From assembly GCA_965644295.1 (NCBI GenBank), contig CBFFRP010000366.1, forward strand, positions 47,156 through 111,155: a stretch of 64,000 bases of DNA, read 5' to 3'. Shown one piece after another: positions 1 to 64,000 of the stretch. This DNA comes from Paraphysomonas bandaiensis (lineage: Eukaryota; Protista; Chrysophyceae). The translations under genes were made by a program, and so were the position numbers. Each line of letters opens with the position of its first letter. The stretch's first letter is position 1. The notes under the pieces are model-generated. The model saw nothing but the letters and a program-made list of their open reading frames with translations. It searched no databases and was not told where the DNA came from.

Positions 1-554
1 TACCTGGCCTTGGTGATGTATGGATGATTGTTGCATTTGTAGCTGATGTGTGCGCTGAGCTAATGTTGGGTTGGGTATGTATAACGCGCTTCCTCACACA
101 TAAGAAAGGGGTGGAAAATAATACTGATACATTTTATGCATTTCTGTCTTTGGTTGGTCATATCATGAAGTATATCATGGTATTTGGACCTCAAGAGCCT
201 ACATACATTGTTGTGGTGGATATATTCATAGGTATTATTGCAACCGTTGTTCCAGGGCGACAAGCTAGACATCAGAAATCCGTTGCTGAGGTGAACTACA
301 ACATCTATACTTTTAACATCGAATAATTTGTTTATGCAGCATACTATTCAGTCAAAGAGAGACTTCGTTAGTTACATTTCCCATGAACTCCGAACCCCTC
401 TTAACACTGTTTATATGGGTATCCAGCTGCTCTCAACTCGCACTGCGCCATCGACGAAAGAAAGAAAGACCGAGGTGCACGACATTGTGAAGGACATAGA
501 ATCATCGTGTTGTATTGCAATAAATATTCTGTATGACGCAGCCTCGTTTGACAA

Positions 555-1742
555 CTCAACTGTCACCTCACAGTTTGGTTTGATAACCAAGACTATGGCT
601 CGTGATAACGCTAACTACTATCACTGTATAGGAATCAAGACAATGAGACCAAAGAAGTGATATTATTACAGGTAAACTTATGTTTCAATCAACTATACTC
701 GAGTGACTGACTCCCGCGAAGAATCAGCACGCAAACACCACCGCTAGTGATGTCAGGTCGCTAGTACCCAAGTATGGTTAACATAAACAAAACTGAGTCA
801 CAACAGAAACATAAAGTATGAAAACAACCGCAGAGCTGCACACACACAACGTCATCCATGTTACACTGTGTTGCAACACACAACCACAACGCAGGCTGTG
901 TCATACAAGCAGTATAACAATATACAGTCATGTCAACTACTCTATCAAATACGGTTGTACAACACTGTATAATGTATATCGTGTTGCATTCCTCATAACT
1001 ACAATTGTACTTGGAAAATACTAGCTAACGTACACTTTCATAACATAACAACAATCTTGCAGCAACATGCCACCTGCACGTCCTTAAGCTCAGAGTGTAT
1101 GTCTAAGGCGAAGAGATCCAAGAAAAGACGTGGTAAAGCCTCCCTGCAAAGGTATGAGGAGTCTCGGAGAAAGGCTATCCGAGAATATGCTGCAGAGCGC
1201 CGTGCACATGATATTGCTGCACGATGTCCTCAAGGTGTCTTAGACAAGTCTGGTAAGCTCTGCAAAGTAGTTCCTTATCTCTACAGTTCTTCCGCAGAAT
1301 GTGCACCCGAGGTTTGTTCCGCCGTATTGGACTTCTACCTCCAGTGCCTGCTCGCAATTTGCTTCATGCCCCACCTAATCATGGCCGGTACGTAAACACT
1401 CTGTATGATGCTGACCTCGCTGCCGGTATGGATTACAACTGTGAGTTTAGCGTTGATGAGTCTGGGTTGGATGTGGTCTGGGTGAAGACTCTGAGACCTA
1501 TATCCGAAGGTGAGGAGCTGATTGCTGACTATGGTGAGTGGTATCACCGCAAGAGTAAGCTACGCCTTAAGTGAGTAGTCATTTCTCCTTTTGTGGTAAC
1601 TAATAATTGTTGTTATCTCTGAGTGTTTTCTTGGTAGTTAGTCTATCTAGTGTCTTGTAGCCCCTTAGGAGAACACTATAGCCACGTAAGTAAGGCACGC
1701 GAGATGCCACGTGGTCACATCTGAGTGATCTTCTTGTGGTTA
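555..1742 (-). mobile_element. LTR plus partial 5' leader of a Gypsy-family element related to the element at 57583, inserted in the kinase HisKA exon
   Basis: Minus strand from 1719 reads TGTGACCACGTGGCATCTCGCGTGCCTTACTTACGTGGCTATAGT versus TGTGACCACGTGGCATTTCCCATGCCCTATCTACGTGGCTATAGT at 57583. Shared hairpins at 707-727 and 569-597. ACAA on both sides (551-554, 1743-1746). Confidence 0.85.
1099..1574 (+). CDS. Small SET-domain (lysine methyltransferase-like) ORF inside the LTR, frameshifted or spliced, with basic NLS-like N-terminus
   Basis: GRYVN...NCEF...VWVKTLRPISEGEELIADYG matches SET motifs III/IV. RGLF and AVLDF in adjacent frames rebuild motif I. N-terminus MSKAKRSKKRRGK. Confidence 0.75.
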
Positions 1743-3570
1743 ACAAAATCGAGGGTGGAAACATGCAGTTGGATCGGAAGGATGTATCCATCCGAGATTT
1801 ACTATCCACTGTCATTGATCCATTCGGCATACAGGTACGTAAATAGCTGGATTATTTGTAACACTAAATTGATGTGTGTCAGGCCCAGCAAAAAGATATA
1901 ATATTTGCGCACAGTGATGACACACACATTGACCCTTCCATCGATGCCGAAGATAGTCATATTTATGTCGATGTAATGAAATTCAGCCAAGTACTCCGTA
2001 ACCTAGTATCGAATGCACTGAAGTTTACTCCTACTGGAGGAAGGGTAGACGTGTATGCTTTTCTTACAACAAGGCATTCTTCCGATCAACTGGACAAATA
2101 TGAGCAATCAGCTCCTGGGAATAGAAATACCCTGTCGTTATTCCGGAAGAGCTCGGGTGTGGATGATCGATCCTCTGGATCACAATACCATGTGCCGCGA
2201 AGCTCACAGAGTGTTGAGACTGCAAGTATACTACGGATTGAGGTGCATGACACTGGGCCTGGTATATCTGAGGTAAAAATGACTGTACCTTGCGTCATGT
2301 GAATGTACTAATGGAAATGCGTAGGAGAACCAGAAGCGTTTGTTTAACGAAATTGTTCAGTTCAATGCGGCAGAACTTCAAGATGGTGGTGGTTCTGGTC
2401 TAGGTTTATGGATATCTAAGGCAATAATAGATCATCATGGAGGTAGATTAGGCGTATCATCTATTCCTGGCAAGGGTTCAGTATTTTACGTCGAGGTGGA
2501 TGTACTACCTCGAGAATACCTTTCTCATGACCCAGTAGATTCACCAGCACAACAGTCTCAGTTTCCCCGTGTAAATATGTTTCCATCTGTTACATACATG
2601 TTGCGCTCTATGATGCGTAAGCCTATCAAAGTAGATATTATGGGAAATGCAGTTGAGCTGTCAGAGGCCTCAAGTAGTTCGAATGATGTAGAAGAGTTAA
2701 CTGTGAACGACGTGGAAATAGGTCGAGTGCTAGTAGTGGATGACTCGGCTGTTAACCGGAAGATGATGTGTCGCATGTTGTCACCGCTGGTGGGATCTGT
2801 TTCTCAAGCAAGCGATGGTGCAGAAGCAGTTAAATTAGTACAAGACGCATCTGATGTTAGAGACCCTTACGATATTGTATTTATGGATGTAAACATGCCT
2901 GTCATGAATGGCGTGGAGGCAACTCGTATGATGAGAGAGGGTGGATATAAAGGATATATTTCATTCCTTACTGGAAATGCGATGCCAGAAGAACGACCAT
3001 CTTTCTTCGCTGCTGGAGGAGATGATGTCTTAATTAAACCCTGTACTTTCATGGATCTTCAAGGAGTTCTGACAGGTTTGTCACATATTCTATTGTCCGG
3101 TTTCGACGTCAATAATTTTGTATACAGCTGCACATAAAACTTCCTTGGCGTCGATTGTACAATCCGCACCATAGTACATGAGAAGGCTCTTGTGATATAT
3201 TCAGAGTTAGTTTGTATCAATGATATTTTATTACCATTCTGTTTCTTGAGTTGTCGTTTTTGTAGACTGAATATTTATGCTCAATATTCTGCTGATAATG
3301 AGTGTACAGGAGTTACTTTCGTTTAAATTGAAAACCTTTAAATTAGTAAATAATATTTCATAAAAGTCAACGTGTTCTACTTTAACGATAGCAGTTTGTG
3401 GGTGTTCTGTATTAACTATTTATAGTGATGTGCTTTCGTATAGGAGTCGCTATATCATAGATACATTCACCGGATAGCGAGTATTAGATGCCCTACGCAT
3501 TTGAGGGATCACTGTGCTCTCGGGGATTGGGAGCAACTGTGTTATGAAACAATATTTCGTGATATGCGAG

Positions 3571-4209
3571 AAAGTCTGATTATTAGCAGTAGGCGTCAAG
3601 AAACGACACCATTCAAGAAAGCCTGATTATTACATGAGAACGGTTGGGTACAGAAACCAGTATTATAGATCAAGAAACAGAAGAATCGACACCAGATAAG
3701 TAGCTAGATGAAGACTAGTCATGCTAGATCGACCTCTACCTGAAACTAACTAGCACAAATTCTCATATCCTACTCTATTTAACGCTACAGAAGCTGCTTG
3801 TGCGTCACCGTAAGCACCAAGGTGCAACCACTGTCGCTATATCACACTCAAACTCGCAAACGCAGTGAGCTAGCAGAATGTTGATATACCTGACACATGC
3901 TGACTTCAGAATTTTTGAATGCTTAAGGTGCACAGCCCGAATGCTTGACTTCAGTAGGCAGCCCATACACCCGGTTACCCTTCAAATGGGCCTCTTTGTT
4001 CGTCTGGGCCCAAAGACGTCTACACAAGTGACACTTCTATTAGTGTCCCTTGAAGAACCTTGAACCACGCAAGCATTTGGCTATGAGTGGGCAGAATAAA
4101 TATCTATATATCTATATATGCGGTTCACATTAATTTTTCGAATAAATCTCGCTGGTACTTATCCCACAGAACACCACCAAAACGTGCGAGTCCGACTTTG
4201 TCGAGGGGG
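3571..4209 (-). repeat. SINE-like dispersed repeat (copy A), with two stacked LINE-type 3' ends at 3571-3670
   Basis: Shares blocks such as GCTGCTTGTGCGTCACCG..AGCACCAAGGTGCAACCACT and GTGACACT..AGTGTCCC with copies at 11.3k, 37.0k and 53.0k. Confidence 0.8.
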
Positions 4210-4846
4210 TCTTATAATGCACCACATTGTGACTGACACATTCCATCAATAAATATTACAATATAACGGGAGACCTTCCCACTACACAATCTACACCCTG
4301 CCCACTATACCATCTACAGTATCAAATAAGATAAATAATAAATTAAAAGTTCAGGTGACAGTACTGAAAAACCGTTTGCTATTATGTTAGATGTGCACAC
4401 CTTATGGATCTTATATATAGATATATTCTTTGTTTTGTGGAAACAATTTATTTTCTTATACTACATACAATATATTGATATTGTTGTGCACTAAATGAAG
4501 CGCCATCAACGGCACTGACAATACTTCGTAATGCGCTGAGATTACATCATCTGAGAATAGTGAGATGGTGTTTTCACGTTTTTTTACTGCAGTAGTCTTA
4601 ACAATTTCATATTTAACCACTTTATATTTAGATTAAACCATAGTCTGCAACCATACTGAAAAAAATTGAAAAAAAACTGAAAATAACGTCGATTTTCATA
4701 CATAAAATAACTGTCATAAAATCAGTCGAAATCAGACAATGTGAACCACACTTCACACTTCATATCACAGTGTTGAGTCAGCGAATTGCAGGTCAAATTA
4801 ATGTGCTGGTAAGTTCATTGTATCCCCCATTCACTCATAGTTTGAC

Positions 4847-6277
4847 ATGGCATTTCGAAAGCGCAAATCAGGTTCTCTTTGCAACGATGAAGATGACGCG
4901 ACAAGAAGCTCAGAGCGTGCTCAGGAAATAGAGATCATTGGGCGTTGGAGACCAGTTGATTCGGCCAATGAGTCATTCCATCTGCCTCATACGGTTGATG
5001 CAGATCGATACCCTACGTTTAATTTTCGCACTGCCAGCTTCCTCAAGATATTCTTGCGTTTTGTTACAGTATCCCTTGTGACGAAAATAGCCCAGGATAT
5101 TGACCCTGCCGACTTGACATATGACTGTGGATCGGTAATTTTGCTTTCATTGTGTTCTATATATAAGCTTCTTGCAATTTGGATTCGAATTTATGGAGAA
5201 CAACATGCCCCAAGAGGTGTAATACGTCATTCGCGACCATTGCGTGAGCAACTTATATGGTACCGAGACCACTTTAAGGATTGTTATCCAAGGATTGATT
5301 CTCTGGGCATACGATTCATGGAAATTGTGACAACGAACTTTTTATTTGATAGTCGATATTCAAAGCAGTTGTCTCATAATTTTAGATCTATTTTACGTGG
5401 TATTGGCAATGTTGTAGCTGGCGATGAGAAGTTGCTGCATTTCTCAGGTGTGTATATTGATCAATTGAATACTATTATTAACAAGTGATTTATAGGCTAT
5501 AGTCCTAATATAAGAGTAGTTTATATGAAGCCTGAACGAATGGGCTTGTGGGTGTATGAGTTGTGTGTGAAGCTCTCCAATAAACACGCATATATGCTGG
5601 ACATGTGGTTGCATGATGCAATAGCTGATCTAGGAGAGTCTATACCTGTCAGCGCTGTAGTGGAACACTGGGGCAAAATCATACACTCTTTTAATTCTAC
5701 ACGAATGAGTAGCACTGTTCTTGTATTCGACTCGTATTATCTTGATGAAGCTGCACGAGAGGGACTTGCAAGGAAGAAAGTAAAATATATCGGGGCTGTG
5801 AATCCACAGCGCTTCCAAGCACTCACTCGTAAAGTTCGTGAAGGTGTCAATATACGAGGACAGTGGAATGGACTGTGGAATCAACAGCGTAAAGAACTCA
5901 TAGTTCATTCTTATACGAAGGATGGCAAGAAATATACCGCCTTGTCCAATGCTTATCATAGATCACCTACGAGGTCTACCACCAATTCTGTGCCTGTGTG
6001 CTCCGACTATGGTAAGATGTTTGCAGCATGTGATGTATTCAATTTACAGATTAAAGAGAGGATATGGCCTCATCGGCATGGTGGTGGAGGGCATCTAGGC
6101 GAAAGAGGAAAGTTTAGCTCGTTTGCGTTCGGCTGTGTTCTGCAAAATACATTCCATGCGTATTGTAATATTCGTTCGATAGATACAAATAGTATTGATT
6201 ATTATAGTTTCTGTAACGCGTTAGCTAGCGAACTGTACACACATGCTGATACTCTATCTAAGGAAACTATAGAATAG
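4847..6277 (+). CDS. piggyBac-like DDD transposase, apparently intact (intron 5448-5495)
   Basis: VAGDEKLLHFSG|YSPNIRVVYMKPERMGLW, LVFDSYY, YGKMFAACDVFN match the three piggyBac catalytic Asp motifs. Inverted subterminal motif AAACCATAGTCTG at about 4635 and about 6350. Confidence 0.85.
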
Positions 6278-6525
6278 AGGGGTACCGTGATTGCTTTGCT
6301 CAGTGTTGTAATAATTCCACTTTATATCATTGGTTACAGACTATGGTTACAGACTATGGTTTAGTCTAATTTTTAACATTGTTGACACATCATTTATATT
6401 CACTTAAAATAAGTGATGCTAACGAAGATAGCAATTGGTCTTAATCACACTCATTAACCACAGTCAGTAACCACACTTTTATAAGAAGTAATATATTTAC
6501 ATTCAATTAAACTTATTGTACTACT

Positions 6526-8001
6526 CTACTGAATAGTACTATCAGAGAGTGTGCTTGCATGCACATACAAATCGTTTGCTAGTGTTTGACTATAACTAAA
6601 GTACTCAAAATCTTCGGAATCGACATTCATTATATGACGATATAATACGTTGAAAGTGTTTTGAAGTATACAACCGAACATAAACGAATTATGCTTTGCC
6701 ACCATTCCTGTGTGGCCATCATACCCTGTGTTTGATTTGCATGTTGTATCTGTCACAGGCATGTAACAGCTTGGAATAGTCATCACAAACAGGAATATAT
6801 GTTGTAAAGGCTTTGGTTGCCCTCCTCGTGAACGCATTACTTAATGCTGTGCGTTGCATCCCATCATTTCTATGAGCGTGCACAATTATTTGCTTCTGTC
6901 TCTCGTTCCACAACCCATTCCATTACCCCTCATATCTACTTCGTCTCGCATCAGTCGTGTCAACGCAGGAAATTGCTTTGGATTAATAGCTCCTATAAAT
7001 TTCACTCCCTTATTATATGCAATATTTGCCACCCAGCATCATCCAAGTAATACGAGTCAAAAACCAGGACTGACTCAGTCTTATGGGCAGAATTAAATTG
7101 ATGTATGATATTGCCCCCCAGTTGCTGACAACGTTGTTGGAAACAGGTATAGACTCCCCCAGTGGTTTGATAGCATCGTGCAGCCATACATCCAACATGT
7201 AAGTCAACTTGTGTTTCAGAGGTGCACATATATAGCTCATACAGCCACAACCCTTCCTTGTCCGGTTTCATGTAAACAGCACGTACATCCGGACTTTTAC
7301 CTTCAAATCAATATTTTATTACGTATAGTAAGCAATATTTTGCTAGCACCTGAAAACTGTAGAAGCTTCTAATCTCCAGCAAAAGCACGACCAAAATCCC
7401 TCTAAGGATGCTTCTGAAGTTCGAAGATATATTTTCAGAGTAGCACTTGTCGAACGTAAAGTTGGAAGTGAATATTTCGGCAAATCGTATGCCAACGACG
7501 AAATCGTAAGATAATTTCTTCTGAACTCTTTCGGTAATACTCAAGTTGTGAACGCAGTGGACGGATCTTCTTCTGGACACCAGTAAACACGAACTGTTCG
7601 CCATAAATCCAAATTGCAAGCATCTTGTATATCTTACTCACAGATAACAGCACAGAGTCCCCTCTGTTGCAAAGGAGGTGCTCAGGATCTATATCTCGGG
7701 CAATTGTCGTGACAAGTGCAGGTGTAACAAACGTTAGAAATATGCTCAGAAGCGTTGGTCCTTCGCAGCTTAAACGTCGGATATTGGCTGAGAAGGTCTG
7801 AATCTGGCTAATGAAACGATTCATGTCTCCAATCAATCCGCTTCCACTGCTTTTGAAGCTTCTTCGACTCAGCCCTAATTTTGGCTTGTCGTGCATCCTT
7901 CTCTGTGCGCTCTTATGGAGACATCTTTCAGTATAAGAATGAGTCGAATATAATGAAGTTACCAGCACATTGCACATCATTTTGCCCTGTGATTGGGTCA
8001 C
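6526..8001 (-). pseudogene. Degenerate paralogous piggyBac-like transposase, tail-to-tail with the first copy
   Basis: Fragments MKPDKEGLWLYEL, YMLDVWLHDA, VLVFDSYYLDD, FMFGCILQNTF spread over several frames. Confidence 0.85.
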
Positions 8002-8566
8002 TGGGAGTGTTGTCTGCTGGTGTCATATAAATTCACATACTTCATTTGAGTCGAGTCCGAATTGACTGTTACGTTTTTTCCGTACATAGCAACAGTATTT
8101 TCTGTTTTTTTGAGCTGTGATGGTGAGTTTGAGTGTGGTTAAACCAAATACAGATGTTAGCCACTAGGACGAGTTGATGAACAAATCAATTTCTTGAGAA
8201 GGAGATTGAAAGAATCTTAATTCAGGAGTGATTCCCGTTTAGGCATTGCGTAAGGTTATGTCACGTTAGAATTTATATTATTGATAAAATTTCTGAAGCT
8301 AATGGGAACGCAATGCCGGATGTATGAATATTTCAATATATGACGAACGACATAAATGAGCAGAGAAGACAATAAGGGAAAATATTGACGGGATATAGTT
8401 ATAGCAATGTAAATAAGCATGCTTCAAGGTAGTAATTATTTCAGCCATGGGAAAACAGGGAGAATATAAATACCACGCAGGAGTCACAGTCACGAAAATA
8501 CAACGCCAGTATACTACGTGACACACTGTGACAACAACACTGCATTGACATAATTATTGGATGCCA

Positions 8567-9116
8567 TTAGTTAGAGTTGCAAACGCCGCAAGTTGAGCAA
8601 GTAGACCAGTACTTCCAGGTGTTGCCGCCCCACCCGAACACCATTTTAGCTGAAAAATATAAACATTAAAACATTAAATATATACACTCAGTATTGAATA
8701 GCCATACAGTATGTGTGAGACTATCAACATGAGTCACACTTACCGCAATTAAGATTAGTGCTGGGGTCACATGGAGCCTTCCCACCACTGCAAGATGACC
8801 AGTTCATGTCGTTGACCTGCCACAGACCAACATCATAACTGCCCCCGTTACCATTCTGATTAACAGCATTCGCATTTCCACCGCTCTCGTGATTCATGAT
8901 ACACTCACAGCTCGACTGCTTCCAACCAGAGTACTTCGAACACCATGAGCTGACACTCTGATAGTTAGTGGATGACCCGCACGGGCATGATCCACATCCT
9001 CCCGGACAATTCCCTCCACAGGTAGACGACGTCACGTTAAAGTCCACATGAGGGTTAGTGGTGCCTGCACAGGCGATAGCAAGAGAGCACAGGAGAAGAA
9101 CAACGGCTTTAATCAT
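8567..9116 (-). CDS. Secreted Cys-rich lysozyme/SLT-like protein (copy 1, 2 exons)
   Basis: Signal peptide MIKAVVLLLCSLAIACA; HESGGNANAVNQNGNGGSYDVGLWQVN matches the lysozyme-superfamily catalytic Glu and GLxQxN motif. Confidence 0.85.
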
Positions 9117-9701
9117 TCTTTTAGTTATTAATGAGACTGTATTTATCTTAGCAGATATACACACTCATATCATCTCATATCATACGTATGGTATCATCAC
9201 TCATACATGCGTACCACATGCAGCAGTACACCATACTGGTACAGTACAGTATATACGCTACCGGATATCTGAGATATCCCCATGCAGCTTTTGTGCCTGT
9301 ATTTCGAAGGATAGAAAGTTCTTTTTCTTCAACTAAAACTGAAACTGAAAACCATATGAATCGCCTGTACACAGCAACCTCTCGACCATATTCAAGGAAT
9401 ATTCATGTACAGGTGTGTCCAATACTAGTACCAGACATCTAGTTGTGCCTGTATCCAGTGAAATACAATAGCAATGAACACATATATACAGACGTCACTG
9501 TGTCGATATAATACAGTAATTAGGATTTTAGGGGTAAGCAAAAATGCTTACCACAAAAATGCTTACCCTTGTAACAGAAAATGACCTAACATATGCATGT
9601 ATGTATGTATGTATGTATGTATGAATGCCAAGACAACAACTGCCTGTTATTATAACACAACTCTACAACACACACATACATTCATCCAATCAACTAAAAG
9701 A

Positions 9702-10251
9702 ATGATTAAAGCCGTTGTTCTTCTCCTGTGCTCTCTTGCTATCGCCTGTGCAGGCACCACTAACCCTCATGTGGACTTTAACGTGACGTCGTCTACCTGT
9801 GGAGGGAATTGTCCGGGAGGATGTGGATCATGCCCGTGCGGGTCATCCACTAACTATCAGAGTGTCAGCTCATGGTGTTCGAAGTACTCTGGTTGGAAGC
9901 AGTCGAGCTGTGAGTGTATCATGAATCACGAGAGCGGTGGAAATGCGAATGCTGTTAATCAGAATGGTAACGGGGGCAGTTATGATGTTGGTCTGTGGCA
10001 GGTCAACGACATGAACTGGTCATCTTGCAGTGGTGGGAAGGCTCCATGTGACCCCAGCACTAATCTTAATTGCGGTAAGTGTGACTCATGTTGATAGTCT
10101 CACACATACTGTATCGCCATTCAAAACTGAATGTATATATTTAATGTTTTAATGTTTATATTTTTCAGCTAAAATGGTGTTCGGATGGGGCGGCAACACC
10201 TGGAAGTACTGGTCTACTTGCTCAACTTGCGGTGTTTGCAACTCCAAGTAA
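9702..10251 (+). CDS. Secreted Cys-rich lysozyme/SLT-like protein (copy 2, intron 10075-10168)
   Basis: Near-identical inverted copy of 8567-9116; exon 2 AKMVFGWGGNTWKYWSTCSTCGVCNSK*. Confidence 0.85.
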
Positions 10252-11280
10252 AATCACTTCTGGGCTAGTTTGCGTTACTGCATTTGTCCATGCCTACATC
10301 TATTAAATGTTGATGTTACATTTATGAATTTAGGCTCTGACCGATATGTTTTTTTTATGTAGTTAGAGTTATGCCTGATCTCGATGCAGTCATTTTGCCA
10401 TGTGTGTGTATTACTGAAGTCGGTATGATTATACACTATTCAAGTTTTATTAATGCAAAAATTCAAGTGTTTGCCACGAATAATATGCAGCAAAGCCATT
10501 GTAGATGAAGCATAACCTAAACTTCGAAACAACTTCAAGAATATTTCAAGAGAGTTTAAGTGCCATATCTGAAGCTGTACAGGTGGTTAAGGGTAGTGGC
10601 ATCCAGTTCTTTTAGGGTTTGGGTTGCATTGTGTTTACAAGGACATTTTGTACCTCATATCATACACACATCATTCTATCAGGTGCACTAGCAGAGATTA
10701 AGCGTATTGTATATAAATGTGATGATAACTCTAATTAAGGCAATAAGAAGCCTTTCGTGCGACTACCACTGTTCATATTCATCATCACACTTATGTACGA
10801 ATTTCAACACCTCACAGTTGTCATTTCCTCACAGTTGTCATTCCCTCAGTTTCCTTCTGTGGTAGGAGTGCATTTGTTGTAGCTGTTATATATATAAATT
10901 TGGGGGTTTCTTGCTATTCCCAAAGCATACACAGTATATACATTCAATATGAATCTCATTTGTTTTCGTAATGTTAATCAGGAAACAACTATTTCTTCTT
11001 ACAGCAATCAAGCTACTAATAGCTTTACAATCTAATATGAAGTTTTCAACATCATGAGGATAAGCTACAATTTAACATAGTGATAAGGAGTATCGTCCCT
11101 TGTCTATACTTTAAAACTCTGAATTTTCGCCCTCGTTTCAAAACTTGAGCGCGGGACGATATAGCCTCCTTATTACCTGGGGTTAAATATAGCTAAAAGC
11201 ATACGATATATCATTAGCAATTCTGTCTGGGTATGTTACCGGGAAAATTTTGTATCGTGACGAAATGGGCTCGTATCAGT

Positions 11281-11662
11281 AGTCGTGAATGTCTTATTAT
11301 TATTAGCAGTAGGCGTGTACGGTGTACTATTCAGAACTAATGTAGCATTGCAATTTAAATAACTAGTGCTTAACTCTGATATCCTACTATTTAGCGCTAC
11401 GAAAGCTGCTTGTGCGTCACCGCTAGAGCACCAACGAGTAACCATTCTGACTTCAGGATTTTTGAGTCCTTAAGGTGAACAGCCGATGCGTGACTTCAGC
11501 AAGCAGTCCAATACCGAGGATGCCCTTGAGGTGGGCCCATTCCCGGATGCCTGTTTATTCGTCAAGAAGGCCTAAAGACGTCTACACAAGTGACACTTAT
11601 ATTAGATATTAGTGTCCCTTGTACCACACAAGCATTTGGCTATGAGTGGGCAGAACAATATC
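11281..11662 (-). repeat. SINE-like repeat (copy B, internally deleted)
   Basis: Same conserved blocks as copy A. Confidence 0.8.
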
Positions 11663-12699
11663 TGCTGACTATATATGCATATATATATATATTTCTAGTA
11701 CAACATCACTACTAGTTGATAGTTGAGTAGTTTGTAATACCAAGGCATCAGGTAGCTGGCTATTACAAGTGTAGCAATCTTGGGTGTAGTGGAGATGGTG
11801 GATTATAAGGTTGTTGTGATATGAGGGCCAAGGCGAAGTAGTATAGGCAATAGCGTGAGATAAGAGGTAGAAGATGGTTAAGACAAGGTCACGAGATACG
11901 AGTATTAAGGCCAGATACAGGGTTGGAGTGTACCGGGACTATCCGTACATACGGACGTAACGGACGTTTATTGTAACCCGTACAGTATTATGGTAGTATA
12001 AGTAGTATGTAGACGTTGTATGAGACAATATGGAGTAGATATCAAAGGACAATAAGAGATTGCTGTAGGGATATTTCTGGAAGTAGAAATTAGCTATTTA
12101 TGGCTAGAAACCCATCTCTAGAACAGCTATGGAAAAATAGGCTAAGTTATACGAGTTTTTAGATAGGACAGAATCATAAGGTAAAAGGGATATAATAAGC
12201 ACAGTTAAGTGTTAGTGAAATTAAGCGCTATCTATCTGCCTACTGTCCATTGCGCGCATGGATAAAGAAGGTATGTCCGCTGAAACCCGTATGGATGACA
12301 CTCAATTATCCGACGTCGCCACACAAGTTTATAATTTGGGGGATTTTAGAATATCCAAATAGTGTTGTTGTTGCTATTAGCGCTCAATACTCAATACAGT
12401 ACAATACTTGCTGTAGCTTAGAAGCTGTAGACATGCAACTGAGATAATTGTGATCGTAGGTAAAAATAAGTTTTACCGTTTTGGGAGCAAGTGAATGTAT
12501 GGTCCAAAGTCCAAACGTCCATAGAAGTCAGTAGATTTATAAAATCAAAATAAACGAACTTTATAACATCGCTTTATTGTTTACTCTGAGTATTAGTTGT
12601 TGATTTAACCTCATGTCATATCAACGTCAAAAATACACACCAACAAGTACCCGACGAGTTGATTCTGCACTCAATAATTAGTCATAGAATTTAAAAATC

Positions 12700-15600
12700 T
12701 CAATTTTCAAAACACAAATTTTCGACAACGTTATCTCCTGTTACACGTCCAGAACTATCCGAACTGGACACCCGAAGCAGTTGATTTTCGACCCGTTCAA
12801 CGTTATCGTCAGCTGAACTGTCATGTAAATATTCCGCACTCATGTTATCCTTATCTGAACCGTCATCTTGTAAATACTCCTCACATATGACATAAGGAAC
12901 AGCAGATGAGGAATACTTTCGGTTCTCGCCGGCGGGGTTGTTTTCACGGCTGAATGTGCTCTCCTGGCTACTTCTACTGGTACATTTTGATACCGGTGAT
13001 ATTTCAATAGACTGGACTCCTCCAGTGCTATGAGACGGAGACCTCACGGAGTCAAAACTAAGTGTGAGTGTTCCACACCTCCCCTCATCATCCACTGAGC
13101 TCGTGTCTACCTCGGAAGAGCTTCTGTTCAAGTGCTGCCGGAAACTCATACCCAGCTTCGTGACACATGGCGTTTGTGACGCACGGCGTGTATGATGCCG
13201 TCCTCCACTCTTGGACGCCCTCCGAGCTCCACTTACACTGGTCTTCCGAATATTTCCACGCGAATCTTCTTCGGAGGATTTAATTGAGTGATTGTGAGGG
13301 GTGCCCTGTGGGCTACACACTGTATGGACACGTTGAGTGTTCTTCGTTCCGATAGTAGAAAGCACCAAACTACGTATGCTTGTCCTAGTTGCTTTGATAC
13401 TCTTCTTCTGATCGTAGCTGCTGAGTATATCTCGCCGCCTCTGTAAATGCCAGATTTTCATTCAGTTAAAACTTAGCAAAATATATCCACCTGTAAATCT
13501 TCGGTAACAGCATCGTCTGGGAAAATAACTCTGTTCAGGTCACGAATCGATAGTTCACCCGTCTTCGCAATATCAATTCTAGAAAAAAGCCTCTTATACC
13601 TTTCGTCACTACATAAAAAATATTTTTAGCACAACAGGTACGCATCCAGAATCGCTACCAAACCTATAATGTAAATTAAGTACACTCAACATCTCCCTAA
13701 ATTCAACGGGACTAATAGCCCCACTCATATCTGAGTCAATCTCGTTGAATAGACACCTCAGAACCTATAAACGAAGGTGAGTTGTTAAAATAAGCACGAC
13801 ATTTGGAGTTAAGCCACCTGTTTTTGATCACCCACCGCTCCTCTTAATCTGCGCAGAACTTTTTCTCTTAGTTCATTGCAAAGGTTTTGGTTTTTTTCCT
13901 CTTCCTCAACGATTGTACCTATACAGTGTACAAAACAAGACATAATATTTTAACATTTTCAATATAAGCACTGTAAAAAGGGAATGCTCACCTATTACGT
14001 CAACATTCAGCTCTGCTATAGCAGATATAACTGATGCAATCTTGACTGTCTCTCCTATCAGAGGTATCACCAGTACCAGTGGAACAAGCCTGAAACTATC
14101 GATTACCAAACTAAATGGCCTTCCACACATGGATTGCAAATACGATATAACACTCACATTAGTATCTGCCACAACCATGAGTGTGGTAGTGCCCTTTCAA
14201 CTGCAGTCACAAAGTTCGATATCCAAAGTGATAAATACAAGGAGTTAAGCATAATTGCTATTTCAACAGCCCTGCACGTATCGTATCACCCTCAGGAATA
14301 TTAGCAATATATAGATACAAAGGAAAGCACCTGAAGAAGAGCTCGGGGCTGTTAAAGAGGAAAATAGAGCTCAAATCTTCACTCAGTTTTACATCAGCAT
14401 CATCAGTGGATATCTCGTTATTGTGAGCTCGTTTGAAAAATGACATACCAAAATTTCCTTTGGGGTTCTTATCCAATCTCCCAATACCACCAATAACGGT
14501 AGATTCATTAGACTGTAGTGGCTTTGGTCGTACTGTCTTTACCATTTTCCCAATGACAGCTGAAATGGACGATCTCCGTCTACCATTTACGGGACTTGTT
14601 TCACTGGGTGAATGACGAATAGTAGTATCAGACACAGCGTCATTCTTGAGATACTCGTCGCTGCCTAATGAGGGGCGGAAAATAAGCTGTCGTGGATTAC
14701 GGTTATCAGTTACACCAGTAGATTGCATTGGTGCAGCAGGAAGCCCTGAGATATCATAACCACCTCATTAAATCGGAAACATAGCGGCAAGACGCTATAC
14801 TTACCCTCGCGAATTCGATTTGTATTTCCTCCAATCCATATTTTCATTTTAGTTTTCTTGGTTTTGTTCTGTAGATCTCGAAAGGACTGCGACAACGCAA
14901 TTGATGAATGCAAAGTTTATGGAGACATCTAGTCGAACAGTGTGAGTAGTGAATTCACCTGACCGAGACCACCACTTCTGACACTTTTCTCTACATGTAT
15001 ACACACGATAATCATATTCATTCGAGAACAGGAAATAGCTTACTCATATTCTTCGCAACTGTTTGAATGATATTGGGTTTCTTTTTGTTATATCGTCTGG
15101 GTATCTTTACATCAGCAAGACGTTCTTCGTCGGCCTGAAATGAAAGCAAGGTATAAAAAACGCCCCTGTATTATGCTCAGTGTCCCACCTTGAGGTGGTT
15201 GGCTTCAACAAAAATGAGAAATTCTTCATAGTCATCTGTGGAAACTACTCCTGCCCTAGCCATGAGCCTAGCATACAAACTCATCAGTGTCAGCACTCTA
15301 AACCAAGTGGAAAAGAGAATACTCATGTAGACGGCGATGTACGTACTCTTACATATAGAGTTGAACAAATTGAGGTCAATACTTCCACAACAAAGAGTAA
15401 GTATACACAGAAGTGTGATATTCAACTTACTGTTCCTCATAAAACTTCCCCACAAAGTAAAGTGCAAGAGCATACACACATATAAAAAATCCACAGAAGA
15501 AAAATAGTTTCAAGTGCTGCTTGGTGCATTTATTGGAGACCTGACGTAGTTCTCTTCCAACAGCAACATACACGCTCCACTCGAGGCCTTCGCCAATATG

Positions 15601-16400
15601 TTGGGGAGAGGAGAAGTCCTCAGACTCTGTATATGTTTACCTTAGTAATATCAAATGTCTGAACGAAAAATATATGACGTGCCTTGCTTCTCTTCCACAT
15701 ACTTGAAGTCGCGGCAGTTACCAAACTCGTTGCCGAGATAGTTTAATCGAATATAATTAGCACCACAAAGCAACACCATGATCACCCAACTAGAATTTTG
15801 CACATTAATTAGCTTGAGTGAATATCGGGCCAGACACCCGCTTAGATATGCACCATAGTCAAAACTCCCAGGCAGCCAATAAGTGTTTCGAAAAAGCGCA
15901 TATATGATCTTGAACTCGATGACTGTGCGCTGGGGTGAGAATGGCAGCAAACGCATCGTGAAAAGGTACCAACTGAGCCACGTCTCCTGCGCACGATCGC
16001 AGAGTTCCAATGTATCCGCTAGAGACATCGCATGCAGTCTGGAGTACGTTTTTGAGGTCATCATCGACACCATCATTATATACAAGGAATGAGCAACAAT
16101 AAATGTAGCAAGAAAAAAGAGAACATATCCCACAAAATCAATAGCTGTGAACCAAGAATCTGTCTCAGAAGGATGCTTGGTAGCCTGATACATAGCCACA
16201 GTAAATGACACAAACCCCATTATCATGAGCTCCTTGTATATCTTCTGAAGCATTTGATTATATATAACCGACCCCTTTAAAGCATTTTCAGCAATTCGTG
16301 TAAAGTTTTCAAAGAGAATGAGAAAAAGTATCGTACCAACGAATGCAATTGACGCAACATCACTATCAACTTTACTTAATATCCCAAATTGGAATGGCAT
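12700..16400 (-). CDS. MLO-family multi-TM protein with C-terminal EF-hands, multi-exon
   Basis: MLQKIYKELMIMGFVSF resembles the MLO TM2 motif; EF-hand loops DSDMSGAISPVE (about 13710) and DIAKTGELSIRD (about 13550); Ser-rich tail. Confidence 0.7.
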
Positions 16401-16430
16401 ATCTACAAGGATCTCACCCTCCCTCCCTCT

Positions 16431-16568
16431 GTATGTATGTATGTATGTATGTATGTATGTATGTATGTATGTATGTATGTATGTATGTATGTATGTATGT
16501 ATGTATGTATGTATGTATGTATGTATGTATGTATGTATGTATGTATGTATGTATGTATGTATGTATGT
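16431..16568. repeat. (TATG)n microsatellite
   Basis: Perfect tetranucleotide run about 30 bp upstream of the MLO start codon. Confidence 0.98.
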
Positions 16569-17832
16569 GTGTTAGTCTCTGCAGATGATCACATCATCTT
16601 CACTAGTAAGCGATGGGCTATAGCAGGTATAAGTAGAAGACCCTTTCCGTTCATGTGTAGATTATAATACATACATAGCTATATGGAGAAGTTGAAAGGA
16701 ATGTGTGCTTTAACGCCTACTGCCATATTCATACCCCCCCCTGCCCTGTACTGTGGGCCCGTCTGTAACCGAGACACTCTATATGTACTGCTGTATACTC
16801 CATATGTACTGTACTGTACCACCTGCTGCTGGAGCTGCAGTACTAGTATTGTGATATACCTGACGTACGACACTCGCGTTATGGTGACCGGTATGACCGA
16901 ATTGAGCTTCGTATGGGCTTTTATTAAACCTACAATAAAAAGCTGTAGGTAGAAATGAAAGCCGAGATAAAAACCCTTACTTTTTAGCACATTGTGGATT
17001 AAAAATGATATGTGTTTGTAGTGTGTACACCTACATATGCAGCGAGGGGACATACTGCCTGCTGTACTATGTGCTGTAGATGCAGCCATCTTATGCATTT
17101 GCTTCATCTGGCATCCAAACATACTGCAGAACAATACTAACACATATTGCTTATTACCTCATTCTGAAGGTGTGCGCTTGTGTAGCAATGCATACCGGCG
17201 TATTATTAGTATGTGGTGTCAAGAAAGCTCAGCTAGATCTCTACCATACCACACATATGCTATATGTGCATAGTCCATACCTAACTAGAGGAGGAGGGGG
17301 CTCAGTTAATGCCATGCTAACCCTATAGGAGGGTGAGCATGGCCGTACTAAACATACATGAGTCATTCATAGCTATGAGAAATCCCGTCTAATCATATGA
17401 CGGATGGGGCAGTACAGTGACTCTAACAGGATCTTATGGTCAGGTTGGTGAACGGATGGCGCGAGTAGGTGATTGCGTAGAATCAGCGCAATGTCTTAGC
17501 GGTATATTTGGTATGCCAGCAGCCTACAAAATGGCCACACTGTGGTAATAGGATACATCAATTCTCTACTATATTGTTTCCTATCCCTGATGCTTATCGC
17601 GCTTATCACACTTATCTAGGAGTCTTATCACAGTATCATATCTCCATAGTTAGCATCGTCAAAATATGCTATCGATAAAATTGATATTATGTCACTGTAT
17701 TAAATGTATATATAGTATATAAGTATATAAGTAGTGTGCGTTGTCGCAATAGTTGTACAATAGCTTTACTTGATATATATATAATATATATGTACAAAAT
17801 TGAGCAAACGTGGTCGCACCTTTGGTTGCGCC

Positions 17833-17936
17833 AAATAGTAGGAAATCCGAGTTAAGCACTAGTTATTTAAATTATTTTGCTACATTAGAACTGAATCTTA
17901 CACGCCTATTGCTAATAATAAGACATTCACCTCTAT
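17833..17936 (+). repeat. SINE/LINE 3'-tail remnant (copy C)
   Basis: AAATAGTAGGA...GTTAAG...TTTTGCTACATTAG...ACGCCTATTGCTAATAATAAGACATTCAC matches the tails of the other copies. Confidence 0.75.
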
Positions 17937-18405
17937 GCATAATGCATAGAAGTATAGTATAATGGTAATGGATATGGGAACAGAGCTTAGCACATTTGTT
18001 TTGTAAGATCTCTAGATGTGTAGAGAGTAACACGCCAAGTAAAAACTGAATACAGTGTCGTGGCATTCAATAAAGCTACAAATATCATCAGCACAAACTT
18101 TGAAATGACTGGCGGGCCTAATTCTCAATGGAGCCATGTATTATGAAACATGTCGCCTGTTACGTCAGAGAAAACAACTTGATAAACAGTTCTATAGATA
18201 ACGGATAGTACAGCATGTTTGGCATTCTTTTCAATTCCCTGTATTATTTCATGACTTAAAAATAAAACGTGCTTTCAATGAAAATCTTAGCATTGCTACT
18301 TTTTTACTTGAAGAAAACCATACATTTCTACAGCTGCTACCGCCTCCAAAATCACAAATCGCCGCCAGGTATGTGACCACGGGTACTGTCACAAGTCACA
18401 TCACC

Positions 18406-21400
18406 TTACAACTCGCCGGTGATCTTTCTGTTACTCTTCGACTCAGCTTCAGCAGAAGAGGTGACAAGGCTTACCCATCTGGACATAATCAACTCCTCAT
18501 TTCGCAGAAAGCGATTAGAATTGTCATGGTCACTGTAAAAATTATATAAATAGATAGCACAATGAATATGTAATGTACGTTACACAACCTATTCTCAAAC
18601 TCCTCGTACTGTTCTAGTTGTTCCCGAACAATATCTAGAAGCAAATTCCTCGCCCTTGGTGACATTTCCTCCACCTCACCACTCGCTGAAAACATATTCA
18701 TCTACACAGAAATTACGTCATACTATATCAGGCAGTTGAACTCAGTGGTGAAAACCTTGAGGCCTAGGTACATCCAAACGTTACTTGGGATGTCTTCCCA
18801 ATGCATAGACTCCTTTAAGCAAAAAGAAATCGTCGGAACTCGATCACTCCCGCTCCTCGCCCGCAGATTCAAGCGCTAATAAGTGCATAAGAAATGCTCA
18901 CCAATTACAAGCTGTTGTATTGATCATTCACCTGCACCAAAGGCTGTGCTCTCTGCCAATCAATAGCCGCTCGCTCGCTGTCGCTTATCGACAACACAAA
19001 ATGCACACAGTCGTATTCACTGGGAATCAGCATAAACCCGTGATACATGAAGTAGGTATGGCTCGGTTGTCCATAATTCTCGAACACCTGATCGCCTTCC
19101 TCATAAGTCCAAGCTGTCGTACATGATAACAATAAGGTATACGATGCTTAAGTTGGAGCTACTACCAGCCTTTGTGAGTGCATATTGCTTATCGTTGGAC
19201 TCCGGCAGGGACCCCCACTCTGTAGCATGAACTCTGCCAAGCTCCCCATTCTCCTTCAGTCGCTCATTGCAGTTCACGAAGTCAAGCATTGGAACGAGAT
19301 GACGACTTCCGTGCCACCATATCGACCGGCTGTCGAGGATAGCATTCGCCCACAAGTACCGCTCTAGAGTAAATACACCGGAACCAAAGAATGCTTCTAT
19401 CAGATCAACTTTAGATACCGCACGGTAATTGCGCAAGGCTGTTGTTCGGTAATTTCGCACATTGTCTGCAATGAAGGATGGTCCCAAGCGGCGATGGACA
19501 TCCTCATCTTCCCAGAGAAGTGGAAGGTCCATGTCTTTAGGTGAAGGAAGTAGGCGCAGATATGGCCAAAATTCTGAATCAGAACCTTTTACGAACGCTT
19601 CATGGATCAGAAACAGCAGTAGTTCATGGAACTGATCACGACGGCCGTTGAACTTGCGCTCGAGGTCAAAGAGTAGCTGGCCGAAACTCTTGTCTCGACG
19701 AGCAAGGGAGAGGTCGATAATCATCTCACCAGGAACAGATAAATACAATTCCTCTCTATCGATATGTCGCGTGGCAACTGTACCAATTCTAAACCCTGGG
19801 ATAAGTCGGGCCGCAAGACTGTTCACTGCAGGTGGTACGATGCCAGAATTGAACCAGTCATTAAAGGCCTGTAAATGACGCTCCAGCTGTGAATCATTGG
19901 CAGGGGATGCCCATACATCTTCTAGAGTCTCTTTTCTTCTTTCATCAATGGAATGTTGTTCTTCCTGATGTGTAGTACGTGGTGTGGTGCTGTCCTCGAA
20001 GCAGTCGGTAGCTCCATATACGGCACATACAGTGTCCAGAAGTCGCTTTACACTGAGCCTGTATCTCACCGCATTGATCATTCTAAGCATACTCCCTGCC
20101 TTCGAATCAGCGGTTATAACCCCTCCTTCATGTAGGAGGGAGGACAGCTCAGATGATAAAGACGAGAGAATAGCTTCATCCTCAGCAGCACTAGTTGGAA
20201 AAGATCTCGAGGTTCTACGAAGCATAGCTCTAATCTGAATCACTACTCTGTCTTCAAGAGACCCACTCTTAATGTTTGTAAGTACACTACGAGACGACTT
20301 TGAGTTCTTTTTACTAGCTTCTACCACCTTAGAAAGTGTCTCCGAGACACGTCGAAACCCGCACATATCCATTATCATGACCCAATTCTTTTTCGAATTG
20401 CTCATGACGTCATTGCAGTCGGATATCTGTATACAAAATTCTTATCATAATTCGATTGCGGCACCTATATCATGTACTTCACCTCATCTTCATTGAATGC
20501 CAGCGCGGTGAGGTATATCTCTAGTGACTGCCCTAGGGCCCCAGTCTGGTCCACGCATTTGACTGGGCTGTGTTTGAATTGCAACGCTTTAAGAAACTCT
20601 CTTGTGGCCTCTGAGGCCCCTGCCTCTGCCCCAGCAGCAGATAAAGAGTGACAACGAAACGGATTCGTATCAGGAACAAAACCATGGTACTGCAAGTATA
20701 TTTTGTCAGAGTTATCACCGTAGTCCTCCATGAGCTGACCTCCAGCTGGACATGCTCTGTATAGACAGTCATCAAACATACCCGCACAAAGCAAGCATAC
20801 CTGTCAGCTGACACCTGCAGGCCTTTCTTTGTGAGCTTATGGTGCTGTAGAAAAAAGTTCCCGGAATTCGACTGTCGATCATCAGGGTGGGGGGCATAGT
20901 TGAACATGTCAGAGTATGGGGCAAGGTTGATGGATCCCTGGAACCTGAAGCCTCTACTATCCACAATAGATGAAGCCCACACGTAATCTTGCATCGTAAT
21001 ATTATTCAAATCAAATGGCCAGAAGGAAGCAGCTTTATTACGAAAGAATTTGAAGTTGTTGGCTATCTTGTGCCAAGAGAGCATCACGTGATCAACAAAA
21101 TCAGGACTCTGCAGTTCCAACAATTCGGTCTTGGAAAATTGACCAAGATTAGGAACATACACAGGAAGAACATCAAGATATGGCTTCCAAAATGAACTAT
21201 CTCCTCTAGCCTTTTCAAGTAACAGAAATGAAATCACTAATTCATCATCATTTGAAAACGTTGTTGATAATTTTCTGTGAAGAGAATCATCAGAATTCTG
21301 AGCTCTTGATGATGAAATGATCAAATTGCTCGGAATGAATAGAGTATCTTGACCTATCTCTATATTCTTTGTGGCTAGAATACCTCTTCCCATATCAGGA

Positions 21401-21555
21401 AAGTCAGTGATTCCTAAACCATCTGCAATGCCTCCATTCTCTGCAAACCATCTTTGGAAAGCATCTATTTTGGTATCATCAGAATTGTCTGCAATACAGA
21501 GAGAGAGAGAGAGAGAGATGACTATAGTAACGGTAGAAATAAATAAAGCCTTCAT
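18406..21555 (-). CDS. Tandem double SET-domain (Rubisco-LSMT/SETD3-like) methyltransferase with signal peptide, multi-exon
   Basis: Two sets of motifs: GRGILAT/SFWKPYLDVLP/APYSDMFNY/EDYG and IGTVAT/EFWPYLRLLP/VPMLDFVN/ENYG; hydrophobic N-terminus; predicted last exon ends ...KITGEL*. Confidence 0.85.
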
Positions 21556-22126
21556 ACTGCAAATATGTTTGCAGTTAATGAGATACTTAAGAGCATATAG
21601 AAGTAACATGATTTCCTATATGTTAAAACTGTCTCTATGCAGAGGCAATACAATCAATAATACAGTGATGTATTCCTCACAACAGACAGAACGGATCTAC
21701 GTTGAGCAGAGGAATACGGGAGTAGAATACAGTAGCTGAAGGTGAAATATTTTCTGCTCGCTCTGCTGCTGGTGATGGTTATTGGATTGGACTGAAGTTG
21801 TCAAAGAAGTTGTCTGCTGCTGGTGTGTGTGTTCTGTGTATGGGATCGAGAGGTGGGACGGTATATACTACTCGACGACTGTGTGGTGTGGTGTGTGTGT
21901 ATGTACACTCTCTATGGTACAGTGGTATACAGCTACTCTGACTGGTATACACCTCTACATGGCTGTATGTATGGTGAAGTACGTGTACGGCTGTGTGTCA
22001 CTCGGCTGATATTATAATCGTTTTATCATCAGTGTACTATACAATAGTATCATTAATCACCCCTATAGGCCCCAGCGCTGTTGTATATACACTATTTACA
22101 TTGAACTACACCAGCGCTGTTCGATA

Positions 22127-23955
22127 ATGAGTGCGGATGAATAGTAAGTAACTCCTAACTGTACATACATACATACTAAACATCACATACACATTAACAG
22201 TAAGAACGAAGGAAATGAAAAATATAAAGCCAAAGATTATCCAGGGGCGATAGAATGGTACACGAAGGCTATTGCTCTTGATAATCAGAATGCTTCTTTG
22301 TTTACTAATCGTGCGGCGGCTCATCTTATGGTTCTTCACTATAAGGAGGTAACACACGTCACCCGATATAATACATCTCTTATACCAATACAGGCTGCGG
22401 ATGATTGTGATGCGGCACTTCTAATTGATAACACGAATTCGAAGGCGTATTTTAGGAAGGTGTCGGCTTTGAAGGGTATGGGTAGAGTGGATGATGCCAT
22501 ACAGTGTATTACGCAGGGTCTGGTTCATGACCCTAATAATGCCACAGCACTGCGTGAGAAAGAGTCCCTTCTTAATGTTAAAGTGAGGTTGGAAGATGTG
22601 GCTCGAATGGTCCGTGAACAAAAGAAGTTTCGCATGGCCCTCCCAAAGATAGATGAATTGGTGGGTTATAAATATCTTGTGTAAAAAAATTTTATTTGCT
22701 CTCAGCTCAGAGAATTAGGAAGCAGCTCGAGAAACTTAAACTTGATGAAAGTCGAGTGCCTAGTTGAGACTCGACGCTTGGAAGAGGCTCTCAATCTGAG
22801 TAACGCTATAATGCGCACATCTTTCAATGGGGACGTGGAACTGCTGTTCCTACGGGCACGGTGTTTGCAGCTAATGGGGGATATTGAAAACGCCTTCAAG
22901 CACCTTCAACAGGCCATGCGCAGTGACCCAGACAATTCGAAGGTACGAACTGAGTTCAAACGGGTGAAGGAGATGGAGGCAACTAAGGACCGAGGAAACA
23001 CGGCTTTCAGGGAAGGGCGGTATGAGGATGCTCTTGAGGCTTGGAAGGAGTGCATCAACATTGACCCGGAGAACAAATTGTTCATATCAAAGATACACAG
23101 CAATAGAGCAAACGCCCTTGCAAAACTGAAGCGGTGAGTAATATTACTTTAGGTAAACGGTGAATGGCTTGTGTAGGAGATAGTTAGAATATAGAAATAT
23201 GCGCTTGTCTAATCTGTTCATAGTCATGAGGAAGCGGTAGAAGAGTGCACCCTGGCTCTTCGTGCCAACAAAGACAATGCCAAGGCGCTAATGAGGCGAG
23301 CGGAGTGTAATTATGCGCTGGGTGGAGAAGAACGCCTGCAACAGGCTCTCAAGTGAGTTGATGATTGCGATATGAATCAAGAGTGTGACGGTTATTAGGG
23401 ACTATGAAACTTTGCAAGAGTCTTCGGACGACGGCCCCGATATGTCCTCAAAGATTAAACAGGTAACTACCAATACGTCTCATTGCATGATGTTCTCAAT
23501 CTATCTTTGTATAGACGAAGAATGCTATTCGTATGTCCAAGCGTAAAGACCTGTACAAGATTCTTGGGGTCACGCGCGACGCTTCCCTAGATGAAATCAA
23601 AAAAGCTTATAAGAAGGTGCGGGTCAAGGGCCATCACCTTTTATGTCATTAATATGTCTCTGCTCAGTCTGCACTCAAGTTCCACCCCGACAAGCAAGGC
23701 GGCAAGTCTGATGCGGAGAAGCAACAAGCGGATGCTAAGTTCAAGGCTGTTGGCGAGGCGTACGAGATCCTTTCTGACCCTGAGAAGAAGCAACGATACG
23801 ACAGTGGGGTAGATGTTGAAGACATTGATAATCCTCATGCCGGTCATGGAGGGTTCGGAGGACACGGACATGGGGGTGGTATTGACCCCAACATATTATT
23901 TCAGATGTTCATGCAACAGCAAGGGGGGGGCATGGGGGGAATGAGATTCGGGTAG
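22127..23955 (+). CDS. DNAJC7: TPR-repeat J-domain co-chaperone
   Basis: KNEGNEKYK...YTKAI...NRAAAH TPRs; J domain KDLYKILGV...KFHPDK; Gly-rich tail. Confidence 0.9.
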
Positions 23956-24455
23956 ATAGATATAACCGCGTACTCTGCGACTATAGATATCATAATAGTT
24001 CGACGTCGTTGCGTTTCCTCTCATAGTATATGTAATAATCAGTGTTTGCATTATTAAACTGTAGTAGTAGTGGGTAGTGGGGGAGTTTTGTGCAGTAACA
24101 ATGTACCATCGGTGGCCAACATGTGTACTGAATACTGAAGAATTCAAAAAAAAATAGCGAAGGAGGATTGAGCTTCCGCTCTTGCTTATGGCTCCATTTT
24201 AATTAATCTCTTTTTGAATTTATCAATAAAATCTATATATTTTTCTTAAATAAATCCATAAATTATTATTATTAATTTGATATTTTGACATTGGAATTTT
24301 AAATAAAGTAAGAACTAAAATTACAACTAGAGATTAAAGAAATAATATAATATAATGTCATGCCAAAAATGCCATTTACTTTATCACCATCAATAGATGT
24401 GATTACACCTTATCTCATCTATTGCTCCTCCACCATCTGCATTTAACAAAGTATT

Positions 24456-25237
24456 ATATGAAAGTCTGATTATTACATGAGTACGGTTGCGTACAGAAAC
24501 TAGTTTATGTCTATAGACTAGCTAATAACTAGATTTGCTATATACTACTAGTGGCGGGCAACCGTCTCGGGACTGCTTGTGCATCGCTGCGAGCACCATG
24601 GTGCAACCGTCCCTTGTAGTAATGTTAGTCGGGGGGTCTACCTTTGGGCAATGTGTCTGGCGGGCCTGTGCCATGGATTATGTGGGGGGTGGGTGAGGCG
24701 AGATGTATATGAGAGTGCAAGTCGGTGGTGGAGATGGTGCTGGTTGTTGAGGTGGGGTTTCGGCCACAAGTAAGGAGGAGTTGTTTCCGGAGTGGTTGCG
24801 CTTGCCTCTGTCGGGTCTGGGCTCTTGAAGAGAGTGTAGTTCGTGGGGTGGATGTCGCCTGGAGTAGCTGGAGTACTTTTGGTGTCGGGTGGGTATCCTG
24901 GGGCTGGCGTTGCTTTGCGTGTGTCGGGACCGGTGCCGCCGGTGCCGTGTCTACGTTGTGGTGTCTGTGTCCCCTATTGCGAAGCATGCGGAGCCCTCCA
25001 TCATATAGGGGGAGTAGGATAGAGGCGATGGATTTTTCTAGGGCGTGGAATTGATGTTCGAGCAGTGAGCTGGATATGTGGGGTCCGAATGCGTCGGCCA
25101 TTTGTGTGGCAGTAATGTGGCCGGTCCAGTAGCGCTCAACCTCGGGGGTGGTTGGTTTCCATGCGGCTTTGGCTAGTTTGGTTATGGCGGTGTGAAACCA
25201 GGGATGGGGGAGCGTGCGTGTGCGAAGTTTGTCAAGC
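24456..25237 (-). mobile_element. 5'-truncated LINE fragment nested in the TIR element
   Basis: 13-bp TSD TTAACAAAGTATT (24443-24455, 25238-25250); ORF ends PKGRPPD*; conserved 3' UTR. Confidence 0.8.
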
Positions 25238-25505
25238 TTAACAAAGTATTTGTTGGATAAGTCCATTCATTAGATGTTCTTGTAACATCATCTAATAAAG
25301 AACTATAAGTAGAACTAAACGCTTTTGTTTGTTCGCTAGCATCTGGAAATTAGCTCCACCCGATCCTGTTATTTCTAGCCTACAATTTCTAGCTGTTAAA
25401 TGAAATGTTGATCCTGTCCCTGATATGGTATGTAATCCATAACTTTTATTCAATAACAAATCACTTTTTATAGTTAAATCGTCATATCCACCACCAACAT
25501 AAGAT

Positions 25506-25527
25506 TAGGGTTAGGGTTAGGGTTAGT
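25506..25527 (+). repeat. Interstitial (TTAGGG)3 TTAG telomere-like repeat
   Basis: ttagggttagggttagggttag. Confidence 0.8.
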
Positions 25528-26002
25528 TGATTCAATAGTTGCAATGTTAGATGTATTGGTTGCTATAATTGATGTGTTTGTAGATATGTTTGATGTCTTG
25601 AGCAAAATGTTAAGATACACAAAGTGCATGACATTATATAGTATTATTTCTTTAATCTCTAGTTGTAATTTTAGTTCTTATAATTTTATTTAAATTTCCA
25701 ATGCCAAACTATCAAATTATTATTAATTTATGGATTTATTTAGGAAAGATATAGATTTTATAGATAAATTAAAAAAGATATAGAAAATAGAAATATGGAT
25801 TAATTAAAATGGAGCCATATATATGCAAGAGCGGAAGCTCTCTCCTCCTTCGCTATTTCTTTTATTCCGTATAGCCGCTCGTAACATTGTAGATAAAAGG
25901 AAGATTTATTTGTCTATTATTTGTTGTCTTGTAAGTGTGTATCTTATGGGGTAGTGCTACTAACAACTAACAACTACAGTTGGGGCGAAGAGACTGCAGT
26001 AA

Positions 26003-28799
26003 TGTTGAGTTTTGCTGTTTCGAGAAATTAAAAGCAGAAATTCTAAGGTATTGGAATTATGACAGTTAGTCGAGGAATACAGTAGTGGTTAACAGTATTA
26101 TGAGAATTAACAACATGATAGCTACTGTAGTAATGACTCTGAATATAATATATTGATCGTACGAGATAGTTACGATGTAAGATCGTACGAGAAATGATTG
26201 GTCGGGAGATAACATGAAATTGATGAATGAGAAGAGATATTGATTATAATTTATAATTCTCAGCATTGAGTATAAGTTTACCTTTTGCTGTTCAGTTAAT
26301 ACTTCTCATATTACCCTAGCCCTAACGATTGAGAGTTTGGCTTATGAGAAAGAATCGGAATCACCTTGGATTGGAGATCGACCGCATGGACCTGCTGACA
26401 ATGCGTCAACAGCTGTGAAAAACAAGTATAAGGAAGACCTCGAGAAATGGTTGGGGAGGAAAGACACCTGCATCAGCTCCATCTTCGAAGCTGTTCAACT
26501 TGTGGCGGAGGCTCTCGAAGTCGAGAGAAGGACATGCTTCCACTTGATGATCCTGATAAGGAGATGTTAGCAAGTGAATTGGTAAATAAATTGGTTATTA
26601 GATTTCGTGGGGAAACCCAGTACGAATTGGTGTAACTGAATAAACAGCTTGCGTCATTTAGAATTCTACAGGGTGAGCTGGTGTGTACAGCCATTGATCG
26701 ACTGAACGGGATAGTTCAAAAAATGACGGAACTCAGTGAGCCGCCAACTGACGTATCCAAAAAAACGAAGCTGCAGACTGCGCTGGAAACGAGGAAGGAT
26801 CTGGAGCAGCTGTACACAAACATCTACCTGAAAGGTGATATTTCATTTAATGAGATGATCACCATTTGTAGGCGCTTCGACCAGGCAAAGGGTCTACCAC
26901 AGGAGTCTTCAGCACCGGAAGTACATTGGAATTCTTCAAGAGGTACATTGATCAAGAGGTAACATGCTCATACTCTAAATGTGGAAAAAGAGGTCACACT
27001 CAGAAGAACTGCTGGATGAAGAAGAAGAACCAAAAGATTTCTCAAATGAGGCACAAAGGAAAGAACAAACATCGCAGAGAACAAGCAGAATACCAACGAA
27101 GTTGATGCATGTTTTGTCTTACTTCGTTGGTATTCTGATTGTTCTCTGCGATGTTTGTTCTTTCCTTCTTTAGATCCTTCTTCTTAATCCAGCAATTCTT
27201 TTGAGTGTGTTCTTGCTTCCCACATTAGGGTACGAACACGTTATCTCTTGATCAGATGAATTCCAATAGATTTCCGGTGCTGAAGACTCCTGTGGTAGAC
27301 CCTTTGCCTGGTCATAGCATCTACAAGTGGTACTCATCTCATTAAACGAAGTATCATCTTTTAGATAGAGGAGGTTGCCACACGAGCGACTTGTTTGTAG
27401 GGATGAGGAACGACAGTGATACTGCTGTGTACAGAGTAGGGTAGAAACATACAGTATATAGAAAATAAAACCAGTAGTATTAACGAAAAACGGGGGTTTA
27501 AAAATGAGAATTTACTAAAAAAACGAAGAAAAGTTGGAGAGACTGGAAAAGATGGATGTGGACTTCTTGGATCCGTCAGATGTGTTGGGGTGGATTGTGG
27601 TTCATGTATGCATGAGCCCTCGGAAGACACCCGCATAAATGTCTACTATCGCCTGTGGATGGAGTGTGAGCACGATGATTCAGTAATGTGTCTACATTGT
27701 GTGAATGGGGTTTCAGTGCTATCGATGGGGGTACAAGTGATGAGGAGTCGTGTCCATTATGCTTATATGTGATGAGAGCATCTCCTCATGTGATGGAATG
27801 CTGTCGATGATGAACTTGAGGATGTTGCTGTCAAGAGTGACCTACAAGTCCGAACTGTTGCAGAGTTCAGCCATCATACAAGCTCGAACCATGTGGATGA
27901 GGGCTGAATCCTTAGAGCTACTTGAGAAGTGGTTCGGGAAAATGGTGTAATAGTAGAGTAGCCTCGAGGGCACTTGATACTGCCATGTTTGCGTGTTGTG
28001 AATGTGACTAACGATTATACGCAATGGTGGTACGAAAATCCTGCGACCCGTAACGATGGGGCAGGTGGCTCGCTATCGACGCGTTGATTCACTTCAGTGG
28101 TAAGAGTTTTGACAAGTATAGTTATACCGATGCCGAATGGACTGGTGATGTTGTGTTACACGACCGGCTATATTGTCTTTGCTGCTGGTGAATCACTGAC
28201 CTGGCAATATATTTTACAAATTACTGTGTTTACGTCTGCAATGCAGTGTAAGTATCAGGATATGTCTGCTGGCATGCAGGAACTGGTGTGGCTTCGGGGG
28301 GTGTTGGCCGAACTGGGAGTTCGATTGTACGAACCCACTCCATTCTTCCTGGACAGCCAGAGCGCTCGTGACATAGCGGCGAAATTCTGTAGTGTGATTT
28401 ATCTCACGAGGATTGAAAATCGAGATCAAAGATGAATTGACTATGGTGTAGCTAGCTGAAAAATCGGAGTCATACGTCCACCGGTTTGTCCTATGAGGTT
28501 TTGGTGGTTGCATATCCGTCAGCTATGTCTTGTGATATGAAGATTCAGTGTACAGCTTTGAATTGAGAGGGAGTGTTGAGTTTTGAGTTTTGCTGTTGGA
28601 ATACAGCAGTGGTTAACAGTATTATGAGAACTAACAACATAATAGCTACTGTAGTAATGACTCTGAATATAATATATTGATCGTACAAGATAGTGACGAT
28701 GTGACGATGTAAGATCGTACGAGAAATGATTGGTCGGGAGATAACATGAAATTGATGAATGGGAAGAGATATTGATTGTAATAATTATAACTTATAACA
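26003..28799 (+). mobile_element. Decayed Ty1/Copia LTR retrotransposon (LTRs 26003-26265 and 28574-28799)
   Basis: TG..CA direct repeats; PPT GAGAGGGAG before the 3' LTR; Gag knuckle CSYSKCGKRGHTQKNC; RNase H TTGYIVF...ELVWLRGVLAELG...FLDSQSA; many stops and deletions. Confidence 0.9.
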
Positions 28800-29098
28800 A
28801 GATTAATGAGCAAATACACGTCCAGTTAACTTAGTAAATCATCCAACTGTGTTATAATTTGACATAACAATGTATCACCCGAACGTCGTTGGCCAGCATG
28901 TGTACTGAAGAATTCAGTATAGCCGCTCGTAACATTGTAGATAGAAGGAAAATTTAATTTGCCTATTATTTGTCGTCTTGTAAGTGTGTATCCTATGGGG
29001 TAGTGCTACTAACAAACTACAGCTGGGTCGAAGAGACTGCAGCAAAGGTTTAATGGAATAATATTAAATACAATTAATTCAACCATTGAACACAATGT

Positions 29099-31089
29099 TT
29101 AATTTTTTTCTTTAGTCGATGATCTACTGTAGAGACAGTACTGCATGAATCTATTAGACTTCTCCGATAGTCTGGGTATGTAGAATGCTCTAGCAAGGGA
29201 GGACACAGAATTCTTGGGGTCAATAATATCCTCACAATGAAGTGGGGTAAACTGTGAAATAGGTCCCAAAATACTCTGCTGCAGCGGTGTCAATTGGTCC
29301 TCGGCAGTGCAGTGTGCCTCACCACTGGCTACACCAAGGCCAGCGCATGCAGGTGTCGTCATGACCACGTAATCACATGAGTTCAGCGGAATGTAGTGGC
29401 TACGCTCCTCCTCGTTACGATCATTGACAGGTAGAAGGGGAGTACGGGAGGCTCCTCTTGGGCCAGGAGGGAATGGTTGGGGCAGTAAACCATGGAAGTT
29501 GTCCTCTACATATCCTAGATGCGCCTGTTCCGGCAAAAAGAAGTGGGATGGAAACGTATACCAATCTCCGCCCATACAAACAGTGGTATTTGAGGAAGGC
29601 ACAACAGCATGTACCTGCGACCAGAGGTTCATGTACCCTGTCGGAAAATTAAATAAGACTGAAAATAACTTGATAATATAAGTAATACCGCCATAGTTCT
29701 TCCTAGAGGCAACTACCCTCGACACCCCGCAAGTTATGGCTAGGGCAAACACAAATAAAATAGCTATCCGTCGCAAAACGGATGTTGTCGCTCCATTAAG
29801 GAATCTTGACAATGTACTCTCAAACATATCGCAGACACACACCAGTGTATGAGCCGCCATGGTAGTAAGTACCGGATAAATCGGGTAAAGAAACCTCTCC
29901 TCTTTGTGAGGTCGGGAAAACATCACTGCCAACCATAGAACAGCAGGTGCACAAAGGACGATAAGCGCAGGAGGAGTGGACTTATATTGGGATGTATTGG
30001 ACGCTTGGGGTTGCAACAATAGTGTCAACGGGGAAATTACGATGAGTGGGAAAGATACTAACCCCACAGTCAGCAAAAGGTTCATGACATAGTAAGAGGC
30101 TGGCTCTACGCCGTACAGCTCGTCACCAGTGCCCCCAAAAGCATTGTAGAGCGCAATATTCAAGGGAGGAAAAGTCCTGTCGTACTTCATTAGAAAATCA
30201 GCATATAATGGTCACATATAATACTCACACTTTATCATACATATACGTATCAATTGCTAAAGATCCAATAGCAGAGACAAACACCACTAAGAGTCCTTGT
30301 AAACAGAGAGTTCCCACAGATACAGCTCGCTTTAGAAAGGATGGAGTTTTATTGTTGCCCGAAGGATGCATCCATCGATACCACAGCATATGCGCCCCTA
30401 ATGGAACATACAACAGTGCTACAAACGGCCAACCGGACCAGATAACTGCAAGCGATCCATAGAATACAGCCGGGATGAATTGCTGCTGAATCCAAGAAGA
30501 AACAGAGAGCATAAAGAGAGACATACACACAGCAGAGGGCAAATATGCAGTGGAAGCAAAGAATATGCCAGGTGCAGCCAGCATAAACAGGGCGCTGTAT
30601 AGAGCCAACCTGGGACCATATGCCTTCTTAAGTGCCCGTATATAAGAAGCGGATGCAAAAGCAAATATGATTCCAAGAACGGCTTTAATAATATAAAACA
30701 ACTCGATCTTATGTATTTTCATTGCATTGCACAGTATATTCAATGGCGATAGAGGAAGAATAAATGAAAATGAACGGATTGCATATTGTGGAGCATATTC
30801 CCATGTTTGCATTCCTTTATTGTGAGTTATGTAATGCAAAGGCTCCCAATAGCCGTATGTTTCATCCGTATCTGTATATATATATGAATATATGTAAGTA
30901 TATAGAGATGTACACGTATGCATGTATGCATGTATGTACACGTATGTATGTATAATGGAGGAGTGTGTCAGTTCATGTAATCGGATCGGATATATTTCAC
31001 GTACCGTCAATATGATTCACACGTGAGGCTACTGCTCCCAGTAGATAGAAGCAGTAAGTGATGGCCTCCACCCCCCCTATACTCTCCAT
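29099..31089 (-). CDS. ALG9: Dol-P-Man alpha-1,2-mannosyltransferase
   Basis: DETYGYWEPLHY, QTWEYAPQYAIRS, PHKEERFLYPIYP, WYTFPSHFFLP. Confidence 0.92.
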
Positions 31090-31418
31090 GTCTATGATGA
31101 TGGTTGGGAGATTGACTGATGTTTGGAGCACTTTGGTTCACTTCGAAGTGAGATATTGCCTTCCATTGCACTCATACTGCTGTTAAGTATGTATATATTC
31201 AAGTACATTTAGAGGAGTACATTTAGAGGAGTACACGACACTGTGTGGATACAGTCTCATACAGCAGTACAGTGCACAAGTACACTCCTTGAGCAGTACA
31301 AACCAGCCAGCAGTTCGCTCATGTTGTACTCATATCTTCTCCTCTCATAACCACAACAACTAGCATGCCTTCATATCCACTATATAACCAGATACCCCCT
31401 AGATAATCACCGATTACC

Positions 31419-34400
31419 ATGAAAGTGACGGTGGGGGTGCTGCTGGTGGTGTCTGTAGCGATCGGATGTCTCATTAAACCCCCAAACATTAACATAATCA
31501 AGCCTCTGGCGAACACGTGCTATAACTCAACTATAGTGATAGGGGGACCCATATCATACTATTCCAATGATGCTTATTACACCACTGGTTCGGAAATAGC
31601 AAACGGATGGCGATTATTTGTTGAATGGGTTAATTATGAGGTGGGCGGTATATCTATTGGGGGAAACAGTTTCATGGTAGAGCTTGCTTATATAGAGGAT
31701 TACTCTACTGCTCAATACGTTGAGAACGGTACACGATATCTACTGGATGAGTATGGAGTGGAGTTTATGTTTGGCCCGTTTTCAACGTCATTAACTTCTG
31801 TCTGCAGTGAAGTAACAGAGGCGGCTAATATGACTCTTATATCTGCCGGCTCATCCGTATCGGCTGTGTTCGAAGGGACAAAGCATGTATTTGGTCTTCT
31901 ACCTGCTGCTACCAAGTATACACAAGGAGCATTTGAAACTTTTAGCCAACTTGGCGCCCGCTCTATTTCTGTCATAGCAGACATCGCTTTCCCACTCTGT
32001 AACAGCACAGTGTCCGCAGATTTTGCAGATGTGTATAATATGTCATTTCATGGGTTTTATGAGATTAACAGTTCGGATCCATCTTCACTTGCCACTTTAT
32101 CAGGAATACTTTCCGATCTAAAGGCCAATGAAGTGGAGGCGCTGTTTGGGTGCTCCTACACTTCCTTGTGTGCAGAGGTAAGTGATATTCCTGCGTTGAT
32201 CTGTCGCCTTATCGGATATGAAATATCCAGATCATAAAGGAATCTAAGGCCGTAGACTACAACCCGGATGGAATAATCTTTGCAGTGTGTGCAACGACAT
32301 CGGCATTATACGATGCTGTCGGGGAGGACTCGGCATATGTTTTAGGTCTCACCCCGTGGGCTCCAACCTCGAAAATCGTGGGCGAGTACACTGGGTGGAC
32401 AGCGCAGGAATTCAGTGACAGATACGAAACTACTTTTGGCACGGTACCGCTTTACCATGCAGCTGGGGCTTTTGCGGGGGGCGTCATACTGAAGGCTGCC
32501 CTGGAAGCTGCTCAGACAAGGGATAAGACTGTGGTTGAAGGAGTCATGCGAAATGGAAACTTCGCGACGATATATGGAAATATCAGTTTTATCGAAAATG
32601 GTCAGTCCGTGAATGACCTTCTTGTGACACAGGCACAGCCAGTGTCCCTTGCAACCCCTCTGGTGTACCCTGCTATGTTTGCGGATGAGCAAATTGTCTA
32701 TCCTGTCCCAACTTGGAACGAGCGGGAGTGTGTTGTCAACACAAACAATTGTAGTGGTCATGGGCAGTGCACCGATGAAGGTGTGTGTGAGTGTAGCTAT
32801 GGTTATTACGGATATGAAATCCCGGACTCATGTGACACGTACTGTATTGGTACCTTCAATCCCTCCACTGGGGTGTGCATACGAATGACAACCTACTATA
32901 TCGGTCACCTTACTGCCTATCAATTTGCTGAGGCGGAGGAGTACTTGTCCCACGTAAAACTAACTGTAGAGCTTGTGAATAATAAGACTGACGGCTGGTT
33001 TGATGAGGAGACGGCCAATGTAATTCTTGTGCTGAATGCAAGTGACTCGGGTTGCGCAACAGAAACTGCGTACTCCGCAACCACGGCGCTGAATTCTTGG
33101 GCGATGAGTGAAAATTCCGGAAAGACTCTGGATGGACTTGTCGGTGCTTACTGCTCAGCTGGAAGGTAGCGATGATTATTTACTATACTTTCAAGAAATA
33201 ATGGTATGTGTTCAGTAAAGCTGCCTCGGGCTTCGGAAATTCAATTTATCTTCCCCAAGTATCGTACTCCTCAACTGCAGAGGACTTGAGCAATAAAGAC
33301 AACTTCCATTACTTTGCCCGTACATGTGCTTCTGATTCTGCTCAAGGGCCTGCGCTTGCTTATACTCTTACTGAGCTTGGTATTGCACCATACGTGGCGA
33401 TAGTACATACCACAGAAGATTATGCTAGGTCGCTTGCCGACTCATTCTCGTCAAGGTGCGTACGGCAATCATACTATTGGAATTGAATATGCGATTAATT
33501 GTGTACACAGCTACTTGAATATTGGAAATAATGTGCTTCTGGAGTACGCATTTGACTCTTCTATTGCCACGACTGCAACCTATGAAAATATTGTGTCCGG
33601 TTTGGCCGCTTCCGGGGCCCCTGCTATCGTGTTGGTTGTGTACGAAGACCAAATGACCGCGATCTTACAGGCTGCATCTACCCACCCGGTGTTGTCGTCT
33701 ACTGAAGTAGTGTGGGTTGGTGTGGATGCTTGGACTGATGTGGAAGAAACCGCTGGTATTCCTATTGGGACTATCGGGTTGGCTCCGAACAAGCCCAATG
33801 AAAATATTACAAGTCAGTACTTGAGTTTATGGGCTAATTTGGACGAAGCAGATTACCCGGACACTGACGGGGATCGATCGAATGTTGCTGCTTATGCTTT
33901 ACAAGCTGTTGATGCTGTTTTTGCTTTGGCTCAAGCCTATGAGCTCACTTTAAATGATAACACGGGCTTGACCGGGGATGTACTAAAGCAGTATGTGTAC
34001 ACAGTACTCACAAGAGATGTAGAGTTCACAGGCGTAAGCGGCGATGTTGATTTCGCCACCTCAGGTGATTTGATATCTCCCGTGTATCGAATATGCAACT
34101 TCCAGAATGGTTCGTCGAACGAATGGGTCTCAGTTGGTAGAGCAACAGTTGATGATATTGATGTGGAATACTCACATGTGGTGTGGCCAGATGGAAGCAT
34201 TGGTGTCACAACATCTTATTCTGAGCAGCTTATTCCTTATTGCCCTGCAGGTGCAGAGCCTCTGCAGACTTCTTCTGGCGTGTTTTCCTGTACTCCTTGT
34301 CAGGTCGGTTTTTACAAGCCGCACGAAGGCAGGGATGAATGTATGTCATGTCCAACAGGCGCAGACTGTAATGACATAGGTGTCACTGTCCCTTGTATCT

Positions 34401-36570
34401 TGAAAAACTATTGGCGTATGGAACCAGTCGATGAGTCTGATATTGGAGATTTTGACAAGTACAAAATATACAGCTGTGATGCAGATGGTATATGTAAGGG
34501 CGGATGCATTTTGAATAATACTTGTGATAAGCATCGGAAGCAGTCATCTCCTGTGTGTGGTGTTTGCGTAGACGGTTATTATCTGTCAGATTCTCAATGT
34601 TATAAATGTAGCCAAACTAGTCGTGAGAATGCTCAAGTCCGAGCTATCATATATGTATCACTTATTGTTGGCATGGTGCTGTGTTTAGTCGTTGCTTTGT
34701 CGGTAAGCTTGATGTTTAACATTGGGAGCAGTCAAGGGGCATTATCGAGCCGCACATCTTCCTCAGATGTTATCAAGCCAGAGCCTTCCAATCAGAGAAG
34801 TCCCTCTGTTTTTAAGAAAGCTCAGCGGTCTGTCTCGGATGTTTTGTTTACTCCAGCTCTTGCACTTTTGACCCATCAAGATAACCAACGTACTGTCAAG
34901 AAGGTTATCAAAGGATCCGGTATGACTGCCAAAATAACAATATCGTTTTTACAAGTAATTACTGGAAGCTTTTTTGCCCTTGATATTGATTGGCCGCATT
35001 ACCTTGGTGGTTTTTTTAGTGCACTTCGAATAAATCCTTTTCGGTCTGTGCAAGCATCCTTTAGTTGTGATGACAGTAACAGCACAATGGATCCCGTATT
35101 CATGGGAATAATATTTTGCGTACTAGCTCCTGTGCTGTTTATTATTATTCTTCTCTGTTCTGGAGGGATTGCATGGAGTTCTTATTTGCTCACCAAAGGT
35201 AGAGGGCGCCCTGAACGAGAAAAAGAGAGGCAGTGGAAACGTCTAAGAGATATTTGTGTGAAAATATTTTTGTGGTTTTGCCTGATAACTTATCCACCAC
35301 TTTCGCAAAGGTAATGAAAAATATGTTTATCTGGTTGATCTTACTTTTGTGTGGTAGAATATTATCGTTTTTCAACTGTAGAGACTTAGGAGAGATGGGA
35401 ACATTCTTGAGAACTGACTATTCTGTAAGCTGTGAATCAGTTGGTTACTCACGAACCTTTTTTGTGGCTTTACTCGGAACGCTTCTGATACCTATCGGCG
35501 TCCCTGTTCTCTTTTTGTTCGTAGTACGCAACCGCTTTCATCCCCTGTTGCGTAACCCCTCCCTTCTTCTACACGACAACTTTGCGGAAGAGTGGAGATA
35601 TTATGAAGCGTATGATTTAATACGTAAGCTCATGTTGACGTCATTAGTCGTGTATGTGGCCTCTCCAGATACCTCGTCACAGTGTCTTTACCTCCTGCTG
35701 GTGGACTTCACTGCACTTATAATCCTGGCTTATTCTAGACCCTACGCTAACAGCAATGATGACTTTCTCAGTTCGGCTCTTGTATCTGTGGAATGTGTTG
35801 CCTTTGTAGTTGCCTTGGTCGTCGTATCAGGGATATCTGAAGAAGATAACTACCATATTTCTTCTTTATATACCTCGCTATTTATATTGATGTTGTTTTC
35901 TTTAGTATGCTTTGTTCCAGTGACGTGTGCATTGAAATTTAAATATGTTAGTGGTAAGGTGAATGCATGTCTTGAAGCACTGAGCATGAAGGGTAGAGAG
36001 TTAGGACTCTATTTGCCAGATCTCACTCGCCTGGACTCGCGGCGTCGTATGCAACATGAAGTCGATGATATGAGAAATACCATGCACGATATCAGAATGA
36101 GTCTCATGCATCCAGGTGACCTGGGTGGGATATATCCGGAAGAAGATGACATTGGGTCGTCTACCCATTCCACTGATAAACAAACTGTCACTCCAAATCA
36201 GCAATTACCTATTCCTTCTGTGGTCAGTCCTATTCATTCAGATATGACTCCAAAAGACATGATGTCCAAGCGAAGTGTTCGACTGTCTGGACGAGTGAAG
36301 GCTTCATCTCGCTCTGACACGCCTACTGATACGATAATGATGGTGCCTTTGAAGCAGAAGAGAGTGGAAACAGATTTAGAGAAGACTGACACACGAGGCA
36401 GTTCAATACCAAGTTCGCAAGCATCCACTGTACCATCATACCCCCCACCACCTGTACCAATATTACCTCCTTCAGTACCTACGTCCCCTCCTCCTAGTTC
36501 TTCTTCGCCCAATCGATCTGAAATAATTGTTATCGACAGCAATGATGACTCTGATGTACATGAAATATGA
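31419..36570 (+). CDS. Surface receptor: signal peptide, two periplasmic-binding (Venus flytrap) domains, EGF-like and Cys-rich repeats, multi-TM domain, Pro/Ser tail
   Basis: LivJ-like GGPIS...FVEWVN...FMFGPFST; EGF CSGHGQCTDEGVCEC; ANF-like VGAYCS...PQVSYSST...YFART; TM block KITISFLQV...IDWP...FLRTDYSVSC...YEAYDLIRKL...RPY. Confidence 0.8.
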
Positions 36571-37008
36571 CAACTGTATTTTGACTCCATAGAATTTTCA
36601 TGCTCGTGTGCACGAAAGGTGTAATACTAGTTAAGTATATCACACTTGTCCTTGTAGTACATAAACAATCATGTGGCTACATTTTTTCAAGCTTTGGCGT
36701 TATTGATCCTAGCTCCTTACAATGCCGGTAATAAATAGCGGTAGTAGTAATCATTGAAATGCCGCACTATATATCAAGATATGAATCCTGAATGGTGAAA
36801 ACGGCAATACATTACACACGATACAAAAATTAAAGAAGATTCATCAGCTGATGATGCAATTGATGAGCACTGACCTGTTAATATTACTTAGAAAACACGA
36901 ATACGGATTCGTCGTTGATGAGAGTCCTCGCTGCATTGTGAGGCCGACCGCGTGTCCTTGCAGGCTTGGTACATTATTACATACCTCACAAACAATATTG
37001 GGTTTGCA

Positions 37009-37549
37009 CCCTCAACAAAGTCGGACTCGCACCTTGTCGTGGTGTGCTGGGGGATAAGTACCAGACATATTTCTTTGAGAAACTATCGTGAGCCGCAAAC
37101 ATAGACAGCAGATAACGTTCTGCCCACTCATAGCTAAATCCTTGGTACAAGGGACACAAATAAGTGTCACTTGTGAAGATGTCTTTCGTCCCTGACGAAT
37201 AAACAGGCATCCATTAAAGAGCCCACCTGCAGAATTCCGGGTATTGGGCTGCCTGCTGAAGTCAAGTATCTGGGCTGTTCATAGTTCACATAGACTCAAA
37301 AATCCTGAAGTCACAAGATGTCAGCTATATATCAACATTCTGCTTGCTCTCTGCGTTTCTGAGTTTCTGCGTTTACTTTGAGTGATAGATTGAAAGTGGT
37401 TGAACCTTGGTGCTTGTGGTGACGCACAAGCCTCTTTCGTAGCGTAAAATAGTAGGATATCAGAGCTAAGTGCTGTTAGTTAAATTGTTTTGCTACATCA
37501 GCTCTGACTCTTAAGCGCCTATTGCTAGTAATAAGACATTTACTACTAT
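37009..37549 (+). repeat. SINE-like repeat (copy D)
   Basis: Reverse complement of the blocks in copies A and E. Confidence 0.8.
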
Positions 37550-38184
37550 TTGCTATTAGGTTTACTCTTGATTATTAAGGAACCTCCCAAACAACATATT
37601 GATACTGTGGTGCATGTAATACAGTGATTAGCACTCACAAGATTGTAAGATATATATGCAAAGTATATATATCTTGCACATACCTCGCAAGTGATGTACG
37701 GCTAAAGAGTAGGACCAGTAGCGGCTACTAGTATCCCTTACAACATATATATATTGTACTCTATATAGTATTAAACCATAGTCGTGCGCTTGCAGTTTAG
37801 AGGACCTGAATCCACCATACGATATACCCATGCGTCAGTCTGATAGCACGTGTTCTGAAGAATATCAAGTTCATCAGTGCATACAGCGTTTACGCTGCTA
37901 TTGACACGGTATTTCCGCTCTCATCTGCTTCTAATGTCTTACACATGCACTGTGTTAAGAATATATGTATATATATGAGTTAATTGTTCTGTTTGAATGT
38001 TTGTTTTGATGCTCTGTAGGCCTTTAATATGCTGTGTGGTGCGAGCTGGTATCTTAGATAGTCACAGTGTGTAATCAATGGATATAAGAACGACTAGGCT
38101 TAGAAGGTACAGAAAGTATTTGTAATTGTAATAGAATATTATCTATTATGAACTAATGCTGTTTTTATTGCAAAATGTTATTCA

Positions 38185-38280
38185 ACCTAGTCAATTTGGT
38201 TGAAAAACCTAGTCATACCAAAATTGGTGGAATACCCTAGTCAAAGTAATAAATAACCCAACCTAGTCAATTTTGGTATA
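38185..38280. repeat. Four dispersed CCTAGTCA motifs with an ACCAAAATTG/CAATTTTGGT inverted pair
   Basis: Direct inspection. Confidence 0.6.
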
Positions 38281-38712
38281 TAGTGACTGTACATTAACAC
38301 AATGTGGGCTTTCAGTATAAATAATGAGCTGTATAAAGCCCGCTAACTATAACAGACTGGATTGTGTCAGTATAAACTATAGTTATTTTCACTCGGATAC
38401 TAATCTTCTGAATAAGAACTATGAGAAAATAAAGTATGGGAAGGGGAAACGGACCGCTCGTGCCGCTTTGGAATTCTTTCTGGACCAGAACGTCCCTTTT
38501 TCCTTTCTCGCTCCATATTTAATTATTTAAGCTTATATAATAATATTAATTGCACAATACTTTTAAAAATAAATAATTAATTATCATATATTTATGAATA
38601 AAATACTTATCTTTGTGCCTCTTCTGCTTTATTTCTATTAACTGTTACCCCTGTTACAGCTATACATATGATGTATATCGTTGTCTCTTCCATTACTATC
38701 TCGTTAATACTA

Positions 38713-39400
38713 TTATAAAAAAATATAATATCTCTTTTTACTATTCACTGAACTTTTTATAATTAGCATTATAACAGATTCAGGGTCTCTTATATCTAAT
38801 CTTCGCATATCTTGGTCAAGTAATTCTGTTGTAACATTTGAATATAAAGAATCTTTCACTTGAACGAATGACCCTGGGTTTGATACTTTGTCAATCATAT
38901 CTCCATATTCAAGAGAACCACTTGTAAATTATTATAATTGTAAACCACCTGGTCTGATAAACCCATTTTGTGTAGTCATTGAACCAGCAATGTTTATTGA
39001 ACTGAAAGGTGTCATATTTGGTGTTTTATCTGTATTATCTGATAGAAACACATATATTATTTGTACTTGTTGGTGTTGATGAATAATAATCATTTAAAAA
39101 ACTATTAAGCCATCAAATGATGATGAATTTGATATTACTGATTGAGGTGTTGCCCTTACTGAAGGAAAAGTCCAAGTCTCAAAACAATTCATAAAGTCTG
39201 TGTCTGTTTGAGCTTCTGTCATCATCACATATACATTTAACTGAATCGCATTATAACTTACATTAGAACTACATTCTATGTGATAGTGTGATAGTCGTCA
39301 AAACCGTCTGTGATTATGTCCCTTTTTTGTAGTTCTGTTTGTATTTTTATTCAATGATACAACTGTATAAAACCCATCGGAAATGGTTACATCTTCTGTC
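38713..39400 (-). pseudogene. Virophage/Polinton-like virus minor capsid (penton) gene relic
   Basis: Collinear motifs across frameshifts and stops: VTISDGFYTVVSLN, SYNAIQLN, WTFPSVRATPQSVI..FDGLI, TPNMTPFSSINI, EYGDMI, YSNVTTELLDQDMRRLDIRDPESVIMLII; AT-rich. Confidence 0.7.
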
Positions 39401-39882
39401 CATATAATACGCCTGGATTATCAATCATAGACTGTAAGCGGGTCAAGTGCTCCGTCCCTCCGTCTCCTCGTTGATGTGTGTTGGTATCCATTGATGCTTT
39501 GGACAGTGTTATTACGCACCTGAGTGGGCACATCCAGTCACAACACTGTCTTCTGAGTGCGTAGTATCACTGTCCAAAGCATCGAGGGAACACTCTCTTC
39601 TGAACACTGGCTATACCACTTGCGGGAAGACTTGTGCCATGTGCAGACATCGCCTCACTGATACATGCATGTACAGGACACTCTGATACATGTATGTACC
39701 ATAACATGTACTGTACATGTACACGCACAGTGCATAGGTACACGCAGCTGTGGCTAGATGAAATACAGCAGTGTATAGTTGTAAATACATCCTGTGTACG
39801 TATACACCACCATACATGCATACCTTACTTACCTCTCTGCATGGAGTATATCAGTATGTCATAATTAATATGTAACAGTATC

Positions 39883-42798
39883 ATGGTGTCGTGCGGGTAT
39901 GTGTTATCTGAGGACATACCAGCCCTCCACCTCTACCGAGGAGGTCATCTTCTCCCTCTCATTCATCATTATAACAAACACAAACCCCCTCAACCCCTCA
40001 CTATACACACACTCCACACATCAAAGGAACACATCGCCTTATCCCTCTCTATCCCCAATCATGGCCTATCCTGTGCAGTGGTTCTCGATCTTGTCCCTTC
40101 ATCTGTAACCGTCCCGTCTCTCTATACTGTCAGACGTTTCTTTAATCGACTAAAAAAAGGATTGAAATGGTATCTTGAAGGGGTACTCACTTTCTACTTA
40201 AGATCTCCTGTAGTCGGTATGCATGTTATTACGAACAGCGACTCATGTGACACTGCGGCATCTTTACTGCTATGTTCGAAATCCGGATACATATATATAT
40301 TCACGTATTCCACAGAGTGTTATGAGTGGCGCTTACTTACCTCTACAAACATTTGTATTCCCCGACAAAAATCATGTGAAAGTTATGTGTCTACAGTAGA
40401 GTTTCATCCTCGCTCACTTGTTTTATTTTGGGTAGAATATGAGGTAGAAGACAGCTCTGTGACTCATGTTGTGAGGTCTTGTACACTTCCATCATTCCTC
40501 CGCTCTGCTTGTGGGAGTGATGAGATCGGTGACAACTGTAGTGCCATTAATATGAACGGAGGCTTGTGTGATAGTCCGTTTAGTCCTTCGCTATTTTCTC
40601 CGGAGTATATGGCTGTCTCCCTTCTCAGAGTTCCTTCCTGCCAATCCCCCCTCAGTCCAGTTACCCTCTCATCGGATCCTGAAAAGGGATGCTGGATTGT
40701 TGCTCACGGGGTAGAGGAGGGGAAGGAAGCATGTGATCTGACCGTTACCTTCGTGGATCTGTTGTCGGGTCGTCTTCAATCTCACCCGCTTCCACTGTTT
40801 CGTGCTCAGCGTATTCAGCGACTTACGGTATGTCCACTCTCTCAATCATGCGTACCTGGGGCTGCGGCCCTGGTCTTGATGCAGACTACTCCCCCCTCAT
40901 GCCTCGTAGCCACTGTAGCCATCTGCCGACATGCTGGACTGACTGTACTGCCGGCTCAGACTCTCCGCCCGTTGCCTGCTGGGGTCTCTGGGAGACTTCA
41001 CTCTGCGCGGGTGATTGGGGACCACCTAGTTGTTCTTTTCGGGCGACGTGGTACCGTTCTATCTACTCCTTTAACGGGAGTGCTAGCGTGTGTAATACCT
41101 GGGATTGGCGTTAGGATAACTGAAAAAGATAGGATCACTTGGCGCGTTGTACAGCATTGCACTCAGAGTCTCATACCGGCTCGACAAGACGAAACAGACG
41201 CTAAGGCGAATCACTATTCCACTTGTGGGGGGTTCTGGGGATCCACAGATGGTTCATGTGGAATTTACAGCTGCACGGGAGGTATGTGGGGCATGACCAA
41301 TAGTAACACTCCTTCTTCTCCGCTTCATGCCTTTCCAGCTGCTGCAGAAACGAATACTTGTGGGGATTCATTAGTAAATTGGTATAAGAGTAGATACACT
41401 GATTCACACGTTAACAGGAATAGGCCTAATAAAAACGCTCAGTCCTCATCTGAACACATTTTGTATCTTACGAGTGATGGAGATGTGCTCCTTCCTCCGC
41501 GAGAATTTATTTCTTCGTTTATGTCGCAACTACTTGGACGCCCTACCGAGTTTCGTCACTGGCCTCTCGGCTCAGCGGAAGTGGAAGATATTGACAACAC
41601 TGTGTGTAATAATATGTGTGAGGAAATAGGGATCATTTCGATTCTACTGCAGATATCTCTTGGCGATGATGAGCCTCTTATCCAGCGACAGGAACAACAG
41701 GGCTGTGCAAGTAGCCAATGGGATTCTCCTACCATCGAAACTCTTTTCTCGGGCCACGAGGAGCTGTGGTTGGAAAAGAAGGGAAGTCTTGGAGCAAGGG
41801 AGCTTCCTTGTCGTTATTTAGACTTGCAGGAGTTGACCATATCATGTACTGATTCCAGTGAGAGACATACTTACTTGGAACTGGTGGTAGAGTATGTTGC
41901 TATATATCGCCCATGCAGCCTATGGAGACTCACTCTATCCGTTCTTCGCCTCGTGTCATATATAGGCAGTCCGTCTAATATTCCAAGTTCGACATCACTG
42001 ACTGAACTTTGCCGATCCAGCAGCTCCGCGCGTGCAATGTGTGCTGTGTTGGTACGTTGCATTGCGGCTGCTGAAGAAGCTGTTGAGAAAACTTGCGTCA
42101 CGCACACATCTACTTCTGACACGCGCTGTAGAGAAGATGCTGTGCTGCGTCTGCTGTCTCTGAGTGGAGACATGAGTGGAGTGGTGGCACGGATGTTGCG
42201 GTGGGGACGGTCCCAGGAAGCAGTAAAATTGTGCTGCAGTGTGTTTGACGGGTATAATACTAGCCGAGTGAGAGCTGAGCTTGGTGTAGCGGCTTTCTCC
42301 TCTGGTGTTGCAATTGAGGAATTAAGGACTATGACTGAGGAAGAAGATAGTGGCGGAGACTGGGGAGGGACGTGGAAGGATGCATCTGTATCCAGCGGAG
42401 ACGACGAAGAGGAACTGGAAGGGGAAACGAGCTGGCGTGATGTCCACACTGGAGATGAAGGAGTATCAGAGGGGCCTACTCTTTGGGACACCCCATGGAG
42501 TATCGTGGCTTACCAGTACAGAGAAATGTTTTTGCCCTGTCTACGCACCCTTCTTCGTAGTTTGGATATTGATTCTGCTTGTAGACTTATCAGTTGTAGA
42601 CCATCTCCTTCCCTCGGTGGGAAAGGCCCTGGTGGAGGTGTAACCGATAAAGAAATTGTGGAGCTGTTTGAGCAGGTTCGGCACTCTCAGATGACGGAAA
42701 TTACTTCGCTTGGAGGTGATGATTTTGATAGTGAATCAGTTTTACATGGTGAACATCTTCGTCAATTGATCGGTAGCTTGAAATATATTGAACTCTAG
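39883..42798 (+). CDS. Uncharacterised 971-aa single-exon protein (beta-rich N half, helical C half)
   Basis: Long open frame; no motif recognised. Confidence 0.7.
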   Translation: MVSCGYVLSEDIPALHLYRGGHLLPLIHHYNKHKPPQPLTIHTLHTSKEHIALSLSIPNHGLSCAVVLDLVPSSVTVPSLYTVRRFFNRLKKGLKWYLEGVLTFYLRSPVVGMHVITNSDSCDTAASLLLCSKSGYIYIFTYSTECYEWRLLTSTNICIPRQKSCESYVSTVEFHPRSLVLFWVEYEVEDSSVTHVVRSCTLPSFLRSACGSDEIGDNCSAINMNGGLCDSPFSPSLFSPEYMAVSLLRVPSCQSPLSPVTLSSDPEKGCWIVAHGVEEGKEACDLTVTFVDLLSGRLQSHPLPLFRAQRIQRLTVCPLSQSCVPGAAALVLMQTTPPSCLVATVAICRHAGLTVLPAQTLRPLPAGVSGRLHSARVIGDHLVVLFGRRGTVLSTPLTGVLACVIPGIGVRITEKDRITWRVVQHCTQSLIPARQDETDAKANHYSTCGGFWGSTDGSCGIYSCTGGMWGMTNSNTPSSPLHAFPAAAETNTCGDSLVNWYKSRYTDSHVNRNRPNKNAQSSSEHILYLTSDGDVLLPPREFISSFMSQLLGRPTEFRHWPLGSAEVEDIDNTVCNNMCEEIGIISILLQISLGDDEPLIQRQEQQGCASSQWDSPTIETLFSGHEELWLEKKGSLGARELPCRYLDLQELTISCTDSSERHTYLELVVEYVAIYRPCSLWRLTLSVLRLVSYIGSPSNIPSSTSLTELCRSSSSARAMCAVLVRCIAAAEEAVEKTCVTHTSTSDTRCREDAVLRLLSLSGDMSGVVARMLRWGRSQEAVKLCCSVFDGYNTSRVRAELGVAAFSSGVAIEELRTMTEEEDSGGDWGGTWKDASVSSGDDEEELEGETSWRDVHTGDEGVSEGPTLWDTPWSIVAYQYREMFLPCLRTLLRSLDIDSACRLISCRPSPSLGGKGPGGGVTDKEIVELFEQVRHSQMTEITSLGGDDFDSESVLHGEHLRQLIGSLKYIEL

Positions 42799-43214
42799 AT
42801 AGCAATTCTATAGCACAGAATTATAGATTGTAAATAATGTATCTATTTATGAAAGAATTTGAAGATATTGTCTAAGTGTTCAAGATTCGTTTATATTTCA
42901 ACGAGTAATGATATGTTGAGTTACTTAGGCCTATTATACATTACACTATTATATAGATATGACAAGTCTACAAAGAGAAAGAATTTTTCTATTGGCGGGT
43001 TGCGGGCAAATTAAAATCCAGTAAGATTATATTGACATCATTCAAGTCCTCCAAATTGCCCTTACAGTATAATAATATTACTTCAAGTATAAGAGTACTA
43101 TGGTAAAATGCTTTCCATTACAATGCAATGAAAAATTCGCGTATACCGTACCTCTAACGAGGCATATATATTACAACATTAAGAACATTTAAGATTTCTT
43201 CGTTTTGAAGCCAC

Positions 43215-44631
43215 TTATATATCACGCGCATGAAATTTATTGTAGTTATCCATATTTCTCCGTAAAATGGGATCCAGAGGCCCGAATATCCTTTTAAAAG
43301 TAGCTTTATCTAAGAAGAGCACCTTCAGAGTTTGTTTGGGTGCTGCGCGTACTGTCGCTTGTCGGTGTTTCTTTTCAAGCAGTGCAATTTCGCCAAAGTA
43401 GTGACCGGTAGTCAGACTAGACACCACGTTTTCATAACCAGTTGTAGGATCGCGTTGTGTACATATAGCCTCCCCGCTCTACATACCACGCCATGTTAGA
43501 CTTCATACTAGAGTCGCATTGGAGACCACATACTCACCTCAATGATATAGAAAGTGTCCCCAACCTCTCCTTCTTTGCACACAACGGCTTCGTCACTGAA
43601 CTCAGCCGGGAGGAGGGCATCCGCCACCGCCATAACTTCCATTTCACTGAGACTATCCAATATAGGTACTTGCCGCAAAAAGGACATATATTTTTCTCTT
43701 TTTCGGATAGTAGCTCCCACTACTAGGACACGAAATGTGAGACGGTCCAGAGACCACAGACGGCACTCAGAGGATGCGCGGCAAGTCGCAGCCCGTGGTG
43801 CATTGTAAAGCAGGGCAAGCTCGCCAAAAGTACTACCAGCTGAATAGGTGTGTACTAGAGACTCCTCTCCTCCACCTTTGCGAACAAAGACGTCCACCTC
43901 TCCTGATTCCAACAAATAAAAGACATCTCCGGACTCTCCCTGAATTATGATATCTTCTCCAGGTTGTTTAATCAATGGTCCGCTAAGAGCCTTCAAAACT
44001 TGATCCTTAGGCTCTTCGTCAAGGTTCATCAATACCTGCGACTTATGTATAATCTGGATAACAGTAAGAACATTACCTATTATAAAATTTATTGGCCACA
44101 AACCTCCATCAGTGTTGCTGCGTCCTCTTCACTCTTCTCATAAACAGGGATGAGCTTCATGCGCTCCTTGAGAGTCTTCGGGTCTATGGGTTCGGCAGAC
44201 ACAGCCATAGCCCTTGCCCTGCGCTTCTGAATCTTCTCCTCCTCGTCCAGTCCCTCCTCATTGTCGGAGTCAGAGTCCTCTGCCGTAGACCTCGGTGTCT
44301 CCTCTATGACCTCCTTTTCAACTCTGTCAAACCAGCATTATACACAATCTAAAGGAATCATTGTGCTCTTACTCCTCAGCTTTAATGAAACGGGAGTGGA
44401 TCTTTTCCGTCTCGTCCGGATAGGCCTCCAGCAGGTACTCGACCATATACTCGACAGGGTTTGGTGGTTTTGCCTCCAGTACATTCTCGACGAGCTTTGT
44501 GAATATTGTGTTGAAGTCTTTGCTATCTAAGTACGTCTGAAGCTGTGCTTGTACATGCGCAGCCTATACACACGTAGCCATAACCCTCAATACACACACA
44601 TACCCCTGTGACTTACATGTTCCTCAGCCAT
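43215..44631 (-). CDS. PRKAR: cAMP-dependent protein kinase regulatory subunit
   Basis: D/D domain (KPPNPVEYMVEYL), inhibitor site RRARAMAVSAE, two cNMP cassettes FGELALLYNAPRAAT and FGEIALLEKKHRQAT. Confidence 0.92.
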
Positions 44632-44754
44632 GACAAGCACTCAGGATAACTAACACCACTAGAGAAGGAATAGAGACGATGGGCGAAGAAGCCGATGACA
44701 CTTCTATAACTATAGTTTAAAACTGCCACAGGTCCACACTGTACTACAGCACGT

Positions 44755-45405
44755 GTATGCATGTATGTATGTATGTATGTATGTATGTATGTATGTATGC
44801 ATGTATGTATGTATGTATGTAGGTATGTATGTATGTATGTATGTATGTATGTATGTACGTATGTATGTATGTATGTATGTATGTATGTATGTATGCATGT
44901 ATGTATTTATGTATGTATGTATGTATGTATGTATGTATGTATGTATGTATGTATGTATGTATGTATGTATGTAGGTATGTATGTATGTATGTATGTATGT
45001 ATGTATGTATGTATGTATGTATGTATGTACGTATGTATGTATGTATGTATGTATGTATGTATGTATGTATGTATGTATGTATGTATGTATGTATGTATGT
45101 ATGTATGTATGTATGTATGTATGTATGTATGTATGTATGTATGTATGTATGTATGTATGTATGTATGTATGTATGTATGTATGTATGTATGTATGTATGT
45201 TTGTGTATGTATGTATGTATGTATGTATGTATGTATGTATGTATGTATGTATGTATGTATGTATGTATGTATGTATGTATGTATGTATGTATGTATGTAT
45301 GTATGTATGTATGTATGTATGTATGTATGTATGTATGTATGTATGTATGTATGTATGTATGTATGTATGTATGTATGTATGTATGTATGTATGTATGTAT
45401 GTATG
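44755..45405. repeat. About 650-bp (TATG)n microsatellite in the divergent promoter
   Basis: Direct inspection. Confidence 0.98.
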
Positions 45406-45565
45406 AGTATTCGGTGTGTAGGTACAGCATGGTATGTTGGAGTGCTGGAGCAATCTATCTATCTATCTATGCATGTAGATGTCTGATCATATCTCTCACA
45501 GTAGTATCTATCCATCCTTTACATCCAAAGTATCAGCGTTTGATCTGCCCATATATCAGTAGTAC

Positions 45566-48500
45566 ATGGAGGGGTTCGAGTCTCTGGATACTCTCATAGC
45601 ACAGTGCATAGATAACTCCCCTCATGTACACGTGCTCCGTCGACAAGCCTCTCGTCTTATTCATCGTATGCATGCAGTGCGATCAGGTTTAGTTCATCGT
45701 ATAGATCGTATAGAGAGAGGCACAGGAGAGATCACTGAGGACGATATGAGGGATATAAACACACTGGAGAGAGACGTACAGACACTTGCTGATGCTATCC
45801 ACTCACGTCTACTGGTCCCTATATACGAGTGGCCATCTTGTGATGAGTATTCATCAATAGTGAAATATTTCCAAAAGGTTTACGCTGATATTATCAAGTT
45901 GAATGACTCGATGAACCTTCAATTGCCTTTGCCAGTTATTAAAGAAGACTGGCAGGACACTATCGATGCGGCTATTGATTGGATGGACTGCTTGAGTGAC
46001 ATAGAAAGCAACGTAGATTCGAGAACACCCGATGTGCTGGAGTGCATCAATGGACAGAACCCTGGAGCCCCTCGCTTGTTGCAGATTTGTGCAGAAGATA
46101 TCATAGAAATGCACAACGTGTTGGATCCGGCACCCAAAGAAAACCGAGAGTGCATTCATGCAGAAAGCGACTCTGATGAGGAGCAGCAGTCTACAAATGT
46201 GGCACAGAATGAGCATGTTACTCATTCTTCCTCTGTGTCTTGTCATCTGGGAGTTGTGCGGGGTGCTCCTGTTCATTTGAAAATTGTGACTGCAGAGGCT
46301 GTTCGAGGTGGACGCGGAGGCGGGGGATTGTTGCACTTGGCGTATTTATCTAATAACACGGCGCAGTCGGATTACTTGCAACGAGTACTAGCGGTGTGCT
46401 TGGAGGCGGAAAAGCTGAAAACCTTCTCTCAAGAAAAAGTTCGAACTGATGAGCTGGAGGGTATTACCACCGACAGTGACACGAAGCCTGCTGCTTTTGG
46501 TATCGATGCTCTTGCTACTAGTTTGACATGCGTTAATGCTTTAGTTGGGTCGGGCGAGAGCGAGGAATTTTCTTGTTTCCCTCATAGCATTGTTCTTATC
46601 TCACAGCTGGCTCCATTCGGCTCCCTCCGGGAGTTCATGTCCCACCCTCCTGATGACGTGCTCGTAGACGAATCCACACAACTGCGTAAGGACAAATATA
46701 ATGGGGGGGTAATCAGTCCTCTTGTTAAAGCCTCTATTATGCTGGATGTGTGCTCTGGACTACAGGCGCTACACGCCAAAGGCATAGCACATGGACGATT
46801 GCACTATAACAATGTGCTCATATTCCAAGGCTATCGTGCAAAGTTATGTGACTTCGGACTTGCCCACGTCTTGAATCCCCAATCGAATCGGGGGGGAGAT
46901 GTCCCAGGACCTGATTCAAAGTCGGTTGAAGCCGGGGGAATTGGTTGTGAGGCTAGGTGGAAGGCTCCTGAGGTCTCGCTGCGGTTTAAGGAGATGGAGG
47001 GTTTGCTGCACACCACTGCGGTGAGTTAAGACGTGTCAAATGACCTTGTAGGCATTACTCTTATGGTGTTGCATTAACGCTATACTCGTGCTGTTTAGGC
47101 GGATGTATATAGTCTTGGTATGGTTATGTTTTCTGTGGTAACGGAAGGGTTGAAACCGTTCTTTAACTTGCCCTGGGAAGAGGCCGTCATTAACAGTCTC
47201 TCCCGAGGAGAAAGGTTATAACATATGTAATGCATCTTTTTGGTCCCTTATTTTTGGTAACACAGGCCGGCATTTCCTCGAAAAGTTCCATTTCGAAATA
47301 CCTTTAAGCCTGTAGTGGCGGAAGATGACGGGTTGGTAGTGAGATGCTGGCGAAATCACCCTGAAGAGAGGATAAATTTGAGAGATGTGGAGGTGAAATG
47401 ATGACTTCTTGCCTCTGTCACGTGATTAGCTGACACTTATACGTAGCCCGTTCTGAAATCCATTCTCATTGACGTAATGTATGAAAATGAAACGAGGTGA
47501 GTGGTATAGATGCATAACAGTTTTTCTCACAATTGCTGTACAGAATTAGAGAAGAGCTGGAGTGCGATATAAATATCGCTGAGATGAATGCGGATGGTAT
47601 TCCTTTGAACTATTCTCTTTGGGTTTGTCTTATCGTGGCGATATGTAATTATTGCAGTTAAAGCGAAGAAGTTAGCAGCCGGGGAGAATAAAGCGGAGAA
47701 AGCCAAAAGCATTCTGCAAAAAAAGGAGGTGACTTTGTATTTTGTCCTTCTGGTCGAGTATTGATATTTAAATTCAGGATGATATGAACGCGAAAAAACT
47801 AGCTAGTGAAAAGAGGAAGCTCAAGGCTGCTCTTGATAAAGCGAGGTAAGTGTATACTTTGAGCATTTTCTCTTCATATTAGCTTTTTACAGACCTAAAT
47901 TAACGGCGCTGGAGGCTGAAAACGAAGTTCTTCGTGGTGAGATTGAGGCGCGCAAGAAAGAAAGGTCGGATGGGTATTCTTGGACATATAACAATAATAT
48001 GTGCAAACAGTTCCCGGCTGAGAGCAGAATTGAAGGCTTCAGACAAGCGACTCATGGGTGGAAAGAATTACATTTTACGTCACCGGACTTGGAATGATAC
48101 ATTTGATATTGTACGTACTTGATTTTGACTCTAAATTGCCTAATTTGTCATTTTTTCGCTGCAGGGGGAATTGATTTCCAGATATGGACGCAAACATGAG
48201 GTACCATATCTCACCAAGTGGTGTGGTCCAAAGCATGCTCTGAAATCATTTGCATTCGAGTGCGGGAGACCACTTGAGGAACACGACGAGATTGGTATGA
48301 ATTAGGCTATTCTTTGTGCACGAACTGCCTTATCAGTGCTGTTGGAATGTTGTGTGCAGATGACTCAGCGCTGTTGTCCTTGTGTGCTGGCTCCATGTAT
48401 GGCAGGGTGAGTGAACCACAGGTGGATACCTCTATGTTTTTTCAGTTCCATATCAATTCCGGTGAAACTTCTGGAACAAGTTCTAGTGGTGGTAAGGTTC

Positions 48501-50420
48501 ATTCTTCAGCAGTATCATCAGATGTAGATAACCCATTGGGTGGCGGCCCATTTCGTCGAGCCAGTATCAAACAATTTTATAACAATGACACGCTGGTTCG
48601 TACTACTTCTCGTGATTCCATTGGAAGTATTGGACGATCTACTTCATTGCATGGGGATGGTGCCGAGATCTGGGACTGGCCAGCGAGCGATGTTGATGGT
48701 GTGAGTAGGAAGAGTAAGGGTAAGTCTGCGTCCGGAGATGAGTTCCGACCCATTTCCAGACAGAATCCTCAATCTGCTATACACGTCGACATGACTGAGG
48801 TACATAGCTTACCGATTGTGTCTCTTTTTTCTATCTCCTTTGTTAATATCTAAAATTATTTACAGGAACTGAGGAATCTTGACCTCGATGAAGATATGTA
48901 TGACATAGATGTGCAGACAGACGAACCAGAGACGATGTTTCTGACAGCCTTAAGGTTATCTTGAGTTATGCTCACGATTCCTCTTACTTATTTGTTGCAG
49001 GGGCGATGTAGTAGAGTCTGTGGGGATGTACCGTAGTCAGGTAGGAAACATATTCATACCTTTAGTATGTAATCGCACGTAGTGCTTCAATGTCAAGTTC
49101 ATCAACGAGGTCGCCGCTGCCTGGCAGGGTCAGGCTACTATCAATCAAGAGGTAATTTGTAGATGACTTCAGGATTTTACTTACTTTATTAAGGATCTTG
49201 AGTCATGGTCAAGCCCCTGTCACTTAGCGGCACATCTGGGACACCTGTCGGTGAGTGTAGGAACTATATATGTTTGTTTGAGGTGATGATGGTCGTAGGT
49301 GTTGAGGAATCTGATTGAAGTAAATGGACTCCCACCAGATCAACCGTCAGATGAGTATGAACGTACGCCCTTGCATCTTGCATGCCGTGCTGGGCACCTA
49401 CATATAGTGCGCTACTTAGTGGAGAGGCACAAATCTGACATGGAGAGGGCTGGTCAGTTTTTGCTGCAGTCATGTGTTGATGACTGACTGCTGCTTGCTC
49501 GTAGATCATGAATCTCTGACTCCAATTCTTGTCGCTGCAATGTGCGGGCACGCGGCTATTGTCAGCTATATATCGAAGCGACTTAAGCACAAGGTAGGCA
49601 CTTATATGTTACGGCTCGTACCTGATATCCCATGCAGAGCGGAAAGGACTTTTATGCAGACAAGGTATGTGAGGATGTTCTTGTCAAGAGTAACATGATA
49701 ACTTGAGTAGGAATTGGGAGGATCCCTTCTACACTGGGCCTGCGTCTGTAGCACTTCCACTGTGTATAGGAGAACCATGTGCACTATTGATTCTCGCCAC
49801 CTCGACACAGTGTACCTTGCATTGACTGACCTCAAAATTCCGGTTGATATAAGGTAAAGTGAAGCTGTTGTGCTCTGTATCGAGTTTAATTGAAGTAGGT
49901 CCAGCATTGATCAGAGCACCCCGCTGCACTGGGCGTGCGCTGTTTCCCCACCTACCCGTACTAAGCTTAAGGTCCAGCCACTCAACCTTGAATGTACTTT
50001 GTACGGTAATTGTCCCCTCAGGTAATAGAAGCGCTTGTGGAGAAAGGAGCTGATGTGAATGCGGAGGACGATGAAGGTAATACTAGGAATCCGGGAGCTG
50101 TAAAGCACTAAAATATTCTTCATACTCTCAGGACAAACATGCTTATTCTACGCAGCGGCTAGTGGTGATATTGTCCTCGTTAGGTATGATTTTTACGTAC
50201 TTATCCATTGTTTGACTATACTCACAGAATATTGGTGGAGAAGTTAAATGTTGTAGTGGGGAAGAAAGATATAGACGGGGACACTGCTCTAAAGGTATCA
50301 TGTTTCTAGGTCAAATTGGAATGTATTTTCTCACCTGTGTGAAAATAGGTTGCAACGGGTGAGTGTTACGCTTATTTAAAATCCAGATCTCATGGAAAGC
50401 GATTCTCTATACTGTATTAG
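45566..50420 (+). CDS. MLKL-like protein: N-terminal 4-helix bundle, pseudokinase, coiled coil, C-terminal ankyrin repeats; multi-exon
   Basis: N-terminus RRQASRLIHR; VHLK, HGRLHYNNVLI, LCDFG, RWKAPE, DVYSLG; ankyrin TPLHLAC, TPILVAA, PLHWA, TCLFYAA. Confidence 0.8.
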
Positions 50421-50951
50421 CATGAACTATTTATATATGTGTCGTACATCTATCCTAAATAAAGTCAAACGTAACTTGGAAATAGATATATTCTTATGGG
50501 TGCCTGCGTTTAGACCTTGATTTCTTTCTATCGCCGTTGTATATGCTAGTTCACCTTTCCGGCTACTTCCAACATAGCATCATGATGATGTGAAATTAAT
50601 GATGACTTTAGCTCTATGGTTCATCTACTTTCTAGAACTATCAACTCGGTAAAACTGAAAGCCCAAAGTGTATATTGACACATAGCTTGCTTGCTTTAAG
50701 CAGTCTATGTACTGCAGTGTCACAAATCCCTAGAATGTGTTATTGCGGTGACAAGACATCTATCGCCTACAATCATGAAGATATACTAAAAAGTTGGCTT
50801 AAAATGCAATTGTTAAATTGTAAAGATAGAAAAAAATTTAATTCAACTCTTTGGTCTCAACGAGAGGCGCATCCGTAAATCAGTAGTCTATAATCTTACT
50901 TTTAAATTAAACATCTTACTGCCAATACTATTGAACGAAGGAGTTTAATTA

Positions 50952-51189
50952 TATATGAAGATCTGATTATTACATGAGAGAACTTATTGCATTTATCTAT
51001 CTATGACTCTAGACTAGTGGTAACTCAGATTACGAAATGCTCAGTTGTCTCGGGACTGCTTGTGCATTGCTGCAAGCACCTTGGTGCAACCATCCCTTGT
51101 GTTGAGTTTAATCTGGTGGTCTTCCTTTGGGTAATGTTTCTGGCGGTCCAGAGCCGAATGCGAGCCGGGATGTGCGGGGTGACGTGTTC
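50952..51189 (-). mobile_element. Short 5'-truncated LINE fragment flanked by a 33-bp direct repeat
   Basis: CTGCCAATACTATTGAACGAAGGAGTTTAATTA at 50919-50951 and 51190-51222; encodes ...LPKGRPPD*. Confidence 0.85.
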
Positions 51190-51222
51190 CTGCCAATACT
51201 ATTGAACGAAGGAGTTTAATTA

Positions 51223-52676
51223 GTAGTGAATGTCTGATTATTTAGCAATAGGCGTTGAGACCTTGCATCAATTAGTGGCTAGAAGAATGCTAGTCATACT
51301 AGTTAGACCACTACCCGTAACTAATCAATACAAACTCTTTTATCCTACTATTTAACGCTACGAAAGCTGCTTGTGCGTCGCCGCAAGCACCAAGGTGCAA
51401 CCACTTCCGTTCTTTTTGTGTGATATGAAATTCGCCTTTATCGTGTGTCCGTGGACTCACCGGCGCTTTTGATCTGGGGGTCTCCCTTTGGGATGGGTCT
51501 CCATTGGTTTTGGAGGGGGCTCAGCATTCTGAATTAGGGTCCTGAGTGCACCTAGGTCCGATTTGCTGGGTCCGTCACCGCTGTTATCGGAGGAGAATTC
51601 CTTCCCCTGAAGGGCGTGGGAGGGATGGTTGATGGACCTGGCACGGTGGACTCCTTGCATTCCCTTGGAATGACATTGCAACACATTTTGGAGACGCATG
51701 ATGACAAGGTCAGGAATTCTCTCGAGTAGCGCGTGTAGTTCCAACTCCACCGGGTATTTGGTGTCCAGGAAGAAGTGATCGTTGGAGCAAAACACATCAT
51801 AAGATGGAAGGAATTGAGTTTGTGGAAGGAAGGAGGAATGGTGGGTGGACCAGTACGCCCAGTAAGGGAGAGGCGATAGTTTGTCTGGGGGTTTTCTAGG
51901 AGGAGGTAGAGTGTACTGTGTGTGTGTATGACACTGCAGTGGTGTTATGAGTGTGTTGGACAGAGAGAGAGAGCTGGTGATGTGTCCAACAGTACCGGTA
52001 TACAGGTACATGGACATGGTGATGTGTCCAACAGTACAGGTATACAGGTACATGGACATGGTGATGTGTCCAACAGCAGTAGAGGTATACACGGAATGGT
52101 ATACATCCTGTAGGACACAGTAGTACAGTAGTCGAGTAAACCGTATGCGGAATACAGTGTCTATCCAATGAGATGGATGGGCTGTGGGGGTGATAGGTGA
52201 ACAGGGTGAGGGGGTAGCCTGCTGGGTGGATGGACCACAGACAAACCATGTTGGGTTGGGCTGAGTGGGCGGCAGAAGGCAGCCCTGTTGCACAGTTGAG
52301 AGGGATCGAGAGTATTCAGTGATTGCATAGGGGGTCCATGGGGGTCGTTTTCGTGAGCCTGCTCGCACGAGCCATGTTCTGAGAGGTTGTAGCCGTAGAA
52401 AGCGATGGGTGAGACGAAGTTGTCTGCTGAGGGGATAGCACGTAGGTGCGGTCAGCGCTGCATTGGTGCAGGCACGTGGTTTAACTGAAGTAGTTGAGTA
52501 GGGTGAAGGTTGCAAGGCCAGGCAGGGGGGCTTGGAGCGTGTACAACATGGTGTGACAGGTAATTTGTCGGAAGCGTGGTGGTCAACAAAATGCAGCAGT
52601 AAGGGAGTGTAAAAGGCCCTGGGCACACTGATGTGACTCAGCCACAGTCTCAATAGAGACATTGGGCTTGGAGCTG
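51223..52676 (-). mobile_element. 5'-truncated LINE fragment (second subfamily); 5' boundary approximate
   Basis: ORF ends PKGRPPDQKRR*; 3' UTR is the tail shared with the SINE-like repeats; contains a 42-bp minisatellite at 51976-52090. Confidence 0.7.
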
Positions 52677-52961
52677 GTTAATAGAGTGAAACTTTATGTT
52701 GGACTGTATTTGCCATCGTAGGGCAGAGAAAATTTTGGGGTTTAATTATATCTATAATGATAATACTTTGTTGGAAGTGAATTGTGTGAAACAAAGCAAG
52801 TACAAGGATTTTTGCGTGTAGATCAGTAAAATGCCCAACTACAACAGCGATAAATACCAATTTCGTAATTATGTATATAGGACCCTCTATAATGTTGGAC
52901 TCGATGCTTTTCGTGGTGTTACAACAGTTTAACCATGATGATCGGGCAGAGTAAATTAAAA

Positions 52962-53456
52962 AGTAGTGAATGTCTGACTGCTAGCAATAGGCGTTTAAGA
53001 GACGGAACTAATGTAGCAAAACAATTAAACTAACTAGTAGCACTTAACCCAGATATCCTACTATTCAACGCTACGATAGCTGTTGATGCGTTACTGCAAG
53101 CAGCAAGGTGTAACCACTTTCGCTCTATTACTCAAAACAAGCGCAGAAACGTAGTGAGCAAGCAGAATCTTGATATACCTGACATCTGCTGACTTCAGGT
53201 TTCTTGAATCCTTAAGGTGAACAACCCAATACCCCGGTAGCCCTTGAGGTGAGCCCATTCCCGGATGTCAGTTACCGGATTCGACAAGGCCCAAAGACAT
53301 TTACACAAGTGACACTTACTCTAGTGTCCCTTGTACCATCAAGCATTTGACTTTGAATGGACAGAAAACTCTCTTTAGATCGTTAGTTTCCCGTAGAAAT
53401 ATCGCCGGTACTTATCCCCCAAAACACGACGAAAAGGTGTGAGTCTGAATTTGTTG
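52962..53456 (-). repeat. SINE-like repeat (copy E)
   Basis: Conserved blocks as in copy A. Confidence 0.8.
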
Positions 53457-53467
53457 AAATATCAACT

Positions 53468-53674
53468 ATCTGCTTGCTCACTACGTTTCTGCGTTGCTTT
53501 GAGTAATAGAGCGAAAGTGGTTACACCTTACCGCTTGCGGTGACGCACGAACAGCTTTCGTAGCACTCTATAGTAGGATATCAGAGTTAAGTGCTACTAG
53601 TTAGTTAAATTGTTTTGCTACATTAGTTCCGTCTCTTAAACGCCTATTGCTTATAGTAAGACACTCACTACTAT
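53468..53674 (+). repeat. SINE-like repeat 3' half (copy F), inverted relative to copy E
   Basis: Reverse complement of about 52962-53170. Confidence 0.8.
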
Positions 53675-54071
53675 CACAGTATTCAGTAGTGTATTGTGTG
53701 TCAACTGTTATATACCTTAAGGAGACGCAAGGAATTAAGCCGTTGTTTCCTCTTTACATACACTAGGACGGAAATACGCTATAAAATATATTTGAATACA
53801 TTCTAAACAGTGCCGATTTGGAACCATGATAATGACCGTTGTAGAGCTATGTGCCTCTTGAATTAAAAATTGGGGTATAGAGTATCACTGAAAGAATAAC
53901 TTTACATAAAACAGGTGGTACCCAGAAATACAAAAAATGACTTCTTTAGTTTATGACAAGATTCTCTAAGAAATAAACTTCAATAATCCTACCCTGTATC
54001 ATACAAAGAATCCCAACAATTGCTAACAACGTCCGTCAATCTGCAGAGTTTCTTGTGCTGTTCTGATGCTG

Positions 54072-55595
54072 TTACACTATGCGAATATTTTTAAATTGCC
54101 ATGGGTCCGATTGATCCATGTCTTCTGGAAACAGCACACCCTTACCATTAAGAGGAGTCCAATCCGTAAACACCCCAACTACTGGAGATATATATGGTGA
54201 CATCGTATCCAGGATCTCATCATATGGAAGGTACTCTGGCTCAAGAACCCCTCTGTTCGGATTACGAATGGCCCATAGAACCCCAGCCAGAACAGCGGAG
54301 GTCACCTGCAACGACGTTGCTGAGTTGTATTTAGCAAGTTTCCGAGCGGCATTGCACTCAAGTTGGCTCCCGTACCAGTAGGCGTACGGTTCAACCACAA
54401 CTCCAACACCGTCATCAGAGGAACTCTTCGAACCCATAATGAGCACTCCCAGCTCATCAACTCCCCCTTGTATTTCTTCGACAACTACTACCTTTTCCGT
54501 AAAAAAATCTTTATTCCAATTTTGCGCAGCTAGTTCCTCCAAAGCAAGGACCGCACTGTCGCACGGTCGGTAGGCATACATCACAGTTGGGCGCCATCGC
54601 ACATCTGTTTCCTCACTGCCAGACCTCACGGTGAAGTAGTCTGCAATGGATATAGCCTCGTTATGAGTAATAAGATATCCCGCATGTGCACCCCCTTGAG
54701 GTGTCCATGACCGAACCCGAGTACCAGCACCAGGTCGTGTCAAAAATATTGCGGCACCACACCCAGTCGCATGCTCTCTACCGTCAACCGGAAGACTTTT
54801 CTCATGTGTACCCCACCCGAGTTCAGCTGGCTGGCAGCCCTCGGACAGAAAACCATCTACACTCCAGGTATTTACAAACCGATTCACACCGTCCAATCCG
54901 CAGCGCGCTGTTGTCTCAGTCCATTGAGAGTCCCGTTCTGATATATGAATGGCTTGTACGCCCAGAGACATTGCAAGGCGGCCCCACTCCTCTCGAGATG
55001 TGGGTATCGGCGTGGAACCTTCACCAAAATGCTCAGCAGCAATGTTAAGCAAGGCCTGTTTCACAAAATGTGACACCATTCCAGGGTTCGCCCCATGGGT
55101 AATAATAGCTGTTGATGAGTCCTTCGGACGGGTTCTCAGATAAGCGAGTGCCTCCTCCCGCAGGGCGTAATTGGTTCGTTGAGCCATACTTAGCTCAGGA
55201 TTGTCATAAGTCCCTGGCCAAGGCTCAACAACTGTGTCTATATATAGCACCCCCCTTTTCTGACACCATTTGATGACATCAACAGAAGACACATCAACAG
55301 ACAAGTTGACGATAAAATCACCCTTCACAAGCTGATACCTCTCCAAAATACATTCATAATTATCAGGCGTCAGCTTCTGAACTAAGAACGGAACTCCATA
55401 CAGCTTATGCACCTCTTCAGCGACATGAGTTCTGTCTTCGCCCGTGATTATCGATATGGCCTTATCTTGAGTGAAATTAATATGACGCAATAGAAGAGGA
55501 AGCACTCCGAGGCCGATACTTCCCACTCCAATGAGCAAAAGCTTCCCATCATAAGTGATTGGGACTATTTGTTGTTCATTATCTTCGTGTGTCAT
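54072..55595 (-). CDS. hss: Homospermidine synthase, bacterial/viral type, intronless
   Basis: GVGSIG Rossmann motif, NLSVDVSS, YIDTVVEPW, GANPGMVSHFVKQAL, NTWSVDGFLSEG.QPAELGWGTHE, ITHNEAISIADY, NSATSLQV, DPWQFKN. Confidence 0.93.
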   Translation of the reverse strand: MTHEDNEQQIVPITYDGKLLLIGVGSIGLGVLPLLLRHINFTQDKAISIITGEDRTHVAEEVHKLYGVPFLVQKLTPDNYECILERYQLVKGDFIVNLSVDVSSVDVIKWCQKRGVLYIDTVVEPWPGTYDNPELSMAQRTNYALREEALAYLRTRPKDSSTAIITHGANPGMVSHFVKQALLNIAAEHFGEGSTPIPTSREEWGRLAMSLGVQAIHISERDSQWTETTARCGLDGVNRFVNTWSVDGFLSEGCQPAELGWGTHEKSLPVDGREHATGCGAAIFLTRPGAGTRVRSWTPQGGAHAGYLITHNEAISIADYFTVRSGSEETDVRWRPTVMYAYRPCDSAVLALEELAAQNWNKDFFTEKVVVVEEIQGGVDELGVLIMGSKSSSDDGVGVVVEPYAYWYGSQLECNAARKLAKYNSATSLQVTSAVLAGVLWAIRNPNRGVLEPEYLPYDEILDTMSPYISPVVGVFTDWTPLNGKGVLFPEDMDQSDPWQFKNIRIV

Positions 55596-55963
55596 GATGT
55601 ATAGTCACACTTCACGTGCATCGGATAATAATGACACACTGCAGTTATTAAATATCAGAGTGGCCACTAACGACTGGATGGATGCTTCCAGATTCAAGTA
55701 CATCGCTACATATGTTACATGGAGGCTATCTAGATGTCGCACCATGTGTTCCTGCTGTCTAGTAGACTATATGCTGGATGTACAGACCATCTCTGCAATA
55801 ACATCAACACATGGTAATTGTTAACCAATCATAAGAGCTAATTTTATTTTGACATGATTTTATTTGATAGATTTCCATCAATGACAAAAATCGGATGAAT
55901 TTATTCTAAATAAAATAATATTCTACATTTTCAACTATTACGACAATATAAAAAACACAAAAA

Positions 55964-56082
55964 ACGGACAGTACCCGGACTTCGCACGTGGTCACCCACC
56001 GTACTACTAACCGGGCCAGATGCAACTTAACTTCCGCGAGCGGAACGAGAGCGGGTGCGGTTTGCATTGTATGACCGTCCAT
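55964..56082 (-). rRNA. 5S rRNA (copy 1)
   Basis: AUGGACGGUCAUAC...GAAGUUAAG...GGUUAGUAGUACGGUGGGUGACCAC...ACUGUCCGU, 119 nt, followed by an oligo-T Pol III terminator. Confidence 0.95.
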
Positions 56083-56269
56083 GCTGAGTCTAAATGATTT
56101 AGTGTATAGTAATACACTGCTTTGCGTGCAAGGTACATGACAAATGCAATAATATTGGCACATACTGTATATATTCACCAAGAATAACTAAATATAGGCA
56201 TATTTCTGTCAAAAACCATAAAATGTGCAGTAATACTTTCAACTTTTCTACATGCAAAAAACACAAAAA

Positions 56270-56388
56270 ACGGACAGTACCCGGACTTCGCACGTGGTCA
56301 CCCACCGTACTACTAACCGGGCCAGATGCAACTTAACTTCCGCGAGCGGAACGAGAGCGGGTGCGGTTTGCATTGTATGACCGTCCAT
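56270..56388 (-). rRNA. 5S rRNA (copy 2)
   Basis: Identical 306-bp repeat unit. Confidence 0.95.
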
Positions 56389-56575
56389 GCTGAGTCTAAA
56401 TGATTTAGTGTATAGTAATACACTGCTTTGCGTGCAAGGTACATGACAAATGCAATAATATTGGCACATACTGTATATATTCACCAAGAATAACTAAATA
56501 TAGGCATATTTCTGTCAAAAACCATAAAATGTGCAGTAATACTTTCAACTTTTCTACATGCAAAAAACACAAAAA

Positions 56576-56694
56576 ACGGACAGTACCCGGACTTCGCACG
56601 TGGTCACCCACCGTACTACTAACCGGGCCAGATGCAACTTAACTTCCGCGAGCGGAACGAGAGCGGGTGCGGTTTGCATTGTATGACCGTCCAT
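56576..56694 (-). rRNA. 5S rRNA (copy 3)
   Basis: Identical 306-bp repeat unit. Confidence 0.95.
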
Positions 56695-56881
56695 GCTGAG
56701 TCTAAATGATTTAGTGTATAGTAATACACTGCTTTGCGTGCAAGGTACATGACAAATGCAATAATATTGGCACATACTGTATATATTCACCAAGAATAAC
56801 TAAATATAGGCATATTTCTGTCAAAAACCATAAAATGTGCAGTAATACTTTCAACTTTTCTACATGCAAAAAACACAAAAA

Positions 56882-57000
56882 ACGGACAGTACCCGGACTT
56901 CGCACGTGGTCACCCACCGTACTACTAACCGGGCCAGATGCAACTTAACTTCCGCGAGCGGAACGAGAGCGGGTGCGGTTTGCATTGTATGACCGTCCAT
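56882..57000 (-). rRNA. 5S rRNA (copy 4)
   Basis: Identical 306-bp repeat unit. Confidence 0.95.
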
Positions 57001-57187
57001 GCTGAGTCTAAATGATTTAGTGTATAGTAATACACTGCTTTGCGTGCAAGGTACATGACAAATGCAATAATATTGGCACATACTGTATATATTCACCAAG
57101 AATAACTAAATATAGGCATATTTCTGTCAAAAACCATAAAATGTGCAGTAATACTTTCAACTTTTCTACATGCAAAAAACACAAAAA

Positions 57188-57306
57188 ACGGACAGTACCC
57201 GGACTTCGCACGTGGTCACCCACCGTACTACTAACCGGGCCAGATGCAACTTAACTTCCGCGAGCGGAACGAGAGCGGGTGCGGTTTGCATTGTATGACC
57301 GTCCAT
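57188..57306 (-). rRNA. 5S rRNA (copy 5)
   Basis: Identical 306-bp repeat unit. Confidence 0.95.
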
Positions 57307-57493
57307 GCTGAGTCTAAATGATTTAGTGTATAGTAATACACTGCTTTGCGTGCAAGGTACATGACAAATGCAATAATATTGGCACATACTGTATATATTC
57401 ACCAAGAATAACTAAATATAGGCATATTTCTGTCAAAAACCATAAAATGTGCAGTAATACTTTCAACTTTTCTACATGCAAAAAACACAAAAA

Positions 57494-57582
57494 ACGGACA
57501 GTACCCGGACTTCGCACGTGGTCACCCACCGTACTACTAACCGGGCCAGATGCAACTTAACTTCCGCGAGCGGAACGAGAGC
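57494..57582 (-). pseudogene. 5S rRNA copy 6, interrupted (nt 31-119 only) by the Gypsy LTR
   Basis: Repeat stops at ...GAACGAGAGC|TGTGACC. Confidence 0.92.
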
Positions 57583-60500
57583 TGTGACCACGTGGCATTT
57601 CCCATGCCCTATCTACGTGGCTATAGTATCACGCTATTGAGTCACATGCATGGTTACATTGACTTTTAGGACCCTATGTTGGTTTAAGACCCTATATCAG
57701 GACCCTATATATTGCTTTAGGACCTTCATTGTGTTCAGGATACATATTATGCAACACCATTTGGACATTGGTAATGTACCACAGTGTACCTACATATTGA
57801 GCCAACGTTCGGGTATGATGTCCAATTTTTATCTGCTGCTGATGATGTACGACTATGATCTGCTGCTGGTGACTTCGGTCGATGTGAAACCTGCTGCAAA
57901 TTTATATCAAAGTTATGTGGGCCCGTATTCCTGTGCAGCAGTTGCAGTATATACTTCCATATACATACATACATGTATTACCCGTACTACCCTATAGGGG
58001 GGCAAATACATGTGACCATCACAGGAGAGAAGTCGCTATTATACACTTGAGGTGCACGAGTGTTCATGCAAGGCTTATTGGGGTTGGATTGCAATGTGGT
58101 ATGCGTACTATACGTACTATATGTACCGTATTTATGTATTTCCTGGATTATGGGGTTTTCAGTCTCTGGTAGGGTATAGATACGTAGTATACGGTGTACT
58201 CTCGGCATATGGTGGTGAGCCATTCCCTATCAGGTTGCTGTGTATTTTTCAGTTTTGATTGAAGAGTTACACAACCTGTGGTGGTGTGATGACACCACGT
58301 GTGTTGCACCATGTTAGGAGTGTGTGTGTGTGCATATATGCTCCTGTGGTGTTTATCACTTGTTTTAAGTTAGACCAAAGCTTGGTGCTAGTGATCTTGG
58401 GTGCCAGCGGTATACCATTGCGCGGTGACTCTTCGCGGGAGTCACTAACTGAGTTTAGGTCTAAACTTGGAAAAAAGTGTTTTAATAATAATACCGTTAT
58501 TACTGTGCTTGTTGGTTCAGTGTAGGTGTTGTTGTAGTTTTATTGTTTACGAGCCAACACCCTGGTTATCAAACCGGGTGTTGTTATAGTAAATATTTAC
58601 TTTACTGCTCGTACAGAAATTTCTGTCTTTGCGCTGTTGTTTCACACTCTTATAAGAAACTAACTGCGACACGCTTCTTTGGGCTTGATTCTTTGGGCTT
58701 GTTGTCTGTTGCCTTCGGTTGCCTGTGGTTGTTGGTTGTCTGTTGCTCTCTGGGTGTGAGTTGTCAGTAGTTGTTCTCTAGGCTCTTTGTTCAGGGGTGA
58801 TTGTTTGATACACAGTGTGGTGACTGAGGAAATTCGGTTCTTTTCGAAGTCAATCGACCGTGGATACCGCCTGTGTGTTAACTGTTGTCACTTGTACAAA
58901 TCCGACGGGTTCAACGGGTTTGAGTGTTGAGTGTTGAGTGTTGAGTTTTTGGATTCTTACGCAGGGTTGTCTTTGGGATTTGTCTTGTGGTGTCTTGGTG
59001 TGTTGTTGAGTTCTGGGTCAGTGGTTCTAGGAGTTGCCAGGGTTGCTTGTCTCAGTGTGTTAGGGAAAAGTTTGGTGGATATAGTCTTTGAGGCGGAAGT
59101 CCTTCTCATTAACCATGTCTACTCCGACTGGTAAAACGAGGAGAGGCGGCAAGAAAACTCCTGGGAAAGATCAGGAAGCCGCTGGTAGTGGTGAAACCAA
59201 ACAAGACGCTGCTGGAGGTGTGCAGGATGTTGTTCAGGAGTCTTCTGCTCCAAACATCAATCCAAACCAGGAGATTTTGGATACAGTTCGTGCCATGTCT
59301 CAGTCTTTTACAGAGGTGGCTACTGCAGTGTCTAACCTCAGCAGCAGGATGCAAATATTGGAGAATAGAGTACAAAATGTTGAGGATGGTGAGAGCAGTC
59401 AGTCTCAGGCTTCTGTGGGCTCACATCAGCGGCAAAAGGTTACCAAGCGCACGTCGAAACACAAACGTCAGCCGAGGTATTCCACTCTGGAAAACATGGC
59501 TAAGTTTCGCATTATTCCTCAGGAGGAAGATAGCAACAAGGAGGACGATGGTTCGAATCCCGATGTTGATGGTGATGGTGTTAATGATGTGCCTACCCTC
59601 ATGGATAACATCTTTAAGGGCAAGAAAGCGGGCAAGTTATTCAGGGATTTGAAGAAAAGTTCTGAGGTGGCTAGTGCCAAAACAGTTACCATAACTAGAG
59701 AGGAAAGGAGGTGTCATGTTCGCATCAATGACTTTAAGTTGGGTAAAGTGGCGAAGGCGATCAAAGACATCTTAGAGTTTCAAGAGCAAGAAGAAACTGA
59801 GGTGCGAATTCAAAAGGTACTTTCAACCAGTTTGAAGGCACATCTGCGGAATGTGTACAGCATCACACATGCGCAGCTAGCACAAATGGATGTTTCGGAT
59901 TTGCTTCTCATTGTGGCTCAGGAGACCAAGGTGTTCAATTGCGTGGCATTTTATAATGAACTCAGAGATTCCTTGAAACATATCCAGATCATGGACTGGA
60001 AGTATGTAAATGCTGTGACTTTTGAGGCATTCTATCATCAGCAATTGAACTTGATGCAGTCGTTCCAAACGATGTTGTCTATCATGTTGGTCTCAAACAA
60101 AACATGGTGTCCTCGTATCGATGACAAAGAGTACGGATTGATAAGACTCTTTAAGACTTTGAATGACGGGACCTATGTTAAGTATGTGTTGGGGTGCATG
60201 TCGACTAATAAATTTGACTCTATGAGCGAATTTTTCAAAGAGTATTCGGCTGTACTCTTGGATCATTATCAAGTAACCATCGCGTACCGACAGTTACCTA
60301 TGGAGTCGACTACGATGTTTCAACAGAAGCACGAGGACTATCTTAAGAGGAGAAAGGAACTATTCTCTCAACAGTCCAACAAACCTTCGTTGAACAGTCG
60401 TGTTGATTCTAAACCAAGGGTTTCGCAAGTGTCACATCTAGATACTTACGATGAGTCTGGAGGAAACTATAACGATGAGTGGGATGATAATGATGGGTAT

Positions 60501-63500
60501 GTACCCAATGATGATGATTTGTGGGATGCTCCGAGTGAGACTTGGCGGTCCAGTAATCTGGAGGTACATGACGATAAACAAGTCGCTATGATGACAGATG
60601 TGAAACCAATGTCGGGTAATGACGCAGCACTTGATGGGGAGCGTCGTGTTAACTCTGATAGGTCTCTGTCAGCCATGCATAGTAGGCCAACTGGTGCTCA
60701 GAATAGTAAGACCGATAAGTATGGGTGTCTTAGGAAAATCATGTATGGCAAGTGCGACAAAACAGACTGTCCATATAATCATAATGCGAAATGTCTGTTG
60801 GATTCTGCGTCCGAAATGCGGGACAAGATCGATGCGTATCTTAAGTCTGCGGGAAGCTCGGAGCAGAGGGACAAACAACCGACCATCTTGAGGAGGGATC
60901 ACTTCGGTGATTCCCGCCCTTGATGGTTCGGTGGATGTGACGATACAGACAAGGAGGATTCCAATTCAAAGACTCGGGATGAGAATGATGAATGTTCAGT
61001 GCATTCTAATGATCTTAATGAGTTTGCGAATTCCTCCAATGTCTGTATCGGGGATCAGGCTAAGCTGTATGCCTGCTATCCTTCATCCAAGAGCTTCTCT
61101 TCAGCGCACACTATAGGAAGGATTACTTTAGATAGAAAATTTGGAATAGAGGAGTTAGTAAAAATATTGTGTGACACTGGAGCCCTCTCAGCCAATTATG
61201 TGTCGAGGGATTTGGTGGACAGATTGCGGAACAAACTAGAACCGAGCCGTTTTTATAAAGCTAAACACCGTGTGGTATTGGCGGATAGTAGAACGGTGAA
61301 GGATCTCAATGAAGGAGTCAGATTAAATTTAGTGCTGACTGATCCGAAGAGTCATACCTATCAATATACGGGTGAATTCTTTGTGATTGATATGACGAGT
61401 AATGATATTATTTTGGGGTTGCCTGCGCTGACTGGAAAATTATATCCTTTCATGTGTGCTGTTATGCGTGAGGCACATGACACTCAAATCGAGGGTGTCT
61501 CCGATAATGAAAATTCGAATGTGTTGTCATCTCTGGCAGGGGACACGGTTGACTCTGATGACCGTGTGCACCCATGGTCAAGAGCGAGTGATGCTATTGC
61601 CCCAGAGGATGAGGAAACTGAGTTACCGGTTCAATTCAAGGATGCGTTGACATTCTTAGGAAAGTCTAGGGAGGAAGCCCTCCAAGACTATCATGAGCAG
61701 ATAGAGACTCATGTCAGCGATGAAATGAAAAGTGAAACTAAGATTATGGAATTGTTGTCAACGAAGGCTGAAAAAGTGTTTGTGCCTGACGAATGGAGCG
61801 GTGTGAGAGGTGTGGACCCTTTGTCTCTAAAATGGAAAAGCACTCTCCCGGATCGAATGAAACCAAAGGCTCGCCCGATCAATCCTAAGCTGTGGGAAGC
61901 TTCGGAAAAGGAGTTTCGGCGACTGTGTGGCTATTTCTACCGAAAGAGTCGTTCTCCTTGGGCTTCATGCCTAGTGGTTGCTCCCAAAGCCACTCCTCCA
62001 TACATCCGTTTTTGTGGTGACTATGTGCAAATTAACAAGCACATGGAAGTGGGAAATTATACGATCCCTAATGTTAAGCATGAGTTGGACAAGATTATCA
62101 ACTTTCCGCTATACATGGATATAGATTTAACAAATGCTTTTCATCAAATTCCATTAGATGATGAAACTTCTGAGCGCCTATCAATTCAGACGCCTTGGGG
62201 GCAATTTGCTCCTAATTTCATGCCAGAGGGTATTGCTCCGGCCACGGGTGTTTTACAGGAAACTGTGAGAGAAATATTCGATGATTTCTCTGAGTGGGCC
62301 ATAGTCATTTTCGATAACATGCTTATATTGGCTAATGATGCCAGGGATGCTTATGAGAAGTTCGAAAAGATCATGGACAGATGTATTGAAAGGAATGTGA
62401 AACTTAAGATGCCAAAAAGCTGGTTGGGGTTTAGAAAGGTGGATTTCTTTGGATATGTTTGCCGTCACAAGTCATATGAGGTTAATCCCGATAAGAAGGA
62501 GGCTCTCGGCAAGATTCCAATGCCTACTAACACCAAACAGGCCAGATCGTTGCTGGGTAAAGGGGTATTCTTTTCTAGTTTTACGCCTAGATACTCTGAT
62601 TTAGTTGCTCACTTGACTGACATGACAAAGTCGAGTTTCAATTGGGATAAGTCCACATGGCGGCATGACTACGAGGCAGAGTATCGTCGTTTCATTGCCG
62701 GACTACAAGACGCTTGTGAGCTGTTTTATCCGGATTATAATCTTGAGTGGACATTGCGTACTGACGCTAGTGAGTTGGGAATAGGTTCAGTGTTATTGCA
62801 AAAGAAAATATTAGAGGATGGGAGCATACAGTGGCAGCCTATAGCTTTCATTTCCAAAAAGTTTTCTGCCCAAGCTCAGAAGTGGTCAACTATAGAGCAA
62901 GAGGCATATGGAATTTTCTACAGTGTTAAACACTTGGCTTATTACTTAATAGGCAAGCAATTCACAATTGAGACCGACCATAACAATCTATTGTGGATGG
63001 AATCTTCGGATGTTCCAAAGATTACACGATGGAGGATATTCTTGCAGTCTTTCAACTTCAGCATTCGTCATATATCTGGTGCCAAGAATTGGTTGGCGGA
63101 CTGGTTATCTAGAGAGCATCAGGTTGCTATACTCTCTGGAATATTCCCAGAGGAGGAATATGATGACGCCTATTTCATGGGGGATGACTGTAATGAGTAT
63201 GAGTACTTTAACTTTCTGGGTAACTTTATGAACCCGGATGATCGAGAGATTGAGGACCCTCCAACATCTCATGTATCACCGGAGACGGCGTTGCGTGAGG
63301 TTCATAACGCGCGAGTTGGACACATGGGGGGAAGGGCTACCTGGATACGCTTAAACAAAGAGTTCCCGGGTCATAATATTCCTTACAAGGTTGTTGAGGA
63401 TTATATCTCTAAGTGCCCAAATTGTGTGAAAACGAGGTTGGCTATGAAGGAGGCTCTTATCCCGATCGTACGAAATCTCAAGCCCCCAAATGCTCGTAGC

Positions 63501-63738
63501 GCGATTGGTATAGATGCTGTTGAGATTACACCTCACGGTGCAGAGGGATATACACATATCAACGTGGTGGTCAATCTTTTCACCAAGTTTGTGTACCTTG
63601 AACCTGTCAAAGGTGTGACGGCTCTTAATCTTGCAAATACTATATGGAAATACTGGAGTCATTACGGTCACACAGATCTAATAATCTCGGATCAAGGACC
63701 GGATTTGACTTCAGATTTGTTCAAACAGTTGACGGAGT
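57583..63738 (+). mobile_element. Ty3/Gypsy LTR retrotransposon (5' LTR and leader 57583-59114; 3' part interrupted)
   Basis: Starts with TG at the 5S breakpoint; gag followed by PR-RT-RH-IN order. Confidence 0.92.
59115..60923 (+). CDS. gag: Gag-like protein with CCCH zinc finger
   Basis: Position upstream of pol; N-terminal coiled coil; C-x8-C-x4-C-x3-H (CLRKIMYGKCDKTDCPYNH). Confidence 0.8.
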   Translation: MSTPTGKTRRGGKKTPGKDQEAAGSGETKQDAAGGVQDVVQESSAPNINPNQEILDTVRAMSQSFTEVATAVSNLSSRMQILENRVQNVEDGESSQSQASVGSHQRQKVTKRTSKHKRQPRYSTLENMAKFRIIPQEEDSNKEDDGSNPDVDGDGVNDVPTLMDNIFKGKKAGKLFRDLKKSSEVASAKTVTITREERRCHVRINDFKLGKVAKAIKDILEFQEQEETEVRIQKVLSTSLKAHLRNVYSITHAQLAQMDVSDLLLIVAQETKVFNCVAFYNELRDSLKHIQIMDWKYVNAVTFEAFYHQQLNLMQSFQTMLSIMLVSNKTWCPRIDDKEYGLIRLFKTLNDGTYVKYVLGCMSTNKFDSMSEFFKEYSAVLLDHYQVTIAYRQLPMESTTMFQQKHEDYLKRRKELFSQQSNKPSLNSRVDSKPRVSQVSHLDTYDESGGNYNDEWDDNDGYVPNDDDLWDAPSETWRSSNLEVHDDKQVAMMTDVKPMSGNDAALDGERRVNSDRSLSAMHSRPTGAQNSKTDKYGCLRKIMYGKCDKTDCPYNHNAKCLLDSASEMRDKIDAYLKSAGSSEQRDKQPTILRRDHFGDSRP

Positions 63739-63743
63739 TGTAA
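60924..63743 (+). CDS. pol: Pol (protease, RT, RNase H, truncated integrase), in frame with gag
   Basis: DTGA; RFCGDY, DLTNAFHQI, MPEG, IFDN; TDAS...EQEAYG...TDH...ADWLSR; H..GH...CPNC, IGID, ISDQG; third integrase catalytic residue (E) missing. Confidence 0.92.
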   Translation, partial: WFGGCDDTDKEDSNSKTRDENDECSVHSNDLNEFANSSNVCIGDQAKLYACYPSSKSFSSAHTIGRITLDRKFGIEELVKILCDTGALSANYVSRDLVDRLRNKLEPSRFYKAKHRVVLADSRTVKDLNEGVRLNLVLTDPKSHTYQYTGEFFVIDMTSNDIILGLPALTGKLYPFMCAVMREAHDTQIEGVSDNENSNVLSSLAGDTVDSDDRVHPWSRASDAIAPEDEETELPVQFKDALTFLGKSREEALQDYHEQIETHVSDEMKSETKIMELLSTKAEKVFVPDEWSGVRGVDPLSLKWKSTLPDRMKPKARPINPKLWEASEKEFRRLCGYFYRKSRSPWASCLVVAPKATPPYIRFCGDYVQINKHMEVGNYTIPNVKHELDKIINFPLYMDIDLTNAFHQIPLDDETSERLSIQTPWGQFAPNFMPEGIAPATGVLQETVREIFDDFSEWAIVIFDNMLILANDARDAYEKFEKIMDRCIERNVKLKMPKSWLGFRKVDFFGYVCRHKSYEVNPDKKEALGKIPMPTNTKQARSLLGKGVFFSSFTPRYSDLVAHLTDMTKSSFNWDKSTWRHDYEAEYRRFIAGLQDACELFYPDYNLEWTLRTDASELGIGSVLLQKKILEDGSIQWQPIAFISKKFSAQAQKWSTIEQEAYGIFYSVKHLAYYLIGKQFTIETDHNNLLWMESSDVPKITRWRIFLQSFNFSIRHISGAKNWLADWLSREHQVAILSGIFPEEEYDDAYFMGDDCNEYEYFNFLGNFMNPDDREIEDPPTSHVSPETALREVHNARVGHMGGRATWIRLNKEFPGHNIPYKVVEDYISKCPNCVKTRLAMKEALIPIVRNLKPPNARSAIGIDAVEITPHGAEGYTHINVVVNLFTKFVYLEPVKGVTALNLANTIWKYWSHYGHTDLIISDQGPDLTSDLFKQLTEL

Positions 63744-64000
63744 ACCTGTGCAGGTTTAAAGCAGGTTTATAATCATCAGCACTATCTTCTATTTTATATG
63801 CTGGGCTGTGATATATAATTCTTTTGAAGAGTTATTATTATTACAGTTTGGATGTATACATATATATGCGTACATACTAACCTAGTTTCTCTCTTTCACC
63901 CACACATATATGTATAGGTTGTGACCCTTCTACAGAATATATATATATGTTGTATCCTTACCCTAATATATGGTATATATGTGTACATGGCTCTATATTC
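63739..64000. mobile_element. Probable second LTR element nested in the integrase
   Basis: Integrase stops abruptly at TGTAAACC followed by AT-rich non-coding sequence. Confidence 0.5.

Follow-up and report, generated by a model that had tools for sequence, protein, structure and literature searches.

A SET-domain gene housed in the long terminal repeat of a Ty3/Gypsy-type element, present here as an internally deleted derivative

A hybrid histidine-kinase gene of Paraphysomonas bandaiensis is interrupted by an insert that carries, on the strand opposite to its own, what looks like a SET-domain protein. Is this a gene of the mobile element, a passenger or a remnant, and what would its product do? 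We approached the question from the window, by which we mean the whole stretch of 64,000 nucleotides that was analyzed and which contains intron-bearing genes, i.e., is eukaryotic. Related copies were read from contigs of seven public runs aligned on the window (X1, X2, X5, X8, X15, X17 and X18), all of them assembled contigs. Near-identical sequence is present in 20 of the 24 public runs listed, which come mostly from marine metagenomes and from two organisms.

Ends of the insert and a second LTR in the window

Contigs of X2 and X5 contain the empty site, seen as a joint from 527 to 1720 with four letters that fit either side. When 532–1719 and one TCTG are deleted, the histidine-kinase exon is restored (..NILSDLLVVNKIEGG..). 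Beyond 1719, other contigs have purine-rich loose ends resembling a polypurine tract (PPT), as expected upstream of a 3′ long terminal repeat (LTR), and beyond 532 other contigs enter an internal region, including a 3,636-nt contig in X1 that extends past 532. The target-site duplication (TSD), the empty-site joint and the departures on the PPT side and the internal side together indicate that the insert is a solo LTR of 1,188 bp on the minus strand. It has the features of a Ty3/Gypsy solo LTR, namely a short TSD with an empty allele and the same sequence adjoining a PPT or an internal region elsewhere. The first-pass annotation had recognized an LTR but placed it at 555–1742, 23 bp away from the true ends; the repeat ACAA at those ends is due to chance, the kinase junction that they leave can be read but is inferior, and the empty-site joint rules them out. 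The features of the insert and its surroundings are as follows.

295..3137, plus strand: interrupted host gene for a hybrid histidine kinase (HisKA, HATPase_c and receiver, from Pfam domains; exon restored)
528..531, plus strand: left copy of the TSD, TCTG
532..1719, minus strand: solo LTR of a Ty3/Gypsy-type family, 1,188 bp, TG...TA ends, from the empty-site joint and contigs departing at 532 and 1719
532..1098, minus strand: 3′ part of the LTR; it has homology to the second LTR, two conserved hairpins and a putative antisense promoter zone at about 960–1098
1675..1719, minus strand: conserved 45-bp 5′ terminus of the LTR, common to several LTR subfamilies
1720..1723, plus strand: right copy of the TSD, TCTG

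LTR elements usually, though not universally, have TG...CA termini and a tRNA primer-binding site. Here, both LTRs of the window end in TG...TA, and a 12-bp palindrome without TGG follows. The LTR end had no match in collection scans of viral or JGI metagenome contigs, and Rfam returned a match at chance level only (E 0.5).

At 532, contigs enter an internal region whose first part has its homolog in the window from 58589 on; this sets the second LTR at 57583–58588.

57583..58588, plus strand: 5′ LTR of a related Gypsy element, 1,006 bp, TG...TA, with an unrelated slot at about 57629–58029 and no SET gene
59116..63743, plus strand: gag, followed after a TGA by in-frame pol, in the order protease, reverse transcriptase (RT), RNase H, integrase; the integrase is cut off

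The best solved match of the RT of this element is Ty3, and its domains follow the Ty3/Gypsy pol order, an assignment made on the pol of the related element, not on that of the SET-bearing subfamily itself. This RT had no close relative in viral contigs.

As had been noticed before, the first 45 nt are common to both LTRs (48-nt match, 85%, E 2e-9), as are two hairpin sites further downstream, and the middles are unrelated (global score −151 versus −169 ± 15 for shuffles; about 1110–1673 in the first LTR and 57629–58029 in the second). In addition, a weaker homology between the two extends over everything that lies between the position of the SET start codon and the 3′ end of the LTR (579 versus 559 nt; score 58 versus −110 ± 17 for shuffles). 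This homology places the unrelated slot of the second LTR at about 57629–58029 instead of 57750–58230, where it had been put, and the LTRs thus share far more than was claimed. Behind the shared 45-bp end, at least five other sequences occur, seen as different consensus loose ends at 1674/1675, one of which is of the second LTR's type; two further sequences depart from the shared part at 1042 and 1053. The shared terminus, the homologous 3′ part, the unrelated middles and the several alternative loose ends show that the LTR does have a variable slot, bounded by a fixed terminus on one side and by a conserved 3′ half on the other. The contents of these other slots are known from loose ends of at most 30 letters, and only that of the second LTR is readable; five frames in it gave no Pfam match below E 0.1. 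The earlier proposal that the related LTR holds different cargo is hence right as to the sequence, while no protein family was found in its slot. Likewise, the idea of a Gypsy lineage with exchangeable LTR cargo holds for the antisense SET gene in the 5′ part of a Gypsy-type LTR and for the alternative sequences behind the shared end, the other middles being known as different sequence only. A 60-nt GT..AG segment with a TATG run (57931–57990, minus strand) lies in the second LTR, and its excision would join two antisense frames into about 85 aa; it matched no Pfam family, and we did not take it for a gene.

Deleted and intact versions of the SET gene

The SET gene lies in the 5′ half of the LTR, antisense to the element, and its undeleted size would be about 245 aa. 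In the window it is split into two parts.

1099..1346, plus strand: 5′ part of the SET gene, with a basic patch resembling a nuclear localization signal and a family-specific N-terminal region; past the deletion, reading continues out of register and ends with a stop at 1395 (99 aa)
1339..1346, plus strand: deletion junction with 8-nt microhomology; about 80 codons lost (motif I GLF, the YxG tyrosine and the SET-I region), with a frameshift
1339..1574, plus strand: 3′ part of the SET gene (NHGRYVNT ... NCEF ... GEELIADYGEWY)

The frame at 1257–1574 matched the Pfam SET model with E 4e-4 and 21.2 bits, just below the cut-off of 22.4 bits, and SET clusters of the ESM Atlas at 0.97, bearing out the earlier description of a basic-led, antisense pair of SET-like frames. 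The upstream frame is 53% identical to residues 9–86 of the relative P0002 (94 bits against the family profile), and the downstream frame is 79% identical to the C-terminal part of this 245-aa protein. Residues 87 to about 165 of P0002 have no counterpart in the window, and this missing third is the most conserved, with 25 of 81 columns invariant among five relatives; the window copy thus has no complete SET domain in one frame. A contig of X2 departs behind 1346 reading C-G-T-E-N-P, and a contig of X8 enters before 1339 reading W-S-T-P-V-P. Both loose ends agree with the family alignment on either side of the gap, indicating that undeleted, near-identical copies exist. By comparison with these, the window copy is a derivative that arose by a frame-shifting deletion at the 8-nt microhomology.

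The deleted form occurs beyond this insertion as well: all of X1, X15, X17 and X18 contain it, and in X1 it is attached to an internal region. Its summed contig depth, which is neither copy number nor expression level, exceeds that of the intact forms, suggesting that the SET enzyme is dispensable in cis. Summed depth in X2 is 5,000–25,000 on the LTR versus roughly 60–250 on the host gene, again not a copy number, and in X5 it is 110,000–256,000 over the SET gene versus mostly 8,000–29,000 over the rest of the LTR, again not an expression level. Such depths would suit a cassette that is present in many copies and strongly transcribed, but we give them no weight as evidence.

Other contigs and relatives also contain the SET segment, so that it is not an unrelated fragment peculiar to the window copy. 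A diverged contig of the P0002 type spans 1517–1719 and so includes the last SET codons, the 3′ UTR and the LTR terminus (record 16 of X2 and record 26 of X8); a further SET variant reaches the terminus through a joint from 1549 to 1675 in X2 and X8. Loose ends matching P0002 and P0003 were also found in RNA runs. Nineteen substitutions are listed for the diverged type between 1446 and 1571, 12.5 of them synonymous and 6.5 non-synonymous, giving a dN/dS of about 0.10 (Fisher p 8e-6) in a single pairwise comparison over 42 codons, for which variants were pooled from three contigs of X15 and X8. The diverged type has the P0002 residue at 42 of 42 codons, and unlisted non-synonymous changes are unlikely because they would have broken this match. 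The dN/dS check that had been suggested for the cargo thus gave the value expected of a constrained gene. Versions separated by a dS of about 0.7 occupy one and the same LTR frame, and their 3′ UTR and terminus are homologous. The link between intact gene and LTR is assembled from short contigs, with no single contig spanning a whole intact gene in a whole LTR; read in this way, the contigs show a SET gene wholly within the LTR, with apparently intact and diverged versions in sister LTRs, and the codon comparison shows purifying selection on the predicted coding sequence. The presence of more than one version inside the element ends, under purifying selection (one pairwise estimate), agrees with a transposon accessory gene. 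Intact and deleted versions coexist in the same organisms, and both appear in ocean metatranscriptomes.

The SET family, probable antisense transcription and competing explanations

Intact relatives scored 30.9 (P0002), 28.5 (P0003), 22.4 (P0004), 23.3 (P0005) and 35.5 bits (P0006) against the Pfam SET cut-off of 22.4. A profile built from five relatives found 448 clusters at E≤0.001 among 1.84 billion representatives, 103 of them at E≤1e-10 and 35 at E≤1e-30. Among 44 aligned members, 41 matched Pfam SET (E≤0.001) and 14 the PR-domain model, so that the SET assignment of the first-pass annotation stands for the intact relatives. Of 154 proteins, motifs were counted in the 50 that align over almost the whole profile with at least 60 bits; the remaining 104 were left out. 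These full-length members have 229–427 aa, and nearly all carry the SET motifs: the YxG tyrosine (48/50), the DYG tyrosine (47/50), the motif I glycine (43/50) and the glutamate of ELxxDY (49/50). At least seven K or R occur within a 15-residue N-terminal window in 48 of the 50. The canonical RFxNH is not found; its asparagine is kept in 48 of 50 and is followed by T (27) or S (21), indicating that NT is a family signature and not decay. The window copy had been read correctly as NT where SET enzymes have NH, but this is a family trait, not a defect of the copy. The family also lacks a post-SET cysteine (zinc) cluster.

The best solved profile matches are the histone lysine methyltransferases KMT2C, SETD8 and EHMT2 (E about 1e-8), with no clear subfamily. 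Among the solved-structure matches, LegAS4 is a SET protein without the H, reading RYINF, and it is described as an active enzyme that methylates H3K14. AlphaFold without an alignment gave pLDDT values of 41 and 36. The SET gene had no close relative in viral or JGI metagenome contigs, where only distant SETs were found (29–50% over short stretches), and no match in a phage collection or PHROGs. One of the distant SETs is encoded by a giant-virus contig (L001:7971-8396; 141 aa, with NWTRYING and GEELLADYG) and is 29% identical to P0002; others with a similar motif occur in bacteria. Other family members may be host genes. In the window itself, a host gene at 19104–21615 (minus strand) has a weak match to the Rubisco-LSMT substrate-binding domain and is probably a host SET-type gene; it was considered as the source of the LTR cargo and rejected as unrelated (tblastn E 0.87).

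RNA contigs from three studies cover the gene.

1101..1622, plus strand: likely antisense transcript, its extent taken from RNA contigs of X15, X17 and X18 and its strand from a GT..AG joint

They span 1101–1622 in X15, a poly(A) library, 1130–1622 in X17 and 1116–1516 in X18. In X17 and X18, only the gene has RNA cover; in X15 this is nearly the case, with a further low-depth piece at 873–1023. DNA contigs continue on both sides. That cover is absent upstream of 1097 in X17 and X18 is a weak hint only. A plus-strand GT..AG joint from 1386 to 1450 is present in X5 and X17, not in X2 or X8, with a short side of 28–29 letters, and three more plus-strand GT..AG joints within the LTR, with a short side below 30 letters, are found in X5 only. 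A cryptic 63-nt in-frame intron (1388–1450) removes RYVNT...NCEF from part of the RNA in X5 and X17, and its acceptor hinges on base 1449, which is T in many copies; the deleted form is also present unspliced in RNA libraries. In X1, a contig that starts at 1427 passes the LTR end and continues into the internal region, so some of the RNA cover represents something other than a short transcript. These data point to a transcript antisense to the element, with strand and ends inferred from assembled contigs, and we infer a promoter zone at about 960–1098 from where the RNA cover begins.

The reading that we prefer, with a probability of roughly 60%, is that the insert is a Ty3/Gypsy-type solo LTR whose U3-side half holds an accessory SET gene, likely transcribed antisense from an LTR promoter; that the intact form is a predicted nuclear lysine methyltransferase, probably acting on histones; and that the window copy, internally deleted, would be catalytically dead. 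We think it unlikely that the element maintains the gene for a product other than a histone writer, such as a pseudo-SET protein serving as binder or decoy, or an enzyme that methylates Gag, integrase or a host silencing factor. Inactive SET proteins exist, and the N-T/S motif, the lack of a post-SET zinc cluster, the fact that every solved enzyme is only distantly similar and that none points to a clear subfamily, and a family-specific N-terminal region would all suit such a product; however, motif I and both catalytic-site tyrosines are highly conserved across members that are about 25–40% identical, the basic N-terminal patch points to the nucleus, and active SETs without the H exist.

More improbable still is that a host or giant-virus SET gene was captured by the LTR as a passenger, so that the selection is the donor's history, the cargo is decaying and, if anything, the antisense RNA is what matters. 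The abundance of the deleted and frameshifted window copy in DNA and RNA runs and the similar motifs of the distant giant-virus and bacterial SETs speak for this, but the two versions at a dS of about 0.7 sit in the same LTR frame, so selection most simply acted inside LTRs; otherwise, two paralogs would have to have been captured independently into one slot. Nor is the window's own host SET-type gene related to the cargo. We give very little credence to the original proposal of a minimal enzyme like chlorovirus vSET (about 120 aa, SET only), made from the window copy by a splice at 1152–1297, a frameshift or an internal ATG at 1299. Plausible donor and acceptor motifs are present, and the database holds a 91-aa gene call from the internal ATG (P0001), but the 1152–1297 joint occurs in none of the seven runs, contigs of X1, X15, X17 and X18 read through it, and any such product would still be without motif I and the YxG tyrosine, which lie in the most conserved third. 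Programmed frameshifting was also rejected as a rescue, with about 80 codons absent, and full-length members are longer than a minimal SET and have a conserved N-terminal region; the minimal-enzyme reading is thus largely refuted.

In the preferred reading, an LTR-housed SET accessory gene, the 3′ half of the LTR would fire an antisense promoter into the slot, yielding a short polyadenylated mRNA for a nuclear SET protein. It is established for retroelements that U3 is copied into both LTRs and survives LTR–LTR recombination. The gene would accordingly be copied into both LTRs in each round of reverse transcription and would persist in solo LTRs, making each insertion, we suggest, an expression cassette complete in itself. 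The protein would be directed to the nucleus by its basic N-terminus, and there, as predicted from its motifs, it may methylate a histone lysine and tilt chromatin in favor of the element. Were the protein to act in trans, deleted copies such as that of the window could keep spreading. The deletion itself probably occurred through template slippage or end-joining at the microhomology, and U3 slots were probably exchanged by template switching between co-packaged RNAs. A bolder version is, in our view, less likely than not. It supposes that, in a Gypsy lineage of marine microbial eukaryotes, U3 serves as a gene cassette that can be swapped and that brings an antisense promoter of its own. Its main cargo would be a histone methyltransferase, active and acting in trans, from a large N-T/S SET family of about 100 clusters that is as yet undescribed. 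Each insertion or solo LTR would then mark chromatin against silencing, with deleted "cheater" LTRs riding free and the other slots holding further effector genes.

Known systems, priming site and other features of the window

Chlorovirus vSET is a parasite-encoded SET protein of about 120 aa that ends in GEE-x3-YG and has an N-H motif. The LTR family has this end in common with vSET but differs in being longer, with an N-terminal extension, and in having N-T/S; vSET is not among the best 60 solved matches to the family. Protein-coding sequence within a retroviral U3 or LTR is known from MMTV sag and HIV nef, which lie on the sense strand and are not known to be chromatin enzymes, unlike the antisense SET gene described here.

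SET accessory genes are carried by HarbingerS and MuDR of Phytophthora (PMC12730594) and by Plavaka of red algae (PAG2), and SETs have been captured by Helitrons (bioRxiv 10.1101/2025.02.11.637652). As here, these are described as separate accessory ORFs on a mobile element, proposed to alter chromatin; the carriers, however, are DNA transposons, whereas here the carrier is an LTR retrotransposon with the gene inside the LTR, antisense. DNA methyltransferases have been reported in Gypsy, DIRS and LINE elements (PMC5890265; bioRxiv 10.64898/2026.05.21.726589). Among them, KnitGypsy-Dnmt3 (PMC5890265) and the DAM-LTRs and EpiLTRs (bioRxiv 10.64898/2026.05.21.726589) likewise place a chromatin-modifying enzyme on a Gypsy-type element, under purifying selection, but as DNA methyltransferase domains, described as lying in or beside Pol, in contrast to the stand-alone gene for a predicted protein methyltransferase in the LTR. 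The words "SET" and "antisense" are absent from the main text of the EpiLTR paper (bioRxiv 10.64898/2026.05.21.726589). The antisense ORFs of plant Retand elements, with a TRP28 domain, are similarly conserved, antisense to gag-pol and near the element's 3′ end; as reported, they lie between pol and the 3′ LTR and encode no known enzyme, whereas the SET gene is inside the LTR and is hence duplicated and left behind in solo LTRs (PMC11963269). In crapaud of Podospora, one family also has several diverged U3 halves on a conserved R-U5, for which template switching was proposed; that variation is discussed as promoter or enhancer variation, whereas in the LTRs described here a protein-coding gene makes up at least one of the U3 types (PMC10787394).

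Our searches of the literature on SET domains in mobile elements and on LTR accessory ORFs gave no description of an LTR with a SET gene in it; most subscription journals, Repbase Reports and supplements were outside this coverage, so a description may exist. The feature itself is real and unusual: an LTR houses a conserved SET accessory gene, of which the window has a deleted derivative. Chromatin enzymes encoded by transposons give the clearest access to the ways in which mobile elements resist host silencing or turn it to their use. DNA transposons with SET genes and retrotransposons with DNA methyltransferases are known, and a protein-methyltransferase gene in an LTR would be a new arrangement: such a gene is duplicated at every replication, survives in scattered solo LTRs (here within a host kinase exon) and can be swapped between subfamilies. 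The natural coexistence of intact and deleted versions makes it directly testable whether a retrotransposon writes its own histone marks, and the search exposes a large SET family with a non-canonical N-T/S motif.

Several further observations were made in the window, one of them at the priming site.

58589..58600, plus strand: perfect 12-bp palindrome in place of a tRNA primer-binding site

Both LTR subfamilies have the TG...TA end followed by a perfect 12-bp palindrome (58540–58625 in the window, and the internal start beyond 532). Just downstream of the palindrome, 7 nt can pair with a site that lies about 40 nt within the LTR; this pairing is kept by a compensatory change from one subfamily to the other, and the palindrome region folds at z = −6. 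This arrangement suggests priming that would be independent of tRNA, and the region recalls the hairpin site described for fungal GalEa Copia elements (PMC5445492).

In the related element, gag ends with TGA at 60921–60923 and pol continues in the same frame, suggesting stop-codon readthrough. Around residue 462 of the pol ORF (60924–63743), the RT catalytic motif is IFDN, not YxDD. Unrelated AT-rich sequence with a palindromic start (63744–64000) cuts off the integrase and is possibly another insertion. Directly upstream of this Gypsy element is a perfect tandem array of a 306-bp unit (55950–57582; 5.3 copies, 100% identity), and elsewhere in the window, at 39865–42798, an open frame of 977 codons has no Pfam match at E 0.1.

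Follow-up and report, generated by a model that had tools for sequence, protein, structure and literature searches.

A single protist gene encodes a pseudokinase with a predicted MLKL-like head, a coiled-coil-like stretch and ankyrin repeats

The DNA window analysed here, 64,000 nucleotides from the marine, free-living protist Paraphysomonas bandaiensis, contains a 24-exon gene (ATG at 45566, TAG ending at 50420; all features lie on the forward strand unless stated otherwise) for a protein of 1,222 amino acids, in which a helical head predicted to fold like that of MLKL precedes a pseudokinase, a putative coiled coil and a run of ankyrin repeats. Vertebrates and plants have established executioners of the MLKL type, whose bundle has fungal relatives. 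The best reading of the present protein, to which we give a probability of roughly 45%, is that it is an autoinhibited membrane effector of the MLKL type whose ankyrin tail binds a partner. A few relatives share the architecture, and the design appears to be undescribed.

Spliced transcript contigs from several studies link 24 exons over positions 45515-50470, the first of which has 485 codons from the ATG onwards. One spliced contig of 3,770 nt (X1) carries the whole gene, and a second spliced contig (X2) and pieces from a marine polyA metatranscriptome (X5) were also found, all with GT-AG junctions; a DNA run (X10) was unspliced at the gene. The first X1 record begins at 45515, giving a 5' untranslated region at 45515-45565, and an upstream exon is absent from the contig. 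The reading frame is open across all exons up to the TAG codon at 50418-50420. An intron-like stretch of 39 nt (48407-48445) is kept in the mRNA in all transcripts, lying in a single block (48359-48797) in X1, X2 and X5, and therefore the count is 24 exons and 1,222 amino acids. The initial annotation had proposed a single gene and had named separate kinase and ankyrin genes as the finding that would count against it; the spliced contigs span both parts, which are carried on one mRNA, and this rules out two separate genes. The gene limits that it had drawn, and the HGR, Lys, DFG, coiled-coil and ankyrin features that it had listed, were likewise all found where it had placed them. A viral or transposon gene is ruled out by the 23 spliceosomal introns, the host-like GC content and the ordinary neighbouring genes. 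All sequence searches were made exon by exon, and those of the organism's own genome, with the head and with the kinase as queries, returned only the gene itself, which is thus single-copy, with no paralogues of head or kinase there.

Using AF2, we predicted a four-helix bundle in residues 1-116 (45566-45913; helices 2-20, 25-50, 58-82 and 94-116), with a basic alpha2 that carries Q27, R30 and R34, followed by two brace-like helices (residues 128-148 and 154-164; 45947-46057), the first of them net acidic. Two runs with different alignments, both shallow (6-7 sequences), gave the same six helices at a pLDDT of about 80-90. A four-helix bundle with a brace-like segment behind it had been suggested from the sequence, and the models of residues 1-164 agree with this, with MLKL as the best match in three libraries. 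In a Foldseek search of the PDB with the predicted head, the MLKL N-domain made up nine of the top ten matches, with a probability of up to 1.00. Re-ranking with VIA-align over 48,161 chains placed human MLKL first, with 143 of 152 residues aligned nearly in register (model residues 1-148 on MLKL 1-152), an rmsd of 3.3 Å and a Z of 13.6, a value to be read knowing that helix arrangement alone commonly takes mostly helical models to a best Z of ~13-14. Mouse MLKL came second (Z 12.5), AtMLKL2 scored 11.2 and AtMLKL3 8.6, and the best unrelated chain 10.3; MLKL occupied the top eight rows, with the whole domain and the brace covered, and the next-best folds were the adaptor bundles THATCH and Cbl 4H. 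In the ESM Atlas the top match was a chordate MLKL cluster (TM 0.60 over 165 residues), and the nearest cluster by language-model features bears PF22215 (score 0.77), which we take as a lead only. These results point to a predicted MLKL-like fold of the head.

At the level of sequence, no relatives of residues 1-164 were detected in Pfam or the PDB. Pfam MLKL_N (PF22215) was matched by neither the head nor its five relatives at E values up to 10, and the N-domain family profile against PDB sequences gave, like that search, noise only. The initial annotation had aligned the N-terminus without gaps to human MLKL, and the comparison over human MLKL residues 18-35 does find Q27, R30, L31, H33 and R34 identical at the same numbering. 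Taken alone, however, this match is no better than chance, and phmmer, hmmsearch, Pfam MLKL_N and hhalign were all negative. The sole alignment that hhalign offered, between the head family and three MLKL_N domains from this genome that Pfam recognises, has the register given in that annotation and is not significant (E 0.17). With the own-genome MLKL_N alignment as query, the word-index protein search returned only its own sequence.

A whole-genome scan with PF22215 found four other loci (C135, C617, C367 and C590) and left the present gene unmatched. Like the present protein, the products of these loci carry an N-terminal MLKL-type head on a large multidomain protein, and one of them (C135) also joins its head to a kinase, with HGH in the loop. 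Their heads, unlike the present one, are recognised by PF22215, three of them matching human MLKL at 7e-9, and their fusion partners differ. BLASTP against the C135 gene was not significant and paralogy with the four genes was not detectable. Judged by its sequence, the present gene is a family separate from the other MLKL_N genes, and an orphan. Because heads of predicted MLKL-like fold can be missed by Pfam and recovered by fold prediction, their true spread in protists is probably underestimated.

Perhaps chance helix packing makes the head look like MLKL, and residues 1-164 are an unrelated helical domain, particular to this lineage, that precedes a divergent pseudokinase; MLKL would then be no guide to the protein. 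The missing sequence signal, profiles included, would fit this explanation, as would a Pfam model that finds four other loci in the genome and never this one, a best Z of ~14 as the usual reach of mostly helical models, the shallow alignments, and a kinase that is not MLKL-like by sequence. We nevertheless consider it unlikely, given that MLKL came first in three libraries and took all of the first eight places after re-ranking, brace included, that five identities at the same numbering fall in the hallmark alpha2 motif, and that a head placed immediately upstream of an HGx-loop pseudokinase would need an additional, independent coincidence.

The pseudokinase (residues about 225-566; 46238-47392, with introns at 47021-47098 and 47215-47265) was delimited from Pfam PK_Tyr_Ser-Thr and Pkinase, PDB kinase matches and transcript junctions. 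Exon 1 alone scores 40.4 bits with PF07714 (cut-off 23.1) and 37.6 bits with PF00069 (cut-off 31.7), and the profile continues in exon 2. The beta3 lysine K239 (APVHLK; 46280-46282) is invariant in the family. The catalytic loop, H409-G-R-L-H-Y-N-N416 (46790-46813), has Arg in place of Asp in the HGR of residues 409-411 and keeps the Asn, and the DFG motif (D429, F430, G431; 46850-46858) is also kept, as seen in the sequence and in the alignment of the relatives. The earlier suggestion of a dead kinase, without the Asp and with Lys and DFG kept, thus holds, and it extends to the whole family: all relatives have HG[RH] instead of HRD.

Since Lys, Asn and DFG are kept, nucleotide binding may persist, and the kinase could in principle be active through an alternative base, as in some atypical kinases, which would make the protein an ordinary TKL-like kinase with ankyrin repeats and a regulatory N-terminal bundle. 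The conserved Asn416, beta3 Lys and DFG Asp, with which nucleotide and metal binding may persist, speak for this. We hold it to be very improbable, the catalytic Asp being Arg or His in every relative, the Gly-rich loop being degenerate and HRD being retained by none of them.

Human MLKL has HGK at the catalytic-loop motif (PMC4718504), and in both vertebrate MLKL and the present protein HRD has decayed to HG followed by a basic residue, while the beta3 Lys remains; the present protein retains DFG, unlike vertebrate MLKL. The best PDB sequence matches of the kinase were EGFR, GCN2, TIE2, RIPK1, PDK1 and LIMK1, and MLKL was absent from the best 60, indicating no specific sequence affinity to the MLKL kinase. 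In the fold of the first exon the kinase part had a pLDDT below 50, and the kinase was compared with MLKL by sequence only. As the kinase has no specific affinity to that of MLKL, it does not follow that the module as a whole shares one ancestry with MLKL.

Between brace and kinase lies an acidic linker (residues 165-224; 46058-46237), of low confidence in the models (pLDDT below 50) and rich in D/E in all relatives. Downstream of the kinase, exons 5-9 (47544-48110) encode a Lys/Glu-rich stretch of roughly 100 residues that, from its translation and its colinearity in orthologues, is probably a coiled coil, as the initial annotation had supposed; the assignment uses the heptad-like sequence and a crude heptad score on an uninterrupted exon of an orthologue. 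Exon 10 (48165-48294) encodes a conserved 43-residue segment of no known family, and exon 11 (48360-48799) a Ser/Gly-rich, poorly conserved linker. Exons 12-24 (48866-50420) encode about 7-8 ankyrin repeats, a count read from the translations. Their identity, claimed before, was established by Pfam matches on the exon at 49299-49451 (Ank E 1.2e-8, Ank_3 8.8e-8, Ank_2 1.2e-7), with weaker Ank matches on the exons at 49507-49593 and 49900-49971.

Related clusters were rare: only six were found among 1.84 billion representatives, all on uncharacterised eukaryotic contigs. An exhaustive HMMER search with the N-domain gave five true relatives, and two further candidates (P0004 and P0006) were rejected as low-complexity false matches. 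The word-index protein search found nothing with the N-domain and a single relative (P0008) with the kinase, and no relatives were found among the viral contigs or the JGI metagenome contigs searched, nor did the latter yield a full-length cDNA locus free of introns. The architecture is colinear wherever downstream DNA could be examined, namely in L002, L003, L009 and L010/L011, and Ank was found downstream in L002, L009 and L010/L011. Compared with L002, the ankyrin and coiled-coil exons are about 50-80% identical and exon 1 is 36% identical.

A single-copy gene whose ankyrin and coiled-coil parts have changed less than its head suits a conserved endogenous partner more than a sensor caught up in an arms race. 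The initial annotation had described a self-contained sensor, switch and executioner; the architecture of bundle, pseudokinase and ankyrin repeats holds, the functional reading is putative, and the copy number and conservation just given speak against a fast-evolving immune sensor.

The same pattern could be explained by a non-lethal protein of identical architecture, in which a conserved signalling scaffold carries the bundle as a regulated head for docking to membranes or partners, a conserved endogenous partner (for example cytoskeletal, flagellar or of cyclic-nucleotide signalling) is held by the ankyrin repeats and coiled coil, and activation relocates the complex and leaves the membrane unruptured. 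Single copy number and the more conserved tail both suit such a scaffold, as does expression both in polyA RNA from the ocean and in transcriptomes of ordinary cultures. A head-to-head neighbour on the reverse strand (43212-44569) encodes a cyclic-nucleotide-binding domain (Pfam cNMP_binding, E 2.8e-23) and also adjoins the most distant orthologue (L004), which argues in the same direction; the flanks of L002 showed no synteny. The adaptor bundles THATCH and Cbl 4H as next-best folds, and the plant MLKLs, whose immunity is separable from cell death and which associate with microtubules (bioRxiv 10.1101/681015), can be added on this side. Against it, what the fold resembles most is the killer domain in particular, brace included and in register, the charges of alpha2 and brace suggest autoinhibition of something that needs restraint, and vertebrate MLKL is single-copy as well. 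We regard the non-lethal scaffold as possible, if somewhat doubtful.

The charge pattern is a feature of the family. Brace helix 1 carries its most conserved motif (W129 Q130 D131 ... D138 W139); alpha2 is net positive in six of seven relatives and brace helix 1 net negative in seven of seven. In MLKL, alpha2 and brace form an 'electrostatic zipper' that includes R30-D139 (PMC7305203). By analogy, the autoinhibited membrane effector that we prefer might work as follows. The protein would be cytosolic, with the bundle (1-116), brace (128-164), acidic linker, pseudokinase, coiled coil, Ser-rich linker and ankyrin repeats in this order, and at rest the acidic brace helix 1, with its invariant D131 and D138, would lie against the basic alpha2 with R30 and R34, so that brace and pseudokinase together hold the bundle shut. 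The pseudokinase switch would be flipped by a signal, which could be a partner bound by the ankyrin repeats or else phosphorylation of the activation segment, which is long and Ser/Gly-rich, and the coiled coil would supply oligomerisation. The released bundles might then attach to acidic lipids of the membrane and perturb it or make it permeable, the outcome being cell death or a milder membrane event. The role in regulated cell death or antiviral defence that the initial annotation had proposed is putative.

Vertebrate MLKL, the effector of necroptosis (PDB 6ux8, 2msv, 4btf), likewise has a four-helix bundle at its N-terminus, two brace helices and a pseudokinase, an arrangement that the present protein is predicted to share without similarity at the level of Pfam MLKL_N or HMMs and with a kinase that is not MLKL-like in sequence. 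The disordered acidic linker of about 60 residues before the kinase is found in the present protein and not in MLKL, and about 650 additional C-terminal residues (coiled coil, Ser-rich linker and ankyrin repeats) are without an MLKL counterpart. Vertebrate MLKL has a RIPK3/RHIM partner, and none is known for the present protein. Proteins of the RIPK4/ANKK1 type have a kinase, an intermediate region and then a C-terminal ankyrin array, the same kinase-to-ankyrin order as here; they are active kinases with no N-terminal helical bundle, whereas the present protein is without the HRD Asp. They showed no specific sequence affinity to it, and RIPK1, among the better PDB matches of the kinase profile, is one of many with similar scores.

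Fungal HeLo and HELL proteins, some of them on a kinase or pseudokinase, belong to the same membrane-targeting bundle superfamily and mostly have amyloid motifs or NLRs as their trigger; the HeLo domain of HET-s matched the predicted head weakly (Z 5.8), and no amyloid or NLR-type trigger motif was seen in the present protein. The plant MLKLs (AtMLKL1-3; PDB 6lba, 6ka4) likewise have a HeLo-type bundle, a brace, a pseudokinase and a C-terminal extension with a Ser-rich region; they differ in their five-helix brace and in having neither ankyrin repeats nor a coiled coil, and no sequence similarity to them was detected. The plant proteins, too, were defined by their structural homology to MLKL (bioRxiv 10.1101/681015).

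A bolder proposal, which we think rather unlikely, is that the complete MLKL module of bundle, brace and pseudokinase switch is ancient in eukaryotes, and that in this stramenopile lineage it was given an ankyrin sensor and a coiled-coil oligomeriser of its own, making a one-protein, necroptosis-like device for suicide or abortive infection in marine protists under heavy viral invasion. The protein would be a tractable outgroup for studies of the mechanism of the MLKL switch and of its first use. Sensing and oligomerisation, for which animals need RIPK3, may be hard-wired here, as the built-in coiled coil and ankyrin tail suggest. The finding would also bear on whether the full module of bundle, brace and pseudokinase predates the vertebrate, plant and fungal lineages.

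The DNA of the window is eukaryotic, with about 42% GC, and the gene studied (45566-50420, forward strand) opens with a first exon of 485 codons from the ATG at 45566. Downstream of it the translation follows a series of short exons, with GT-AG introns of 42-78 nt between them, in a single open frame to a TAG ending at 50420. A 3,770-nt transcript contig from public sequencing run X1 covers 45515-50470 with the introns gone, a second contig from run X2, which belongs to a different study, is likewise intron-free across 45515-50470, and pieces from the marine polyA metatranscriptome X5 have identical junctions at at least 99% identity. The same stretch is unspliced in the DNA run X10. The gene has 23 introns, in agreement with the junction total from the transcripts (15 + 8). 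A 39-nt segment (48407-48445) has perfect GT..AG ends and an intron-like length, and is kept in frame, with no stop, in all transcript contigs from X1, X2 and X5; either it is a dead intron that is now exonic or the contigs missed an alternative intron. Its retention in the mRNA gives 24 exons and 1,222 residues. Because these spliced contigs span the kinase and ankyrin parts, the two belong to one gene; separate kinase and ankyrin genes, which would have refuted the initial annotation, are thereby rejected. By these runs, the source protist is marine and in culture, and it occurs in ocean metatranscriptomes as well.

Searches and fold predictions were carried out exon by exon rather than on the joined 1,222-residue protein. 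Pfam recognizes a protein kinase at residues 340-451 of exon 1 (PK_Tyr_Ser-Thr, 40.4 bits; Pkinase, 37.6 bits), and the match runs on into exon 2. The catalytic loop is H409-G-R-L-H-Y-N-N416, while the β3 lysine K239 (in APVHLK), Asn416 and D429-F-G are kept; relatives have HGR or HGH in the loop and share, without exception, the Lys, the Asn and the DFG Asp. At this motif human MLKL reads HGK (PMC4718504). Judged by these motifs the domain is a pseudokinase, and an active atypical kinase is unlikely. Both the single sequence and the family profile gave EGFR, GCN2, TIE2, RIPK1, PDK1 and LIMK1 as top PDB matches, with MLKL absent among the best 60 from either query; at this level the domain is not particularly close to the kinase domain of MLKL. 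No close paralogue of it was found in the organism's own genome. Further downstream, exons 5-9 are rich in Lys and Glu. One orthologue encodes this region in a single exon, and there a crude heptad score has its maximum over about 100 residues that contain little Pro or Gly; on this basis we call the region coiled-coil-like. Exon 11 is Ser/Gly-rich and weakly conserved. Ankyrin repeats were detected in exon 49299-49451 on the forward strand (Pfam Ank, E 1.2e-8), two further exons gave weaker matches, and about 7-8 repeats can be read from the translations across 48866-50420.

Residues 1-225 match no Pfam family and, alone or as a family profile, no PDB sequence. A word-index protein search with the N-domain found no relative, and with HMMER an exhaustive search through 1.84 billion representatives returned seven matches, of which five are true relatives (P0001, P0002, P0003, P0005 and P0007); the kinase search added a sixth, P0008. 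The Pfam MLKL_N model found four other places in the same genome, all on other contigs and two of them above the cut-off, and the gene studied had no match in that scan. A profile of three Pfam-positive heads from this genome reached human MLKL at 7e-9, versus E 0.17 for the family of the gene studied. Since neither Pfam, PDB nor profile searches link it to MLKL_N, the head is, as far as sequence comparison goes, an orphan. In one of the other genes (contig C135, 19025-22366), a kinase with an HGH catalytic loop directly follows a Pfam-positive MLKL_N domain (35.6 bits); this gene has the same HGx degeneracy as the gene studied, with no detectable paralogy between them.

AlphaFold2 with a six-sequence alignment predicted helices at residues 2-20, 25-50, 58-82, 94-116, 128/129-148 and 154-164, with a pLDDT of about 80-90 in the bundle and a pTM of 0.64. 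These helices were reproduced from a different seven-sequence alignment; both alignments are shallow, and the fold searches used the first model. With Foldseek, MLKL N-terminal domains took nine of the ten best PDB rows, at probabilities up to 1.00, TM-scores of 0.5-0.6 by target and weak E-values. In VIA-align against 48,161 representative chains, the best match was human MLKL, with residues 1-148 of the model on 1-152 of the chain (143 of 152 residues, Z 13.6, rmsd 3.3 Å); full-length mouse MLKL came second (Z 12.5), and the top unrelated chain was a THATCH core (Z 10.3). When the Foldseek list was re-ranked with VIA-align, MLKL occupied all of the top eight rows, including AtMLKL2 (Z 11.2, 164 residues), with the NRG1 CC-R at 9.2 and the HET-s HeLo at 5.8. 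In the ESM Atlas, a search by shape gave a chordate MLKL cluster in the first row (TM 0.60, 165 residues, rmsd 3.3 Å), and by language-model features the nearest cluster carries PF22215 (score 0.77), which is a lead only. Helical bundles can reach a Z of about 14 through arrangement alone, and therefore consistency across libraries, coverage of both bundle and brace, and context outweigh the Z itself. The predicted fold of the head matches MLKL, and a coincidental match is a smaller possibility. Plant MLKLs have been accepted as structural homologues on HeLo superpositions of 3.7-4.0 Å (bioRxiv 10.1101/681015).

The initial annotation had aligned the N-terminus with human MLKL without gaps. 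This alignment alone is no better than chance. The identity of Q27, R30, L31, H33 and R34, within human residues 18-35 and at the same numbering, was confirmed, and Q27, R30 and R34 are invariant in the four closest relatives. In mouse MLKL, a salt bridge links R30 of α2 to D139 in the first brace helix as part of an 'electrostatic zipper', and the D139V mutant, which loses this bridge, is constitutively lethal (PMC7305203). Helix α2 is net positive in six of seven relatives and the first brace helix net negative in all seven. D131 and D138 are invariant in the family, and the best-conserved motif of the whole N-region is the start of the brace, W-Q-D ... D-W. By analogy, we infer that α2 may contact the brace in this head.

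All relatives lie on eukaryotic contigs from metagenomes and Logan assemblies, and the proteins called on them correspond to first exons, which all reach an intron at one shared position and end ...A|VS. In locus L002, nearly every exon of the gene is matched in order from the head to the last ankyrin exon, and L003 shows the same as far as its contig end; L009 and L010/L011 have kinase pieces and downstream ankyrin repeats with fewer introns. Identity to L002 is 36% for exon 1, 68% for exon 2, 50-73% for the coiled-coil exons and mostly 50-80% for the ankyrin exons. These ordered matches and identities show that the architecture is under selection, and the tail is under stronger constraint than the head.

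A gene with a cyclic-nucleotide-binding domain (43212-44569, reverse strand) lies head to head with the gene studied. The most distant relative, L004, keeps this neighbour (286-1582) at 52-67% identity, versus about 25% for its MLKL-like exon 1, and the pairing is not kept in L002; a shared bidirectional promoter or a functional link is possible. Most of the space between the divergent genes is occupied by a (TGTA)n microsatellite (44754-45405 by TRF, about 163 copies, 96% matches) whose end lies about 110 nt upstream of the transcript start, and X10 lacks 11 nt at 45435, just past the end of the array. On the other side is a saccharopine dehydrogenase (54072-55595, reverse strand), an intron-free ORF of 507 codons with both Pfam domains (E about 5e-26). 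The gene studied thus sits among ordinary host genes, and no relative was found in the viral contigs searched. An uninterrupted 971-codon ORF without a Pfam family (39883-42798, forward strand) is unusual where short introns are dense.

From the observed gene, transcript, motifs and conserved architecture, a most likely mechanism can be proposed in which autoinhibition, oligomerisation, lipid binding and outcome are drawn by analogy. At rest, as in MLKL and plant MLKLs, the acidic brace and the pseudokinase would keep the basic bundle shut. The bundle would be released when the long Ser/Gly-rich activation segment is phosphorylated or when a partner binds the ankyrin repeats, the coiled coil would gather several heads, and the released heads may engage acidic membrane lipids. 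The main alternative has the same architecture, with the head as a regulated docking device carried by a conserved scaffold. Such a device is favoured over the pathogen sensor suggested in the initial annotation by the single gene copy, the conserved tail and the constitutive expression.

MLKL-type modules have been described in vertebrates and seed plants, and RIPK4/ANKK1 combine a kinase with ankyrin repeats and lack the bundle. In fungi, HELL domains have been noted together with a kinase or pseudokinase domain (PMC12881547). A full-text literature search found no description of a protein with bundle, brace, pseudokinase, coiled coil and ankyrin repeats, nor of MLKL-like proteins in stramenopiles. 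Because the protein falls outside Pfam MLKL_N and its kinase gives no sequence support for orthology, we do not file it as a member of the MLKL family; by analogy, it probably works like one.
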